Below are positions 1 to 64,000 of a DNA stretch of 64,000 nt, piece after piece (positions within the stretch are counted from its first letter, which is position 1; each line of letters starts with the position of its first letter). Position numbers and translations under genes: made by a program. The stretch lies in assembly GCA_017640445.1 (NCBI GenBank), contig JAEPQQ010000008.1, positions 2,536 to 66,535 of the forward strand, in the 5' to 3' direction. Source of the DNA: Bacteroidia bacterium. GTDB taxonomy: Bacteria > Bacteroidota > Bacteroidia > NS11-12g > UBA9320. The notes below the pieces were generated by a model that did not search any database, was not told where the DNA came from, and saw only the letters and a list, made by a program, of their open reading frames with translations.

Positions 1-1
1 T

Positions 2-559
2 CTTGCCGATCTGATTGAGTTCTATCCAATAAACTGGATTGAAAACTATGTGTCCGTTACCGTTACAGCATCCAGGGGGGAAGACAAGACGGTCATTAAA
101 ACCAGTGACAGCCGAATTACGCAGGGTATTAAGGAGTTATTTGCCGAAGTTACTCCCAATACCGATATTGAAATAGAGGTTGATTATACATCTACCAACC
201 CAATAAGTAAGGAAGTAGAATCGAATGTCTTTCGTTATTGGACAACCGTTGTGCCTCAAAAACAGGCTCAATTTGCTTACGGTAATGATAGTTTGATTAA
301 CTATCTAAGAGCTACTACAGAGTCTACTGTAAAGGAGAAATACGACGCCTACCTGGGCGAAGTCCGAATCTCATTTTTCATTTCTGATAAGGGGGTGCTA
401 AATCAGGTTAGAACAACCAAATCTTCCGGGAATCAGGAATTTGATAACTACCTGATGGAAGCACTACAAACAATGCCGGAATGGACACCAGCGACATCTG
501 AAAATGGGAAATCCGTGGAACAGGAATTCGAGTTTGTACTGACCTTGAACAACTGCTAA
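2..559 (+). CDS. TonB C-terminal domain protein (energy transducer TonB-like), 5'-truncated by the window edge
   Basis: Frame is open from base 2. C-terminus GEVRISFFISDKGVLNQVRTTKSSG...MPEWTPATSENGKSV...F.F fits the TonB_C pattern. Confidence 0.75.
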   Translation, partial: LADLIEFYPINWIENYVSVTVTASRGEDKTVIKTSDSRITQGIKELFAEVTPNTDIEIEVDYTSTNPISKEVESNVFRYWTTVVPQKQAQFAYGNDSLINYLRATTESTVKEKYDAYLGEVRISFFISDKGVLNQVRTTKSSGNQEFDNYLMEALQTMPEWTPATSENGKSVEQEFEFVLTLNNC

Positions 560-582
560 ATACCACAATTCTTTAACCTGTT

Positions 583-615
583 AGAGGCTGTACTTTTGTA
601 CGGCCTCTTTGTTTA
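583..615 (+). terminator. Rho-independent terminator
   Basis: AGAGGCTGTAC-TTTT-GTACGGCCTCT hairpin followed by a T-rich tail, just after the stop at 559. Confidence 0.75.
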
Positions 616-652
616 TCTAACATCACCTTGTCGGGTTATTCTATAGCGCTAA

Positions 653-705
653 TTAACCGTTTACCTGTTCATGTTAACCACTCGATTTTAAAATATCAAC
701 GGTTA
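653..705 (+). promoter_or_regulatory. Putative direct-repeat operator (LytTR-like) upstream of the S8 protease
   Basis: TTAACCG (653), TTAACCA (674) and TCAACGG (696) recur at a 21-22 bp period. Confidence 0.35.
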
Positions 706-852
706 CTTACACATGGTTGGGGTTGTTAAATAACAAGTGCAGTTTTGTGACTGCATTTAACCAAACGAAGCCAATTCTTCCTGTTTCAGGAGGTCATGTG
801 GTGCAGCATTGGTGCAATGCTTTCAATAGTTACATAAAAAACATCACAAATC

Positions 853-3800
853 ATGAAACAAACACTAACAACATTTTTGCTCCTCATGACAGTCTTACTT
901 CATGCTGGAGTTTACGCTCAGGTCATCCGTGTAGATACGGGGCCGTCGGATTCCTCCGAACAGTTTAGTAGGAATCGCGTACTGTTAAGACTCAAGGTGG
1001 ATTACCACAAATCAAGAAGCTCTAGGGAGCGAGAAATCCACGAGCACAGTGATGAACTTCGTACTTATCTTAGTAAACAGGGCAAGCTGTTTGAGTTGAC
1101 ACCTATGCTTACCAGAATTTCGGAAAAAGAAGAACGATTTGAGGGGTACTTTCTTTTAAAACTCGAGCAGCCCGACAATTCGAATGTATTAATTGAGAAT
1201 CTGTCTTCTTTGGAATATGTTGACTGGGCAGCATTCGATGGTATTGCACATACATCAACCAGCCCACCTAATGACGCTCTTCGTGGAAGTCAGGACACTT
1301 ACTTAACGGCGATAGATGCCTTTGATGCCTGGTCGAATCAACTTGGCTCGAGCGATGTGGTAGTAGCCATTATTGACAATGGAGTGCAATACACGCATCC
1401 GGATCTTTCCGCAAACGTATACATCAACTCAGGAGAAATTGATGGTAACGGTATTGATGATGATGGCAATGGCTATGATGATGATTACCATGGATATGAC
1501 GTTGCTGACGACGATGGCGATGCAAAGCCACCAGCCACGGCAAATTCTACGTACTATCGTCATGGTACTCATGTTGCCGGAATTGTGGGTGCTAGCACAA
1601 ATAATGGCCCTGGAATCTCAGGGATCGGGTATAATGTGTCATATCTACCTATCAAGGCAACTGAAGATCTAACACTCGATCCAACCGGGTTATACCTCAG
1701 TGATGTATTTAAGGCCATTGAGTATGCCATTGTTATGAAGGTTGATGTCATTAACATGTCTTTCGGGAGCTATTATACAACCGGATTTCCAGTAGCCTTG
1801 TACGGAGAATTGGTCGATTATGCCAGCTCGAATAACATTGTTGTAGTGGCTGCTGCTGGAAATCTCAATACTTCCAATGAGTCTTGGCCAGCTGCGTTTG
1901 GAGAGGTAATACAGGTTGGGGCAACCACACCTGATGGAACCGCGAAGGCTTCCTTTTCGGATTACCGCATAACACTTGATGTATGGGCTCCAGGCGTTTC
2001 TATGTTAAGTACTGTTCCAGGCGGAGCTTATGTTTCTATGGATGGAACTTCCATGGCAGCCCCGGTGGTTTCGGGTTTGGCTGCTCTGTTGAAGAGTAAG
2101 AATCGGTTTTTGACAGTTGAAGAAATAAAAAGCTGTATCTACAGCACTGCAGTGCCACTTACAACTTATGCCCCTGCAGGACTACATCAAATTGGTCATG
2201 GCCTTATTCAAATGGAGGCGGCCCTTAACTGTGTGCCGGCTCCTGTATTTGCTGGAGACTTTTCGTCTAATTTTCAAACGGTTTGCACGGATCAGGTTAT
2301 CCAATTTCAGTTCCTTCAGACTGGCGGAAACGAAGACCCTACTAGTTGGACGTGGACCGTTACAGGTAATGGCGTTTCACAAATCTATACAACTGAGCAT
2401 CCATCTATGAGTTTCAGTACCACTGGTAAGTATACGATAAAGTTGGAGGTTTCCGATGGAACCAATACGCTGACCATTGAAAAAGACGAATATATCAAAG
2501 TAGTTAATCCTGCTGATTACGTTATTTTTAGTGGCCTTGAAGACAATCATTGGGTAAGTGGAAACAAATTCCATGTTGAGTTCGACCAACACCACCGAGT
2601 GGTTAACGAATATGATGACAACACCTTTGGTAAGGGCCAAAAGTTCGAACCGAGTGCTACTATATCCAACCAGGACGGGAATCTTTTGTTCTACACTCGA
2701 GAACACCACCAAGATTGGGACCCGGGTTACAATAACATTGAAATGGTTCGATTAAAAATCAACAATCGGCACCACAGGGAAATGCAGAATAGTCATGACC
2801 TTAAGGGGTCGTACACGGCCACCAACGGAGCGTTGATTGTACCCATACCCAATACATGTAACGAGCGATACATTTTGTTTCACATCAATAATAGAAAGGA
2901 CTTACCTGCCTATAACCCGGACCCCATTGATTTATATTATTCCATAATCGACATGTCTCTTGATGATGGGCTGGGTGGAATAGATCCAGCATTTAAAAAC
3001 GTTTTATTGCTGGAAGACGTAACGGAGCGGCTGGATGCTACGTTTGCGTGTGATGGCAGTATTTGGGTGGCTACACACAAGTTCCGGTCAGATCAGTTTG
3101 TGGTATATCCGGTTAACAACAACCCCAACAACCCACTTGTGCCAAGCGGAACACGTGCTTATATCGGCCAGCCCGTTACAACAAGCATTGGGTCTATACA
3201 TGGGGATGCGCCCAGTTACTCTTCCTATCAACGAATTGGGGAGTTGGATTTCTCTCCGGATGGCTCCAAGATCGCGGTAGCATTGCATGAGTCAAGTCAT
3301 GTTGAGGTGTTTGACTTTGATAATACCACCGGGACTTTGTCGAATTACATTGATTTGGGACCACACGTGAATACGGTGGTTACACCTCCACCGTCGAATG
3401 CATATTCTGCATATGGATTAGCGTTTTCCCCCAATAATCAATATCTGTACGTCTCAAATCCCACCTTTGTGTTTCAACATGACTTAGCCTCGGCTACTCC
3501 GGCAAACGCAACAAAATTGACAGGTGGTGAAAGACCCTATTGGCAAATGGAACTTAGCCCGTTTGGTACCGTTGTAGTGGCGGGGGGTATCAACGGCAAC
3601 CGTTATAACGAAATCCAACAGCCTGATAATCCAGCAGCTACGAGCTCTTTGGTCGGAGTGTCGGGTGCAGGACTTGGTCGTGCCGATGTGGGGCTTCCCA
3701 ATAACTTTATTAGTAGTTCTTTTTTGAGCAACCTCAGCAATGCGACCTACTTGTATGAAAAGTGCCCAGAGGTTGAAACGGTTAACCTACAGGCTTCCTA

Positions 3801-6768
3801 TCTTGGAGCTAACGATTACAGGTGGAGCACAGGTGAGACCACAGGGTCTATTATCATTTCAGAATATGACGAATATACGGTAACCTATACAGATGTGAAT
3901 AACTGTGTTCAGATTGAAACATACATTGTCAAAGAACGTATAACAGACCTATTGGTTGATCTGGGACCAAACGTGGAGCCTGAGGACTGTGTGTTCCCAA
4001 TTACCTTGGAGCCGACCATCATCACCGGATATGCACCAAGTACGTTGCAATTCTTGTGGTCAACAGGTGAAACAACGGAGACCATAGATTTGGATGAGGT
4101 GGACTTTCCGGGTAAGACCATTCGGTTGACCGTTACGGCTCCTAACGGTTGTAAGGTTGAAAGCAAGGTCTATGTTTCAACTATTAACTGTTGCTACTTG
4201 AGTCAGGATGGCACGTACGAATTAAGTTTAGACCCCACTGTTGAGGAAGAATTTGTGTGTCTGCGAAAATATAGTGATGCTTCATTTACAGGTACAATTA
4301 CCCTCAACAAAGTTTCTACTGGTGGATTCAACCTCACTTGGATAACGGAACAAGGGGCGGTGACCAAGGTAAAGGAGTTTACACACGTTGATGATCAGGT
4401 GATCAACCCAAGTGATTTCATTGTTGATCGCGATGACAACTCTCTGGTTGTAATCGGCAATGTGGAGTACGATTATGGCACTATAATCGGTAATCAACAA
4501 TACAGTTCCATAGTATTAAAATATGATGCCGAAAACGATCAGATCGTCTGGAAAAAAGGATATGTAGCAGAAGATTTCGAGTTTGGTTCGCCAGGGGGTA
4601 GAACTTTCTATACCAGCGTTAGTATTGATCAATCCAAGGATGAGAGTGGAGGCTATGACGGCTATGTGATTGGTGGGGCCATCAATATTGCCAAATGGAG
4701 GAACCTGGCTGATCATGGTCAAGGTATCGATGCCGCTAATTGGGACGCCTTGGTGTACAAGATAGATCCGGTTGGAAACTTGTTGTGGCATAGAGTTTTG
4801 AGTCCAAAGGCGCACCCAAAAGCCGAAACGGACGAATCCTATAGTACCGTGGTAGAGCTTATTTACTTTGAAGAAGTAATAAGCCCTCAACAGGTTTATC
4901 CAGGAGGATATCTGGTTTTTGTAGAGCAGACGATTCATAATTTAGGATCTCCGACCTCCGCCATATTCAAGGGTTTTGCCTTCAAGTTGGACCTTGATGG
5001 TGCACTTCCAGCGGCTATGTTCGACTTAGATGAAGACGTCATAACTTCCGTGGAGCAACTGTTTGATGCAAACGGCGTCCCTGAAGGTTTTCTTTTTGCC
5101 GGAACGAGTACCGCTGGAGACTACATGGTGCCATCTGGGCTCTTCGTCGGCACTACGGGGACAACAGTCTATAAAACCGATATGGATTTGGTACCTACCA
5201 GGACATTAAAGTTTCCATCTTCTTATGGTATTGGAATTCGCACTATTCCCAACGGGAATTATAAGCTACTAAGCGCCCTTCCTTATCAGAATGATCAAGT
5301 GGTTTATTCTATGATCGAATTGAATAACAACTTGGATGAAGTGTTTTCGTATAATTATGAAAAGGGAATAAGTGGCACTATAAGACCTTTCTTTGTTGAT
5401 GGGATAGAGGTGGTCCAGTCGGTTTATAACGGACTGGAAACAAATGGCAATGATGTTTATATCTGCCACCAGAAAGACGATGGGAGTTATGCAATCCGTA
5501 CCAATCTTACCAGCAATACAAGATGCGAATCAGTAGTGGACTATTGCCTAGAGGGAACGACCGTAAACGCGTTCCCCCAAATTGGTTTCACCGTCCCGAG
5601 TTATGATTTTTATTCTGAATCTACGCAAATTGGGATGGCTACCGTTGGCAAGCCAGCACAAAAGTGTTGCGACAAACTGGAACAAACATCTGATGAGATG
5701 TCGGCTTCTTGCGATATGACACCTGACTACTCTTTTGACAACTGCGGTTTGGTCTATAGTTTCACTGCGGATGTAATCAATGTTAATGGTATTAATTATA
5801 AATGGACGATCGATGGAGATGAGTTTACAGGTAGGTCAGTCAACTACGAGTTCACTGAAAACGGTTCCTACACCGTCTGTCTGGAAGTGACATATCCACT
5901 GTTCTGCGAAACATGCACGCTAACTAATTGTGAAACAATTGTTGTTGACGTTGAGGAAGAAACACTCGACTACACAACCTGTGATCCGGGTGTTTGGTTT
6001 AATCCATGTGACCTTTACCCCGAACTTGACCATTACGAGGTGTCAAGTAGCACGCACGCAGGTTATGATTATGATTCTGAGGATGGCTATTATGATAACG
6101 GTACACACATCTTCGGCTGTATCCATCATAATCTACTAGTAGGAGGTACGTTTACGTTCGAACTATATGACGAGGATGATTGTCTCTACAAGATTGTAAC
6201 CGTTAATGTACACCCTGGGGTTGCGACTCTCCACACAATGGATTACGTTTTATGTCCATTAGATTGCATCCTGTTTGACCCTGCCTCAGTGGTACACTGT
6301 CAACCGGCCACAGGTCCTGTTTTGTTTACATTCGGCTCAACCATTACAGACCTGTCTCTGGCGCCTCAGTTGGTTTGTCATCCATTGTCTGGCCCATATC
6401 AGATAGATGTAACACTACCTAACGGCTGTCCATGTACTGTTACTGGTAATATAACATCTCTTGAAAATTGTGAGGGAGTTGCCGAGCCGGATGACTTGTC
6501 CAATACTAACGAGGGAGTTTTGAATCAAGAAGTCTTGATTTTTCCGAACCCAGCGTCAGAATCGTTTGAAGTACAGCTGCAATCGGAGGAGTACGTTCGC
6601 TCCATTCGAATATTCGACAATACCGGCAAACTGGTGGATAGTCATGAAGTTATGTCCAGTGTTCAGCGCGTACCGCTAACACTGAAGAACATGGCTGAAG
6701 GCCTTTACCAGGTAGAAGTAATCCTAAACGATCGACAAGTTAGAAAAACCCTGTTAATCAGTAAGTAA
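853..6768 (+). CDS. S8 (subtilisin-like) serine peptidase with PKD, beta-propeller and Cys-rich regions and a T9SS type A CTD
   Basis: Signal peptide. Catalytic motifs VAIIDNGV, HGTHVAGIVG, AAAGN and GTSMAAPVVSG. PKD-like segments. C-terminal IFPNPA...IFDNTGKLV...GLYQVEV...KTLLISK. Confidence 0.9.
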   Translation: MKQTLTTFLLLMTVLLHAGVYAQVIRVDTGPSDSSEQFSRNRVLLRLKVDYHKSRSSREREIHEHSDELRTYLSKQGKLFELTPMLTRISEKEERFEGYFLLKLEQPDNSNVLIENLSSLEYVDWAAFDGIAHTSTSPPNDALRGSQDTYLTAIDAFDAWSNQLGSSDVVVAIIDNGVQYTHPDLSANVYINSGEIDGNGIDDDGNGYDDDYHGYDVADDDGDAKPPATANSTYYRHGTHVAGIVGASTNNGPGISGIGYNVSYLPIKATEDLTLDPTGLYLSDVFKAIEYAIVMKVDVINMSFGSYYTTGFPVALYGELVDYASSNNIVVVAAAGNLNTSNESWPAAFGEVIQVGATTPDGTAKASFSDYRITLDVWAPGVSMLSTVPGGAYVSMDGTSMAAPVVSGLAALLKSKNRFLTVEEIKSCIYSTAVPLTTYAPAGLHQIGHGLIQMEAALNCVPAPVFAGDFSSNFQTVCTDQVIQFQFLQTGGNEDPTSWTWTVTGNGVSQIYTTEHPSMSFSTTGKYTIKLEVSDGTNTLTIEKDEYIKVVNPADYVIFSGLEDNHWVSGNKFHVEFDQHHRVVNEYDDNTFGKGQKFEPSATISNQDGNLLFYTREHHQDWDPGYNNIEMVRLKINNRHHREMQNSHDLKGSYTATNGALIVPIPNTCNERYILFHINNRKDLPAYNPDPIDLYYSIIDMSLDDGLGGIDPAFKNVLLLEDVTERLDATFACDGSIWVATHKFRSDQFVVYPVNNNPNNPLVPSGTRAYIGQPVTTSIGSIHGDAPSYSSYQRIGELDFSPDGSKIAVALHESSHVEVFDFDNTTGTLSNYIDLGPHVNTVVTPPPSNAYSAYGLAFSPNNQYLYVSNPTFVFQHDLASATPANATKLTGGERPYWQMELSPFGTVVVAGGINGNRYNEIQQPDNPAATSSLVGVSGAGLGRADVGLPNNFISSSFLSNLSNATYLYEKCPEVETVNLQASYLGANDYRWSTGETTGSIIISEYDEYTVTYTDVNNCVQIETYIVKERITDLLVDLGPNVEPEDCVFPITLEPTIITGYAPSTLQFLWSTGETTETIDLDEVDFPGKTIRLTVTAPNGCKVESKVYVSTINCCYLSQDGTYELSLDPTVEEEFVCLRKYSDASFTGTITLNKVSTGGFNLTWITEQGAVTKVKEFTHVDDQVINPSDFIVDRDDNSLVVIGNVEYDYGTIIGNQQYSSIVLKYDAENDQIVWKKGYVAEDFEFGSPGGRTFYTSVSIDQSKDESGGYDGYVIGGAINIAKWRNLADHGQGIDAANWDALVYKIDPVGNLLWHRVLSPKAHPKAETDESYSTVVELIYFEEVISPQQVYPGGYLVFVEQTIHNLGSPTSAIFKGFAFKLDLDGALPAAMFDLDEDVITSVEQLFDANGVPEGFLFAGTSTAGDYMVPSGLFVGTTGTTVYKTDMDLVPTRTLKFPSSYGIGIRTIPNGNYKLLSALPYQNDQVVYSMIELNNNLDEVFSYNYEKGISGTIRPFFVDGIEVVQSVYNGLETNGNDVYICHQKDDGSYAIRTNLTSNTRCESVVDYCLEGTTVNAFPQIGFTVPSYDFYSESTQIGMATVGKPAQKCCDKLEQTSDEMSASCDMTPDYSFDNCGLVYSFTADVINVNGINYKWTIDGDEFTGRSVNYEFTENGSYTVCLEVTYPLFCETCTLTNCETIVVDVEEETLDYTTCDPGVWFNPCDLYPELDHYEVSSSTHAGYDYDSEDGYYDNGTHIFGCIHHNLLVGGTFTFELYDEDDCLYKIVTVNVHPGVATLHTMDYVLCPLDCILFDPASVVHCQPATGPVLFTFGSTITDLSLAPQLVCHPLSGPYQIDVTLPNGCPCTVTGNITSLENCEGVAEPDDLSNTNEGVLNQEVLIFPNPASESFEVQLQSEEYVRSIRIFDNTGKLVDSHEVMSSVQRVPLTLKNMAEGLYQVEVILNDRQVRKTLLISK

Positions 6769-6794
6769 CGGAAACCGGTAATTCCAGTTCAACC

Positions 6795-6831
6795 ACAACA
6801 AAAAAGCCACCACAGGTGGCTTTTTTGTTGT
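6795..6831. terminator. Bidirectional-type intrinsic terminator
   Basis: Perfect 17-bp inverted repeat ACAACAAAAAAGCCACC-ACA-GGTGGCTTTTTTGTTGT. Confidence 0.85.
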
Positions 6832-6885
6832 TATCGGCTTTTACACGTCGTGGACATATTATATTTGGACAATCAGAGTTCCATC

Positions 6886-7326
6886 ATGAGATTATCTATA
6901 ATTTTATTTGCGTTGTTCGTTGGAACAGCATTCAACGGTATAGCACAAGATGCCTTAAAACAAACCGAAATTGTGAACGGTTCGGCCCACCTAACCGGTA
7001 GCTTTCCCTACACTAAATTTCTAAAAAAATACAAAGGTGAAAGCGACCTCGTCATTCACGTGTGGTATAATGCTACCTCCAGTAGCTTATCAAAAAAGGA
7101 AATCAAGGCAGGAGCAGATGAGATCTACTTCTTGTATGGAAGAAACCAGAAAACCGGCCTTTCGGAAATGGCATTTAAGTTTGGCTCCGGGGCCCAAAAG
7201 GCCTTTTCCAAGAAAAAGGAAGATGATTTGGTTGAGTTAATCGACTTCTTTCAGTTTGATGTGTTTCCAGAGCAAAAATTTAATAGCGCCATGGCTAGAG
7301 AAGCTCTGGATGAAGCCCTGGAGTAG
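6886..7326 (+). CDS. Hypothetical exported protein
   Basis: ATG at 6886 gives a Bacteroidota-type signal peptide (MRLSIILFALFVGTAFNGIAQ). No family recognised. Confidence 0.65.
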   Translation: MRLSIILFALFVGTAFNGIAQDALKQTEIVNGSAHLTGSFPYTKFLKKYKGESDLVIHVWYNATSSSLSKKEIKAGADEIYFLYGRNQKTGLSEMAFKFGSGAQKAFSKKKEDDLVELIDFFQFDVFPEQKFNSAMAREALDEALE

Positions 7327-7329
7327 GCC

Positions 7330-8787
7330 TTATTCCAGTAGAAGTTTTCGCGTGCCTTGCCAACCATTTCCAGTAACCGTGAGGTGGTAACAACCTGGTG
7401 CTAAACCCGATACGTTTAGGGTTTGCGTACGTGAGTCTGTGTCCATATGAGCTTCTCCAACAATTTGACCTCTTAGGTCGGTTATACGAACTAAATGGAA
7501 GCCGTGTTCGGTGTTTATATGTACACGCCCAGAAGTTGGGTTCGGGTGTATTGAGAAACGCCATTCTTCATGCTCATTTACACCTAGGTTGAAGAATCGT
7601 ACAGAATCGATGTTCGAGCTTCCAACGTCTTGACCTGTTGAGTCAATTCCAGTCACGTAATAGTAGTATAAACCAGTGGAGTTGATGGAGGTGTCCAGGT
7701 AATTCTGATGGAATGGACCAATTTCAGCGACCCGCTTAAAGTCACTGGTGGCTTTGGAGTCTTTGCTGCGATACACCTGGTAACGTTCCAACCTGTTTTC
7801 ACACGAAGACCATTGAACCAGGCTTTCGAAGTGCGAAAATTCAGTAGCAACCAACTTGTTAGGGGTGTTCCCATCAAAATCCGGGGAACAAACAAATGCA
7901 TGCACAAGAACGTCAACAATCTGGCTCGATAACTCTATACCATTACGATACTCGGTTACCTTGTAGGTTACGTAATAGGCACCTGGTTCAACAACGGTAA
8001 TTTTGAGCAGGTTCGAGTCAACCACTGCAATGGAATTGCCTGGTTTAGAGCCAAAAGGACTTACGTGGCTAAAGCCTGAGACATAGTCAACCAATTCTGG
8101 GGTTATCGCTTTTAAAGGCGGTGTTGGTTTCGACAGGGTGGCACTCAAAGTGGCTCCACCTTTAATCGGTTCGGCAAGGGCCACTACAACGGAGTCTCCG
8201 TCGGGATCTAAGACGGTGGTTCCAAGTACGCTTGGGCGTCCGGTACAAACGCCACGCACAAAACTGTTCACCCTGGGTGAGGAGTTTTGTAGTGTAAAGT
8301 TAGGAATGACTGTTTGAAAAAAGATTGGGGTGATAGGAGTTGTTTTGACTGGTGCAGGCAGGTTACGGGAAATGGTCTTACAACAACGATCCCAGTTTAG
8401 CGTATACCCGGCAGGGTAATGCGGCAACGCAATTTTTTTTCTATAGATGCCTTGTTCAAACCGCTTATCTGAATTGCTCGCCAGTATGCAGCTCGGTGTA
8501 ATTCTAATCCATTGGGTTAGAGGAATACTCAGAATGACATGTCGCCTCCGATCCGAGTTGTTGAGATATACTCCAATTTCCACCTCCTCGTCAAACTCTA
8601 CTTCTGAGTTACTGTTATCACGAATCACAGTTAGCGTAACTTCGTAAACATTGGAGTCGCCTTTCTCTTCTATAAACCGATAAGTCAAATCACCACCAAC
8701 CAGGTGGGTTGCAAAAAGCAAGGATTGGGCGGAGAGGAAGCCCACAATGGTAAAAAGTAGTTTGATAAAGGCGCTATAGTTTCTCAT
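7330..8787 (-). CDS. T9SS type A sorting-domain protein with an ATHLVGGDLTY-type N-terminal domain and an FN3-like domain
   Basis: Signal peptide followed by ATHLVGGDLTY...YEVTLTVIRD; DPDGDSVV; FN3-like YQVYRS...YLD...YYYYVTGID; C-terminal IHPNPT...DLRGQ...GCYHL...KLLLE. Confidence 0.8.
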   Translation of the reverse strand: MRNYSAFIKLLFTIVGFLSAQSLLFATHLVGGDLTYRFIEEKGDSNVYEVTLTVIRDNSNSEVEFDEEVEIGVYLNNSDRRRHVILSIPLTQWIRITPSCILASNSDKRFEQGIYRKKIALPHYPAGYTLNWDRCCKTISRNLPAPVKTTPITPIFFQTVIPNFTLQNSSPRVNSFVRGVCTGRPSVLGTTVLDPDGDSVVVALAEPIKGGATLSATLSKPTPPLKAITPELVDYVSGFSHVSPFGSKPGNSIAVVDSNLLKITVVEPGAYYVTYKVTEYRNGIELSSQIVDVLVHAFVCSPDFDGNTPNKLVATEFSHFESLVQWSSCENRLERYQVYRSKDSKATSDFKRVAEIGPFHQNYLDTSINSTGLYYYYVTGIDSTGQDVGSSNIDSVRFFNLGVNEHEEWRFSIHPNPTSGRVHINTEHGFHLVRITDLRGQIVGEAHMDTDSRTQTLNVSGLAPGCYHLTVTGNGWQGTRKLLLE

Positions 8788-8958
8788 GACAAGCAAATTT
8801 AGTCATGTAGAGGACGTGGTTTAGATGTATCCACTTAATGGCGGGTTTGGTCATGTAAACGGTTGAATTTACACCAGAGGCTACCTTCTTGTGAAACAAT
8901 TCTTGTATTCAGGTAGTTTCGGAAGACCCGGCCTGATCAAATACGAATCCAACAAAGC

Positions 8959-11250
8959 CTACTGCTTCTCGAGCGTGATCATAATTGCCTTCGAAGTAGG
9001 TGTGTTCGATTCATCAGCAGTACTGTCAAGTGGAACCAACACGTTGGTTTCCGGGAAATATGCCGCGGTATTACCGTGTGGTATATCATAAGGGATGGGC
9101 ATAAATCGATGCGCATATCGTTTTTCACCTTTGTAATGACCAACCAGATTGACAACATCTCCTTGTTTTAAACCTTCTTTTTTCATGTCATCCGGGTTCA
9201 TAAACAAAACCCGGCGTTCATTATGAACACCACGGTATCGATCATTTAAGCCATAAACGGTTGTATTGAATTGGTCGTGACTTCGAATCGTCATCAACAC
9301 GTACTTGGCTCCTTCAAGGTCTAAGGCTTCGCAGTTGTTTACCGTAAACAGGCCCTTTTTTTCCTTATTTGTGAAACTCAGTTCGCGAGGGCCATTTGGC
9401 AGATAAAACCCGCCTTTGTTCTGTACCCGATTGTTGTAGTCTTCAAACCCTGGAATTACCTCAGAAATCAGATCTCGAACCCGGTCATACGAGTTTGCCA
9501 TTTCGAGCCACGGTACCTCATGGTCCTTTCCAAAGTGTCGGTGTGCCATCTGAGCGACAATAGCAACCTCGCTAAGGAGTGTGTCAGAAGCCGGATTCCT
9601 ATCACCTTGACTTTGATGAACCACACCCATCGAATTTTCAACGGTTACAAACTGATCTCCGTCATGCTGTACGTCGCGTTCCGATCGCCCGAGGCAAGGA
9701 AGTATCAAAGCCCGTTTGCCATGGATTACGTGACTCCGGTTTGGTTTCGTCGATACATGAACGGTTAAGGCACAATTGTTTAAGGCTTCAGCCGTCGCAT
9801 GGGTGTCAGGGGAAGCAGATAAAAAGTTCCCCCCCATTGCAAAGAACAGTTTGGCTTTTCCTTTACGCATGGCGTCAATGCTGTCTACCACATCCAAACC
9901 GTGTTCCTTTGGCATAGAAACACCGGTTGCCGCCTCAAGTTTGTTGAGAAGTGATGCAGGCGGCTTTTCATAAATCCCCATGGTCCGATCGCCCTGAACA
10001 TTGCTATGACCACGAACAGGACATGTGCCTGCACCTGGTTTGCCAATGCTTCCTTTCAGCAAAAGAATATTGACAAGATCTTGAATGGTTGCAACACCAT
10101 TTTTGTGTTGGGTAATTCCCATTGCCCAACAGATTATGATTCGTTTATTTCGAATAAGTAAGTCGGCCGTATCTCGGATTTCGTTTTCCGAAACCCCACT
10201 CATTTGAACAAGCTTCTTGAAGTCGTATGTTCTGATTGACTCGATCAGAGCATTATATCCCAGTGTGTGTTTCTGAATAAAATCATGATCGAAAACGGTA
10301 TTTGGATTTGCTTCTTCAGCTTCCAACATCAGATACATCAACGCCTGAATCAAGGCCATGTCCCCATTGATCTTAACCTGCAGATAGAGGTCACTGATGG
10401 TTTTTGATTTTAGCAGGCTAAGTTTCTGTGGATTGCTGAAACGCAGTAACCCTGGTTCTTTAAGCGGGTTAACAGCCACAATTTTGGCACCATTGCTTTT
10501 CGCTTCTTCCAGTGAGGCCAACATTCTTGGGTGATTGGTCCCTGGATTTTGTCCAAAAATCATGATGACATCGGCTTTGGCAAAGTCTTCATGCTTTACA
10601 GATCCTTTTCCCAGCCCAAGAGTACGGTTTAGTGCCACGCCACTGCTTTCGTGACACATGTTACTACAGTCGGGGAGGTTGTTGGTGCCAAAACTTCGAA
10701 CAAACAACTGGTACATAAAAGCAGCTTCGTTGCTTGTTCTACCTGAGGTGTAGAAAATGGCTTCGTTGGGATCTTTTAGATTGTTTAACTCTTCTGAGAT
10801 GATGTCAAACGCAGAGCTCCATGAAATGGGTTGGTAATGCGTGCCACCTTCTTCCAGGTACATAGGGTGGGTGATTCTTCCTGATTTTCCAAGGTCGAAA
10901 TCCGGGAACTGCGATAGTTCGTAGACAGAATGTTTGGCCCAGAATGCTGGGTCTGCCTTTTTCGTTGTTGCTTCTTCTGCAATGGCCTTTGCACCATTTT
11001 CGCAGTATTCGGCCAGGAACGAGCGTTTTTCATCGGGGTCTGGCCAGGCACAACCTGGGCAGTCAAATCCATCAAATTGGTTCATTTTCGGAGCGAGAGT
11101 GGCTACTGCTTCCTTGCCAATTTCTTCGGATAAATGCTGGATGGCAACCTGAACTCCTTTCAAGCCAGCCGCTTTTTTGCTTGGTGCTGAAATGGTGCCT
11201 CCTGTGAACTCTTCTGGAGGAACCGCCCCGTTTATTTTCTTCTTATTCAT
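8959..11250 (-). CDS. FdhF/YdeP family molybdopterin oxidoreductase
   Basis: Motifs GFDCPGCAWPDP, EYCENGAKA, FYTSGRTSNEAAF, NNLPDCSNMCHESSG, PVRGHSNVQGDRTMGI and TIRSHDQFNTTVYG. Confidence 0.92.
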   Translation of the reverse strand: MNKKKINGAVPPEEFTGGTISAPSKKAAGLKGVQVAIQHLSEEIGKEAVATLAPKMNQFDGFDCPGCAWPDPDEKRSFLAEYCENGAKAIAEEATTKKADPAFWAKHSVYELSQFPDFDLGKSGRITHPMYLEEGGTHYQPISWSSAFDIISEELNNLKDPNEAIFYTSGRTSNEAAFMYQLFVRSFGTNNLPDCSNMCHESSGVALNRTLGLGKGSVKHEDFAKADVIMIFGQNPGTNHPRMLASLEEAKSNGAKIVAVNPLKEPGLLRFSNPQKLSLLKSKTISDLYLQVKINGDMALIQALMYLMLEAEEANPNTVFDHDFIQKHTLGYNALIESIRTYDFKKLVQMSGVSENEIRDTADLLIRNKRIIICWAMGITQHKNGVATIQDLVNILLLKGSIGKPGAGTCPVRGHSNVQGDRTMGIYEKPPASLLNKLEAATGVSMPKEHGLDVVDSIDAMRKGKAKLFFAMGGNFLSASPDTHATAEALNNCALTVHVSTKPNRSHVIHGKRALILPCLGRSERDVQHDGDQFVTVENSMGVVHQSQGDRNPASDTLLSEVAIVAQMAHRHFGKDHEVPWLEMANSYDRVRDLISEVIPGFEDYNNRVQNKGGFYLPNGPRELSFTNKEKKGLFTVNNCEALDLEGAKYVLMTIRSHDQFNTTVYGLNDRYRGVHNERRVLFMNPDDMKKEGLKQGDVVNLVGHYKGEKRYAHRFMPIPYDIPHGNTAAYFPETNVLVPLDSTADESNTPTSKAIMITLEKQ

Positions 11251-11464
11251 CAACCCGAATTTGCGGCTGCAATGATAACACTTGAAGTGTAAAATAAATG
11301 GCTGGAAGTGATGCTATTTTGAGCAAGTAGACGCATCGACTTTTGAATAGCTAAAGGAGCAAATTGAGTTTAGCCAGATAACCAGGTCAGGCGCTGGTTT
11401 GGCTGTATAAAGCATGGACTAAATCTTTATTTTTGTATAGCACGAACTAAAGAAACAACCACCT

Positions 11465-13210
11465 ATGAATGCCTTCAAGCGCCACCACTTATTGTCCCCA
11501 TTTTATCTAAAAGGAATTGTCACTACATGCATTTTTTTCCTGAGCATACTTTCGACATTGGCACAACCATTGGAGCTACAATGGTCAAACGGCTTGTTTT
11601 CAACCAAAACCAGTTTTACTACTTTGGGCATTAGCCACATTACCTCCGATGATCAAGGCAATATCTACATGGCGGGTTGGTTTCAAGGTAGTGTCGATCT
11701 TGATCCAGGAGCGGGCGAAGAGATCATCTCTTCTGGAAAAGAGGGATTTGCCGGCGGAGAAAGCTTCCTAGTTAAATATGACGAAGAGGGTAAGTACGTC
11801 TTTGGGTTTGCACTCAATGCCATTATCAGCGATGTCGCTTTGTCCGATCAGAATGAAGTCTATGTGGTTGGTACGTTCGATACCATAGTAGATTTTAATC
11901 CATCAACGGCGGTCAACAACCTGAATGGAATTCAGGATGAGGTATTTGTTGCGCGTTATAAGGCCAACGGTGAGTACATGGATGGTTATAGCACCGGTAC
12001 AGGTTCACATGTTTCTGTGGGAGCGGCAAAACTTGATTCAAAAAATAATCTATGCATTTATGGTAGTTTCGATGATACAGTTGAGTTTGACCACTTGTCT
12101 GTCAGCACAACCGACAACAATGGGGCTCTCTTCCTTGCTAAATACTCCAATTTCGGATCACTACAATTTGTATTCGATATTGAGAGTCGCACTAGCAATG
12201 TAAGTCATGATTTAACCTTTGATCAGGACGATAACATTTTTATTACAGGTTCGTTTCTTGCCCGATCTGCCGGAGTAACACTCGACCTGGATCCTGGCCC
12301 AGGCAATACGAACTTGAAAGGGTTTGGAGGAATTGATGGCTTTTGGGCAGTATACAGCCCAGAAGGAGCGTACAAAGAAGGTTACCTGTACGACGGGTCG
12401 GTTCATAACATAGCACTGGATGCTAAGGGTAATATTTACATTTCAGGTAGTACAGTCGACAGTATGGACATTGACCTTGGCCAATCCGAACACCTCATTT
12501 ATACAGAACCTGGTGGCTTTGATCTGTATTTAGCCAAATACGACTCGGACCTCAAACTCCAATACGGCATGTCAGTCGATGGGAATAGTCTAAATGCTAG
12601 GATGCAGAATCTATTGGTCGACGACAAGGAAAACGTGTATGTAAGCGGTCACTTCAGAGACACGTTGGATCTTATTAAAGGAAAAGAAGGTGGGCGATTG
12701 ATTTCGACTGGTTTGAGAGATGTGTACATTGCCAAGTTCGACAAAGACGGCGAACTCAGGTTCGCCCATAGTTTTGGTTCCGGGTCAAATGACCAAAGCG
12801 CTCATATGAGTCTTGATGATAAGGGTAACCTTTGGTTTGCCGGGCAATTCTCAGATTCGATAAACCTGGATGTGGAAGAGACACAATCGAGCATATTGAA
12901 CCCTGGTGACGGGGGTTCTGTATTTGTTGGGATGTATACCGATGGGGATGCGGTTGGTCTATCTGACCTTAAAGAATACACCACTAACATGTATACTGAG
13001 AATGGAAATCTGGTAATAGAATTTTTGGGGACTCCGATCGATGGACAGGTCAATGTGTTTCAACTCGATGGCCAGAAGGTCTACGAGGGCTCACATGTGT
13101 TTAACAACGAAATCAGGATTCGGTTGTCTCACCTCCCCAAAGAACAAGTGTTAGTTGTACTTGCTTCCGACGGCGGAAAGTGGACAGCCAGAAAGCTATA
13201 TATTCGATAG
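11465..13210 (+). CDS. SBBP-like (DxDPG repeat) beta-propeller protein with a probable divergent T9SS CTD
   Basis: Repeats of D.xGN.Y..G.F...VD(L/F)DPG.....(F/Y)(L/V)AKY. C-terminus VFQLDGQKVY...RKLYIR. Confidence 0.75.
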   Translation: MNAFKRHHLLSPFYLKGIVTTCIFFLSILSTLAQPLELQWSNGLFSTKTSFTTLGISHITSDDQGNIYMAGWFQGSVDLDPGAGEEIISSGKEGFAGGESFLVKYDEEGKYVFGFALNAIISDVALSDQNEVYVVGTFDTIVDFNPSTAVNNLNGIQDEVFVARYKANGEYMDGYSTGTGSHVSVGAAKLDSKNNLCIYGSFDDTVEFDHLSVSTTDNNGALFLAKYSNFGSLQFVFDIESRTSNVSHDLTFDQDDNIFITGSFLARSAGVTLDLDPGPGNTNLKGFGGIDGFWAVYSPEGAYKEGYLYDGSVHNIALDAKGNIYISGSTVDSMDIDLGQSEHLIYTEPGGFDLYLAKYDSDLKLQYGMSVDGNSLNARMQNLLVDDKENVYVSGHFRDTLDLIKGKEGGRLISTGLRDVYIAKFDKDGELRFAHSFGSGSNDQSAHMSLDDKGNLWFAGQFSDSINLDVEETQSSILNPGDGGSVFVGMYTDGDAVGLSDLKEYTTNMYTENGNLVIEFLGTPIDGQVNVFQLDGQKVYEGSHVFNNEIRIRLSHLPKEQVLVVLASDGGKWTARKLYIR

Positions 13211-13265
13211 GTTAGAAGGCAAATCCCTACATTTGAACCAACTAGAACCAACCTCGAATCACACC

Positions 13266-16052
13266 ATGAATACCTCAAATTATTTGAAACGTAGTTTGCG
13301 CTGGCTAAATGTGGCACTTTTCGTTCTGCTTTTTATTCGAACGAGCGGCACTGTATATACGGTGGTTAACCTCAAAAACGATGGGGTGGGGTCACTTCGA
13401 TATGCAGCCGGACAACTCTCACCGGGCGACACCATTATGTTTGACCCGGGCCTGATTGCCGGTGGGTCAGATTCGATTGTCTTAGAGGATGAGATATCCA
13501 TTAATCATGGCTGTGTGATTATTGGTTTGCAAACGGCCAACGATACACTCTTTATCTCAGGAGGCGATAGTACACAGGTTTTTTCGTTTGAACTGAAATT
13601 TTATTCAGGAGGCGAGAGAAATGTCACATTGGATCATGTTTCAATACGCAATGGGAAGGGAAGCCATGGTGCAGGTGTCCTGGTCAATGCAACGGATACA
13701 TTTTTTCTGATTAACTCATCCGTAACCGACTGCAATGGTCAAATTGGAGGAGGAGTTTACGTGGGCAATACATCGCTCATTATGCGCAAATCAAGAATCC
13801 ATAACAACCATGCCAGCGTATCCAGCGGGGGGCTTTATTGTTTCGATGACCAGACCAAAGGACGAATGTGGTTAGTTGAAGATTCGGAAATCACCTCGAA
13901 CGTTTCGACTTTGGGTGGTGGTGGAATAGGAAGTTTTGATACAAAATTGGAAGTGCGTTCAAGCATCATTGGTCACAACAAATCGGGGTCGTTTGGTGGA
14001 GGAATACTGGCAGGAGGTATTACAGGCCCTTCAGCCACAACGGCTCAATTATATGTTTATGATTGCATTTTGGAATGGAACGAGGCCACGATCGATGGAG
14101 GAGGGGCTTATGTTGGATCGCGATCACGCGTACATTCCATTTCCGCGGTAGCCGAGTTTGATAAGACATCCATCGTTCATAATCGATGTGGAGGTCTTGG
14201 CGGGGGCCTATTTAGTAACGCAGACATTTCTTCAACCAGTCAAAATCTCACTGCCGGGGCACAAATTAGTATGAAAATTTCGAGGTCAACGTTTGCTTAC
14301 AACGAGGCCACTACTGGAGGAGGTGGGCTCGCATGTAAGGCTAGTTACAGATCGTCTAATCCTCCTACGAGTATATACAGGCTCGGAACAGAGCTGGTCG
14401 TTGAGTATTCTACTTTTTACCAGAACCGTTCTATGTATGATGATCCAACGTCGTCGTGGGGAGGCCAGAATCTTTTTGTCTATACAAGAGCCCACCGATA
14501 CGCTCGGTCTCAGTTTCACCTAAAGAGCTCCATTGTTTTTGGAGAGAAAACAAACATATTTCATAACTATTCGCCGAGATTCGTTTCGCAGGGGCACAAT
14601 GTTTTTAGCGATACAGTAGTTCCCGAACACATCGCTTCAGACTTGGTTGGTGTAGACTCAACCTGCCTGGATTTAGGACCACTCCAAGTCAATGGGGGGA
14701 ACACCCCCACAATGTTGCCATCGTCAAAGAGCGTAGCGGTTGAGAATGGGTACCCATACGATACAATGGAAGCCCAGAATACCAGGATTTATGGTGAGCG
14801 CAGAGATGTAGGAGCTGCTGAAACAACGTACGAGCCAGAGCATCGGTCCATTTGGGGCTGCGACAGCGTTTTTTACAAGAATAGATGGTATGCCGACTCG
14901 CGGTTTGTTCGAGATACCCTTAAAGGTGACTGTGGGTTTGATAGTATTGTCCCTGTTCATTTATGGGTGTTGTCGACGCATGACTACGATACAATAGAGG
15001 CCTGTGATTCATTCACTTGGACCAATGGTGTTACATACACCTCCGATGTCAGGGTACGTGATACATTGTTGAACTCAAATGGATGTGACAGTATTATAGA
15101 ACTATCCCTCACTATAAATAGAAGCAAGAAAACCATAGATACCATTACTGCTTGTGATTCATTTACATGGACGAATGGTGTTACCTATAAGTCCAGTGGT
15201 ACGTATTCCAATCAATTAAGTACTTCGGAAGGATGCGATAGCCTCTCACAACTCGAGCTGATTGTCAATAAAAGTATCAGTGCATTGGATGTGTTTAAGG
15301 CATGTGATTCTCTCACTTGGATCAATGGAACGATATACTACAGTAGTACAGACACTCCAACCATGTTGCTTACAAACCAATATGGATGTGATAGTCTTGT
15401 ACAACTGAACGTTTCTATTGTAAGAAGTACAAGGGATACTGTCTTGTTGGAAGCGTGCGACTCCATAAAGTGGTCCAATGGTCTAACCTATTACGAGGGT
15501 AATCATTTTGTATCAGAAACATTCCAAACCAAAGAAGGCTGTGACAGTACTGTTGTTGCCAAGCTCAACATAACGTCCATCGATACAACCATCCGAATTT
15601 CTGGAGGGCAGTTGATTTCAAACGAAATGGATGGAGATTATCAGTGGATCAACTGCGATAGTATGTCCAACATTCCGTCATCGAATTCCAGAAGGTTTAA
15701 TCCTGGCCAACAGGGAGGGTATGCAGTTCGAATATCAAAATCGGGCTGCGTTGATACTTCCAGATGTTTTCACTATGGTGATGATACCTGTTGTTCAGGT
15801 GTTTCAATTGTTGCTTTTCCCAATCCCTTTGTGGAAGATCTTAAGGTGAGGGTATATGGTCTCGAAAAAGGTGTGTCATTTGAGGTAAGCGTTTACAACG
15901 CAATTGGGCAGCTTGTTGCTCGAAAATCAGGTGAGGCCTCTAGAGAAGTGACCATTCAAACCTACCATTGGGCAAGTGGAGTCTATGTAGCAAAAGTAAG
16001 TTACGGAAGCCGCGTCAAAGGATTTAAGTTAATCCATTGGAAGCCAAACTAA
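13266..16052 (+). CDS. Beta-helix (polymorphic-repeat / choice-of-anchor Q-like) protein with Cys-repeat stalk and T9SS type A CTD
   Basis: VVNLKNDGVGSLRYA, many N.A..GGG repeats, LGPLQVNGGNTPTMLP...RDVGA, tandem ACDS.TW.NG.TY...GCDS repeats and C-terminal FPNPF...YNAIGQLV...GVYV. Start moved to ATG 13266 to remove the overlap. Confidence 0.8.
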   Translation: MNTSNYLKRSLRWLNVALFVLLFIRTSGTVYTVVNLKNDGVGSLRYAAGQLSPGDTIMFDPGLIAGGSDSIVLEDEISINHGCVIIGLQTANDTLFISGGDSTQVFSFELKFYSGGERNVTLDHVSIRNGKGSHGAGVLVNATDTFFLINSSVTDCNGQIGGGVYVGNTSLIMRKSRIHNNHASVSSGGLYCFDDQTKGRMWLVEDSEITSNVSTLGGGGIGSFDTKLEVRSSIIGHNKSGSFGGGILAGGITGPSATTAQLYVYDCILEWNEATIDGGGAYVGSRSRVHSISAVAEFDKTSIVHNRCGGLGGGLFSNADISSTSQNLTAGAQISMKISRSTFAYNEATTGGGGLACKASYRSSNPPTSIYRLGTELVVEYSTFYQNRSMYDDPTSSWGGQNLFVYTRAHRYARSQFHLKSSIVFGEKTNIFHNYSPRFVSQGHNVFSDTVVPEHIASDLVGVDSTCLDLGPLQVNGGNTPTMLPSSKSVAVENGYPYDTMEAQNTRIYGERRDVGAAETTYEPEHRSIWGCDSVFYKNRWYADSRFVRDTLKGDCGFDSIVPVHLWVLSTHDYDTIEACDSFTWTNGVTYTSDVRVRDTLLNSNGCDSIIELSLTINRSKKTIDTITACDSFTWTNGVTYKSSGTYSNQLSTSEGCDSLSQLELIVNKSISALDVFKACDSLTWINGTIYYSSTDTPTMLLTNQYGCDSLVQLNVSIVRSTRDTVLLEACDSIKWSNGLTYYEGNHFVSETFQTKEGCDSTVVAKLNITSIDTTIRISGGQLISNEMDGDYQWINCDSMSNIPSSNSRRFNPGQQGGYAVRISKSGCVDTSRCFHYGDDTCCSGVSIVAFPNPFVEDLKVRVYGLEKGVSFEVSVYNAIGQLVARKSGEASREVTIQTYHWASGVYVAKVSYGSRVKGFKLIHWKPN
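14850..15580 (+). repeat. About 5 tandem ~50-aa Cys-pair repeats (C-D-S-x-T-W-x-N-G ... G-C-D-S)
   Basis: Visible in translation: ACDSFTWTNGVTY...GCDSII, ACDSFTWTNGVTY...GCDSLS, ACDSLTWING...GCDSLV, ACDSIKWSNG...GCDSTV. Confidence 0.8.
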
Positions 16053-16193
16053 ACTTCTTAGTGCTTATACCATTTCGGGTATTCGACCAGCGAGGGATCA
16101 GCTACCGTCGTCAATACCAATGTAAATTACTATCTTAGAGGGCTAATCATAGGACATACCTATGTTCTTTCTTCTCATTAAATACCGAATCCA

Positions 16194-18944
16194 ATGAACT
16201 TAAAGAATTACCTCTGCCTTGTCATTTTATGTTTTTCGTTAAACGTATTTGGCCAGATTCCCAATGTAATACCGTATCAGGGACATATCGCCGATACCTC
16301 GGGAAAGGGTTATGATGGAAACTTCGATTTCTCATTCACAATAAAAGATAACTCCGGGTCACAGCTGTGGACCAGCGGTACCATTTCTGTTCCGGTTGAC
16401 GACGGAGCCTACTCGGTTAGTCTTGGTGAAAGCCCTCAAACCGCTTTGACATCTTCCATATGGCAAAACGACATACTGTTTCTGGAAATTTCCTTTGACG
16501 ATGGCGTTAATGGTTCGGAAACACTTTCACCAAACGTTCAGATCTTACCGGTGCCCTATGCACTGCGTGCTGCGATCGCCGATAGTGCTGCAAACACCAA
16601 TGGACAACTAGGCTGGGGAGACTCCTTAGTACTGCGGGATGCAAGTGGAGATAAACGGTTTGTTCTCAACCCAAATACGGGTGAGTTTAAGATCATGCAG
16701 GACGATACCATTTGGTACGAAGTAGAAAGCAACTCGCCCCCCAAAACGAATGTAAGTTATGGCGATAATAGCCTAACCACCGAATACGTTCGGATGAATG
16801 GGAAGGATTACACAAAAAACACAAGAACCAAAGACGGGTATACCATCGAGCGTTTTGAGCAACATTCAACCGATGCAGGCAATAACGATACAATGAACTT
16901 TACCCGAACCCTGGATAAAAACAAATGTGTGGTTTCTGCCACCTACAAGGTTTTTGATAAAAAAAGGGGAAGGGTGAAGGTGTGTACGTACAGTTACAAA
17001 TGCCCGGGTGGAGATATTCTTTCCGTGAAATGTAAAACGCTGGCAGGGGCAACCCCCGACGAGCCTGATGTGACGGATAACAAGGAAACGGATACCAAAA
17101 CCGAGGAAAAAACAGAAGACGGTAAACTTCAGATGGTTACGGTCGATACCCGAACCGGAAACGAAGTCAAAACTACTTCGGACGCCAAAGATTCTTGTTT
17201 CGTAGTTGAGGCGAGTAAGATTGTGCTTAAGACCGCCAATGGAGAATACGTGGTTAAGGTAGATAAAGATGGGAAAGTGAAACAGGAGGCCAAAAAGAAC
17301 GGTGGAGATGGCCTCATAATTGGTATGGACGATGAGAATAACGAACTATCCATTGAAGACAGCCTGATCCTTAAATACCGGTTCATAAGCCCAACCCAAA
17401 TCAGAATGTTGGTTCAGGAGTTGGGTGTACAGCAAGCCAAACTCTATTTTGAACAATTGGATCTGGAGAATAAAGAAATTGTAACTGGAGGTCTGGAAAA
17501 CTTAAAAAGACTGGTTGATTCTGTTTTTAAGCATAAGATCGTGTCGCAAAAAACCAAAGATTCTATTGAGGTGCTTTATAATGCTTTTGGCCACTTTATT
17601 CAATTCCTGGATGTGGAAGAGTTCAAAGAGTTGAACCAACATGTAGAGCGTATCAGAACGTATGAACCAGGAAAGGTCATAGAAGAAGATACGGATGTGG
17701 CAACAGGAGCTTCCGTAAAAACAACCCGAGACCTTCAGGAGGGCAAGGACATTATAGAAGGATTGAAGGGAAATGACATCATAATGAGTGACACGCCCTA
17801 CGTTACAACGTACAAGTATGATGTTACTTCGAGTACGCCTGTTGAGGTAAAAACCAATCCTGTGAGTTCTACGGTGACCTATGACGGACTTGATCGTGTT
17901 GTGAGGGAGAACGACTCGGAACAACATCACGACATCTATGATGGAAAAACACATCAAATAACCCGAACACACAACGTGAAAGATAGCTCAATAACAACTG
18001 CGGGCGCAACAACGTATTTTTATGATGGATTGGATCGGATAGTGACCAAGTCAGAAGGAGAAATAACCCACGAGTACGATGCGGCCAATTCGATTATTGA
18101 GGAGACCTACGATCCGGATGATAATTCATTGGAATATGATGGATTGTTTAATCGACACCATCGAATAGATACAAATGCATTTGTAGAGAGCTTTGTTGAC
18201 GGGAACAATCGGGAACTAAGCGTGTTGTATGAGCCGTCAGACAGTATTATTAACTACAGTGGGGTGCGATTTGTTGAGTGGCAATTCGATAACAACATTA
18301 CCGTATTAACCTCTCTGGGGCCTGGCCAGAGTTCACTTGCCAATTTTGATCCTGGCACTAACTCGGGTTTGGGAATTACCTTGAATCAGAGCGACAGAGT
18401 GATCCAAATGGGCGACCCATTTGGTGGTAAAATTCCGGTACAGATGGACTCGCTGTTTGCCATGGACTTTGGGGCCGTAAACGGGAATTTTGAAGTAAAT
18501 GGAAACCTCTCCGTAAATGGTAACATTTCCAAGCAGTCAGGTAGTTTTAGAATTGACCATCCACAGGATCCTTACAACAAATACCTCGTTCATTCTTTTG
18601 TAGAATCGCCGGATATGATGAACGTCTACAACGGAAACATCATCACAGACTCTTCCGGTACCGCCACCGTCGATCTGCCAGGATATTTTGAGTCGCTCAA
18701 TATGGATTTTAGGTACCAGCTGACCTGTATCGGCACCTTTGCACAAGCCATTGTGCTTGAAAAGGTTAACGGTAATCAGTTTAAAATTCAAACCGACAAA
18801 CCTGGCGTTGAGGTAAGTTGGCAGGTAACCGGAATCCGAAAGGACCCTTTTGCCAATGACAATCGACTTGAGGTAGAGCAAGAGAAAGAAGAGGGAAACA
18901 AGGGTACACTCCTCTATAAACCTACGCAAACAAACAAGAAATGA
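16194..18944 (+). CDS. Exported phage-tail-fibre-like protein without a T9SS CTD
   Basis: Signal peptide. N-terminal IPYQGHIAD..G...V.V.DG.YSV.LG...I.PVPYAL.A domain. C-terminal VNGNLSVNGNISKQSGSFRIDHP.DP.NKYL.HSFVESPDMMNVYNG...YQLT.IG...VSWQVTG.R domain, typical of bacterial fibre-like proteins. Confidence 0.65.
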   Translation: MNLKNYLCLVILCFSLNVFGQIPNVIPYQGHIADTSGKGYDGNFDFSFTIKDNSGSQLWTSGTISVPVDDGAYSVSLGESPQTALTSSIWQNDILFLEISFDDGVNGSETLSPNVQILPVPYALRAAIADSAANTNGQLGWGDSLVLRDASGDKRFVLNPNTGEFKIMQDDTIWYEVESNSPPKTNVSYGDNSLTTEYVRMNGKDYTKNTRTKDGYTIERFEQHSTDAGNNDTMNFTRTLDKNKCVVSATYKVFDKKRGRVKVCTYSYKCPGGDILSVKCKTLAGATPDEPDVTDNKETDTKTEEKTEDGKLQMVTVDTRTGNEVKTTSDAKDSCFVVEASKIVLKTANGEYVVKVDKDGKVKQEAKKNGGDGLIIGMDDENNELSIEDSLILKYRFISPTQIRMLVQELGVQQAKLYFEQLDLENKEIVTGGLENLKRLVDSVFKHKIVSQKTKDSIEVLYNAFGHFIQFLDVEEFKELNQHVERIRTYEPGKVIEEDTDVATGASVKTTRDLQEGKDIIEGLKGNDIIMSDTPYVTTYKYDVTSSTPVEVKTNPVSSTVTYDGLDRVVRENDSEQHHDIYDGKTHQITRTHNVKDSSITTAGATTYFYDGLDRIVTKSEGEITHEYDAANSIIEETYDPDDNSLEYDGLFNRHHRIDTNAFVESFVDGNNRELSVLYEPSDSIINYSGVRFVEWQFDNNITVLTSLGPGQSSLANFDPGTNSGLGITLNQSDRVIQMGDPFGGKIPVQMDSLFAMDFGAVNGNFEVNGNLSVNGNISKQSGSFRIDHPQDPYNKYLVHSFVESPDMMNVYNGNIITDSSGTATVDLPGYFESLNMDFRYQLTCIGTFAQAIVLEKVNGNQFKIQTDKPGVEVSWQVTGIRKDPFANDNRLEVEQEKEEGNKGTLLYKPTQTNKK

Positions 18945-19438
18945 TGAGAATCGTATTCATAGTATTCTTGTTAGGTGTTGGAGCAATGGCATATGGCCAG
19001 TCGAGCAGTGCACATTATAAAAGCAAGGTCAGGGGCCATTTAACACATGGTGGACTACAGTCGGGCACAAATAGCAAGAACCAGACTGTAAACATCTGGA
19101 CCGAAGGGCATGAGCAAAAATCGAGCTATGCGACCAACCGCGTTTCGCTGGGAACTTCCTCAGATACAAGTCCTGTTTCCGTAGCGCGTTTAGCCCTTGC
19201 GAATGATGCGTTTATTGTTTACCCAAATCCTTTCGATAATGAAATCAGTGTATTGTCGAAGAACGGGTCAAGCATTGATAAACTCGTCCTGTATGACGCT
19301 ACAGGAAGGGAAGTTTTTACGGCGAATCTGCAGGTTCACGAGGCATCAATTGACGTCTCGTTAATAGCACCGGGTTTGTACACCATACAGGTTGAGTCAG
19401 AAACGCAAAAGTGGTTTACCAGCCTGGTTAAGCCATAA
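18941..19438 (+). CDS. Small T9SS type A sorting-domain protein, translationally coupled to the fibre-like gene
   Basis: ATGA overlap with the upstream stop. Signal peptide, ~60-aa Ser/Gly-rich domain, then VYPNPF...YDATGREV...GLYTI. Confidence 0.8.
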   Translation: MMRIVFIVFLLGVGAMAYGQSSSAHYKSKVRGHLTHGGLQSGTNSKNQTVNIWTEGHEQKSSYATNRVSLGTSSDTSPVSVARLALANDAFIVYPNPFDNEISVLSKNGSSIDKLVLYDATGREVFTANLQVHEASIDVSLIAPGLYTIQVESETQKWFTSLVKP

Positions 19439-19698
19439 AGAAGCTGACCTTCTCTATGTGCCAGAACCCGGTGCAAATGGGTGGTCTTTGCCAAATACGT
19501 TGTATTGCAAGAACATGTGCCAAGCATTGATTGTAAGGTACGAGTAAACTTAAGAGAGATCAACGGCACTGGTATTCACAAGTAATTACTTGATCGATAT
19601 GCCTTATTCTCAGCGTAAACGATAATCTAAATTCGTTTCCGTTTGAAATCATCGTAGCACACGGTGATGAAGGTATTAACATTAATTAATGAAAAGTT

Positions 19699-20526
19699 AT
19701 GAATAAACTAGTAGGAGTTCTTTTTGTTGGATTGCTCGTGGTCGGTTGTTCTGAAGACCCGGAGGTAGTGACTGACAACACACAGAACACAGACACATTT
19801 GTCGTTAAAGAAATTCAGGAAGTAAACACGTCGTTTGTGGTAAAACACACAGGCACAAAATGTGGCCCTTGCGGTACGTGGGGTTGGGATATGTTTGAAG
19901 ACATTATTGACGGATTAGGAGATGGAGCCAACTACATGGCGGCATTCTCGTATCCGGGTGATTACATCATCGATGTAGCTGAAGATTTATCTGAATACAA
20001 CGGTGTTAGTGGTTTTCCAACATTTGCAGTGAACAATAAAGCTCAGTTAAGCGATGCAAGAAGCAGTGGGTCGGTAAATACAGCGCAGGAAAAACAAATG
20101 TCGCTCGACGAAGCGAATAGCTTTAGCGGGGATGTTGTTAGAGCCAATGCAGGCGTTATTTACAGAGTAAAAGATAACAAGCTCGAAATTCGATATAAGG
20201 TGAAGGCATTTCAGGATTTGAGTGCAAACAATCTTCACGTGGCCCTTTACATAAACGAAAACAAGGTAATTGGCAGACAAAACGGATACCCCGATCCAGA
20301 CAACGCACCACACAAACACTTGCTTAGGGCTGCGGTAGATGATCTGACCTGGGGTAAGCCACTGGGAGCACTTTCAGTAGGTGAAGAGATCTCGGGTGAA
20401 GCAAGCGTCGAGCTTGGAGCCGATTGGAACCCGGATAACCTGGAGGTACTCTCGGTTATTTACAATAAATCAGGGGAGGATTACGAGTTCATTAACTCAT
20501 CTTTAGGAGCACTTTTAGAAGAGTAG
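19699..20526 (+). CDS. Omp28-related outer-membrane lipoprotein (thioredoxin-like CxxC)
   Basis: Lipobox VVGC; TGTKCGPCG; GFPTF; HKHLLR...WG; W...NLEV. Confidence 0.8.
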   Translation: MNKLVGVLFVGLLVVGCSEDPEVVTDNTQNTDTFVVKEIQEVNTSFVVKHTGTKCGPCGTWGWDMFEDIIDGLGDGANYMAAFSYPGDYIIDVAEDLSEYNGVSGFPTFAVNNKAQLSDARSSGSVNTAQEKQMSLDEANSFSGDVVRANAGVIYRVKDNKLEIRYKVKAFQDLSANNLHVALYINENKVIGRQNGYPDPDNAPHKHLLRAAVDDLTWGKPLGALSVGEEISGEASVELGADWNPDNLEVLSVIYNKSGEDYEFINSSLGALLEE

Positions 20527-20550
20527 TATCTATTATTTAGGATTGCAGAT

Positions 20551-20586
20551 AGGGGCCATTTGATTCATTCATCTGGTCCCTTTTTG
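20551..20586 (+). terminator. Putative intrinsic terminator
   Basis: AGGGGCCA...TGGTCCCT stem followed by a T run. Confidence 0.55.
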
Positions 20587-20601
20587 GTTCCAAAAGCTGT
20601 G

Positions 20602-20625
20602 GTCGACAAAAGCCGTACGTCGATT
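20602..20625 (+). promoter_or_regulatory. Putative direct-repeat operator (17-bp period)
   Basis: GTCGACA (20602) and GTCGATT (20619), about 90 bp upstream of the 20710 start. Confidence 0.35.
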
Positions 20626-20709
20626 AAATAAACATTTCGGCGATTTGTTATGCATTCGAGGCAACGCTTCACCAAACTGAATCATTTTACCCTTTAACAG
20701 AAAAACATT

Positions 20710-21939
20710 ATGAAGAGACTATACATATCTTTAATTACAATATTATTCGTCCAGGGAAGTTCCTTTGCCCAACATAAGTTTAGCCAGTGGGACGTTCCGT
20801 CAGGGGCAAATGTTTACGATATTACCATTGACAACGTAAACAACATATGGTTGGCCACTGATAATGGTGTTCACCGATTCTCAAAAGACCTCAAATGGAC
20901 GTCGTTCACCAAAGATGATGGATTGCCTGAAAACGATGTGAAGGCGGTCGCCATCCGAGATGGAAAGGTGTGGTTAGCCACGATTAACCAAGGTGTCGCT
21001 GTTTTTGAAGGTGATAAGTGGGTGCCAAAGACCATTGAACTACCCGAAGGAGTCGACTATATTTCTTACTTTTCAGATAAGGTCGGTGCAAGTAATACAT
21101 ACTACTACGGGACAAACAACGGACTGGTAATGGAGGCCAAGTCGCCTACGGAGAAACCAAAGAAAAAGAACTACAATTTTGCCTTTCAATTAGGAGAGAT
21201 TACTGGTGTTAGTTTGACCAAAAGTAACGTGCTGATTTCCAGATCTCTCAATGGCATCGGTATTGAGGATGTTGGTTTGGGAATAAGCATTGGTATAGGT
21301 GAGGGATCAGCGCTACCTGACCCTCGAGTTCTGTGTGGACAGGTACATAATGATTTTGCCTATGACGGCACAGCAGGTGGTTTGTATATCCCTGACTTTA
21401 GAAATGGGGCTCCTCCACAAGGTATTGACATCATTGGCACGCACAACTCCGATTTACCCAGCAACAGGATTCAGGCTATGCATGTTAGCGACCGCCAGGA
21501 ATGGTACGGGACGGACAAGGGACTTGCGCGCAAAAAAGGAGGTTCCTGGGAGGCAATAACTACCCAGAATTCGAACCTTGAGAACCACAACGTGCTGGAA
21601 CTATCGGTAGATGCAAGAAATCAGGTTTGGTTTGTAACTGGAGATGGAAAACTAAACCGCTTTGAGGATGTGAATTCATCAGTCCATGATGCTTCTCTCC
21701 AATCACTTAGCATCAAAACTTCCCAAGCAGACAATCACATTTACATTGGTAATCTATGGCACCAGAATATTGAGGCGAAATTGTACAACCTTCAGGGGCA
21801 GGAAATACTAACCCTGGAACAGACAAACGAAAAAGTAGGGTTCAATATGTCGGGCATTTCTACCGGTATTTACGTTATTCGCATGGAGGACTTGGAATCC
21901 GGGTTTGGCCAAACATCAAAGGTATTCTGGACCAAGTAG
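20710..21939 (+). CDS. Two-component-regulator-type beta-propeller (Reg_prop / PorZ-like) protein with T9SS CTD
   Basis: IWLATDNGV, GLPENDV, NSDLPSNRI and WYGTDKGL repeats. C-terminal LYNLQGQEI...GIYVIRM. Confidence 0.75.
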   Translation: MKRLYISLITILFVQGSSFAQHKFSQWDVPSGANVYDITIDNVNNIWLATDNGVHRFSKDLKWTSFTKDDGLPENDVKAVAIRDGKVWLATINQGVAVFEGDKWVPKTIELPEGVDYISYFSDKVGASNTYYYGTNNGLVMEAKSPTEKPKKKNYNFAFQLGEITGVSLTKSNVLISRSLNGIGIEDVGLGISIGIGEGSALPDPRVLCGQVHNDFAYDGTAGGLYIPDFRNGAPPQGIDIIGTHNSDLPSNRIQAMHVSDRQEWYGTDKGLARKKGGSWEAITTQNSNLENHNVLELSVDARNQVWFVTGDGKLNRFEDVNSSVHDASLQSLSIKTSQADNHIYIGNLWHQNIEAKLYNLQGQEILTLEQTNEKVGFNMSGISTGIYVIRMEDLESGFGQTSKVFWTK

Positions 21940-21963
21940 TAAGAGCTTTTAGGAAATAATTAT

Positions 21964-22749
21964 ATGATGTTTAAAAATCACTCACTACCAATAGTGCTAT
22001 TTCTGGTACTTGCTTCATTTACCGGACATAAGAAATCAAACTTACCCAAGGGTTTTAACGACTTAAAAGGCTTCGTTCAAGTACCGCTTGGGGACCTGCC
22101 GAACCACGATAAGGATGCCTTATATTTCTTCTTTGAGAATGAAGTGTCCAATTTCGACTATGCCGAGTTCTTGTATCATATACGTGCGAACGAACCGGAA
22201 AACCTGAACATGGTTAATCTAAATTCAGAATTGTGGTTATCGGTTGATGCAGATGGAACCTCTGAGTTTGCAAAAAACTACCACAAACTCAAAGAATACC
22301 CTGTTGTGAACTTAACAGCCGAGGCCGCGTCGGCTTATTGCGTTTGGTTACAAAACATCTGGAACCAACGCGGTACAAGCTACGATGTAACTATAAGGCT
22401 ACCGACAAAGGAGGAATGGGAGCACATTGCAACCCAGGAAGATGGTTCGGAGTATGCTACTGGAAATGGTTTATTGAAAGATGATAAAAATACGGCAATG
22501 GCACGATACAAAGCATTGGGTTTACCCTTTGGACCAGCGCCCCGTGGTTCTTTCGAGCCATCACTTTATGGTTTGAATGACCTCTGCGGGAACGTTTCGG
22601 AAATGGTAATTCATATGGATAAGGTGTATACCAAGGGGGGAAGTTGGGATTCAAAGGCAATCGACTTGACAGTGGCAAACACAAGAGATTTTGAAGTTGG
22701 ACCTACTGCCGGGTTTAGGCCGGTAATTATTCTAAAAGAACGTATGTAA
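21964..22749 (+). CDS. Formylglycine-generating enzyme / SUMF1 family (GldJ/K-like) domain protein
   Basis: EVSN..Y.EF, YPVVN.T...A.AYC.W, RLPTKEEWE, YGLNDLCGNVSEM, KGGSW and GFRP. Confidence 0.85.
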   Translation: MMFKNHSLPIVLFLVLASFTGHKKSNLPKGFNDLKGFVQVPLGDLPNHDKDALYFFFENEVSNFDYAEFLYHIRANEPENLNMVNLNSELWLSVDADGTSEFAKNYHKLKEYPVVNLTAEAASAYCVWLQNIWNQRGTSYDVTIRLPTKEEWEHIATQEDGSEYATGNGLLKDDKNTAMARYKALGLPFGPAPRGSFEPSLYGLNDLCGNVSEMVIHMDKVYTKGGSWDSKAIDLTVANTRDFEVGPTAGFRPVIILKERM

Positions 22750-23059
22750 GAACAGCTACCCAACTGCTTTGAAGAACAGGGTATAATTGGGTCAAGGAGA
22801 TATTCTGAATAAGGGCGTCAACAGGAAACTGTTGGCGCCTTTGTTGTATAAGGTTGTTGTTCTTTTGTTCTCATTTACAGTGTGTTATAAAAGTGTAATT
22901 CTCTCCGTTTTGCGTAAAAATCAGCGCTTCATGTTTCCGTTTGTCACAGATTTTGACAATCGGCATATCCCGTCTAACCTACCTCCGATTGAAGCGCTTT
23001 CTTCGTTAAAAAGTATAAGGCTTCGGCCTATTCGTGAAACTAATAATTTAAAGAAAAAA

Positions 23060-23872
23060 ATGAGACTAAAAGAAAGAGTATTGACAAGTAAGGTAACGTT
23101 TGTGGCTGCCATGGCGTTGGCCATGCTGGCTTCGTGTGATGGAGATGAGACACCCGTTGGACAGGGTAATAATGGCAACGGCAATGGAACCGAAGAGTTT
23201 AATCGAGTGCCAGCAATTGGTGACAACTATCAGGTACACAAGTTCGACTGGAAGGGAATGGAACCAGGAGAAGGTGGGGAGAATCAAACGTGGGATTTCA
23301 GTGTTTTGCCATCGAAGAGCGAAACCATGAACCTCGAAGTGAGATCAATGGACAACAGCGACTACAAAAACGAGTTTGCTCAGGCTGATTTTTATACCGT
23401 TAATAATTTTTACGGTTCAAGAGGTCTAAGCGATCCAGGGAAGAACTTTCACTACTTTAAAGTTGAAGACAACAAGTTGATCAAGTTGGGAAGAGTAGAC
23501 TCCATGATGGCAACAAACGTACTTTTAAACACATTTGGTGATCCTGAAACTCAGTTGCAATACCCATTAACGTATAACAGTTCGTCTACTGACGAGTTCC
23601 ATGGTTCATTCACGTCAGTTGGTATCCCATTTACCTGGGATGGTACTGATTCATACACCGTTGATGGTACCGGAACATTGAACATTTTGGGTAAGAAGAT
23701 CGAAAATGTAGTACGGGTTAAACGAGAACGTGAGTACCTGAGCGATCCTATTGGCCAATGGACGTTTACAACCTACGAGTGGTATAAGCAAGGAATTGCA
23801 TTCCCAATTTTGGTGCTGCATCAATCTCAAGAAGTTTTTGAGGGCTACTATATGGATGCTTCGGAGCTTTAA
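23060..23872 (+). CDS. Hypothetical lipoprotein
   Basis: ATG at 23060 after an A-rich leader. Lipobox MLASC. Domain with GEGGENQTWDFS and YTVDGTGTL motifs. Confidence 0.7.
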   Translation: MRLKERVLTSKVTFVAAMALAMLASCDGDETPVGQGNNGNGNGTEEFNRVPAIGDNYQVHKFDWKGMEPGEGGENQTWDFSVLPSKSETMNLEVRSMDNSDYKNEFAQADFYTVNNFYGSRGLSDPGKNFHYFKVEDNKLIKLGRVDSMMATNVLLNTFGDPETQLQYPLTYNSSSTDEFHGSFTSVGIPFTWDGTDSYTVDGTGTLNILGKKIENVVRVKREREYLSDPIGQWTFTTYEWYKQGIAFPILVLHQSQEVFEGYYMDASEL

Positions 23873-23928
23873 TAAGGCCCATTCTGAATAGCATCTTTAC
23901 ATACAATTTGAGATGTATTTGAAGGCAG

Positions 23929-23963
23929 CAAGATGCATTTGCTCAATGGGCAAATGCATTTTG
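23929..23963. repeat. Inverted repeat / hairpin
   Basis: CAAGATGCATTTGCTCA-A-TGGGCAAATGCATTTTG. Confidence 0.6.
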
Positions 23964-23976
23964 TAACATTTTAAAT

Positions 23977-24006
23977 GTCGGCATAGGGGACTATGCCGAC
24001 TTATTT
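23977..24006 (+). terminator. Putative intrinsic terminator
   Basis: GTCGGCATAG-GGGA-CTATGCCGAC followed by TTATTT. Confidence 0.65.
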
Positions 24007-24167
24007 GCGTAAAAAAGAAAAATCACAACTGTCCTTGTATGGATATTCAGGATTCAAGATGGTTTGCCTTGGTTGACAAATTACAATTTTGTGATAAACG
24101 TCGTGCAATGGTTTTCTTGTTTCCTGCCTCTATCTGAAAACTTGGTCGGTTCTCACATTATCCAACA

Positions 24168-25337
24168 ATGCTAAAAAGTAGGTTGAAATCTTTACCGATC
24201 TCGCTAAAGTATATTGCTGTTGTCTTAGGTCTGATCTGTTTGTTACTGGTACTGAAATCGTACGTAACATCCTTATTTCAGACAACCAAGTACTTCGTGT
24301 TTAGTATCAATGCGGCGAGTCCACTATCCAATTATATTACTTGGATGATCCTCTTGCGTTTGGTTTATTCAAACTTGCACAGGAATCCAGTTTTTCCCAG
24401 GCCACAATGGAAGTCCCTGGTGAAACATTTGGCTATTGCGGCACTGATTATTGCGGTGCATGTGCTACTGTCTAACCTGTTCTTCTACTCTTATTTCGCC
24501 ACCACAGGGATGTGTCCCTTGAGCAAAATACCAACTACACCCAATGCCTGGAACGTCATTATGGTTCCATTCCTCAAAATGGTAGCAGGCGAGCTGCCCA
24601 CAGAAATGATCGCCCGGTTTATTGAGTACGCCTTAATCGCAGGGGCGCTGATCTCCATAGATATTAATCAGGAGAATCATAGAAAGAGCCTCGAACTGGC
24701 AAACGTTCAAAAAGAACTAAATCTGACTTATTTGAGAGCCTTGAGAATGCAATTGCGGCCCCATTTCTTGTTCAATACGCTCAATTCAGTGTCTTCTCTG
24801 ATGCACGATAACGTAGAGGAGGCTCAGAACGTATTGGCTCGCCTTGGTGGACTCTTACGGAAAACCCTTCAAAATACAGATGAGCTCAAATTAGTGCTGA
24901 GAGATGAGCTTAACTACATACGCGACTATCTGGAAATTGAACAAATCAGGTTTAACGACCGACTCATGATCGAGTACGATATTGATAAAGCAGCACTTTC
25001 TGGTCTGGTTCCCAGCTTAATTATGCAACCCATTGTTGAAAATGCGGTAAAACACGGATTCAAAGGAGCTTTGGAAGATTGCACCATCCGAATTGAAGCA
25101 AAACGGGAGGGCTCAAACATTCGGCTCTCAGTAATTGACAATGGACGAGGAACCAACAATGTATCAAAAGTACTCAAGAGCCCGGGCGTAGGAATTCAAA
25201 ATACCTTGAATCGCCTCGAAACACTGTATCCTGAAAGACATAGTGTTGCGGTGCACTCAAATGCCAACGAGGGGCTCGCTTTCCACATAACCATACCATT
25301 CGAAACACTTAACTCCGATATTACATATGCCCATTAG
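24168..25337 (+). CDS. LytS/YehU-family membrane sensor histidine kinase
   Basis: N-terminal TM helices. LRMQLRPHFLFNTLN, YLEIEQIRFNDRL, QPIVENAVKHG, DNGRG and GVGIQNTLNRL. Confidence 0.92.
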   Translation: MLKSRLKSLPISLKYIAVVLGLICLLLVLKSYVTSLFQTTKYFVFSINAASPLSNYITWMILLRLVYSNLHRNPVFPRPQWKSLVKHLAIAALIIAVHVLLSNLFFYSYFATTGMCPLSKIPTTPNAWNVIMVPFLKMVAGELPTEMIARFIEYALIAGALISIDINQENHRKSLELANVQKELNLTYLRALRMQLRPHFLFNTLNSVSSLMHDNVEEAQNVLARLGGLLRKTLQNTDELKLVLRDELNYIRDYLEIEQIRFNDRLMIEYDIDKAALSGLVPSLIMQPIVENAVKHGFKGALEDCTIRIEAKREGSNIRLSVIDNGRGTNNVSKVLKSPGVGIQNTLNRLETLYPERHSVAVHSNANEGLAFHITIPFETLNSDITYAH

Positions 25338-26094
25338 AACCGTAATCATAGATGACGAACCACTGGCAAGATCACGAATTGTTCACCTGGCCAACGAGTT
25401 AACCGATATGACCATTGTTGGGGAGTGCTGGAATGCTCGTCAGGCTTTGGAAGTGATTAACCGTAGGCACCCGGATCTCATCTTTTTAGATATTGAGATG
25501 CCTGATCGAGATGGTTTCAATGTACTGTCTGACATGAAAACCGAGAATCGACCTATGGTAATTGTTGTGTCGGCCTACGATCAATATGCGTTAAAGGCTT
25601 TCCAGTACGAAGTAGTAGACTATCTGCACAAACCCTTCGAGGAAAAGCGATTTTATCAGGCAATTGAACGGGTTCGAAATCGCCTCGATTTACGACGAGC
25701 TTCCCAGTTTCAAAGCCAGATAAAGGAACTCATTAACGAACAACATCAACCCGATGAGTTCTATGCATCCTCCCTTTCGATCAAAGAAGATGGGCGTCTA
25801 AAGTATTTCTCCGTTTACGATATTTATTACATCGAGGCATTTGGTAACTACGTTAAACTACACCTTGAAAACGGTGTAAAAATGTATCGATCTACCATGT
25901 ATCAGGTTCAAAACCGATTGGACCCAGATATGTTTACCCGCGTACATCGTTCCTATATACTGAATACACGAAAAATCAAAAACATCCAGTATCTGAACAA
26001 CAATGAATACAAGTTTACCATGCAAAATGGAGAAGTGGTAATCTCATCGCGCTCGTACAAAAACAAAATTATGGACGTGCTTTCCATGTACTAA
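25327..26094 (+). CDS. LytTR-family response regulator
   Basis: IIDDEPLAR, LIFLDIEMP, DYLHKP; LytTR domain IEAFGNYVKLH...FTRVHRSYILN. Confidence 0.93.
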   Translation: MPIRTVIIDDEPLARSRIVHLANELTDMTIVGECWNARQALEVINRRHPDLIFLDIEMPDRDGFNVLSDMKTENRPMVIVVSAYDQYALKAFQYEVVDYLHKPFEEKRFYQAIERVRNRLDLRRASQFQSQIKELINEQHQPDEFYASSLSIKEDGRLKYFSVYDIYYIEAFGNYVKLHLENGVKMYRSTMYQVQNRLDPDMFTRVHRSYILNTRKIKNIQYLNNNEYKFTMQNGEVVISSRSYKNKIMDVLSMY

Positions 26095-26130
26095 AACATG
26101 GTTGTGTAATCTTGCCAAAATAGACCGTAT

Positions 26131-26158
26131 TTAGTCACAGAAATTGCGGTTAATCACC
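26131..26158 (+). promoter_or_regulatory. Putative LytTR direct-repeat operator
   Basis: TTAGTCAC (26131) and TTAATCAC (26150), 19-bp period, between the LytTR gene and the next T9SS gene. Confidence 0.45.
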
Positions 26159-26297
26159 AGGTTTGACAACCTACCAAAGGCTTTCCTGCATCTTGCTATC
26201 AAATGTTGAATACATGGGTGTTTACCAGTCAATTAATCTCAAATAATCCATTCTGTATTCACATTGACAATTAGTTATAACATAAAGCAAGAGAAAA

Positions 26298-27056
26298 ATG
26301 AAAGTCGTAAAATTTACTGTATTAATTTTAACAATCGCCTTGTTCGCGCCACAAGCCGTATTAGGGCAACGGAAGGTAGACCTCATGGTAGATGACATTG
26401 TAACACCAGAACGGGTTGACTACGGAAAATCAATCGCAACCAGTTTTGTTATTAAGAACAATGGCCCGGACATGATTAAAGAGGGTGATACCCTGATTTT
26501 TATGCTACGTTTGGCCGGTACCCCTACGGGAGAAGCAAACCGATTAGTGGGCAAGGACATGGAGGTTGGAGATACAATGTTAGTGAGTGCAAGCATCAAC
26601 CCGGTTCAGTGGGCAGGAGCTTCGTTTGAAGGCGCTTTTTGCGCAAGGGCAGCTGTGCTTAACCGATCAGAGACAGACAGTATCGTATGGGAGGTGAATC
26701 AGCCAACCTTTACCGACAACGAACGATGTGAGGATATCGACTTCATCGATTCGCACGGTTGGGGTGTTAGTATCGAAGACGGTGAAATTACATGGTACAC
26801 ACAGGAGTTGGAGGTATACCCAAACCCGGCCAACCTGCAGTTCACCGTGTCTTACTTTAATCCCGATTTTGGTAAAACATCCATCCAGGTATTAGACATA
26901 TCCGGTCGGGTTGTATACGAAATTGTTGAAGATGCTACTCCAACAGGCGATCAGGAAAACATCATATCAACATCTGGCCTTACTCCAGGTGTTTATACAG
27001 TTCGTTTATCCACGGTTAATCATACAACCACTCAAAAAATTCTGGTTACCAGATAG
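26298..27056 (+). CDS. T9SS type A sorting-domain protein (Ig-like N-terminal domain)
   Basis: Signal peptide; IKNNGPD..GDTL; C-terminal VYPNPA...LDISGRVV...GVYTVRL...QKILVTR. Confidence 0.8.
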   Translation: MKVVKFTVLILTIALFAPQAVLGQRKVDLMVDDIVTPERVDYGKSIATSFVIKNNGPDMIKEGDTLIFMLRLAGTPTGEANRLVGKDMEVGDTMLVSASINPVQWAGASFEGAFCARAAVLNRSETDSIVWEVNQPTFTDNERCEDIDFIDSHGWGVSIEDGEITWYTQELEVYPNPANLQFTVSYFNPDFGKTSIQVLDISGRVVYEIVEDATPTGDQENIISTSGLTPGVYTVRLSTVNHTTTQKILVTR

Positions 27057-27135
27057 TTCCAGTTAAAAATCACTACGTCAAAAAGGGACCGACGTGAACC
27101 CTTCTTATTAGTATAGTTGACGTAGCCTTGTTACC

Positions 27136-27180
27136 GCAGCCCCGATTCGCAACGCATGATTCCAGGGGCTGCTTTTTTTT
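27136..27180 (+). terminator. Intrinsic terminator
   Basis: GCAGCCCC...GGGGCTGC stem followed by T8. Confidence 0.7.
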
Positions 27181-27283
27181 GGTTTTTTTCTAAGCTCGTC
27201 TGTACTCAGGGTTCGACATTTTGTGAGAATCGTTTTAATCAAAAACTCCCGTAAATGTCAATTACCCCACGGTCGTGAACCAT

Positions 27284-27310
27284 ACATCACAAAAATTGCA
27301 ACTCAGTCAT
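27284..27310 (+). promoter_or_regulatory. Putative LytTR direct-repeat operator upstream of the orphan LytTR gene
   Basis: ACATCAC (27284) and CAGTCAT (27304), 20-bp period. Confidence 0.3.
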
Positions 27311-27371
27311 TAATGCGCTGTTTGTCAGTCTTTTAGCTTCTATCTTTCATGTAAGAAATAAAACGAGTGAT

Positions 27372-28178
27372 ATGTTGGCTTCTATAAAAAAATACAACGA
27401 GACGTTAGGGTCGGAAATTGGTCAGGTGAACACCTATAAGGAAGAGACCATGGGGCTTCATTGGGTGTTTCTGGAAGACTTACGCAGAGGCTTCAAGATT
27501 ACGTTTGTTACCAACCATCCGCATGCCCTCTATCAGGTGAACAAGGTAAGTGCGAACTATGAGTGTAAGGTAGTAAAGTACATATCGGACGATGTTGACC
27601 TGGCAATGCAGTACTGCAGAAATAGAGGTGTGGGCTTTATGTTGTTTGATATGGATCATTTGTCCAGCCGCGCGGTACAATTTATAAACTCATTGGAGCG
27701 CTTACCGGGCATTCTTTTTACCGGGCATCGGGAAGATCTCAATCCGGACAAGTCGCAGGTTGATCGATATAGACAAATAGCAAATGCCTTAGGAAAACTA
27801 CTCCCGTACCGAGGGCCAAAGGTGAAACCAAAAGAAGAGACCGAGGCAGAAAAAGACCCAATACTTTATGTACGCGCCGGAAGAAAAATGGTACGGATAG
27901 AAGTGGATAAGCTAACGTATGTCGAGGGGATGAAAGATTATGTGAAGCTCCATTTTGTTGACCGTAAGATGGTAGTAGTGAAGCGAACTATGAAGAGCAT
28001 GGAGGATCAACTAAAACAGTATGATGTTATACGAGTTCACAGGTCTTTTCTGGTCGCCCAAAAAAGCATAAAGCAGATAATAGACAATGAAATCCAGTTA
28101 AACGATTGCAGTATTCCAATAGGAAGAAACTACAGGCAGTTTGTAAAACACATCTTAGATGAGAGTGTGAACGGGTGA
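27372..28178 (+). CDS. Orphan LytTR DNA-binding protein with degenerate receiver domain
   Basis: Clear LytTR domain (YVEGMKDYVKLH...IRVHRSFLV...IPIGRNY). The N-terminal receiver-like region lacks the DD pair and the KP motif. Confidence 0.8.
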   Translation: MLASIKKYNETLGSEIGQVNTYKEETMGLHWVFLEDLRRGFKITFVTNHPHALYQVNKVSANYECKVVKYISDDVDLAMQYCRNRGVGFMLFDMDHLSSRAVQFINSLERLPGILFTGHREDLNPDKSQVDRYRQIANALGKLLPYRGPKVKPKEETEAEKDPILYVRAGRKMVRIEVDKLTYVEGMKDYVKLHFVDRKMVVVKRTMKSMEDQLKQYDVIRVHRSFLVAQKSIKQIIDNEIQLNDCSIPIGRNYRQFVKHILDESVNG

Positions 28179-28285
28179 ATGTAACCCAAACGCGACAAGC
28201 ACATTTTGTCGAATCTGTTGGTACCGAAATGGTGCAAACAATACGAAAGACCGACTACTCCAAAGCCAATTAAGTAGCAGTTGAC

Positions 28286-28322
28286 GGCAATGATTCTTAC
28301 GCCGAGTCATTGCCTTTTTTTT
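28286..28322 (+). terminator. Intrinsic terminator
   Basis: GGCAATGATTC-TTACGCC-GAGTCATTGCC followed by T8. Confidence 0.8.
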
Positions 28323-28366
28323 GGCATATCCAGTGTCATAAAAAGTTCTAAAACCCAGTAAAACGG

Positions 28367-28407
28367 GGCGACAAACGGTTCGTGTCTACAACCAAACATT
28401 GTCGATC
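28367..28407 (+). promoter_or_regulatory. Putative triple direct-repeat operator (17-bp period)
   Basis: GGCGACA (28367), GTCTACA (28384) and GTCGATC (28401), upstream of the 28544 gene. Confidence 0.35.
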
Positions 28408-28543
28408 GAATTCGGAAAATTCACAGTAAACCAAAAGCTTTTCGTGGTCATCTAAGCCTTGAAAAAAGACAGCATTTATCCCCGTTGTCTGAAAACAAAG
28501 GGGTGAATTATAAAGACATTAAAGAATCTAGAAAGAACACATT

Positions 28544-31500
28544 ATGAAACACAATGTTAAGAAACATTTGATGTTGGTTGGCTTATTTACCCTGTTTCTG
28601 TTCGCAGGCGGGGTGAAGTCACTGGCTCAATGCGACCCTGAGTACAAACCAGGCAATGAATGTGTAAACGAAGCCATTCAGTTTACCGCAAATGCACCAG
28701 GGTTTGACACGTACAGTTGGGAGTTTAAGGAAGACCCATCTGGAACCGTGGTTGGAAACTCATCCGACCGTGATCCGCTGTTTGTTTTTACCAAAGCGGG
28801 CGACTATGAGGTAACCCTCGATGCTTCGGGTGTGGCGGGTAATTGTTCCAAAACCATTACCATCACCATCAAACCAAGCCCGATAGCTCGACCAATCCTC
28901 CTAGATTCAAGAGAGCAGTGTTTTAAAGGCAATTCATTTTGCTTTATCGATAGCAGCTCACCGGCACCGGCAAGCTCCATTGTTCGGAGAACCTACTTAT
29001 TCGGAGATGGGTCCAAGTATGACAAGATAAATCCCAAATCAGGGGATACAATCTGTCACACCGTAATTGACCCCAAAGGAGGGTGGTTCAACCTAAAGAT
29101 AGAACTGGAGGATGCAAATGGATGTGTCACTGAGCATTACGTGGACAAGGCAATTCGCGTATTCCCTAAACTAGGCGTAAGTATAAGCAGTAACTCTCCG
29201 GTTAAATGTGATTCAACAATGGCCACTATCACAAATAAAACCTATCTCGATTGGAAGCAGAAGCCCGAAGAATTTATCGGATTAAAGGACATTGCGAAAT
29301 TCGAATTTGACTTTGGCAATGGCAAGATTATCGGAGACTCTGTCACCAATACTTCGTACTGGACAGGTACGGGTCTGGATGGAATTATTGAACGCTGGTA
29401 CTATGAAAATGGGTCGTTCGACGCAACGTTGTCCGTAACATCAAAATTTGGTTGTTCGGAAACCTTCAAGTACAAGTCTGCAGCTACGAATATTAAACTC
29501 AACCCAGTAATCATTGCCGACAATGATTCTACCTGTAACAGCAACCCTGAGACATGTTTTAAACTGAAGGACGGTCCTATTCCAGGTGCAGGTTTTCTCT
29601 GGAACTTTGGTGACCCGGATACAGGTCCGTTGAACGAAGACAACCGTAGCTGGGAGCCATGTCACACCTATAGCGGTGGAGGCCCCTGGATGACATCCAT
29701 TCGCATCGTTTCAGGCCCTTGTGATATAATGGTGTTTGATACAATCTTAAAGGTTGGTCCTGCTTCAACTATAGAAGTAATAGGTTCTCGGATTCCTGAA
29801 GAGGAACGGTATCAATGTACCATCCGTGATTCCGTGCACTTCGTGAACAATTCGAGCTGGTATCACAACGACCCAAATTACTGGGACGAAGACTCTATCA
29901 ACGTGGTATATCGTCAATCGTTTAAAGTGGTTACCCACCCGGTAACACAAAAGGACAGCATCCATGTTTTCAGAAACGACATTCGCACCGCTTCAAACAG
30001 CGATACGCTATACGAAATCAGGGCATTAACCGATGTGTTAAACATCAATGACAGCAAGGTGTGGTTTGATGCCAGTTTAGACTCGTTTGTAGTAGTGAAT
30101 AGCTCGAATGATACGGTACGATTCGGCAAAGGTTTAGGTGGAGTGCAGGGAAAACGGCTGTTTGTGTTCAATTTTGATCCAACTACTCGTACAGGAGATC
30201 AAACCATACTCGAGAACAATCCTCAGGTTCGCAGAAAGGACCATGTTTACAGACTTTGGTCGTTAGGCGATCAGTACGCACCACAATGTACTACCGACAC
30301 CAGGGCAAACAAGAACATTGGTTTGAACTGTAACTTTAGTAATGATACAATTCCAACTCACTGGTATCCACCATGGGATGAAATCTACAAGTACCAGGAC
30401 AATGGCCAGTTTTACCGAACACCTGCAAGACGAACGTTGTTTAGCAAAAATGCAAGACAGTGTTACCAGGTTCAGGTGTATCCGGCAGACACCGTACGCG
30501 TGCCAATGGAAGTGGTGTTGTTTGTTCCCTGGGATACGGCAAAGACCTTCGAAATAAATTACGTCGACTCTTTTGGAGTTTCCAAAGTCGATACGGTAAA
30601 GATTCAAGCAGCGACCACCTACCCGGAAGCACAAATAAGAGATAACTACAGGCTTAAAATCTGGCGACCTCAATCTGTTTACAAAGGCCGTGTGATCAGT
30701 ACTGTTATTTGGGAAGACCACGACTATTACGTACCAGCCGGTGTTACGGTTAAAGTAAAGAACCTTCAAAACGGTACGTATCGTTCCATTAAAGGCCCGA
30801 AACGCACTGTAATCAATAAAGATGAACAGTTTGAAATAGAAGAAGGTGACTCAATCATTTCGATAGCAGAGATGATTGTGAATCCAGCACAGGAAGTAAT
30901 TGCCACACCAAGTACGGTTGTAGTTGATACCGTTATCAATGGAAAGCCTACCTCTGTTTCCAGGCAGGTGGTTATTGTGGACCCGGAGTATCACAGAAGC
31001 AGTTTCTATCGAAACGTTGCGCAGTGTAACTCGGTTACCTTGTTTCATAAAGACACCGTGCACCCGCTGTTATGCGAAAGCACTAACACAGTTTCTCTTG
31101 CTTTGGTGCCACCAAGCGCCAGGGGGCTCGAATGGACTTCCGGTATTCCGTGTCCGTTGGATGGTAATAAACTGCAGTACTACTTACAGTTTGACCTGAG
31201 TAACACCAAACCTGGTTGTACCCAGCAATGGTTTGAGGTGAACTACGATTCACTAACTGGACCGGATAACTGGCGTTCAACCAAAAGTGGAGATGTACTT
31301 TACCCTCCAGCACCCGGAAACAATCAGGTATACATTTCCAGTTACCAAACCATCGGACAATGGGGTAATCTGTTTGTGAAAGGATATACACCCGGTGAAG
31401 TTGGAAGCGATCCAAGTAAGCGACCCAATGGTTCATTTACATTAGGTTTGGTAGTGGGTAACGGACCTCCGCGACGTAACCCCAATGGCGACTTTATTGC

Positions 31501-34243
31501 CCCCGAATGTACGGATACCGCTTGGTACACCGATATGTTCCGTTATCAGTTTCTGGACGCCAACTTCGATATTTTGGTACCACAAGGAACACAACGGAGT
31601 ATGTGTGCGGGAGAAACAGCGTACTTCCGATTGGTGAATCCGTTACAGGATAGTATGGCCGCTCTCCGATGGAATTGGGGATACCCAGACCGACTCTCGG
31701 GTTACTATGAAGAGTTTGCTTATTTCAGAGACTATAAGGGCCCTGTAAAAGGAAGAAACGACCAAAACGTTGACTGGAAGTCTGGCGACAAATGGAAGTA
31801 CAATTATGTCATTCGTCATTCACTCGAAGAGCTCTTTGGGGACGAAACCTTAGATACCGTTGTGACGCGGATTTATCGTGAATGGACAACCGAGGTAAAC
31901 ACAGATCAGGCCGACGAACTCATTACCGATATTCTTGAGCAACTTGGTCTTGATAAGCATGATGTAACACCCGAACAGTTAGCCCTCATGTTAGGTGATG
32001 GTAGCTCGGGTTGTATCGATACAACGGGCATTAGTCAATATTTCCAAATTGGTTGGAAAGGATTGGATGAGAACGTGGTGGAACATGGAAAGTACAAGTA
32101 CAAATACATCGATGAAACGCGCAAGGATTCAATGATTGTTGAGGAAGTACTTCACTTCCGGGATACTTCCATGCAAGGTTATGATACTCTGATTGCGCCT
32201 TACGACCTGGTGGCCGACGGAGCCGATACAACATTTAAGGCCGGATCGGTTATTCCTGGTGTATACAAGTTTACCTACCGCCACCCCGAGGTGCGATTAA
32301 ACTTCTGCGACCCCACTAAGAAAGATACGTTCTGGGTTAATTCCAGTGGTCCTATGGTGCCTGGCCTTTTCTTGAACAATCGCGTTGGATGTGAAAAGTC
32401 AGGTGCAAAGCTGCTGAACGTGGGTAACTTTAATCATGTAGAACTTGTGAATGATGCGGTGTGTAAAAACGACGTGCATCAGCTCTTTGATAGTATTCGC
32501 TACTGGCAGTATGGCGACGATCAGTGGCCATTGTCATACCCGCTGGATCCTACCAAATATTGGGAAGACCCTGTTCGGTATGCCCAAAGCGATAAGGAAA
32601 CCAAGGCTGTTGACTGGGATTATGACGACGGAGTTGACGATTTTAACCGATCCATTTCCTTCGTACATCAATATGATAAGCCCGGTGAGTATAAAATCGC
32701 ACTGGCAACAAAGGATAGCATGGGCTGTAGAGATACAACATTTGTTACCGCATTTGTAACAGGCGCCAAAGCCAACTTTGAAACCAACCTGAGCACCGGA
32801 GGCGATTTGTGTGATGGTATTGTCTCATTCTTCGATTCGTCCATCGTATTTGATCCTTGTCGAGGAAGAGATACCTGCCCGAACGGTCAATATGAGGCCT
32901 GTGATAGTACAATCTGGTATGAATGGGATTTTGGAGATGGTTCAACACGTAGTGTGTTAAAGAATCCTTCACACGATTATACATCAAGTGGTTGGTTCAA
33001 TGTAAAGCTAAAGATCACCACACTCCTTGGCTGTTCGGATTCTGTTGAGAAGCGAATATTTGTTGCTGGCCCACAACCTCGCTTTGAGTTTGCCGGAGGA
33101 AGTATTTGGGGTGAGGATTCTGTCGTGATTTGTGTAGGCGATTCGGTCCATCTGCAAAACACCAGTATTGATCCGATATACGATCCAAACTGGGTGGTTT
33201 ATTGGGGAGATTCAGCAAACTCGCAATCTTCCTCTACCAACATTTTAACCATCTTTAGTCACCGGTACAACAAGGAGGGAACCTACTACCTGAACATGTT
33301 TATGGAAGACGAAGTAGAGGCGGGGAAACCGCCCTGTACACGTGTTTTCCCTGATACAAGTACCAAAGACGGTAAGATTCCAAGGAAGATTAAGGTAATT
33401 GTAAGACCTGTTGCACCTGCGGGGCTGGAGATTTCAGATACGGTAGTTTGTCCAGATCAACTCGTTACATTTACGAGTAATTCAGACGATATTTACACGT
33501 ATTATCACTTCAGTTTTGGAAACGGTGATACCGCAGTACAGATCGAACCAACAAACTTTACATCATACAGTTACAATACACCTGGTACGTACAATGTGAA
33601 GCTAATTCCAAACTACGATCTCGACCCAGGTGATTTTGGCCCAAAGTGTATCGACACGGCATTCGGAAGTGTAACAGTAGTTGATGTGGCCGCAGGGTTT
33701 GATGTTTTGGATAAGGATAAACCAGAATTCTGTTTTGTTAATACCTCACAGGGAGCCAAGAATTTCGAATGGTTGATCGAGTCAGAGACACGTGATACTG
33801 TTCGAGAATATACCACTGGTAAGGACGAACAAATATGTTACAACTGGGGAGAGACTATTGGAACCTTCTACGTGTGTTTGGTAGCCACCAACGACATTGG
33901 TTGCGCGGATACGGTATGTAAACCCATTGAGAATGATTTCAGAGTCTTGTTTACGCCGTATAACGTGTTTACACCTAATGCCGATGGAGATGACGGGCTG
34001 AATGACAAGTTTATCATCGACATTGAAGGTTGGGAAGAGTTCAATATTGACATCTACAACCGTTGGGGAGAACTGGTTTTCAAAACCGAAGATCCTGCCA
34101 ATAGCTGGGATGGAACCATAATGAATAAAGGAACAGAATGTCCTGGTGGAACCTATTTCTACGTGATTAATTACAAGTTGAAAAACCGCGAGGTTAATGA
34201 TGGCCTTGGAGCCGTAAGTGGCACCGTAACATTGATTCGGTAG
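28544..34243 (+). CDS. Large PKD-domain surface protein with gliding-motility-associated (T9SS type B / CHU_C) CTD
   Basis: Signal peptide. Multiple PKD motifs (WNFGD, WDFGDG...NPSHDY...G.FNVKL...GC.D). C-terminal PYNVFTPNADGDDGLNDKF...IYNRWGELVF...WDG...GTYFYVI...GTVTLIR. Confidence 0.88.
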   Translation: MKHNVKKHLMLVGLFTLFLFAGGVKSLAQCDPEYKPGNECVNEAIQFTANAPGFDTYSWEFKEDPSGTVVGNSSDRDPLFVFTKAGDYEVTLDASGVAGNCSKTITITIKPSPIARPILLDSREQCFKGNSFCFIDSSSPAPASSIVRRTYLFGDGSKYDKINPKSGDTICHTVIDPKGGWFNLKIELEDANGCVTEHYVDKAIRVFPKLGVSISSNSPVKCDSTMATITNKTYLDWKQKPEEFIGLKDIAKFEFDFGNGKIIGDSVTNTSYWTGTGLDGIIERWYYENGSFDATLSVTSKFGCSETFKYKSAATNIKLNPVIIADNDSTCNSNPETCFKLKDGPIPGAGFLWNFGDPDTGPLNEDNRSWEPCHTYSGGGPWMTSIRIVSGPCDIMVFDTILKVGPASTIEVIGSRIPEEERYQCTIRDSVHFVNNSSWYHNDPNYWDEDSINVVYRQSFKVVTHPVTQKDSIHVFRNDIRTASNSDTLYEIRALTDVLNINDSKVWFDASLDSFVVVNSSNDTVRFGKGLGGVQGKRLFVFNFDPTTRTGDQTILENNPQVRRKDHVYRLWSLGDQYAPQCTTDTRANKNIGLNCNFSNDTIPTHWYPPWDEIYKYQDNGQFYRTPARRTLFSKNARQCYQVQVYPADTVRVPMEVVLFVPWDTAKTFEINYVDSFGVSKVDTVKIQAATTYPEAQIRDNYRLKIWRPQSVYKGRVISTVIWEDHDYYVPAGVTVKVKNLQNGTYRSIKGPKRTVINKDEQFEIEEGDSIISIAEMIVNPAQEVIATPSTVVVDTVINGKPTSVSRQVVIVDPEYHRSSFYRNVAQCNSVTLFHKDTVHPLLCESTNTVSLALVPPSARGLEWTSGIPCPLDGNKLQYYLQFDLSNTKPGCTQQWFEVNYDSLTGPDNWRSTKSGDVLYPPAPGNNQVYISSYQTIGQWGNLFVKGYTPGEVGSDPSKRPNGSFTLGLVVGNGPPRRNPNGDFIAPECTDTAWYTDMFRYQFLDANFDILVPQGTQRSMCAGETAYFRLVNPLQDSMAALRWNWGYPDRLSGYYEEFAYFRDYKGPVKGRNDQNVDWKSGDKWKYNYVIRHSLEELFGDETLDTVVTRIYREWTTEVNTDQADELITDILEQLGLDKHDVTPEQLALMLGDGSSGCIDTTGISQYFQIGWKGLDENVVEHGKYKYKYIDETRKDSMIVEEVLHFRDTSMQGYDTLIAPYDLVADGADTTFKAGSVIPGVYKFTYRHPEVRLNFCDPTKKDTFWVNSSGPMVPGLFLNNRVGCEKSGAKLLNVGNFNHVELVNDAVCKNDVHQLFDSIRYWQYGDDQWPLSYPLDPTKYWEDPVRYAQSDKETKAVDWDYDDGVDDFNRSISFVHQYDKPGEYKIALATKDSMGCRDTTFVTAFVTGAKANFETNLSTGGDLCDGIVSFFDSSIVFDPCRGRDTCPNGQYEACDSTIWYEWDFGDGSTRSVLKNPSHDYTSSGWFNVKLKITTLLGCSDSVEKRIFVAGPQPRFEFAGGSIWGEDSVVICVGDSVHLQNTSIDPIYDPNWVVYWGDSANSQSSSTNILTIFSHRYNKEGTYYLNMFMEDEVEAGKPPCTRVFPDTSTKDGKIPRKIKVIVRPVAPAGLEISDTVVCPDQLVTFTSNSDDIYTYYHFSFGNGDTAVQIEPTNFTSYSYNTPGTYNVKLIPNYDLDPGDFGPKCIDTAFGSVTVVDVAAGFDVLDKDKPEFCFVNTSQGAKNFEWLIESETRDTVREYTTGKDEQICYNWGETIGTFYVCLVATNDIGCADTVCKPIENDFRVLFTPYNVFTPNADGDDGLNDKFIIDIEGWEEFNIDIYNRWGELVFKTEDPANSWDGTIMNKGTECPGGTYFYVINYKLKNREVNDGLGAVSGTVTLIR

Positions 34244-34265
34244 TAGTATAGGTATAGATAAATGT

Positions 34266-34301
34266 CGACAAAAGCGCTGTATTGCAGCGCTTTTGTCGTT
34301 T
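34266..34301 (+). terminator. Intrinsic terminator
   Basis: CGACAAAAGCGCTG-TATTG-CAGCGCTTTTGTCG, a perfect 14-bp stem. Confidence 0.8.
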
Positions 34302-34383
34302 AGAGATAGTTCATGTAAGGAACAATAGCCGGTCCGGTGGACTATGTCAAATCAAAGTAAGAACTAAATGGAAGAAGAACTGC

Positions 34384-34409
34384 TAATCACAAACCTAACG
34401 TTTGATCAC
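34384..34409 (+). promoter_or_regulatory. Putative LytTR direct-repeat operator
   Basis: TAATCAC (34384) and TGATCAC (34403), 19-bp period, about 70 bp before the start. Confidence 0.45.
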
Positions 34410-34477
34410 TCTGCCAGCCCATGTTCTCACTTTTTGGAATGTCTTTCACCAAATACGAATAATCTAAAAGTGTATAT

Positions 34478-37282
34478 ATGAAGCGAGTTCTAATGGTAGT
34501 GTATGTCTGTCTTAGCTGTCTTGTGGTTCAAGGCCAGGTAGTTGATTTGGACTGGGTACGTAGTTTTGGAGGTTCTAACGGCGAACAAAGTAAGTCCGTT
34601 ACAGATGCCAACGGTAATGTTTATACAGTTGGAGAGTTTCGCCAAACAGTGGATTTCGATCCGGGAAGCGGTAAGGCAGAACGTACGTCTAAGGGGCAGA
34701 ACGACGTTTTCTTGCTGAAGATAGATAGTGCTGGAAACTTCGACTGGGTGGTCACCTATGGAGGTACAAGTTACGACGCTGGCGCGGCTGTAGCGCTGGA
34801 CAGTATGGGAAGCATATATGTAATTGGTTTTTTCTATGGTACCACAGACCTTGATCCAGGGTCAGCTACTACTACGGTAACCTCAAAGGGTAAATCAGAC
34901 ATCTTCGTTCAACGATTTGATCTGTTCGGAAATCTCAAATGGGCTTTTGGTTTAGGAGGGGCGGAGGCAGAGTATCCGGGTACTGTAACCGTTGACCATA
35001 GAGGCCATGTATTGATCACCGGAGCCTACGAAGGTTCGGTGGATTTTGAACCTGGTTCAGGTACAACAACACTTAAGTCAGTCGGTGGCACCGACCTGTT
35101 TATGCAAAAGCTGGATACGGCAGGGAAGCTGGTTTGGGCGAAGTCGGTTGGTGGCAGTAGAGATGAAACTGTGATACTGGCTCAACCGGATAGTCAATCA
35201 AACGTCCTTTTTGCCGCTGGATATTTTGGTAGCGCAGATTTTGATCCAGGGTCAAAAACAAAAACACTTACTTCCCAGGGGTTGCAAGATGTTGCCGTAG
35301 GGAAATTGGATTCCAAAGGCGATCTGGTGTGGGTAGAGACCTTTGGCTCCTCGGGACACGAGATGTTAAGGGGCTTGGCACTGGATCTTGAGGGGAATGC
35401 CTATGTAACAGGAGGTTTTAGAGGTAGTGTAGACTTTGATCCAGGGTCGGGAAGCCTTACACTTTCCTCCAACGGCAAGGTAGATATATACGTGAATAAG
35501 TTTCTAGGGAATGGTAAACATTCAACAGCTTTTTCAATTGGAGGGAAAGAAGATGATCATGCTTATGGAATTACTGTAGATGACAAAAAGGCTATCTATA
35601 TCACTGGAAGCTTTGAGTCCACGGTCGATTTTGACCCTGGTAAAGGCAATCAAACACATACTTCAAATGGCTCCTCCGATTTTTATGTTGAGAAGTTTGA
35701 CAGCACAGGAGCATTTAAATGGGTCGTAACAGGAGGAAGTTCGGGGTTAGATCAGGGGATTTCTCTTGCATGCGGTCCGTTTAATTCGATATTAGTTAAC
35801 GGCAGGTTTACCGGCAAAGTTGACTTTGACCCAAGTTCAAACGTGGTTAATCTCTCTTCCAATGGAGCATACGATGTATTCCTTCAGAAACTAAACCAGT
35901 GTGAAGACAGATTCAAAATTGATACAGTGGTTACGTGTGATAGTTATAAATGGATCAATGGAATTACCTATTACAAGAACAACTATACAGCAAAACACAT
36001 ATTAAAAACGTCACAAGGATGTGATTCGGTAATTACGCTGAACCTTACGCTAAACAACTTGGGAGAAGAGAAGATCACGGCCTGCGATTCCTTTACCTGG
36101 ATCGATGGAAAAACATACAAAAAATCTACGACAAGCCCACAGCATACACTTACCAATTCGTTCGGCTGCGATTCGTTGGTGACGTTACATTTGGATCTTG
36201 GTTACGCAGACCATGTGACCGAATCGATTTCTGCCTGTGGTTCGTATACCTGGATCGACGGAAAAACATATAGTTCAAGCAGCCAGGCCGTTTACACATT
36301 GACCAATGCCAAAGGCTGTGATTCGGTAATTACACTCGACCTGTTTGTCGGCCAACAAAACACTGCCATTGATAAAGTTCAGGCCTGCGGAAATTCGTAT
36401 ACGTGGATCAATGGAAAGCAATATACAAGCAACTCGTATGGCGATACCGTTATACGCGTAAACGCAAGTGGTTGCGATTCCGTTATTACACTCGATTTAA
36501 CCCTGGGAGTCATAACACGAGGAGACCAGGTTGTTTCAGCCTGCGATAGCTTTACTTGGACCAATGGCATAACCTACAAGTCGAGTAACTACTCGGACAA
36601 AGACACGTTGGTAAGTTCGTATGGTTGCGATTCCATTTTAAGGATTCAGTTGACATTGGGTTATTCTTCTCAGTCAACAGATGAAATTGAAGCCTGCGCC
36701 CCCATAACCTGGATTGACGGAAAAATCTACTCCCAAAATAACAACTCGGCTGTTTACACCCTAACCAATACACTCGGGTGTGATTCGGTTGTAACGTTGG
36801 ATTATACACTTAAAACGGTTGATGTAAGCTTGACGGTTACAGACACCAGCCTGAAATCAGACAATTCAAATGCCTATAGCTTTAAGTGGCTCAATTGTGG
36901 CAACAATTTTGCCCAGATACCCAACGAAACATCTAACCTCTTTATAGCGCAGGAGTCAGGCAGTTATTCGGTGGAGATTGAAGAAGAAGGATGCCTGGAT
37001 ACGTCCGAGTGTGTCACTCTAACGGGGTTATCGGTGGATAACATCGATCAGTTCCCGTTGCAGGTGTTCCCAAACCCAACCAAGGGTTTGATCAATATAG
37101 AAATGAGTCAGATGTTGGGTGAAAAGCACATTCTGGTTGTCAATGCACAAGGGCAATTGGTTTATGAAGAGGCAACTTCTGAGAATCGGCACGTGGTTAA
37201 CCTAAACCAACCATCAGGTGTATATATCCTGTCTGTCCTGAGTGAAAACAGACTTCACCGTAAGGAATTAATCATTGACTAA
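34478..37282 (+). CDS. SBBP-like DFDPG-repeat beta-propeller protein with Cys-repeat stalk and T9SS type A CTD
   Basis: Seven ~64-aa repeats containing D(F/L)(D/E)P(G/S)..., about six C..Y/FTW.DG.TY...GCDS repeats, and C-terminal VFPNPT...NAQGQLV...GVYIL. Confidence 0.85.
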   Translation: MKRVLMVVYVCLSCLVVQGQVVDLDWVRSFGGSNGEQSKSVTDANGNVYTVGEFRQTVDFDPGSGKAERTSKGQNDVFLLKIDSAGNFDWVVTYGGTSYDAGAAVALDSMGSIYVIGFFYGTTDLDPGSATTTVTSKGKSDIFVQRFDLFGNLKWAFGLGGAEAEYPGTVTVDHRGHVLITGAYEGSVDFEPGSGTTTLKSVGGTDLFMQKLDTAGKLVWAKSVGGSRDETVILAQPDSQSNVLFAAGYFGSADFDPGSKTKTLTSQGLQDVAVGKLDSKGDLVWVETFGSSGHEMLRGLALDLEGNAYVTGGFRGSVDFDPGSGSLTLSSNGKVDIYVNKFLGNGKHSTAFSIGGKEDDHAYGITVDDKKAIYITGSFESTVDFDPGKGNQTHTSNGSSDFYVEKFDSTGAFKWVVTGGSSGLDQGISLACGPFNSILVNGRFTGKVDFDPSSNVVNLSSNGAYDVFLQKLNQCEDRFKIDTVVTCDSYKWINGITYYKNNYTAKHILKTSQGCDSVITLNLTLNNLGEEKITACDSFTWIDGKTYKKSTTSPQHTLTNSFGCDSLVTLHLDLGYADHVTESISACGSYTWIDGKTYSSSSQAVYTLTNAKGCDSVITLDLFVGQQNTAIDKVQACGNSYTWINGKQYTSNSYGDTVIRVNASGCDSVITLDLTLGVITRGDQVVSACDSFTWTNGITYKSSNYSDKDTLVSSYGCDSILRIQLTLGYSSQSTDEIEACAPITWIDGKIYSQNNNSAVYTLTNTLGCDSVVTLDYTLKTVDVSLTVTDTSLKSDNSNAYSFKWLNCGNNFAQIPNETSNLFIAQESGSYSVEIEEEGCLDTSECVTLTGLSVDNIDQFPLQVFPNPTKGLINIEMSQMLGEKHILVVNAQGQLVYEEATSENRHVVNLNQPSGVYILSVLSENRLHRKELIID
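35920..36810 (+). repeat. About 6 tandem ~50-aa Cys-pair repeats, same family as 14850-15580
   Basis: TCDSYKWING...GCDSVI, ACDSFTWIDG...GCDSLV, ACGSYTWIDG...GCDSVI, ACGNSYTWING...GCDSVI, ACDSFTWTNG...GCDSIL, ACAPITWIDG...GCDSVV. Confidence 0.85.
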
Positions 37283-37766
37283 GAGCCTAAAAATAGTTGT
37301 TGCGGTGGTTTTAGTGTGCTTGTTGGTGTTCTGCTCTCCGGAGGAAGTGGAAGAGCCCCCTAAAGCCGAAACGAAAGCGGAATTGCTGTCATCGGCAGTG
37401 TGGATGGTAGCATCTGTAGAGATTCAACCAGCGGTTGAAATTGATGGTAAGCAAACCACAGATTATTATTCCATTTTTATTCCTTGTTTGAAAGATGATC
37501 TAACCAAATACAACCGGGATGGAACGGGTTACTATGATGTGGGTGATGCAAAATGCGAGCCGGATGAACCTCAACAAGAATCGTTCACATGGTGGTTCGA
37601 AAACGACAAAACCCGTCTGGTTCAGGGAGATGGATTTGAGTTTGTTCTTGAACATTTGGATGAGAACAAACTGACGCTGTCAGAAAAACTAAGTGGGTCG
37701 GAAGTGGTAGGTGGAGATGCAAACAAAATTTATACCATCACTGCCATACATCTTCACCCGAAGTAA
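37275..37766 (+). CDS. Putative lipoprotein (lipocalin-like fold)
   Basis: TTG start overlapping the upstream stop. Hydrophobic signal ending in Cys followed by acidic residues. TKAELL...W...CLKDD...G..KC pattern. Confidence 0.6.
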   Translation: MTKSLKIVVAVVLVCLLVFCSPEEVEEPPKAETKAELLSSAVWMVASVEIQPAVEIDGKQTTDYYSIFIPCLKDDLTKYNRDGTGYYDVGDAKCEPDEPQQESFTWWFENDKTRLVQGDGFEFVLEHLDENKLTLSEKLSGSEVVGGDANKIYTITAIHLHPK

Positions 37767-37860
37767 ATGCCGGCAGACCAAGTTGATTTTCGATTTAACT
37801 ATGTCAGTTACAGATCAGTAGAGCTTCGTTTTTAAGTAAGAAGTGCAGGACGGTTCCGGC

Positions 37861-37889
37861 TTTATCACAAAACACGAGTCTTCATCACA
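37861..37889 (+). promoter_or_regulatory. Putative LytTR direct-repeat operator
   Basis: TTTATCACA (37861) and TTCATCACA (37881), 20-bp period. Confidence 0.5.
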
Positions 37890-37943
37890 TTTTAACGTGT
37901 GACAGGTCCACCTCGTTCTAAGTTTGATCAAAAAAACGAGCAT

Positions 37944-39839
37944 ATGATATACACATACAAATTGAAGGCTACGTCAAGAAAGATAGGACTTTTGTCCTTG
38001 CTTTTTGTGATGGGACTGTTTCAAACCAAGGGGCAGCAACTCGACTGGGTACTCCATTTTGGAGGATATACCAGCGACGGCAGTGAGTCATTTTCGATTG
38101 AGCAGATCGACGACCAGTATTTCGATAGCGAGGGGAACCTGTATCTATTGGGGCGATTTGGGAATCGGGTGGATTTTGATCCATCGGATGAAAAAGAGGT
38201 ACGGATTCACGACATTTCTTCCTCCTCCAATGTATTTGCCATGTTTTTGGCCAAGTATTCACCAAACCAGGAACTTCTGTGGGTTAAGGTTGTTCAAAAC
38301 AAGGATGGTTCGGTCTTCAGCAGAAGGATGAAGGTGAGCGAGGAGGACAACGCAATCGTTGTTTCCGGGTACTTCTGGGATCCTGTTGATTTCGATCCAG
38401 AAAGCACAGTGTCGTGGGTAAATGGAAATCACAACGTAGGCTTAGGCAATACCTTTTTGTGCAGGTATACATTGGAAGGAAAACTGGTATGGGCGGAAAA
38501 CATAAGCAGAGGAAGTTCAGCAAATTCTATTTCCATCGAACTCACACAAGATGATCAGATTTTGGTGCACCAGAGTTTAACGGCTCAGGGAGACATTGAT
38601 CCTGATCCGGAGGAATCAGAGCTGGTAAGAATGAACATTGCGAATGTAAATGAGCGGCAATATCTGGCTTGGTACAGCTTGACGGATGGAAGTCTTACAA
38701 ACTCTGTCATATTTGATTGTGGAGGAACCGGGAATCAAGCTCGGGCGCTTGCGTTAGATGATGATGGGAATATCTTTATTGCAGGCATCTTTCATGCGCA
38801 TAGTGGTCAGGATTCAGTGGGATTTATTGACCTTGATCCGAGCGAAGACTCAGCCATCGTAAAGCAGCTCTACACCCGCCAGGACGGCTTTGTGGGATGT
38901 TACGATAAAGATGGAAACTACAAATGGCACAAACGGATAAAGACTAACTTTATGGTGTCGCCCAATGCCATGACCTTTACCGATACTGGAACGCTTGTAG
39001 TGGTAGGCGAATTTGGCGGAACGGCCATCTTTGGAACCGGCGGTATTACCCATGACGGATGGGTGGCCGGAGGCCGAACAGATGCATTCTTTGCTGAATA
39101 TAGAGTATCGGATGGGAAGTATATACGCTCCTTTGATATTGCCCGAGGATTTGATGACCAGAACAATGATCAGGCTTCGGTTCGTCATGTATCAATTGAC
39201 AAATCGGGGAACCTTTACCTGGCTGGAGACTTTACCGGGACAAGAGATTTTGGACCTCAGAACGACAATGAAATTCTTGGTTACTGGCATCGGGCTGAAC
39301 CAAACGGGAACGAAAAGCCAATGGACATGTTCATCATTAAATACGACCCTGAGTTCAAGGTAACTTTCCTTGAAACAATTGGAGGGCACGGTGGAGGCCA
39401 TGACCACTTCAGTGGAGGCATGGTGCTTCGTGAAAACGATGAAAAACTCATTGTTAGTGGCCGTTTTACGGATACAGTAAACTTCGGATTGGCAAATAAC
39501 GTACACAAGCTAAAATCACTGGGAATGGAAGATGCTTTTATAGTTCAATATGACGTTGGAAGCTTTGTGTCGGTTAGAAATACAGCTCAAAACGAAATAG
39601 TAGCAAACGTATTTCCAAACCCCACGCAAGACGTACTACGAATAAATATACAATCTGATGAGGACATAAGTCGATATTCCATCGAACTGGTGGATGTTAA
39701 AGGCTCACACGTTGATGTTCCTATTCGTCTTTCTCAACAAGGCTTTGAAGTGCAGGTAGGCCACCTTCCGGCTGGCACCTATTACTGCACTTTGAAAGAA
39801 GGTAAGCGTAGATCAACTTACCAATTGCTTAAACATTAG
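37944..39839 (+). CDS. DFDP-repeat beta-propeller protein with T9SS type A CTD
   Basis: Signal peptide from ATG 37944. Repeats G.F...VDFDP....FL.KY. C-terminal VFPNPT...DVKG...GTYYC. Confidence 0.8.
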   Translation: MIYTYKLKATSRKIGLLSLLFVMGLFQTKGQQLDWVLHFGGYTSDGSESFSIEQIDDQYFDSEGNLYLLGRFGNRVDFDPSDEKEVRIHDISSSSNVFAMFLAKYSPNQELLWVKVVQNKDGSVFSRRMKVSEEDNAIVVSGYFWDPVDFDPESTVSWVNGNHNVGLGNTFLCRYTLEGKLVWAENISRGSSANSISIELTQDDQILVHQSLTAQGDIDPDPEESELVRMNIANVNERQYLAWYSLTDGSLTNSVIFDCGGTGNQARALALDDDGNIFIAGIFHAHSGQDSVGFIDLDPSEDSAIVKQLYTRQDGFVGCYDKDGNYKWHKRIKTNFMVSPNAMTFTDTGTLVVVGEFGGTAIFGTGGITHDGWVAGGRTDAFFAEYRVSDGKYIRSFDIARGFDDQNNDQASVRHVSIDKSGNLYLAGDFTGTRDFGPQNDNEILGYWHRAEPNGNEKPMDMFIIKYDPEFKVTFLETIGGHGGGHDHFSGGMVLRENDEKLIVSGRFTDTVNFGLANNVHKLKSLGMEDAFIVQYDVGSFVSVRNTAQNEIVANVFPNPTQDVLRINIQSDEDISRYSIELVDVKGSHVDVPIRLSQQGFEVQVGHLPAGTYYCTLKEGKRRSTYQLLKH

Positions 39840-39874
39840 GCTTAAGCTTTTTCATTATCTACACTTTTTCTTTT

Positions 39875-39940
39875 TCAGAGCCCAGACGGTATTTTAGCAA
39901 AAACAAATAAAGAAACCGTTTCCCGTCGGGCTCTGATTTT
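39875..39940 (+). terminator. Long-loop hairpin, possible terminator
   Basis: TCAGAGCCC-A-GACGG ... CCGTC-GGGCTCTGA followed by TTTT. Confidence 0.45.
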
Positions 39941-39975
39941 GAAGTAACTCAGCACTTAAACTTCTATTGACTCAC

Positions 39976-41115
39976 ATGGTTGTTTTTACCCGTGATAAAA
40001 ATTTGAAACTTCCCATTAAACGTAGATACCTTATTGTAGGTGCTCTTGTTCTTGGTTTGGTTTCTTTTGCCCAGAGTTATCTCAATCACACGTATATACG
40101 GGCCTCTGAAGCACCTTTTCTATGGCCTATGTATGCCATCACACCATTGGCCGAAAACTTTACATGGATAGTTCTGATTCCATTAATCTATCGATTTATT
40201 TACAGTGAAGCTGCCCATTTTAAATGGAGTTTGGGTGTGTTGGTCAAGTACCTTTTGGGTATTTCCCTGTTCGTGGGAGTGCATCGGGTTCTGTCCCTAT
40301 GTCCTTTGTTTGGAGTTGCGCATGTACTTAACGTGGAACAATTCTCAATGGAGAGTTTTACTCGTTTACTTGAGTTTACACCAGTGGTGGTGTTGGCCAA
40401 TGTGCCAGCATTTTTAGCCATTGTAGCTCTTTTGTTGTTTGCTGATTATTACAGGAAGTCGCATTCCAGGCAGGTGCAATTATTAGAGATCCAAGAACAG
40501 TTGGCGAAGGCCAATCTGGAAGTATTAAAAAACCAAATTCAACCTCACTTTCTGTTCAATGCACTCAATTCGGCTACAGCGTTGGTGAAGTCCGATGTTG
40601 GGAAAGCTCAGGTGGTGTTGGTTAAACTAGCCTCCGTATTGGCACAGGTTCTTGAAGTAAACGAACGAAGTTTGATCAAGGTAAGCGACGAACTTACGTT
40701 CACGGAAGACTACATTGAACTACTGGAAATTCGCTTTGGAGATCGCTTACAGGTAGAGTGGTCTGTTGAGCATGGGGCACTCGACTTTTATTGTCCGCCG
40801 TTTATGATCCAAACCCTGGTAGAGAATACCGTAAAGCACAAACTGTCCAGGTCGAATGGTAAGGTGTACCTGAGAATTGCTATTCAACTAAAAAAGCAGC
40901 AGATTTACATAGAAGTTAGTGATCGTATGGATAGTTCTTCGCAACTTCAACGAGAAACCAATACACGACAACCAGGAGGCAGAGGCCTTGCCAATATTCA
41001 GCAGCGGTTAGAAACCATATACGGTGAGAACTACGCCTTTCATACTGAGGTTGATAATCAAGGAGGTTTTTCGGTGATTTATGAACTGCCCGTTGATGTG
41101 TTGCCCGTACATTAA
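39976..41115 (+). CDS. LytS/YehU-family sensor histidine kinase
   Basis: TM N-terminus. LKNQIQPHFLFNALN, IRFGDRL, QTLVENTVKH and GRGLANIQQRL. Start codon uncertain. Confidence 0.88.
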   Translation: MVVFTRDKNLKLPIKRRYLIVGALVLGLVSFAQSYLNHTYIRASEAPFLWPMYAITPLAENFTWIVLIPLIYRFIYSEAAHFKWSLGVLVKYLLGISLFVGVHRVLSLCPLFGVAHVLNVEQFSMESFTRLLEFTPVVVLANVPAFLAIVALLLFADYYRKSHSRQVQLLEIQEQLAKANLEVLKNQIQPHFLFNALNSATALVKSDVGKAQVVLVKLASVLAQVLEVNERSLIKVSDELTFTEDYIELLEIRFGDRLQVEWSVEHGALDFYCPPFMIQTLVENTVKHKLSRSNGKVYLRIAIQLKKQQIYIEVSDRMDSSSQLQRETNTRQPGGRGLANIQQRLETIYGENYAFHTEVDNQGGFSVIYELPVDVLPVH

Positions 41116-41118
41116 GCT

Positions 41119-41892
41119 ATGTCGCAAAAGATAACAGTTGGTATTGTAGACGATGAATACTTAGGAAGAAAAAGGATCAAAGACGTTCTTTCTAACGACG
41201 ATCGGTTTTACGTGGTTCAGGAAAGTGGGAATCCTGTTGATGTACTGCCCCATCTACGAAGCTTGTTACCTGATGTTTTGTTTCTCGATGTGGAGATGCC
41301 GCAGTTGAATGGATTTGATCTGGTTAAGTCGGTTAGTGAGATTCCCAAATACAAGCCCCTCATCGTTTTCGTTACGGCTCATGCTTCCTATGCCTTGCAA
41401 GGGTATGAGGTTCATGCGCTGGATTACCTGCGTAAACCCTTTACCGATGAAAGATTATTGATGACACTTGATCGATTGGCCGAGGCCTTTGATCTCCGAC
41501 AAACCTCTCAGATGAAACAGGAGATTAAGAATGTATTGAACAAGTATATGGAGCCTCAAAGAAGCCTCAAGAAATTACTGGATGTTAAACACAACGGAGT
41601 AACGAGGGGAATAGACCTGGGTCACGTGGTTTACTTTGAATCCTATGGAAACTACATAAAAATACATCTGGTTGAGGAGACCATCGTTCACAGGATGTCA
41701 CTTAAGGAACTCAACGATATGCTCAATCCGCTGCATTTTACTCGGATTAGTCGATTCATCATCGTCCGTAATAACGCAATTGTAACCGCAAAGTATAAAG
41801 GAGCTTCGGAATACGCCTTTGTTATGAAAGATGGAAAAGAAGTGGCGTCTACAAGCCTTTATAAGAGCAAGGTACAGGCGCTTTTGTCCTAG
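41119..41892 (+). CDS. LytTR-family response regulator
   Basis: IVDDEYLGR, LFLDVEMP, FVTAH, DYLRKP; LytTR domain FESYGNYIKIH...FTRISR. Confidence 0.92.
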   Translation: MSQKITVGIVDDEYLGRKRIKDVLSNDDRFYVVQESGNPVDVLPHLRSLLPDVLFLDVEMPQLNGFDLVKSVSEIPKYKPLIVFVTAHASYALQGYEVHALDYLRKPFTDERLLMTLDRLAEAFDLRQTSQMKQEIKNVLNKYMEPQRSLKKLLDVKHNGVTRGIDLGHVVYFESYGNYIKIHLVEETIVHRMSLKELNDMLNPLHFTRISRFIIVRNNAIVTAKYKGASEYAFVMKDGKEVASTSLYKSKVQALLS

Positions 41893-42211
41893 CGTTTTGC
41901 CCTTCTACATGGTTTGTAGTGGGATCATTACACCGTCTTATTGGTCGGGACAAACTCCTTCGGTCTACGTTTTACCCAATTCGTCGATATTAAATTTTTT
42001 CGGGTAAACGAATCCCCACTAAGATGCGTCTCACACTAAAAATTGGATCATACGAAGATTAGAAATTCAGGTATATCGGTGATGGTGATAAACCGCTCAA
42101 ACCTACTCATTGGACTGGTCTTTTACATATAGTGAGCCCAATTGTAAAACCAATTTTGCTTAAGTAAGGTGAATACGTAAAGCAGATAAGGCCGTTTCGG
42201 TTTTGTTGCAT

Positions 42212-42235
42212 GAAGGTGGTCTGTTGGCCACCTTT
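42212..42235. terminator. Hairpin next to the end of the minus-strand gene at 42242
   Basis: AAGGTGGTC-TGTT-GGCCACCTT. Confidence 0.5.
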
Positions 42236-42241
42236 CGTGTT

Positions 42242-43183
42242 TTAGTCGATATCGGTGAGGGCTAGGCGAGAATTCCTAAAGTCGATATGCAACTGGCGCC
42301 CCTTTAGAGTGTTGTAAGCGATGGATCCAACAATGGGATAAAGGTTCGATTCCATGAAAATGTCTTGATTGAAATCGGTATCTATTGTTTTGAAGAACTG
42401 AAGCCCTACGTCAATCTGACCAATGTGGAAATGATTGCTACTGGCCAGGGAATCGTGGTTGGTAACGATTTTTATGCCAGAGCGAATATGGGTAGGAATA
42501 CCCTCGTTATTGTAAAACGTATCACTAACCAACTTGCCCGATCTGTTTGGGAGATTCTTTAAACCTTTGAAACCGGATTTCACCGCCACATCGTAGTTGA
42601 TTATGTTATGATCTGGAATTCCGTTGTCGATGTGAAAGTAGCCAATTGTACTGTCTCCAGAACCGCAGGATACGAAGATTTGTCGTGAGTCATAAACAAA
42701 CGGCACCCATTGTTCATTGGGGAAGGGGGCGTGCCGACTGATAGACTCGTAATCGCCTACCTCTCTGTACAGTATTTGCGATGAAAAGTCAAGTACGATG
42801 TAGTCGTGGTTAAACACCACGTTGCCCACGAGGCCTCCAAAGATTTTTCCATCTAACAACGCACCCATGCGCAAGCGATATAAAGAATCGCTCTTGCGGG
42901 CCTTATCGTCAAACGAAAAGGGAGAAGTAACCACAATGCTCCCCATTTTAATGGTAACGCTATCGGATATCGTATGGGAAATTTCGGTGGCCAATCGATT
43001 CGTTATGGAAACATGGTCGGTTCCCAGATCAAACAAAAAGATCACCGGAGTTTCACAACCTTGAACCGATGTTTCTATATACGTGTGCCCCTTGAAAATG
43101 AAGAATTTGCATTGTTTAAACTGAGAACCACTCGATAAACAAGGGAGTATAAGCAGGGCTAAATTCAGGATGATGTTTTTCAT
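42242..43183 (-). CDS. Exported retropepsin-like (two-domain aspartyl protease-like) protein
   Basis: Signal peptide. FLFDLGT...GGLVG....DYIVLDF, then a second unit FHIDNG...GSIAY..L....LHIDF. Canonical DTG motifs are altered. Confidence 0.6.
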   Translation of the reverse strand: MKNIILNLALLILPCLSSGSQFKQCKFFIFKGHTYIETSVQGCETPVIFLFDLGTDHVSITNRLATEISHTISDSVTIKMGSIVVTSPFSFDDKARKSDSLYRLRMGALLDGKIFGGLVGNVVFNHDYIVLDFSSQILYREVGDYESISRHAPFPNEQWVPFVYDSRQIFVSCGSGDSTIGYFHIDNGIPDHNIINYDVAVKSGFKGLKNLPNRSGKLVSDTFYNNEGIPTHIRSGIKIVTNHDSLASSNHFHIGQIDVGLQFFKTIDTDFNQDIFMESNLYPIVGSIAYNTLKGRQLHIDFRNSRLALTDID

Positions 43184-43237
43184 ATGATGTTACTAAAGCA
43201 GTCTAAGAACGCCAGGAATGCGTCCACTTGTTTGGGT

Positions 43238-43266
43238 TTGTGACGAGAAGTATAAAATTGTGATGA
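43238..43266 (-). promoter_or_regulatory. Putative LytTR direct-repeat operator
   Basis: On the minus strand, TCATCACAA-N11-TCGTCACAA (20-bp period) lies between the LytTR gene and the protease-like gene. Confidence 0.55.
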
Positions 43267-43300
43267 AAGGTGTCAAATCATACACGGTTTTCCTGGCAAC

Positions 43301-44023
43301 CTATTGCTGAAGAGATTCAAGGTCGTACGTCTTAATGAGACTTCTTACCAACTGCAAATAGTTTCGACCGATGGGTATAGACTTGTTCTTGACTTCTAAC
43401 CGTTGACGGCTCATTTTTTCTATATACTTATGCGCAACAATAAACGATTTGTGAACTCGGATAAAATGATGTTTTTCCAATAACTCGCTCATGGACTTTA
43501 GCGTTTTTTTTACCACTATGAGACGATCATCGATGGTATGAATTTTAAGGTAGTCGCGCATGCCTTCGATGAATAGAATTTCTTCTATGTAGAGTTTTAC
43601 CATCTTGGTGCCGGAGCGAACAAATAACTGCTTCCTGGTTTCTTTTTTGTGATTGAGTTGATGGATGTCAGAGAGCAGAGCAGCCTTGTCTATGGCCTTG
43701 CAAAATCGGGTGAAAGTGATGGGTTTTAGAAGAAAGTCTACGATGTTGTAATCATAGCCTTCCAGGGCGTATTGCCTGTGAGCTGTTGTGAATATTACCA
43801 AAGGCGGGTCTGTAATAGAGGCCAGAAAGTCGGTGCCCTTAATATGTGGCATCTCGATATCCAGAAAGATCAAATCAATCGGGTTTTCCCGGATGTAGCG
43901 GTTGGCCGTTAAAGCGGAAGTAAACGTTCGGACAATGTCCAGTTGCTCCATGTTGCAAGCATAGTCTTCCAGTAACTCGATGGCCAGGGGCTCGTCATCT
44001 AAAATAATACTTTTCAATCCCAT
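43301..44023 (-). CDS. LytTR-family response regulator
   Basis: ILDDEPLA, LIFLDIEMP, IFTTAH, DFLLKPI; LytTR domain IEGMRDYLKIH...FIRVHKSFIV. Confidence 0.93.
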   Translation of the reverse strand: MGLKSIILDDEPLAIELLEDYACNMEQLDIVRTFTSALTANRYIRENPIDLIFLDIEMPHIKGTDFLASITDPPLVIFTTAHRQYALEGYDYNIVDFLLKPITFTRFCKAIDKAALLSDIHQLNHKKETRKQLFVRSGTKMVKLYIEEILFIEGMRDYLKIHTIDDRLIVVKKTLKSMSELLEKHHFIRVHKSFIVAHKYIEKMSRQRLEVKNKSIPIGRNYLQLVRSLIKTYDLESLQQ

Positions 44024-45060
44024 GTAAGGTCCATTATAAGTTCAACGCTGTACTCAGTTTCGCTCTCTGTTATGATCAGTTCGTGCCGTCCTGGGTAGAG
44101 CATGTTCAGTCGTTTTTGAACGTTAACCAGGCCCATTCCATGCTCTCGGTTTGCGGGGCCGGTATAACTTGACTTGCTGTTTTCTACGGCAAACACAAAT
44201 AGATTGTCTCTCATAAAGGCCTGACATCGAATATAAGCATCCGGGTCATCGCCAAACCCACTGTGCTTAAAGGCATTCTCTACAAATGGTACCAGTAGGA
44301 AAGGGGCTATCTTTAAGTGACCCAGATCGCCATTCTCACTGAGCAAAATTTCACCGTCAGACGGATGCCGTAATTGCTCCACTTCAATATAGCTTTGGAG
44401 GTATTCGATTTCCCGTTTAACCGTAACCCTATCTACATCGCTGTCGTACAGCATGTATTCGATCATTTCCGATAGTTTAAGAATGGCTACCGGGGTTTTG
44501 TCGGATTTCCTGAGCGACAATGCATAAAGGTTGTTCATTGTGTTGAACAAGAAGTGGGAGTTGAACTGCCCTCTCAGAAACCGAATCTCAGCCGATAGAT
44601 TTTCGTTGACCAATTGACGATTAATCTCGCGTTGTTTGAATCGATCCTTGCTAAGCTTAAAGGCAGTGGTCAGCACCAGCATAATTCCTAAGTCGAACAT
44701 GTTATCCCAATAGGCCTGCTGGTACGACTCATGGTTCTCAATTTTATAGAAATATTCAAGGCATATCAGGTACCATTGCGTATAAACAGCACAGTAACCC
44801 ACAAAAACCAGAACAAGGGACAGACCGTAGGCAATATACTTTTCCTTCAACAGGAGTCTCGGCATCAGGTAATTAAGGTTGAAATAGGCAGTAACCAGGG
44901 TTACTGATAGAAAGCCGAATAAGGGTATAATGGCTTCCTCAGGCTCGCAGGCAACCAGAAAAAAATGACACGTCGGGAAAAAATAGACAATCCAAAACAA
45001 AACATGCTGAACCCATTGTATTCCCAGGAGGTGTATAATGCGGTCTTTTATTTTTTTCAT
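44014..45060 (-). CDS. LytS/YehU-family sensor histidine kinase
   Basis: TM N-terminus (HVLFW). LRGQFNSHFLFNTMNNLY, PFVENAFKH, ENSK and GMGLVNVQKRL. Confidence 0.92.
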   Translation of the reverse strand: MKKIKDRIIHLLGIQWVQHVLFWIVYFFPTCHFFLVACEPEEAIIPLFGFLSVTLVTAYFNLNYLMPRLLLKEKYIAYGLSLVLVFVGYCAVYTQWYLICLEYFYKIENHESYQQAYWDNMFDLGIMLVLTTAFKLSKDRFKQREINRQLVNENLSAEIRFLRGQFNSHFLFNTMNNLYALSLRKSDKTPVAILKLSEMIEYMLYDSDVDRVTVKREIEYLQSYIEVEQLRHPSDGEILLSENGDLGHLKIAPFLLVPFVENAFKHSGFGDDPDAYIRCQAFMRDNLFVFAVENSKSSYTGPANREHGMGLVNVQKRLNMLYPGRHELIITESETEYSVELIMDLTWD

Positions 45061-45204
45061 AAACCCTGTTGTGTTATAGATACAATCAAGACCAACTACG
45101 TCTCAATCGCAAGAGCTTACCACAAACTACCTGTTTAGTCGACCAACGGCAAACTTCCAATTTATCCAGTTTTTATTTTCGTCAATAAGTAAAGGAGAAC
45201 CACA

Positions 45205-46314
45205 ATGAAAACAAATAACATAAAGACGCAAGGCGCAATTACCAAGATGCAAACAAGCCGTATTTCCAGGTCCCTGGTAATCCTATTTCTTACCCTGGTC
45301 ATAACGATCCCCTGTGCCACAGCTCAATGGAGGATAGAGTTACCGGTATTTGTGAGTCCTAGAGCTACAGTTTCTCAAACGTTTGGCACAACGGACGTGT
45401 CCGTTGAATATTCCAGGCCATCCGTAAAGTCGAGAGCCATCTGGGGAGACTTGGTGCCGTATGGAGAGGTTTGGCGTGCAGGTGCGAATGCAAACACAGT
45501 TGTTCGGTTGGAACATGATGTAGCGATAATGGGCGACACCTTGAAGGCAGGCAGCTACGGCTTGCATATGATCCCGAATGAAAAGGAGTGGACAGTGATC
45601 TTTTCAAATGACTTTGAGGCCTGGGGAAGTTACGCGTACGCCAAGGAACAAGACGCCTTGCGCGTTACGGTTTCTCCGGAATTGGTCGAAGATCATCAGG
45701 AGCAATTGCAGTACTATTTCGACAATGTTGAGATATCCAAAGGTGAATTGATATTGCATTGGGCGAAGCTAAGAATCGTAATTCCGATGGAAGTAAACGT
45801 GGAGCGAAATACCATACTTGGGTTCAAAGAGCGTTTGCAGGATTTGGAGGATACCACACTCCTTTGGGACGATTTTTATTTGGCCGCCAGCTATTGTGTT
45901 CGGCGCAAATCGAACCAGGATCAGGCCTACCAGTGGAATGAACGGTCTATACTCCTGGACTCCAACTTTGATAATCTGTATTTAAAGTCGATTTTTCTAA
46001 TGAGAATGGACCAAAAGGATGAGGCGTCTCGGGTGGAAGCGGTTTCATTTGAGCGAGCAGATGAGGAGCAATTGAATAATCTGGGATTAGGCCTGATACG
46101 GTCTAAAAAAAGTGAAAAGGCCGTTCGAATTCTGAACTATACTGCAACAAGATATCCAGATTCCTGGAAGGTGCACTATAACCTGGGTTTGGCCTACAGT
46201 GCCCACGGAGATAAAAAGAAAGCGCTCAAAAAACTAAGGTTGGCATTGAAACTTGCTTCGAAAGACGATACAGATAAGATCAACGATAAGATTGAAGAAA
46301 TAAGAAGCTCCTGA
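45205..46314 (+). CDS. DUF2911 domain protein with C-terminal TPR repeats
   Basis: SPRATVSQ.FG.T...V.YSRP.VK.R.IWG.LVPYGEVWRAGAN; TPR-like YNLGLAY...G.KKKA. Confidence 0.88.
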   Translation: MKTNNIKTQGAITKMQTSRISRSLVILFLTLVITIPCATAQWRIELPVFVSPRATVSQTFGTTDVSVEYSRPSVKSRAIWGDLVPYGEVWRAGANANTVVRLEHDVAIMGDTLKAGSYGLHMIPNEKEWTVIFSNDFEAWGSYAYAKEQDALRVTVSPELVEDHQEQLQYYFDNVEISKGELILHWAKLRIVIPMEVNVERNTILGFKERLQDLEDTTLLWDDFYLAASYCVRRKSNQDQAYQWNERSILLDSNFDNLYLKSIFLMRMDQKDEASRVEAVSFERADEEQLNNLGLGLIRSKKSEKAVRILNYTATRYPDSWKVHYNLGLAYSAHGDKKKALKKLRLALKLASKDDTDKINDKIEEIRSS

Positions 46315-46330
46315 AGCCGACCTAGTATGC

Positions 46331-46364
46331 AAAAAAAAACACGATCAATTTGATTGACCGTGTT
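46331..46364 (-). terminator. Terminator between convergent genes
   Basis: AACACGATCAAT-TTG-ATTGACCGTGTT stem with an A9 run (U-tract on the minus strand). Confidence 0.65.
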
Positions 46365-46398
46365 CCAAAGAAAAAAATGAAGTCCGACTCGAAAGTGG

Positions 46399-47370
46399 CT
46401 AGTGCTTCATAAATCGAATGGTTGTTGATTTGGTTCCATCGGTTAACCTACAGAAGTATAATCCCGCTGGGGTGTTGCTCGTATTCAGTACGAAACCACT
46501 TTCTGTTTTTGGGGAATTTAGTTCTACCTTTTTTCCGGTAGCCGTAAAAACCTCAAGTCGTGTAGTGTTGATGTTAAATCCGCTCCCAACGTAAATAGAT
46601 GTCTGGTCCGTTACGGGGTTTGGAGAAACTTTGGCTACTATCTCGTTGGCAGTTTCGTCTACAGAAGATACACCTTCGGGGTTAAACGTGTACACCGTGT
46701 TCTCGGCTGGAACACCATCCAGGCGTTGGTCAACGTCAAAAACCACTTCCGGGTCTTGAGGATCGCCAATTAACTCCTGCATTTCAGGGAAATAACCGTT
46801 AAACGGGTCATAACGCAAGAGACCAATTTCAGGGCCATTTCCTCCGCCAAAAGCTGCAACACCGGTAATCTGGTGAGGACCAATGTGGACGGAAACCACG
46901 TTTCCTTTTTCATGAAGCCATAATTGTACGTTTATGAAGTCGGTTGTGTCGTGATTCACCAGCCCCATATTGTTCCATTCAAATTTCAGAATGCGATTCG
47001 GCGAAGTCCCAGTGATTTGATAATTGATCGAACTGTTCTCGCCTTTTGGCTTTAGCGCAGCGTAATAGGCCTCCAGAGTCAAACCATGAAAGTTATAGTC
47101 GACCAAATAGGCGTCCCGCCAAATGGTAATTCCTGAACCCTTGCTCATGTCAAACTCTTTGCCAAAGACGGAAAAGCTGAAGGGTATCTTGGCATTATAA
47201 CTTTCTCCACCAGGAGAATTTGTGACCACCGTTGGAGATTCCAGATGCTCATATTTCTCTGACGTAGTCTCAACTGAATAAGTGAATTTCTGTGCCAACA
47301 CACTCGTCGCCGGGCTCAGAAGAAGCGCAAAAACAATGACGCTTCTGATAAGTAATCCTGTATTTTTCAT
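46399..47370 (-). CDS. T9SS type A sorting-domain protein
   Basis: ATG at 47370 gives a signal peptide. IPFSFSVFG, GTSPNRILKFEW.N, NVQLWLHE; C-terminal VSPNPV...FTATGKKV...GLYFC. Confidence 0.8.
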   Translation of the reverse strand: MKNTGLLIRSVIVFALLLSPATSVLAQKFTYSVETTSEKYEHLESPTVVTNSPGGESYNAKIPFSFSVFGKEFDMSKGSGITIWRDAYLVDYNFHGLTLEAYYAALKPKGENSSINYQITGTSPNRILKFEWNNMGLVNHDTTDFINVQLWLHEKGNVVSVHIGPHQITGVAAFGGGNGPEIGLLRYDPFNGYFPEMQELIGDPQDPEVVFDVDQRLDGVPAENTVYTFNPEGVSSVDETANEIVAKVSPNPVTDQTSIYVGSGFNINTTRLEVFTATGKKVELNSPKTESGFVLNTSNTPAGLYFCRLTDGTKSTTIRFMKH

Positions 47371-47458
47371 ATGTTTTTTTTGACAAATTAGAAGTGTTGG
47401 GCAAGTGCAGCCAAACATCCAAGACGAACAACAGTAGCAATAGATCATCAACGGTTGT

Positions 47459-47482
47459 TAACGACAAGTGTCGTTGGTCGAC
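47459..47482 (-). promoter_or_regulatory. Putative direct-repeat operator (17-bp period)
   Basis: Minus-strand GTCGACC-N10-GTCGTTA, about 95 bp upstream of the 47370 start. Confidence 0.35.
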
Positions 47483-47530
47483 TATAGCATTATTCACACC
47501 TTTCAAGCAATAGAAAAAGGTAGAACAAGC

Positions 47531-47564
47531 AACCGTTTGTCAATAATTTTAACGGTTCGTCACA
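47531..47564 (+). promoter_or_regulatory. Putative LytTR direct-repeat operator
   Basis: AACCGTTTGTCA (47531) and AACGGTTCGTCA (47551): 10 of 12 identical, 20-bp period. Confidence 0.6.
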
Positions 47565-47635
47565 CAAGAGGTCGCTCTTTCTTGCATTTGGCTCGATAAA
47601 TGAAGTTCTTAGTAGAAGCATCAAAGCAACATTTC

Positions 47636-48967
47636 ATGAAGAAAAGTCTTTTAACCCTCATTGTTGTATTAACTCATGGCTTAGTCTTTGCACAAGGTAT
47701 TGAGTTTAAACAAGGAAGTTGGGCCGAAGCCCTTACCGAAGCGAAAGCGTCCGACAAAATGGTTTTTGTCGATGTATACACCACCTGGTGTGGGCCATGC
47801 AAGGCCATGGATAAAAACGTATTTCCGCTGAAAGAGGTGGGAGATGTATACAATAACGACTTTGTCTGTTACAAAGTGGATGCTGAAAAAGGCGAGGGAA
47901 TTTCAATCGCCAAAAAGTACAACGTAAAAGCATATCCCACTTATTTGTTCGTAAAACCGGACGCGGCTCTGGTTATGGCTTCTGTTGGTGGTATGACGTC
48001 TAACGATTTTCTAAAGCTCGCGGCATCAGCACACAACCAGGCCAACGATTTCAAACCCCTATCGGAATGGGAAGAAGAATACGCAAGAAAACAAGATGAC
48101 GCCACATTTTTACTTGAGTACATCAATAAAAGATATAGCCAGGGTAAGTCTAGCATTGAACTGATGGACCAATACCTTTTCCTTGTTTCCAGTGAAGAAA
48201 GAGTTAGTGAGGCGGTTGTGGAGATGTACAATAAGGAAAAGCGCAACATTACCATATGGTCACAGGCCTATTCGAATCTTCGGGAAAACTATAAACTGTT
48301 TGGACCCCGGCTCTCTGCCGGAGCAGTTATGAGTATGGCGGTTGACAATTCACTTAAAAGAGCAATAGCAGAAAGCAGTGATACCTTGTTTTTACAGGTG
48401 TTGGAAGCCAACGAAACCATACCCGATGGTACAGGGCGAGTATTGAAGGAAAAACTTTGTCTCGGATACTACAAAAGTGTTGGACCATTTGATAAATATT
48501 CAGAATACGCAACCGAATATTGTGAGAATCGGGTGATGCGTGTAACCATGGACTCCATAGCTAGATTGGAAAAGAAATCGTTGCAATCTTTTGATGACCA
48601 ACGCTGGAGGTTTGAGATGGTAATGGATTCGGCTCAGATTGCAAGTCTGAGAGAAAATGTAGCAAATGCTGCTCGACAAGACTTGAGTGCAGACCTCAAC
48701 AACATCGCCTGGGAGTTCTTTTTGCATGCAACAGAACCTGAGGAACTTCAGAAAGCATTGGTGTGGTCTAAACGTGCCACTGAAATAGCCCCAGCAAACA
48801 TAGAAGCCATGGATACCTATGCCAATCTGCTTTACAAGATTGGAGACAGAAAAAAGGCCGTCAAGTTAGAGAAGAAACTTCTCAGTCAGATTGATCCAAA
48901 TGACGTAAACATAAAGTCGTATGAAGAGGTGTTGAGAAAGATGAAGGCGGGAGAGGAAACGTGGTAA
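47636..48967 (+). CDS. Exported thioredoxin-family protein with C-terminal helical/TPR region
   Basis: Signal peptide; VFVDVYTTWCGPCKAMDK, YPTYLF; C-terminal LNNIAW...DTYANLLYK.G. Confidence 0.88.
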   Translation: MKKSLLTLIVVLTHGLVFAQGIEFKQGSWAEALTEAKASDKMVFVDVYTTWCGPCKAMDKNVFPLKEVGDVYNNDFVCYKVDAEKGEGISIAKKYNVKAYPTYLFVKPDAALVMASVGGMTSNDFLKLAASAHNQANDFKPLSEWEEEYARKQDDATFLLEYINKRYSQGKSSIELMDQYLFLVSSEERVSEAVVEMYNKEKRNITIWSQAYSNLRENYKLFGPRLSAGAVMSMAVDNSLKRAIAESSDTLFLQVLEANETIPDGTGRVLKEKLCLGYYKSVGPFDKYSEYATEYCENRVMRVTMDSIARLEKKSLQSFDDQRWRFEMVMDSAQIASLRENVANAARQDLSADLNNIAWEFFLHATEPEELQKALVWSKRATEIAPANIEAMDTYANLLYKIGDRKKAVKLEKKLLSQIDPNDVNIKSYEEVLRKMKAGEETW

Positions 48968-49098
48968 TTGCACGAATGAGGTAATTTTTTGACTTGACCC
49001 AAATCGGAGCAACTAAGGTATTTTTACTCTTTTTTTGTCTTTTACAAAACGAATCGTGTAATTGAGAAGCCAAAACGTACATAACCGTACAAACTCGA

Positions 49099-50463
49099 AT
49101 GGCTTTTGATTTTTTAAACAGACAACGTTCTATCGCCAAACCAGGATTTAATCGATGGTTAGTTCCGCCAGCGGCATTGACAATACACCTGTGCATTGGT
49201 CAGATTTATGCCTACAGCGTCTTCAATGAACCGTTGACCCGTATTCAGGGAATTAGCCATTCTGCTCCCAACGACTGGCACTTAACCACTATTGGTTGGA
49301 TTTTCTCCATCGCACTGTTTACACTGGGAGCATCCGCAGCCCTGTTTGGTAAATGGTTGGAGCGTGTTGGACCCAGAAAAGCCATGTTCATCTCGGCGCT
49401 CTGTTTTTCAGGTGGCTTTCTCGTGGCCGCTCTGGGAGTTTACTTCCACCTGATTTGGTTGGTGTATCTTGGTCATGGAGTGTTAGGTGGTATCGGCCTC
49501 GGAATCGGATATATCTCTCCGGTGTCAACCTTAATAAAGTGGTTCCCCGATCGGCCTGGCATGGCTACCGGCATGGCCATTATGGGTTTTGGAGGTGGAG
49601 CAATGATTGCAAGCCCGCTTTCTGTTGGCCTTATGAGTCATTTTTCATCCGCAACGTCAACCGGTGTTACACAAACCTTTATGGTAATGGGTTTGCTGTA
49701 CTTCCTCTTTATGATGTTTGGAGTTTTAACCGTACGGGTTCCCGCAGAGGATTGGAAGCCAGCGGTATGGAGTTCTGAGGAGGCCCGTGCAAACCAAACC
49801 TCCGAGCAATACGTTGATGCCAATCAGGCCATTAAAACGCCTCAGTTTTACCTGCTCTTTGCCGTATTGGCACTTAATGTTACTGCTGGTATTGGAGTGT
49901 TGGGGCAGGCTTCAGTAATGATTCAGGAAATGTTTTCGGTTGATTCTGTTCCAGAAAAGATGGTTGTAAGCGCTGCGGCAGCGGGAGGTTTTGTGGGCCT
50001 TTTAAGTATTTTTAATATGCTGGGGAGGTTTGCGTGGTCGTCTTTATCGGATCGATTGGGCCGAAAGAAAACATATACCCTGTTCTTTGTTTTGGGCGCC
50101 TTGCTTTATGTGTTAGTGCCATTTGCGGGAACGACTGGAAGCGTTGTTCTATTTGTAGGATGTTTTGCACTGATCATCAGCATGTACGGAGGGGGATTTG
50201 CTACCGCACCTGCTTACCTGAAAGACCTTTTTGGAACCGCCCAGGTTGGAGCCATCCATGGAAGACTGCTTTTGGCATGGTCGCTTGCTGCTATTCTGGG
50301 CCCTGTATTGGTCAACTATATTCGAGCCTATCAGATTGAAGAATTGCATATGGCGCCGGCTAAAGCGTACTCAATCACCATGTACATAATGGCCGGTTTG
50401 TTGATGATTGGACTGATTTGCAATCTCTTGATAAAACCAGTAGATAAGAAACACTTTGCCTAG
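49099..50463 (+). CDS. OFA-family (oxalate/formate antiporter-like) MFS transporter
   Basis: About 12 TM segments. RWLVPPAAL.IHLCIGQ.YA.SVF, GYISPVSTLIKWFPDRPGMATG.AIMGFGGGA and YGGGFAT.PAYL.DLFG...VGAIHGRLL. Confidence 0.9.
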   Translation: MAFDFLNRQRSIAKPGFNRWLVPPAALTIHLCIGQIYAYSVFNEPLTRIQGISHSAPNDWHLTTIGWIFSIALFTLGASAALFGKWLERVGPRKAMFISALCFSGGFLVAALGVYFHLIWLVYLGHGVLGGIGLGIGYISPVSTLIKWFPDRPGMATGMAIMGFGGGAMIASPLSVGLMSHFSSATSTGVTQTFMVMGLLYFLFMMFGVLTVRVPAEDWKPAVWSSEEARANQTSEQYVDANQAIKTPQFYLLFAVLALNVTAGIGVLGQASVMIQEMFSVDSVPEKMVVSAAAAGGFVGLLSIFNMLGRFAWSSLSDRLGRKKTYTLFFVLGALLYVLVPFAGTTGSVVLFVGCFALIISMYGGGFATAPAYLKDLFGTAQVGAIHGRLLLAWSLAAILGPVLVNYIRAYQIEELHMAPAKAYSITMYIMAGLLMIGLICNLLIKPVDKKHFA

Positions 50464-50466
50464 TTT

Positions 50467-50568
50467 ATGAAGAAGCATTTAAAACTCATTTTAGCATGGT
50501 CTTTTGTAGGTGTCCCGTTGTTGTGGGGTGTAGCGCAAACCATAGTCAGGTCGCTGGCACTTTTCTAG
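50467..50568 (+). CDS. MFS transporter small subunit (33 aa, absent from the ORF track)
   Basis: My translation: MKKHLKLILAWSFVGVPLLWGVAQTIVRSLALF*. It starts 3 nt after the OFA stop and has the AW..VG.PL.WGV..T....ALF signature. Confidence 0.8.
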   Translation: MKKHLKLILAWSFVGVPLLWGVAQTIVRSLALF

Positions 50569-50643
50569 TTGGGGAAAGGTGGCCATAACTGGTAAATAAA
50601 TTTCCTGTTACTTTTGGGGAAGGTTGATAAAAGAAGCGATGTG

Positions 50644-50671
50644 GGTAGGGTGTTTCCCCTATATGTTGTAT
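50644..50671 (+). promoter_or_regulatory. Putative ECF-sigma (autoregulatory) promoter
   Basis: GGTAGGG(50644)-N16-TGTAT(50667), with the same boxes and spacing as the motif upstream of pgsB. Confidence 0.6.
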
Positions 50672-50693
50672 AAATAATTAGAAGGAGCAATAA

Positions 50694-51191
50694 GTGAACG
50701 TGATGGACGAGTTCAAAGCCCTGTTTGACGAGTGTGCAGAAGGCCTTCGAAACTATATTTATTATAAGTTTAGCGATGAAGAATTGGCAAATGATATTGT
50801 ACAGGATGCCTTCATGAAGATATGGGAAGTACGGGAAACAGTGCAATGGAAATCCGCAAAAGGATTGTTGTACACTACGGCCACCAATCTTGCTAAGAAC
50901 CATTTGAAACACCAACAAGTGAAGCTTAATTTCAGTTTAATAAATAATCAGCCGGAAAGCGATTCCACAACACCCCATTTTATGTTGGAGCAACAAGAGT
51001 TTGAACTGCAACTTAAGGGTTGTATAGGCCGGCTACCACCGCCCTCTCGCGAGGCTTTCTTGCTCAACCGAATTGACAAAAAGAAGTATCGGGAAATTGC
51101 GGAGATGCTCGAGATCAGTATAAAAGCCGTTGAGAAGAGAATCAGTATCGCAATTAAGCAGCTAACCCAGTGTGTAGGTTTTAAAATCTAG
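50694..51191 (+). CDS. ECF RNA polymerase sigma-70 factor
   Basis: Region 2 ANDIVQDAFMKIWE...LY....N...N; region 4 LPPPSREAFLL.R.....Y.EIAE.L.IS.KAVEKR. Confidence 0.92.
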   Translation: MNVMDEFKALFDECAEGLRNYIYYKFSDEELANDIVQDAFMKIWEVRETVQWKSAKGLLYTTATNLAKNHLKHQQVKLNFSLINNQPESDSTTPHFMLEQQEFELQLKGCIGRLPPPSREAFLLNRIDKKKYREIAEMLEISIKAVEKRISIAIKQLTQCVGFKI

Positions 51192-52151
51192 ATGATGGAG
51201 GAAAAGTCAAACATAGAAAAGTGGGTAGAAAGCGGATTGGACAGTGAACTGCTCAGGAGGCTGAAGGATGAGAATCCGAATGACATTGAACTGCAGAAGG
51301 CAGAGCTGATTGTGAATGGGGCTGAGAACCTCCGACCCAATTACCAAACCAGTAAACAAGATCTATGGGAGCAGGTTCAAGGAAAGATTACCGAACAAGC
51401 AGATGCTCAACCCACAACCACCAAGCAACTCAGGTTTAATGGTTGGATGGCAGCCGCCTCGGTTATCCTCGTAGTGGGTGTGTTGGCCATATGGAGAATG
51501 GTAGCGGGCTCTGGTGAGGACCTGATTGCCATACAGACCAATGTGGCGGAGACGAGCAAGGTGCAACTGCCAGATAAATCATGGGTGGTCCTAAATGCTG
51601 GCAGTAAGCTTGAATACAACATCGACGATTGGTCGGATAAAAGGGTTGTGCACCTGAATGGAGAGGCGTTCTTTGATGTGGAAAAGGGTTCGAAATTCAC
51701 CGTGAATACAGCGCTTGGTAGGGTGACCGTTTTGGGTACTTCATTTAATGTTAAAACACGAGAAGAAGTGTTGGTGGTAAGTTGTAAAACCGGTAAGGTT
51801 CAGGTGAACAACTCGCTTGGAGAGGAAGTACTGGTGCTTCCAGGCAGGTCTGTGCGATTCCAAAAAGGTAGTCGAGCTGTTGAGTCCGAAATTAATTCTG
51901 CTCACATAGATAGTTGGGTCTCTGGTCATTTCTATTTTACAGATGTCCCTATTGCAGAGGTGCTGAGTGAGTTGGAAAATCAGTTTGGTGTGAAAATAAC
52001 CGTTAGTGATTCAACCATCTATGAAAAACGCTATACAGGGTTTATAAACTCGAAAACAGAGCTAAGTCGGGTAGCTGAAGATATTTGTTTACCGCTTAAT
52101 CTGAGGTTTGAGATCAATGAAGGTGGAAAGGAAATCAAAATTGATTACTAG
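51192..52151 (+). CDS. FecR-family anti-sigma factor
   Basis: Single TM (WMAAASVILVVGV), LPDKSWVVLNAGSKL, RVVHLNGEAFFDV, VTVLGTSFNV and W..G.F.F...P..EVL.ELE..FGV.I. Confidence 0.92.
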   Translation: MMEEKSNIEKWVESGLDSELLRRLKDENPNDIELQKAELIVNGAENLRPNYQTSKQDLWEQVQGKITEQADAQPTTTKQLRFNGWMAAASVILVVGVLAIWRMVAGSGEDLIAIQTNVAETSKVQLPDKSWVVLNAGSKLEYNIDDWSDKRVVHLNGEAFFDVEKGSKFTVNTALGRVTVLGTSFNVKTREEVLVVSCKTGKVQVNNSLGEEVLVLPGRSVRFQKGSRAVESEINSAHIDSWVSGHFYFTDVPIAEVLSELENQFGVKITVSDSTIYEKRYTGFINSKTELSRVAEDICLPLNLRFEINEGGKEIKIDY

Positions 52152-54711
52152 GCTAATAACGTCAGTCTTCCTTGTCCTCTGTTCCATATATGCTTGTGGG
52201 CAGACGGCTCCACTGGTAACCGTGTCTGTTGACTCTACCAGAATGGAGGAGGTCTTACGTGATCTTGAAAAGCAATCCGGGGCACACTTTGCCTATAGTC
52301 CCGAGTTTATTAGCGGAATGTATGTGTCTCTTCACTTGGAAAATCAGCCGCTCGACACGGTGATTCATCGTATGTTGAGTAATACGAATGTCTGTGTCCG
52401 GGAATCGGAGAATTTGCACTATTTATTGTTTAGATGTTCTATCAAACAATGGAAGCTCAAGGGGACGGTTTATGATCAGGAAACCGGAGAGACTCTACCC
52501 TTCGCAGATGTTTCGCTGGGCAATCACCGGGGTACAGTTGCCAATAACGGAGGACAGTTCTCCTTTTTTAATGTGACTGAAGACACCGTTCGGGTGCGTG
52601 TATATTACATTGGCTATCAACCCAGGGAAGTTATGGTTACCCAAAACACGGGTGAGGTTGATGTATCGCTTGATCGAACATCTACCGTATTGAAAGGGAC
52701 CCAGGTTGATGTCTATACCGAGTTTCTAAAGACCGGAAAGTTTTATAGTCAGCTTTCTATTAATACCGATCTTGTTAAAGGTTTTCCAACACTGGGAGAA
52801 CCTGACCCAATAAAAAGTATCAAGCTCTTGCCTGGGGTTGGTGGTAATGCCGAAACCAGCACGGGTATTGCTATGCGTGGAGGAAAATTTGATCAGACAA
52901 TGATCATGTTTGACGATTTCCAGTTATTGCATGTAGATCATTTCTTTGGCCTGTTCAGTGCGGTTAACCAGAATATGGTAAAAGATATTCAGGTTTACCG
53001 AAGTGGGTATAGTTCCAAATATTCAGGTTTTACCAGCGGACTCATCCGCATTACAGCTAAGGATGGAAATCGAAAACGGGTTTCTGGAGGTTTTTCGACC
53101 AATATGTACAGCTCCAGTGCATACCTTGAAGTGCCTATCCTAAAAAATCGATGGAGCACTGCTCTGTCATTCAGAACGGACAACGCCTGGGTGAATCATG
53201 AGTTTTGGACCGATGCAATTGTGCTTCCTCACATTGAGAACGAAATTCGGGTTAAATCTCCTTCTGCTGCAAATGCCGAAGACACTGAAGGCAGTATTGA
53301 TTTTTACGACCTAACGTTTAAGACGCGCTACCAACTCTCAGACCGACATAACATCAGCATCAGTTATTTTAATAGCCACGATCGGGTTGAAACATTGTAC
53401 AATAATGCGGTGAGTGATGAAGAGGATGTAATTAGTCAATTGGATTTGACCTCGTTTTGGAGAAATGGCGGGGCTTCCATAAAATGGGAGCACCAGATCA
53501 AGGAGAACTACAAGGCCGAGTTGATTTACACCCGGTCGCGGTTTAACAATGTAAGCCGGTTTAATCACATCCTGGAAGTGATCGAGGATGATACCCTGGA
53601 GAATATCCAGGATTTGGGAGTGACAAATCGATTTACCCAAGAGCACTATCGATACGATATTGAAATTAACCGTCCTAAATCCAACTGGTTTCTCGGAGCA
53701 GATGTTACTGTTTTTGAATCGCGGTTTAACTCAGTGGAAGAGGATGAGGAGTTTACCGATAATTTTAGAAAAAACTTGCCCGCGGTGTACGCTGAAAACA
53801 GAAGGACGTTGTCCAGCAAGTTGGAGATTCTATACGGATCGAGGTTTACGTATGAGGATGAAGATGCACAACTGTTTGTAGAACCCCGGGTGTCGGCATT
53901 CTACAAATTCGGAAAACGACTTAAATCAACGGTTTCGTATGGTTTGTATTACCAACATGCCAAACAATATGTTCCAGACCAGAGGGAGGGTCTGGTGCCC
54001 GATTATTGGTTGCTTCCCGATTATGAGTTAACCTTTCCCACACGTGCGCATATAGCATCAATTGGGTTGTCATACACCAAGGCTCGTTGGCTGGTAAATG
54101 CCGAAGTGTTTTACAAAGATGTATCAGACATGGCAGAACAGTTTCCTTCCATAAGTGACCTGTTTGAAAGCAATGCAGACTTCGTTAAGGTTTTAAGTTC
54201 GGGCACCAGTAGGGTGTTAGGAGGTGACCTCGTGGTGCGAAAGGAATACAAGAAATCCAGCATATGGGTGGGTTTGGGATTAAATCAGGTGAGAAACGGT
54301 TCCGATTCAATTCGTCAATCGGGTTATCAACCGTATTACACCAACCTCGGCGATGTTAAGCTGGGTTATGTATACCGTTGGAAAAAGTGGGAGGCCGGTT
54401 TGAACTGGGTGTGGTTGGGAGGCCGAAAATACACCCACGTAGATAATGATCTTCAGCTCTTGTCGGATGTTGAAATAGGCAATGATCTGTTACCCGACTA
54501 CCATCGCTTAGATGCGTCGTTGGCGTATAAGCTCACCATAAAGAAGCTCAATGGCGCTCTGAGGGCTAATTTGTTTAATGTGTACAATAGGAGAAACACG
54601 AGAACTATCAACTTTACCCACCTCGAGAGTGCACCCACTACACAACCTCAGGCAATCTCTGTAGCCACGCTTGGGTTTAGACCAAACCTCACTCTGGAGG
54701 TCAACTTCTAA
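52117..54711 (+). CDS. TonB-dependent receptor/transducer with N-terminal STN-like signalling domain and CarboxypepD_reg-like domain
   Basis: STN-like EEVLRDLEKQSG.HF.YS; GTVYD.ETGE.LPFA; plug GEPD.IK.I.LLPGV...RGG.FDQ; C-terminal LPDYHRLD...NVYNR.N...F. Start may be TTG 52141. Confidence 0.88.
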   Translation: MKVERKSKLITRLITSVFLVLCSIYACGQTAPLVTVSVDSTRMEEVLRDLEKQSGAHFAYSPEFISGMYVSLHLENQPLDTVIHRMLSNTNVCVRESENLHYLLFRCSIKQWKLKGTVYDQETGETLPFADVSLGNHRGTVANNGGQFSFFNVTEDTVRVRVYYIGYQPREVMVTQNTGEVDVSLDRTSTVLKGTQVDVYTEFLKTGKFYSQLSINTDLVKGFPTLGEPDPIKSIKLLPGVGGNAETSTGIAMRGGKFDQTMIMFDDFQLLHVDHFFGLFSAVNQNMVKDIQVYRSGYSSKYSGFTSGLIRITAKDGNRKRVSGGFSTNMYSSSAYLEVPILKNRWSTALSFRTDNAWVNHEFWTDAIVLPHIENEIRVKSPSAANAEDTEGSIDFYDLTFKTRYQLSDRHNISISYFNSHDRVETLYNNAVSDEEDVISQLDLTSFWRNGGASIKWEHQIKENYKAELIYTRSRFNNVSRFNHILEVIEDDTLENIQDLGVTNRFTQEHYRYDIEINRPKSNWFLGADVTVFESRFNSVEEDEEFTDNFRKNLPAVYAENRRTLSSKLEILYGSRFTYEDEDAQLFVEPRVSAFYKFGKRLKSTVSYGLYYQHAKQYVPDQREGLVPDYWLLPDYELTFPTRAHIASIGLSYTKARWLVNAEVFYKDVSDMAEQFPSISDLFESNADFVKVLSSGTSRVLGGDLVVRKEYKKSSIWVGLGLNQVRNGSDSIRQSGYQPYYTNLGDVKLGYVYRWKKWEAGLNWVWLGGRKYTHVDNDLQLLSDVEIGNDLLPDYHRLDASLAYKLTIKKLNGALRANLFNVYNRRNTRTINFTHLESAPTTQPQAISVATLGFRPNLTLEVNF

Positions 54712-54728
54712 ATTTTTTTGAGATAATA

Positions 54729-54756
54729 GGTAGGGTTTTTTTCAGCTCTCCTGTAT
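54729..54756 (+). promoter_or_regulatory. Putative ECF-sigma promoter for the pgs operon
   Basis: GGTAGGG(54729)-N16-TGTAT(54752), matching the motif at 50644. Confidence 0.6.
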
Positions 54757-54824
54757 TCCTTTCAATAAATGCCAATTCCGGATGACGCAACACGTCAGTA
54801 CGGTGAGCTTAGAAAATTGAAAGT

Positions 54825-56015
54825 ATGTTGAGTTTGACCATTATTATCATTGTTTCTGTTGGGTTAATCGTGTTCGGCGCGATTGAATACTCGAATCACC
54901 AACAACAGGTAAATACAATACCCATTCGAATCCATATAAACGGGACGCGAGGTAAATCAAGTGTTTCGAGATTGATTGGTGCAGGTTTACGAGCTGGCGG
55001 TTACAAAACCATTACGAAGGTAACCGGTACGTTTCCAAGACTCATTACCTCCGAAGGGTTAGAATCTCCCATCCATCGTAAAGAAAAGGCAAACATTCTT
55101 GAGCAGTTAAAGATCATACGGTTTAGTGCAAGGCAAAAAGTAGACGTTTTGATACTTGAGTGTATGGCCCTAAAACCCCAGTATCAGAAGATTTGCGAAC
55201 ATCAAATGGTAAGGGCCACCCACGGGGTTATAACCAATATTCGGCTGGATCACCTGGATGTGATGGGCCCAACGTTAGACGACGTGGCCAAGGCTCTGTG
55301 TGGTACCATACCTAAGAAGGCACAACTTTTTACAAGCGAAGACCGGTGTTTTGATTACGTACAGAAAATAGCGCGTAAAAGAAAAACAGGAGTACATCAG
55401 TCGCTCGGATTTAAGATAACCGATGACGAAGTAAAAGGGTTTGACTACATCGAGCACAAGGCCAATATCGATCTGGCTATGGACGTCTGTTTGTCTCTTG
55501 GTGTTGATCGGGCAAAAGCTTTGGCCGAGATGCAGAAAACCAGACCAGACGAAGGTGCACTGACTCAGTCGTTTATTAAAACCGAACGTAAAAGAGTGAC
55601 CTTCTACAACGGTTTTGCCGCAAATGATCCGGAGTCCACACTCATGATTTGGGAATCGATTACCAGAAACCTGAATCAGGACGAGCAAAAAACCATTTTG
55701 CTGAACACCAGAAAAGATCGTCAGGATCGAGCACGTCAACTCATTGAAATGGTAGCCCATAGGATGGACTTTGATGTGGTGGCGCTAATAGGAGAGTCTG
55801 TCGATTTGGTTGAGGACCTGGCATTGAGAAATGGAATTTCCAGAAAGAAAATACTGAAGATCGGCAGGCCGTCGTCCGAAAAACAGTTTGCCCATATTGT
55901 AAAAGCTTCAAAGAGTTCGGCTACCGTTCTGGGCATTGGAAATATGGGGGCAGGAGGAGCCGAATTGGCTCAGTGTTTCGAACATCACGCAAACAAATTA
56001 AAAGAAGCAGTATGA
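54825..56015 (+). CDS. pgsB: Poly-gamma-glutamate synthase PgsB/CapB
   Basis: N-terminal TM; IRIHINGTRGKSS, K.TGT, ECMAL.P.YQ, ITNIRLDHLDVMGPT, NGFAANDPEST and GIGNM. Confidence 0.93.
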   Translation: MLSLTIIIIVSVGLIVFGAIEYSNHQQQVNTIPIRIHINGTRGKSSVSRLIGAGLRAGGYKTITKVTGTFPRLITSEGLESPIHRKEKANILEQLKIIRFSARQKVDVLILECMALKPQYQKICEHQMVRATHGVITNIRLDHLDVMGPTLDDVAKALCGTIPKKAQLFTSEDRCFDYVQKIARKRKTGVHQSLGFKITDDEVKGFDYIEHKANIDLAMDVCLSLGVDRAKALAEMQKTRPDEGALTQSFIKTERKRVTFYNGFAANDPESTLMIWESITRNLNQDEQKTILLNTRKDRQDRARQLIEMVAHRMDFDVVALIGESVDLVEDLALRNGISRKKILKIGRPSSEKQFAHIVKASKSSATVLGIGNMGAGGAELAQCFEHHANKLKEAV

Positions 56016-56470
56016 TAGAATTAGCAATTGTATTAGGTGTGGTAATAAGCCTTGTGAGTATCGAGGCATTTGGGTTGGCAGCGGGAGGCATTATAATTCC
56101 AGGGTATATCTCACTTCAACTTACCTCTCCCGACCGGATTTTTGGTACCCTGTTGGTTGCCTTTGCAACCTTCTTGTTAATCAAAGGGATTTCAAAATTC
56201 ACCTTTCTCTTTGGTCGTAGACAAATGGTAGTCGCCTTGCTGATAGGAACTATTTTGTCAATAGTGTCGCATCACTTTATGCTCTTTAACACAGAAACGT
56301 CTACAGCTGAGTTTAGTGCTGTTGGGTGGGTGGTGCCAGGTCTTATAGCACATTGGGCTGCCAATCAAGGCTTCCTAAAGACCATGGGTATGTTGTCCAT
56401 AACATCGGTGGTGGTAAGGCTACTTGTAATTATATCGTTTAACGGGAGTCAGTTCCCACAATTGTACTAG
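56012..56470 (+). CDS. pgsC: Poly-gamma-glutamate biosynthesis protein PgsC/CapC
   Basis: ATGA overlap with pgsB. Hydrophobic, with GGIIIPGYISL, LFGRR and VGWVVPGLIAHW. Confidence 0.9.
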   Translation: MIELAIVLGVVISLVSIEAFGLAAGGIIIPGYISLQLTSPDRIFGTLLVAFATFLLIKGISKFTFLFGRRQMVVALLIGTILSIVSHHFMLFNTETSTAEFSAVGWVVPGLIAHWAANQGFLKTMGMLSITSVVVRLLVIISFNGSQFPQLY

Positions 56471-56473
56471 AGT

Positions 56474-57592
56474 ATGAATAGAATATCGATTAGATCAACA
56501 CACATTCTGAGCATTTTGGGCACGCTTGCTATTGCTTGTCTCTTAATTGTAGAAAACACAAAAGTGGAGAGTAGACAGGACTGGTATAGCGATAAACTCG
56601 AAGCTTCTCGATTGTCGAGCGCAGCCCACGGTTATATCAAGGATCTGCGATTTAAGAATGGCATTTTTATTGACAATATCAACGACCCAAATGAAACAGG
56701 CCTTATTGGTCAGGAGTTTAGTCCAATCTCTTCTGGAAGGGGGTCTCTGTCGATTAAATCTTCTACCGTAAATCCAAATTTTGCGGCATTGGTTTTAGAA
56801 CTGCTGAAGGATGCCGGGGTAGAGAAAGGAGACAATGTAGCCATATGCATGACGGGGTCTTTCCCGGCTTTGAATATGAGTACAATCGCAGCCCTTCAGA
56901 CGCTTGAGGCTAACCCAATTGTGATATCTTCCGTAACCTCCTCCACCTGGGGGGCTACAGATCCCGATTTTACCTGGCTGGATATGCATAATATGCTGCA
57001 CAGCAAGGGTGTTTTTAAGCATAAAGCCGTGGCCGCTTCTATTGGTGGAAACCAGGATATAGGTCGTGCCCTTAGTGCCGAAGGGCGGGAGTTGGCACTT
57101 CAGGCTATTGATCGAAATGGTTTGATACCGATTGTTGGGGCAAATCTCGAAGAAAACGTCGCCAGGCGTATGGAAATATTTCAAAGCCATGCATTATCCA
57201 AACCCATCAAGCTCTACATAAACGTGGGAGGTGGGGTTGCTTCTCTAGGTTCAAAGAGGAATGGGTTTGCTTTGAAGGCGGGCTTGAATGAAGACGTTTT
57301 GCTGGCCAGTCTTCCGGATAAAAAAGGTGTGGTATTTCAGATGGCACAGATGAAGGTTCCCATCATCCATCTCCTGCATCTAAACGTTCTGATGAACAAG
57401 TTCAATATTCCCTATGAACCCATGCCAATTCCCAAGGTAGGAACGGGAGACTTGTATCACACACTTAAATACGATTTGGTCATTACGGGCATATGCCTGG
57501 TAGTTCTTACTTCTCTCATAGGGGGAATCGTATATCAGGATAAAAAGAGAAATGAACTGGGATCCGAAATAATACAAACAAAAAGAAAGTAA
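56474..57592 (+). CDS. pgsW: Poly-gamma-glutamate system protein PgsW
   Basis: DPNETGLIG.E...I....G.L..K..T.NPNFAAL, GSFPALN, SSTWGATDP and INVGGG. TM at both ends; follows pgsC. Confidence 0.85.
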   Translation: MNRISIRSTHILSILGTLAIACLLIVENTKVESRQDWYSDKLEASRLSSAAHGYIKDLRFKNGIFIDNINDPNETGLIGQEFSPISSGRGSLSIKSSTVNPNFAALVLELLKDAGVEKGDNVAICMTGSFPALNMSTIAALQTLEANPIVISSVTSSTWGATDPDFTWLDMHNMLHSKGVFKHKAVAASIGGNQDIGRALSAEGRELALQAIDRNGLIPIVGANLEENVARRMEIFQSHALSKPIKLYINVGGGVASLGSKRNGFALKAGLNEDVLLASLPDKKGVVFQMAQMKVPIIHLLHLNVLMNKFNIPYEPMPIPKVGTGDLYHTLKYDLVITGICLVVLTSLIGGIVYQDKKRNELGSEIIQTKRK

Positions 57593-57593
57593 T

Positions 57594-58523
57594 ATGAAGC
57601 CTGCACAGATTAAATTGAACGTATTTATCCTTTTATGGATAGGTTTTGCACCTTTGTCAGAGGCAGCAAAAAAAGTTCTAACGCCAACACTGAATAACAA
57701 AAAAGTTCAACTGAAAACAGGTGAGCTGAAACCAACATTGTACTATGCGTTATCCAAGAAATATGCAACGGTGCTGAGAATTGGAGGTCCTGGAGAGGTT
57801 ACCATATTTCTGAGAACCAAAATGCAGGAGGACGAGGCTTCAGACAGCAAGTACCACTTGCGGTATGTGCTCGATGGAAAGATCGTTAAAGTGAAGCCCG
57901 TCGGTAGTTCAAAGGCGTCAAAGAAGACACTGGTCGTAGGGAAGTCGTACCGTGTTTCAGTGGTGAAGAAAGTACAGATAATTATCCCACCCGGAAAGCA
58001 CAGGTTAGAGGTGTTTTCATTGAACGATGAACGCCTGGTGTTTTCGAAATACTATTTCGAGAAACATGTAAAGCCAAAGTGGAAGGTCAAACAACCGATT
58101 AACAACATGGAAGCAACATCTCTTACAACGGTTGAGAGTAAAAAGGTGTTGAATTACTACAGGATTGATTCAGAGAACGGGATGAAGATAGAGATGGACG
58201 AGAACACCTACCTTCGACTTCTTGTTCGGGTAGAGTTTAAGCACTCCATGTTTTCTGACAACGAAATGCGTATCCAGATGAAGGAAAACGGGAAGGTTGT
58301 TTACACGTTCAAGGTTTCTTCTGTTCGCTCTAAGTACGTTGTTTACACCGAAGGAGGAAAACTGATTCCGGGAACTCTGAACAAAATCTATATCCGGGTA
58401 CCTGAGGGTAAACACAAGTACGAATTTGTAGTAGCCGATAAATCAAAAACCGCACTGATCAAGGCTTCCTACGATAAGCTACGATTTCCAACGAATAGCA
58501 ACGTTCCTATTTCCAACCCTTAA
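57594..58523 (+). CDS. Exported Lys-rich hypothetical protein with two tandem homologous beta-domains (pgs operon)
   Basis: Starts 1 nt after the pgsW stop. Signal peptide. Internal duplication (YYAL...LRTK...IIIPPGKHRLEV vs YYRI...VRVE...IRVPEGKHKYEF). Confidence 0.7.
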   Translation: MKPAQIKLNVFILLWIGFAPLSEAAKKVLTPTLNNKKVQLKTGELKPTLYYALSKKYATVLRIGGPGEVTIFLRTKMQEDEASDSKYHLRYVLDGKIVKVKPVGSSKASKKTLVVGKSYRVSVVKKVQIIIPPGKHRLEVFSLNDERLVFSKYYFEKHVKPKWKVKQPINNMEATSLTTVESKKVLNYYRIDSENGMKIEMDENTYLRLLVRVEFKHSMFSDNEMRIQMKENGKVVYTFKVSSVRSKYVVYTEGGKLIPGTLNKIYIRVPEGKHKYEFVVADKSKTALIKASYDKLRFPTNSNVPISNP

Positions 58524-58532
58524 ACAGTCAAT

Positions 58533-59372
58533 ATGATAAAAGCAAGAGATGTTCTGATTGGCAGTCTGGTGTTGATTCTAATGAGTAAGAAGGTGGAGGC
58601 CCAGGATTTAACACCAGGCAGTAAAATGTGGTATAGCAACTATACCTATTTCAAACTCAATAGTCGTTTCTATCTGGACAATTATCTTGTCACCTCTTTT
58701 GACTTGAAAGAGGGGCATCCGTTTGGTTTTGTTCAGACCGATTTGGCCCTGAACTACAAACTTTCAAAAAAGCTTCGGTTCCTTGTGGCTTATTCGAACG
58801 CCCAATTCAGATACCGCGATTCGTACGAAGAGCGATATGATAAAGAACCGAATGCATTAAACGCGTTCTCAGTTCACCGATTGGGTGTAGGTGCGCAATA
58901 TCGATTAAAACTCACACGTACTTTTAGGTTTAACCAGAAGTTGGTGACACAATATTATGTTCCACAATTAGAGAAGTTTAGGTGGAGGGTCGTTTATTCG
59001 GGTAAGCTTGAGTACAAGCATCGGAAAGCACCGCTTCAAATGGTTCCCTACGTTCAATACTTCTTGTATTACTACGCTGGGGGGAAGGAGTTTGAGTTGT
59101 CCGAAGATCTGGATGAACCTGATGACGAGCCACAATTCACAGATCCTGCAAACGGCTTCCATCGTTACAGGTTGAGGGCGGGTTTGAGGTTTAAACCATT
59201 GCCTTCTTGTGACCCCTTGAGCCTTACGCTGTATTACGCAATGCAACGCGAGTTTAACCTTGACGGTTTTGGCGGTGAGTTAAACATTCCAGTGGAAGGC
59301 CGAAGAAGACCCTTACTGCCATTCAACAACTTTAATATCATTGGTCTTCAGGCGAATTTGGTGTTTAATTGA
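58533..59372 (+). CDS. Putative outer-membrane beta-barrel (DUF2490-like), pgs operon
   Basis: Signal peptide, alternating amphipathic strands, K.WY, HRL, RWR, HRYRLRAGL.F and C-terminal IIGLQANLVFN. Confidence 0.65.
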   Translation: MIKARDVLIGSLVLILMSKKVEAQDLTPGSKMWYSNYTYFKLNSRFYLDNYLVTSFDLKEGHPFGFVQTDLALNYKLSKKLRFLVAYSNAQFRYRDSYEERYDKEPNALNAFSVHRLGVGAQYRLKLTRTFRFNQKLVTQYYVPQLEKFRWRVVYSGKLEYKHRKAPLQMVPYVQYFLYYYAGGKEFELSEDLDEPDDEPQFTDPANGFHRYRLRAGLRFKPLPSCDPLSLTLYYAMQREFNLDGFGGELNIPVEGRRRPLLPFNNFNIIGLQANLVFN

Positions 59373-59422
59373 GTGCTTTAATACGAGTGGAGCGAGTATT
59401 TGAGTCAGGTTGTAATTCTGAA

Positions 59423-59875
59423 TTATGGGTGTAAGCCTGTCTCAATCAACGTTTTTGCACGCTTCATGCCAATACGCGTGTTGCGTTTTAGCATTTGTTT
59501 TGTGAACCAACCTAGCAAAACATAGAGTAAAGGCGTCCGGAGTTCGAGTGTATTGGTTTGTTCCCAGGTGGTCCAATCACCGTTTTGAGCATACTTCCAT
59601 GAGCCACCACCACCTTTGATCCATAACGACTTGGTGTCCACCATTTGTAAACTCGTGCGGTTTAATCGATCACAGAGCTTGTATTTCAAAGTAGACTGAA
59701 TTCCGCCTTTCATTTTTACCCAGATTGTTTTGGAGGGTCTTTTCTGGATGACGTTGTGCGCCAGAATGGACTTGTCCCAAACCTTCCGATTGTCAAAGTT
59801 TTGAGTGAAGTTCCAAACACGTTCTTTACTTGATCGTATCCGGATGCTTTCGTGCACAGTGACCATCTTTCTCAT
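59423..59875 (-). CDS. SRPBCC / polyketide cyclase-like family protein
   Basis: ESIRI....E.VW.FTQ.F..R..WD and GGGSWKY. Confidence 0.75.
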   Translation of the reverse strand: MRKMVTVHESIRIRSSKERVWNFTQNFDNRKVWDKSILAHNVIQKRPSKTIWVKMKGGIQSTLKYKLCDRLNRTSLQMVDTKSLWIKGGGGSWKYAQNGDWTTWEQTNTLELRTPLLYVLLGWFTKQMLKRNTRIGMKRAKTLIETGLHP

Positions 59876-59920
59876 AGAATGTCAAACGTTAATCAAGTAA
59901 AACGAAGATAATAAAAGAAA

Positions 59921-62425
59921 CTATCGAATTACAACCTTCCGTGTTACCATACCATGGTCTGTTTTTATCCGAATCACATACATTCCCTGTTGGAGATTGT
60001 TGGTTGGTATCAAGCATGAAGTACCACGTACCTGTGTGTTTCGGTACTTGGCTCTACCTAGCATGTCGAAGATAAATACCTCGTGTACTCCCGTAAGGTC
60101 AATTGAAACGTTCAGTGGAGTTCCAAGGGCAACCGGATTAGGAGAAACAACAATGTTCGTGTTAAGGTTCAATGCTTCAATGCCTGATACTCCTGAATTG
60201 GATAAGGGGGAGACCCAAACACCACGCCCATAGGTGGCGGCGTATATCTCATTTGTGACCTGGTTAATCTCCAATTCATTTACTTTAACATTAGGCAAGC
60301 CTTTGTTGAAGGGTTCCCACTGCGTCATGTTCTTGTTGCGGTAGTATACACCTACTTCCAAACCGAGGTATATGGTTTCCAAAGAGTCGTTGTTCCAAAC
60401 AGTAGTGAGGCTTTGAAAAGCAGGAAGGTTTTCCTTCCATTCGGTCCAGTTTTTGCCTCCATCTTTGGTTATCAGAAACTTGGTGGAGCCGGCAACGGCA
60501 AGCGCCACCCAGTTCGCATTTTTCGGATGTACACTAATGGAGTTTATTTCGAAACGTGTAAGGTTTCCATAAAGCAAACGATCCCATTCCGTTTTTCCGC
60601 CATCCGTAGTGCGGTACAGGAAGTAGGCCGATGCGGCATAAATGGTATCACTTCCGGTTGGTGCAACTTTGATATGTGAAGGGTGGAACTTCTGGGAGAT
60701 AGGTTCAAAGGTCTTTCCAAAGTCTGTGGAGCGGTAAACGTAGTCGTACCCGGCATAAAGTGTGTTGGTGTCGGTAGGGTCTTTTTCAAAGGCGGTTACC
60801 CATTTTCCTGAGCCAAACTTTGAATACAAACCAGTTACGGGTTTAGACGTCCTGCCGTCTTCCGAATATACAAAACTCCCGTTCTGACTCGAAGCAAACA
60901 ACGTATGGCGCTTATTGTCGATTACCACTGTTTCCGTGCCATCGCCTCCGTGATAATGAAACCACGTTCCCTCTTTAAACACAGCAGACCCGTTGTCTTG
61001 CGAACCTACGGAAACAATGCATGGGTCGGATTGCGAAATACCTAGGCGATAGATTTGTTGGATACCCAAACCGTTAGATAGATTTACGAAACTGTTCTTG
61101 CCTATTGTTAAACTGGAAGGAGTGTCCATTCGATAAAGTCCTCCATCACTACCCACCCAGAGTCTGCCACTATTATCGTACAGCAGCACTTCTATGTCTG
61201 CATGTGTATAGGCCAGGTTGGGAAAGCTATTGGTATACGAATGATGACTCACAATGGAGAACGTTTTGGCTCCATCCAGTGAACGCCAAATGTTAATACC
61301 ACCCACGTATACCTCATTGCTATCGTTATCGGACACGGCAATTTCCATGTTTCGCGGTGCCTGGCCCAAACTCCCGGTACCCTGCATAGAATATCCCAAC
61401 AGATTTTCACCTGATTTACTCATCTTGAGAAATGAGCTTCCGCCGTTTCGAGATAAGTAAATACCCTCCATGCGTTTTCCGTTGCACTGGATTACATAGA
61501 GGTTTTTAGGAGCAGCTCGGGAAACGGCAATCATTTTAGGCTGATTGTTGGAGTGGTTAAAATCGAGTGAACTAAAGTTTCTTCCTCCGTCCGTCGACTT
61601 CCATATACTGTCGCCAGATGCGTATACAATGCTGGTGTCGGTTCTGTGTCGTTCAATGTCGTAACACTTGCCACTAAGCACGTTGTGCCAGGTTTCTCCA
61701 TGGTCGGTGCTTCGAAACACGCCGGCATAGGTGTCGGTTAACATGAGTTCCCCTTTTTTGATTGGGTTTGCGCTTATTTGGTGGATGTTGCCTCGTCCAT
61801 CGAATTCAATTTCTTTCCAGGTCTTACCGGCATCTATGCTTTTAAACACACTGCCATGGTTAATTCCCCAGTAATAGATATCGGGGTCAAAAGGGTCTAT
61901 GGTTAAAGAATACACCCTAAGGTTAACCAAAAAGTCGCTCAGAGATACCCAGTTCTTACCACCATCGGTACTCTTCCAAACTCCACCGGTTTGAGAACCA
62001 ACCAATATGTGTTTCTCGTTATTGGGGTCAATGGCAATAGAAGTTAATCGGCCAATGCCAGGGTCGAATGTTTGAACACCCTTTGTTTCGGTAGGGCCGA
62101 GTGATCGCCAGTTTCCCGGGAAATTCTCATCTTCCGTTTTGGATGCTTGGTTTAATTGAGCGTTGTATCGGTCAAGTTCCTGCGAATAAAAGTGAGCATC
62201 CGGAACCTTGCCATCTTCCATAACAGAGTGCAGGGCATTGTACTCCCAGCGCTTCCAATCCATATAGCCCGACCCTTTTCCCTTTGGGTGAGTTGTGAAA
62301 TAGGCCTCGGCTGAGTCTTGAATTGCATGCAGTGTATAACCTCCGTTTTGAATCATGTCGTGATACGTCTGAGCCCAGCAGACTGAGGTTAAAAAGGAAA
62401 GGCCAAGGAGAAGAAAACGAACCAT
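59921..62425 (-). CDS. VPS10/BNR-repeat (glycosyl-hydrolase-like) beta-propeller protein with T9SS type A CTD
   Basis: W.SLGP...GIGR; many S.DGG..W/F Asp-box repeats; HAD; G.QDNG; GGDG; YAATYGRGVW; C-terminal SPNP...FDMLGR...GMYVIRI...KVVIR. Confidence 0.88.
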   Translation of the reverse strand: MVRFLLLGLSFLTSVCWAQTYHDMIQNGGYTLHAIQDSAEAYFTTHPKGKGSGYMDWKRWEYNALHSVMEDGKVPDAHFYSQELDRYNAQLNQASKTEDENFPGNWRSLGPTETKGVQTFDPGIGRLTSIAIDPNNEKHILVGSQTGGVWKSTDGGKNWVSLSDFLVNLRVYSLTIDPFDPDIYYWGINHGSVFKSIDAGKTWKEIEFDGRGNIHQISANPIKKGELMLTDTYAGVFRSTDHGETWHNVLSGKCYDIERHRTDTSIVYASGDSIWKSTDGGRNFSSLDFNHSNNQPKMIAVSRAAPKNLYVIQCNGKRMEGIYLSRNGGSSFLKMSKSGENLLGYSMQGTGSLGQAPRNMEIAVSDNDSNEVYVGGINIWRSLDGAKTFSIVSHHSYTNSFPNLAYTHADIEVLLYDNSGRLWVGSDGGLYRMDTPSSLTIGKNSFVNLSNGLGIQQIYRLGISQSDPCIVSVGSQDNGSAVFKEGTWFHYHGGDGTETVVIDNKRHTLFASSQNGSFVYSEDGRTSKPVTGLYSKFGSGKWVTAFEKDPTDTNTLYAGYDYVYRSTDFGKTFEPISQKFHPSHIKVAPTGSDTIYAASAYFLYRTTDGGKTEWDRLLYGNLTRFEINSISVHPKNANWVALAVAGSTKFLITKDGGKNWTEWKENLPAFQSLTTVWNNDSLETIYLGLEVGVYYRNKNMTQWEPFNKGLPNVKVNELEINQVTNEIYAATYGRGVWVSPLSNSGVSGIEALNLNTNIVVSPNPVALGTPLNVSIDLTGVHEVFIFDMLGRAKYRNTQVRGTSCLIPTNNLQQGMYVIRIKTDHGMVTRKVVIR

Positions 62426-62645
62426 AAAAATAAGGGAGTTAGCTTATGAAATGAGTTTGTAAATAATACGAATGGAATCCTTTAAGGGTTGGATAATTTT
62501 GTCGAAAATATGACCTCATTGGGGTAAGATGAATCATAATCAGGGTTTGACCTTTGCTGCTGCTAAGATATGATTGTAAATGATGCTTTATGTTTAGGCA
62601 CAAATCTTCTATTATTGTTCCACTCACTAGCATCCAATCTTATAG

Positions 62646-64000
62646 ATGAAAACTGCAGCAAAGTTATTCGTACTCCTCATCGTGATGACGGGCATGTTTG
62701 CCCAGGCAAAAAGCCAGACCGATGAAGTTACTGAACTTCAGGATAAGGGAGTGAGTCTTTGCGAACAAGGCAAGTTACGAGAAGGTATTGTATTTCTGAA
62801 GTCGGCCATGGATATGGCGAAGCAGAAGGAAAGATGGGAGGTGTATCCAGAGATTACAACCTTTTATTGGTTTGCTTATTATCAACTAACCGGTAACGCC
62901 GATACCGTGCTCCATGAACTTGATGAACTTTTGGCGGTTGTTAACCAACACACACCAGATTCCATAGGGGTGAAGGGTAATATCCATTTGTATAAGGGCA
63001 TCTTTGCTTATTATGATGGACGTGTTGCTAAAAGTATGCAGGAGAGCGAGGAGGCCTTGGTGTATTTCCAGCAACAACCTCAAAAGTACCTCGAGGATAT
63101 AAGCTCTATTTACAACAATTTGGGTGTGCTGTATATGTCGGAGGGAAATCTGAACAAGGCGGAAGACTACATGAAAAAAGCCTTGTCGCTTAAAGAAGAG
63201 TTCAGGAAGTTAGGTCGGCCGTTCAATGAGGTAGCGAACCTGGCTAATTACCTTAATTTGAGCCGTATTTGCTATGGCCAAAAGAGATACGATGAGTTCA
63301 AAGCTTACATGGATATTCTGGAAGCCAATATTGAGGAAACCCCAACAACACCGCCATCGATTCGGTATCAGGTAAACCAGAAGCTTGCACGTTACTACCT
63401 GAGGAATGAACCAAACGATACGCTTGCAGCTGCTTATTTGAGACGCCTTGATGAACTGGCAAGCATAGCCGATATTGAGCAGTTCGACCTAACGAATACG
63501 GACCACCTTCGAGCTGAGTATTTTCTGGTGTTAAACGATTCTGCAAAGGCTTCGGAAATCATCGTAAGTGCTACTCAGGAATTGGAAGAGATGTTGGGTC
63601 ATGACAAACCTCTCAGATTGGCTGAATACTACATTAACGTAGCAGAATTCTTTGGTCGGTTAAAGCAATACGACCAGGCCATGTATTGGAGTGAAAAGGC
63701 CATAGCATTATCGCAAAGCACAACTGGGAGTGACCTGGTTAGAATGAACGGACAGCAATTACAGACGTACGCCGCAGCAATTGGCAATAAAGCCTGTCTG
63801 AACTACTTCCATAAAGGTGCGAATGAAACAGCAAGGCTTAAGGCCATAGAAAAGCTTGGGGGTCAATACGTGTCTACTTTACGCGTGTTTGCAAATCGGT
63901 CGGATAAGGTCATAGCCTTAGACGGTTATCTCGATTTTAATACCGTTGTTACTGCCTTAATGGAGGTCAAATACCAGAAACACAAAGACGACCCGAGCGC
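62646..64000 (+). CDS. Exported TPR-repeat protein, 3'-truncated by the window edge (absent from the ORF track)
   Basis: My translation from ATG 62646 stays open to the window end: MKTAAKLFVLLIVMTGMFAQAKSQ... with TPR IYNNLGVLYMSEGNLNKAEDYMKKAL. Confidence 0.85.
   Translation, partial: MKTAAKLFVLLIVMTGMFAQAKSQTDEVTELQDKGVSLCEQGKLREGIVFLKSAMDMAKQKERWEVYPEITTFYWFAYYQLTGNADTVLHELDELLAVVNQHTPDSIGVKGNIHLYKGIFAYYDGRVAKSMQESEEALVYFQQQPQKYLEDISSIYNNLGVLYMSEGNLNKAEDYMKKALSLKEEFRKLGRPFNEVANLANYLNLSRICYGQKRYDEFKAYMDILEANIEETPTTPPSIRYQVNQKLARYYLRNEPNDTLAAAYLRRLDELASIADIEQFDLTNTDHLRAEYFLVLNDSAKASEIIVSATQELEEMLGHDKPLRLAEYYINVAEFFGRLKQYDQAMYWSEKAIALSQSTTGSDLVRMNGQQLQTYAAAIGNKACLNYFHKGANETARLKAIEKLGGQYVSTLRVFANRSDKVIALDGYLDFNTVVTALMEVKYQKHKDDPS

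Follow-up and report, generated by a model that had tools for sequence, protein, structure and literature searches.

An outer-membrane sensor, an anti-sigma factor and a sigma factor are joined here to the genes for a slime polymer, and a motif shared by the two sets of genes suggests that the sensor turns production on. Comparison of the locus with its relatives makes it reasonably probable that a sigma factor freed by cell-surface signalling transcribes directly a poly-gamma-glutamate (pgs) operon devoid of PgsA; the block would then be, with the same fair degree of likelihood, a switch operated by cell-surface signalling and devoted to an exopolymer. The transducer would bind a ligand at the outer membrane, and its N-terminal signalling domain would act on the FecR-type anti-sigma factor, at the C-terminal domain which the latter has in the periplasm, as we infer by analogy with the Fec, Fox and Fpv systems. 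Once released, the ECF sigma factor would guide RNA polymerase to two GGTAGGGT-N15-TGTA promoters, the first ahead of its own sigma-fecR-transducer operon, the second ahead of pgsB. This second transcript would specify a PgsA-less synthase (PgsB, PgsC and a TIGR04332 protein), together with a small outer-membrane barrel and a basic protein that is exported; the probable role of these two is to carry the polyanion, or to hold it, across periplasm and outer membrane. The cassette would thus make poly-gamma-glutamate (gamma-PGA), the likely product, and probably export it. The arrangement had been thought undescribed, and a search of the literature indeed yielded no account of an outer-membrane sensor trio wired to pgs.

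Organization of the locus

The window, i.e. the whole stretch of 64,000 nucleotides that was analysed, belongs to the 4.0 Mb genome (98.3% complete) of a marine Bacteroidota, named G000 below. Its genes and their order, their conservation, and the motif with its distribution are read from the DNA itself. Eight ORFs of the ORF listing, all on the plus strand, are packed between 50694 and 59372, in the order ECF sigma, FecR, TonB-dependent transducer, PgsB, PgsC, TIGR04332, basic exported protein and outer-membrane barrel; the successive intergenic gaps are 0 nt, an overlap, 113 nt, an overlap, then 3, 1 and 9 nt. The ORF listing and family matches bear out the eight tightly packed, co-oriented genes of the preliminary description, except that position 50644, where it made the block begin, is the first base of a promoter-like motif and not a gene start. 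The features are as follows.

50644..50670, plus strand: promoter-like motif P1, GGTAGGGT-N15-TGTA, ending 32 nt ahead of the likely sigma ATG at 50703
50694..51191, plus strand: ECF-type sigma factor of the Bacteroidota expansion type (Sigma70_r2 35.4 bits, r4_2 51.3 bits)
51192..52151, plus strand: FecR-type anti-sigma factor or sigma regulator (PF04773 63.3 bits; FecR_C PF16344 42 bits)
52108..54711, plus strand: TonB-dependent transducer with STN-like domain, CarboxypepD_reg beta-sandwich, plug and barrel (Pfam, AlphaFold2, Foldseek)
54729..54755, plus strand: promoter-like motif P2, GGTAGGGT-N15-TGTA, within the 113-nt gap, ending 69 nt ahead of the pgsB ATG
54825..56015, plus strand: PgsB, poly-gamma-glutamate synthase ligase subunit (TIGR04012 435 bits, cut-off 222.7)
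55973..56470, plus strand: PgsC, membrane subunit (TIGR04011 115.9 bits, cut-off 96.45; PF14102 103 bits)
56474..57592, plus strand: TIGR04332 'poly-gamma-glutamate system protein', bitopic (312.3 bits, cut-off 100)
57594..58523, plus strand: basic, Lys-rich exported protein of an unnamed family (no family match; composition)
58533..59372, plus strand: small outer-membrane beta-barrel of about 12 strands (no family match; AlphaFold2 pLDDT 77.5)

Several genes probably start inside their ORFs: the sigma gene at ATG 50703, because of its alignment with the copy in G007, a genome of the same genus; the receptor gene at ATG 52117, with the signal peptide retained; and pgsC at ATG 56012, overlapping pgsB by 4 nt, because the alignment of its relatives begins at residue 14. 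No terminator-like site was found in the 113-nt gap ahead of pgsB. That no SusD or hydrolase follows the receptor, as first remarked, holds in the window ORFs and the family search, which likewise reveal no gene for an ABC transporter or a binding protein downstream of it.

The signalling trio

The sigma factor is placed among ECF factors by its region 2 and region 4.2 matches, while it scores slightly below the TIGR02985 cut-off (124.9 bits for 126.4). FecR, recognized through both of its Pfam domains, has a single membrane span (residues 80-98), the FecR and FecR_C domains being periplasmic according to hydrophobicity and Pfam, and the motif VLGT.F is invariant among 6 FecR sequences. Only two FecR genes are detectable in G000 at E < 1e-8.

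The receptor had been described as an STN-bearing TonB-dependent protein. Pfam supports this weakly (CarbopepD_reg_2 at 48.8 bits, but Plug at 19.8 and STN at 16.1, both under the Pfam cut-offs), while the AlphaFold2 model (pLDDT 83.0, pTM 0.79) upholds it, showing, besides plug and barrel, a beta-sandwich, an N-terminal domain of beta-alpha-beta build and a signal helix. Among PDB entries it matches best, in Foldseek, FpvA and FoxA, both transducers at full length (E 1.6e-24, TMq 0.51-0.53). In a model of the complex, transducer residues 44-106 are predicted to contact FecR residues 235-303 with a score of 0.80, the best control reaching 0.04; among solved complexes 58 of 80 attain this mark, among mismatched pairs 2 of 110. 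Between runs at least 92% of contacts were in common, with a partner pLDDT of at least 86. Because similar complexes have already been solved, the modelled placement of the transducer N-terminal domain on FecR_C speaks for likeness to known systems only.

The polymer cassette

PgsB and PgsC, both named in the preliminary description, lie within their families, beyond the TIGR04012 and TIGR04011 cut-offs. PgsB has an N-terminal membrane span and an ATP-binding loop, NGTRGKSS, invariant in 6 sequences; PgsC has four hydrophobic spans. The TIGR04332 protein (hydrophobic spans 6-24 and 330-348) is encoded after pgsC in 74 of 80 related loci and occupies here the place of PgsA in Bacillus. The name 'pgsW' given to it at first was not found in print for such a protein among the matches listed; the name of the family is 'poly-gamma-glutamate system protein'.

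The next protein is Lys-rich and exported, as had been noticed (14.2% Lys, pI 9.93, net charge +29), and over 51 homologs the median pI is 9.79. Its gene comes after that of TIGR04332 in 56 of the 80 loci. In the Atlas it falls into unnamed clusters, with weak resemblances to CBM-like beta-sandwiches; it is a candidate periplasmic binder of the polyanion. The last gene specifies what had been called a beta-barrel, a reading that its model of about 12 strands sustains, the nearest folds found by Foldseek being the OmpG, NanC, FapF and PgaA barrels (TMq 0.36-0.44, E 4e-4 to 5e-3). This family is found in 7 of 80 loci, and no relation to the longer barrel-like proteins of other pgs loci is detectable (hhalign probability 11%). 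The modelled barrel could serve as an exit pore or as an anchor.

A shared promoter-like motif

The exact motif GGTAGGGT-N15-TGTA has two matches only in the 4.0 Mb of G000, ahead of sigma and of pgsB. Both are kept in G007, P1 at the equivalent site and P2 although the rest of the spacer has diverged; that genome has three exact matches, before sigma, before pgsB, and 41 nt before a gene for a secreted G8/CEMIP beta-helix protein. In the form TAGGGT-N15-TGT[AT] the motif has seven matches across the 2.63 Mb of the 80 PgsB loci. Three of the 80 carry it near the pgsB start, exactly L068 (a repeat of the G007 locus), L071 and L073, and of the other four matches, one precedes a G8/CEMIP T9SS gene in L071 and one, in L073, a T9SS protease gene (M12B) situated upstream of sigma. 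Of the 6 trio-linked loci, 5 (window, G007, L071, L073 and L174) have the core TAGGG-N16-TGT at most 300 nt ahead of pgsB, against 0 of 85 unlinked ones, some of which are duplicate contigs (e.g. L038 and L115), a contrast that is only partly independent since the motif was loosened post hoc – last base, then sixth base – after inspection of L071, L073 and L174. Chance would give about 0.0026 matches of the core per region. The core is absent upstream of pgsB in L072, though this locus is trio-linked.

Sigma identity is about 66-67% with the G007 copy and 40-42% with those of L071, L073 and L174; region 4.2 is near-identical (FLLNRIDKKKY.EIAE...K.VEK) across the five loci that have the core, and the sigma factor of L072, the linked locus without it, is divergent (22% identity). 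We infer from these sequences that the motif is the promoter of this sigma factor. Immediately before sigma the motif is absent in L071 and L073, and autoregulation is therefore not general. One-mismatch variants show no genome-wide enrichment over the reversed control (20 to 16 in G000, 16 to 25 in G007).

Linkage across genomes

Six distinct loci have the trio adjoining pgs (the window, G007, L071, L072, L073 and L174), in four arrangements: upstream, divergent, downstream and 3.2 kb away. Among the best 80 PgsB loci of species genomes, it is divergent in L071, downstream in L072 and upstream in L073; in L174, a metagenome contig, it stands 3.2 kb upstream. In G007 a contig ends with the trio (sigma 66%, FecR 50%, transducer 61% identity), while a second one opens with the last 57 residues of the transducer (72%), followed by pgsB, pgsC and the genes for TIGR04332, basic protein and barrel (67-88%). 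The genes that flank the block differ between G007 and the window. Of 41 relatives searched, only G000 and G007 have a PgsB above the cut-off, and only these two a transducer ortholog, the next matches being 24-29% identical; across the genus of the window, receptor ortholog and PgsB are both present in 2 of 11 genomes and both missing from 9.

The ECF-FecR-TBDT neighbourhood anticipated upstream of pgs thus exists in six loci, but 76 of the best 80 PgsB loci have no trio in the flanking DNA examined; flanks being short in some (under 4.5 kb upstream in 18, under 8 kb downstream in 24), links may have been missed. Some of the trio-less pgs loci are flanked by other regulators, AraC or two-component. 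Where PgsB is at least 58% identical to that of the window, 6 of 8 loci are trio-linked. L069 and L070 (PgsB 69% and 60% identical) have neither trio within 10 kb upstream nor motif, so the pgs cassette works without the trio. As judged from these sequences, only a small group of genomes, of Flavobacteriia type, has the linkage, which is not general for diderm pgs loci. The proposal that the trio controls polyglutamate synthesis accordingly draws support from linkage, co-occurrence and motif, within that small group.

A tree of 17 transducers places four linked ones together (SH-aLRT 99). With 35 sequences the linked transducers separate into three clusters; the deep branches are weak (69), L072 is flagged as a long branch, and this larger tree does not support a single origin.

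Alternative readings

Trio and cassette might be mere neighbours under separate control, the trio forming a nutrient-uptake system that regulates its own receptor only, pgs being driven by its own housekeeping or another promoter, and the motif not being the site of the sigma factor. Of the alternatives this one holds up best, and we still deem it unlikely. Most such cassettes are trio-less (the 76 of 80 just mentioned), L069 and L070 manage without it, and the likeness of P1 to P2 within the window is not significant alone (18 of 27 positions match, and 216 of 2000 dinucleotide shuffles do as well). Trios are also common beside paralogous receptors, with a FecR gene in 27 of 80 metagenome loci; yet pgs is nearby in only 1 of these 80, which is itself of the linked type. 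Separate control would also have to accommodate adjacency in six loci under four different arrangements, co-occurrence of trio and pgs within the genus, a motif found ahead of pgsB in trio-linked loci only, and the lack of SusD, ABC transporter or binding protein genes behind the receptor.

Next in plausibility, and improbable too, is a receptor that handles the polymer itself, taking up gamma-glutamyl fragments or metal-loaded polyglutamate produced by the adjacent genes, in a self-sensing feedback loop rather than in answer to a cue from outside. This would resemble ferripyoverdine signalling, in which FpvA and FpvR act on PvdS. A transducer dedicated to a biosynthetic operon is the pattern of siderophore systems, and FpvA and FoxA are the best structural matches, although this likeness reflects the common signalling domain rather than ligand specificity. 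No inner-membrane uptake genes are linked to the receptor, which argues against uptake, while the genome has no gamma-glutamyltranspeptidase gene, which goes the other way. In Bacillus subtilis, according to the available part of one report, gamma-PGA gives protection against intoxication by zinc and copper (PMC9045300). The cue, first taken to be external, may be the cell's own polymer.

Least probable is co-regulation of both operons by another factor, the element being a repressor, activator or other-sigma site and the ECF sigma acting elsewhere: the element is a putative promoter, its sequence is unlike the GGAAC/CGTC type of many ECF promoters, and its presence before genes for T9SS-secreted enzymes in G007, L071 and L073 implies a small regulon, possibly any regulator's, but its two blocks at fixed spacing, 25-160 nt upstream of start codons and on the coding strand only, look like a promoter, it goes with the trio and with a sigma factor of conserved region 4.2, and the six linked loci have no other regulator gene in common.

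Comparison with known systems

FecI/FecR/FecA of Escherichia coli, and FoxI/FoxR/FoxA and FpvI-PvdS/FpvR/FpvA of Pseudomonas aeruginosa, have the same three-part locus as the window. They share with it a FecR-type regulator that spans the membrane once and has a conserved Gly-Thr – the cleavage site being Gly-191/Thr-192 in FoxR, as given with the signalling model in the accessible portion of PMC11637429 – and a transducer whose N-terminal domain contacts, by prediction here, the C-terminal domain of the regulator. By contrast, the apparent target in the window is a polymer synthase operon rather than the receptor's own uptake genes; the receptor has in addition a CarboxypepD_reg domain, as is typical of Bacteroidota; nothing points to a Fur-type or iron link; and the promoter-like element departs from the ECF consensus. 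As regards control over a secreted product, pyoverdine synthesis under PvdS comes closest.

Another Pseudomonas aeruginosa system, VreA/VreR/VreI (PUMA3), has an atypical receptor component. There too cell-surface signalling extends beyond nutrient uptake, since the sigma factor drives non-uptake genes, according to the accessible portions of two reports (PMC2729926, PMC7035377); it differs from the window in belonging to a proteobacterium and in its targets, virulence and secretion genes, with no polymer synthase involved.

Within the phylum, signalling at the PULs of Bacteroides thetaiotaomicron uses the same ECF-sigma, anti-sigma and SusC-like switch and affects a surface polymer: disruption of four anti-sigma genes increased expression of four CPS loci, according to the accessible part of the source (PMC2709373). 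In that same text the effect on capsule is indirect, because it depends on outer membrane protein expression, and the switches sit within glycan-degrading loci with SusD and enzymes, unlinked to the capsule loci (PMC2709373). The window, by contrast, has no SusD or glycan enzyme, its polymer genes adjoin the trio and carry a common motif, and the predicted polymer is a polyamide, not a polysaccharide. As far as this part of the source goes, capsule modulation in Bacteroides thetaiotaomicron is a partial precedent (PMC2709373).

Finally, the cassette resembles PgsBCA(E) and CapBCADE of Bacillus in its PgsB and PgsC, which pass equivalog cut-offs and keep the ATP-binding loop, but the genome, 98.3% complete, has neither a PgsA/CapA domain nor a CapD/GGT gene, and TIGR04332, the basic protein and the barrel are there instead. 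Expression of pgs in Bacillus is governed by ComP-ComA, DegS-DegU and SwrA, whereas the cassette of the window appears to be under an ECF switch.

A compact block with a polymer synthase behind the receptor

Eight ORFs, all on the + strand, make up the block at 50644-59372. They follow each other closely, with successive gaps of 0 nt, an overlap, 113 nt, another overlap, then 3, 1 and 9 nt. The preliminary description had counted eight genes, and this is confirmed: family scans name six of the products (an ECF sigma factor, FecR, a TonB-dependent transducer, PgsB, PgsC and a TIGR04332 'poly-gamma-glutamate system protein'), the last two proteins being without family match. No gene for SusD, an ABC transporter, a binding protein or a glycoside hydrolase is found among the eight; the genes that come after the receptor are pgsB, pgsC and that of the TIGR04332 protein, and the early remark that neither SusD nor a hydrolase follows it stands. 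Upstream of the block lies an MFS transporter gene and downstream, on the opposite strand, are genes for an SRPBCC protein and a BNR/sortilin T9SS protein. Base composition over the window reveals no island. Its T9SS domains and its sigma family assign the genome to Bacteroidota. Among sequencing runs listed as containing this DNA there is none of RNA, and the two DNA runs belong to one marine study, one of them being possibly the source of the window.

The signalling trio

The sigma factor (165 aa) comprises regions 2 and 4 only (Sigma70_r2, 35.4 bits; Sigma70_r4_2, 51.3 bits). It matches TIGR02937 with 79.3 bits (cut-off 42.9) and falls slightly short of the cut-off of TIGR02985 (124.9 vs 126.4 bits). 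FecR is recognized by PF04773 (63.3 bits) and by PF16344 (42 bits), which is a C-terminal STN-like domain. Its N-terminus would be cytoplasmic, with a single hydrophobic membrane span at residues 80-98 and the FecR domain in the periplasm; the stretch VLGT.F is invariant in the six aligned sequences. In a metagenomic locus of the same kind (L174), a gene for an S41 (Prc/CtpA-family) peptidase (7124-8305) sits immediately upstream of the sigma gene. Proteases of the Prc/CtpA family are described as processing cell-surface signalling components in Pseudomonas (PMC11637429).

The receptor, of 867 aa, is less easily named by family models. CarbopepD_reg_2 is matched (48.8 bits), the Plug match (19.8 bits) lies under its cut-off of 23.9 and the STN match reaches 16.1 bits vs a cut-off of 28.4; no NCBIfam model matches, and a PDB sequence search gave 0 matches at E 0.01. 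Plug passes in the relatives from three other loci (L071, L072 and L073), and the L072 homolog has an STN match of 55 bits. A database search brought 50 homologs, many of them named TonB-dependent receptors by their sources, with precomputed Pfam assignments to Plug, TonB_dep_Rec, STN and FecR_C. An AlphaFold2 model built from 38 sequences (pLDDT 83.0, pTM 0.79; numbering from the ATG at 52117) predicts five parts: a signal helix, a beta-alpha-beta domain (33-106), a beta-sandwich (112-185), a plug and a barrel. Foldseek ranks full-length FpvA and FoxA first for this model (E 1.6e-24, TMq 0.51-0.53), with FepA, BtuB and FecA next. As modelled, the receptor has the TonB-dependent receptor fold, plug within barrel, and is a transducer with an N-terminal signalling domain. 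In the predicted complex, transducer residues 44-106 lie on FecR 235-303 with a score of 0.80, against 0.04 for the best control; of 80 solved complexes 58 attain this value, as do 2 of 110 mismatched pairs and, since complexes of such kind are already solved, it shows likeness, not proof of binding. The complex runs have at least 92% of contacts in common, with partner pLDDT of at least 86. Before the plug lies a conserved, hydrophobic-alternating stretch (LKGTQVDVYTE in the window, LDEVLIVTEYL in L071), a candidate TonB box.

The polymer module

PgsB scores 435 bits against TIGR04012 (cut-off 222.7), and its Mur-ligase ATP-binding loop, NGTRGKSS, is invariant in the aligned sequences. PgsC passes TIGR04011 (115.9 bits vs 96.45) and matches PF14102 with 103 bits. 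The protein in third position has 312.3 bits against TIGR04332 (cut-off 100); it carries a hydrophobic span at each end, and in the Atlas it groups with same-named clusters from several diderm phyla. Neither a match to PgsA/CapA (PF09587) nor a gamma-glutamyltranspeptidase was found in the genome to which the window belongs, 98.3% complete. The module thus has the PgsB and PgsC of the PgsBCA/CapBCA systems but not PgsA/CapA, TIGR04332 being third. It matches instead the PgsA-less cassette of diderm bacteria, where TIGR04332 directly follows pgsB-pgsC and a basic exported protein comes next: among related loci (the best 80 of 572), TIGR04332 follows pgsB-pgsC in 74 and the basic protein comes after TIGR04332 in 56.

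The latter, initially noted as a Lys-rich exported protein, has 14.2% Lys, a pI of 9.93 and a net charge of +29, as that label would have it. It belongs to an unnamed family, the median pI of which is 9.79 over 51 homologs, and is a candidate for a polyanion-binding role. The last protein, described at first sight as a beta-barrel, is indeed modelled as a small, generic outer-membrane barrel, a candidate for exit or anchoring of the polymer. Its family is present in only 7 of the best 80 of 572 loci. A single conserved pore family was considered and dropped, as the window barrel and the longer barrel-like proteins (371-415 aa) align with an hhalign probability of 11%. PDB sequence searches with the TIGR04332 protein, the basic protein and the barrel returned nothing usable. 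In a related cluster with a Bacteroidales-type cassette (L075), a PF05908 poly-gamma-glutamate hydrolase gene (14465-15103, 150.5 bits) lies two genes past that of the basic protein, which indirectly supports poly-gamma-glutamate as the product of the cassette family.

Linkage of the trio to pgs genes across genomes

How often does the trio of sigma factor, FecR and transducer accompany a pgs cassette? Among 41 relatives, the PgsB cut-off is passed only in the window's genome and in a congener, G007. There the block is divided between two contig ends. The first encodes the sigma factor (66% identity), FecR (50%) and residues 4-815 of the transducer (61%). The second starts with the last 57 residues of the transducer (72%), followed by pgsB, pgsC, TIGR04332, basic protein and barrel (67-88%). 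The flanks of the G007 block are unlike those of the window, the MFS gene being on the opposite side. The alignment of this gene (L046, 279-1723, downstream of the block) is broken into two segments (residues 1-73 and 70-453, 84% identity), pointing to a frameshift or a misassembly. Transducer orthologs are absent from the other relatives, where the best matches are 24-29% identical.

Of 401 genomes in a phylum sample, 12 gave a PgsB match at E <=1e-30, with 11 above the cut-off. The trio is absent within ~8 kb from the ten other pgs loci of this sample; in one of them, pgs is immediately preceded by genes for an OmpR-type response regulator and a histidine kinase, and the remaining ones have T9SS peptidases or a gamma-glutamyltranspeptidase set nearby. 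A genome-collection scan with the PgsB sequence alone found no relative. With a six-sequence PgsB alignment and one genome per species, 572 loci were confirmed, of which the best 80 were taken. The trio adjoins pgs in three of them: in L071 it diverges from pgsB, and in L072 and L073 it shares the strand of pgs, lying downstream in the former and upstream in the latter. A fourth locus, L068, is the G007 contig again, and the two are counted as one. A metagenome scan with the transducer alignment gave 80 loci of distant paralogs, at most 28% identical and without close relatives, and one of these, L174, has sigma-FecR-transducer, two genes, then pgsB-C-TIGR04332-basic protein on one strand.

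Distinct trio-linked loci therefore number six, in four arrangements. The preliminary description had left the matter to a search of pgs neighbourhoods: the linkage proves to be conserved in these six, though the trio was not found in the other 76 of the best 80 PgsB loci (572 confirmed), within the sequence covered, 18 of the 80 having <4.5 kb upstream and 24 having <8 kb downstream. Among the eight loci with PgsB at least 58% identical to the window's, six are linked. L069 and L070 have PgsB 69% and 60% identical to that of the window, yet are without the trio; a remnant of a lost trio was sought in L069 and discarded, none being present in the 1.2 kb without coding sequence that precedes pgsB. 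Two further loci, L076 and L078, have divergent AraC-type genes in place of the trio. Pirin and nitroreductase genes lie upstream of the block both in G007 (L059, 5840-7352) and in L072 (4756-6134), two loci that differ in the side of pgs on which the trio lies; the common flank could be a trace of an older insertion site.

A promoter-like motif restricted to linked loci

When the window is aligned with G007, a single conserved block, GGTAGGGT-N15-TGTA, appears in each of two otherwise diverged spacers.

Copies of the promoter-like motif in the window
50644-50670, + strand, motif copy before the sigma gene
54729-54755, + strand, motif copy before pgsB, in the 113-nt spacer

These are the only two exact copies in the whole genome, where ~0.4 would be expected from base composition (an estimate). 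G007 has three, at the same two places and on another contig. This third copy (G007:C188, L062 1501-1527, - strand) is followed 41 nt later by the ATG of a gene for a secreted G8/CEMIP beta-helix protein. Three of the best 80 of 572 loci have the form TAGGGT-N15-TGT[AT] close to the start of pgsB, and these are exactly L068 (the G007 contig repeat), L071 and L073; the 2.63 Mb of those 80 loci contain 7 matches in total. The core TAGGG-N16-TGT is found within 300 nt upstream of pgsB in five of six linked loci and none of 85 unlinked ones, with ~0.0026 expected per region; two loci were skipped for short flanks, the 85 include some duplicate contigs, and the motif was relaxed after further loci had been seen, so that the contrast is partly post hoc.

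Several observations speak against the motif as a mark of sigma control. The two window copies by themselves match at 18 of 27 positions, which is equalled by 216 of 2000 shuffles and is not significant; one-mismatch variants show no genome-wide enrichment over a reversed control; and a copy immediately ahead of the sigma gene is lacking in L071 and L073. A conserved hairpin or terminator was rejected as an account of the motif, the hairpin-like stretch at 50645-50662 not being kept in G007. Sigma region 4.2 is near-identical across the five loci with the TAGGG core. The one linked locus without this core, L072, has a sigma factor only 22% identical to that of the window; a different repeated element, GATAGGGG followed by GTC 16-17 nt on, occurs in it at about 6443 and 11934, once ahead of pgsB and once right behind the barrel gene. 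Conservation and restriction to trio-linked loci suggest that the motif is a candidate sigma-dependent promoter.

Of the four TAGGGT-N15-TGT[AT] matches away from pgsB, two precede genes of secreted enzymes. In L071, the copy at 15001-15025 stands before a G8/CEMIP gene with a T9SS sorting domain (ORF 15055-17976), just past the cassette, and in L073 the copy at 2826-2850 stands before a gene for an M12B reprolysin-like T9SS protease (ORF 2897-5122), after which come, on the same strand, a 170-aa ORF and the sigma gene. The G8/CEMIP genes that carry the motif in two species may be further members of the regulon; their product has no homolog in the window's genome. T9SS-sorted proteins are also encoded on either side of the block, at 59921-62425 (- strand, 834 aa, BNR/sortilin-type) and at 46399-47451 (- strand, 350 aa, no other domain), and the exact motif is absent upstream of both genes.

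Origin of the association

In a tree of 17 transducers, those of the window, G007, L071 and L073 come together (SH-aLRT 99) and that of L072 falls outside. A tree of 35 rows, with weak deep branches (69) and a long-branch warning, places the linked transducers in three groups: the window and G007 with three database proteins; L071, L073 and L174 with one database protein; and L072 with a paralog from the window's own genome. A single origin of all linked transducers, suggested by the small tree, is thus not upheld by the larger one. For five of the loci, common descent is favoured by the sigma region and the motif that they share; L072 may represent an independent recruitment.

Reading and relation to known systems

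That the ECF sigma factor directly controls the pgs operon is, on the comparative sequence evidence, the reading we favour, and it is probably correct. The idea that an outer-membrane sensor controls polymer production, put forward from the window alone, gains in support from this comparison, within a narrow clade only. A broader reading can be drawn, which we consider quite unlikely: poly-gamma-glutamate would be a secreted capture polymer of marine Flavobacteriia, the transducer would sense this polymer, either as such or loaded with metal or nutrient, and signalling would amplify both synthesis and a small regulon of T9SS enzymes (G8/CEMIP beta-helix, M12B protease), in a feedback loop on a polyamide akin to that of pyoverdine. 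Since both the sigma factor and the motif of L072 depart from those of the other linked loci, such a capture-polymer loop may have arisen more than once.

What is new is the wiring, the components being those of textbook cell-surface signalling and of a PgsA-less pgs cassette. The sigma factor, the FecR topology, the receptor fold and the signalling domain of the FecI/FecR/FecA type are all seen in the window trio. Targets in that type are uptake genes for the receptor's ligand; the window differs, pgs genes following the trio. Polysaccharide utilization loci of Bacteroidota have a SusC-like/SusD pair and glycan enzymes, whereas the block is without SusD or glycoside hydrolase. To our knowledge, cell-surface signalling is known almost entirely for switching on the uptake of iron carriers or glycans, so that an exopolymer synthase as immediate target would, if true, widen the range of what these switches control. 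We also know essentially nothing of how poly-gamma-glutamate is regulated and exported in two-membrane bacteria, and the literature found on its regulation is nearly all about Bacillus. The locus hypothesis comes down to one sigma factor, one anti-sigma factor, one sensor, a 27-nt candidate promoter and two candidate envelope-crossing proteins, and the motif predicts additional regulon members among T9SS-secreted enzymes.

The nearest precedent is Bacteroides thetaiotaomicron, where ECF/anti-sigma/SusC-like switches of glycan loci are described as altering unlinked capsule loci by an indirect route (PMC2709373). VreAIR of Pseudomonas is presented as a cell-surface signalling system with targets other than uptake genes (PMC2729926, PMC7035377). 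A preprint on Cloacimonadota has a passage on the polymer in Gram-negative bacteria that does not mention ECF/FecR/TonB regulators. The initial impression that the arrangement had no published description agrees with literature searches pairing poly-gamma-glutamate with such regulators or with Bacteroidetes, which gave Bacillus or unrelated work only, among the matches listed and supplements aside.

Other pgs loci

Some further features were met on the way. Just upstream of a pgsB-C-TIGR04332 cassette, L037 encodes (4300-7335) a protein of 1011 aa with a PGA_cap (CapA-like) domain (210.8 bits), PKD and T9SS sorting domains, which would make it a secreted CapA-like domain. Large Peptidase_C25 (gingipain-like) T9SS proteins are encoded beside the cassette in L036, L037 and L075, and LVIVD-repeat proteins recur there in L036, L037, L038 and L075. 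L039-L043 (genomes G397, G409, G253, G273 and G269) represent another type of pgs locus in Bacteroidota, in which PgsB scores 240-270 bits and the basic protein is lacking. The neighbouring genes encode a gamma-glutamyltranspeptidase (~660 aa), an AstE/AspA-like protein and a DctM-like permease, which looks like a make-and-recycle set.
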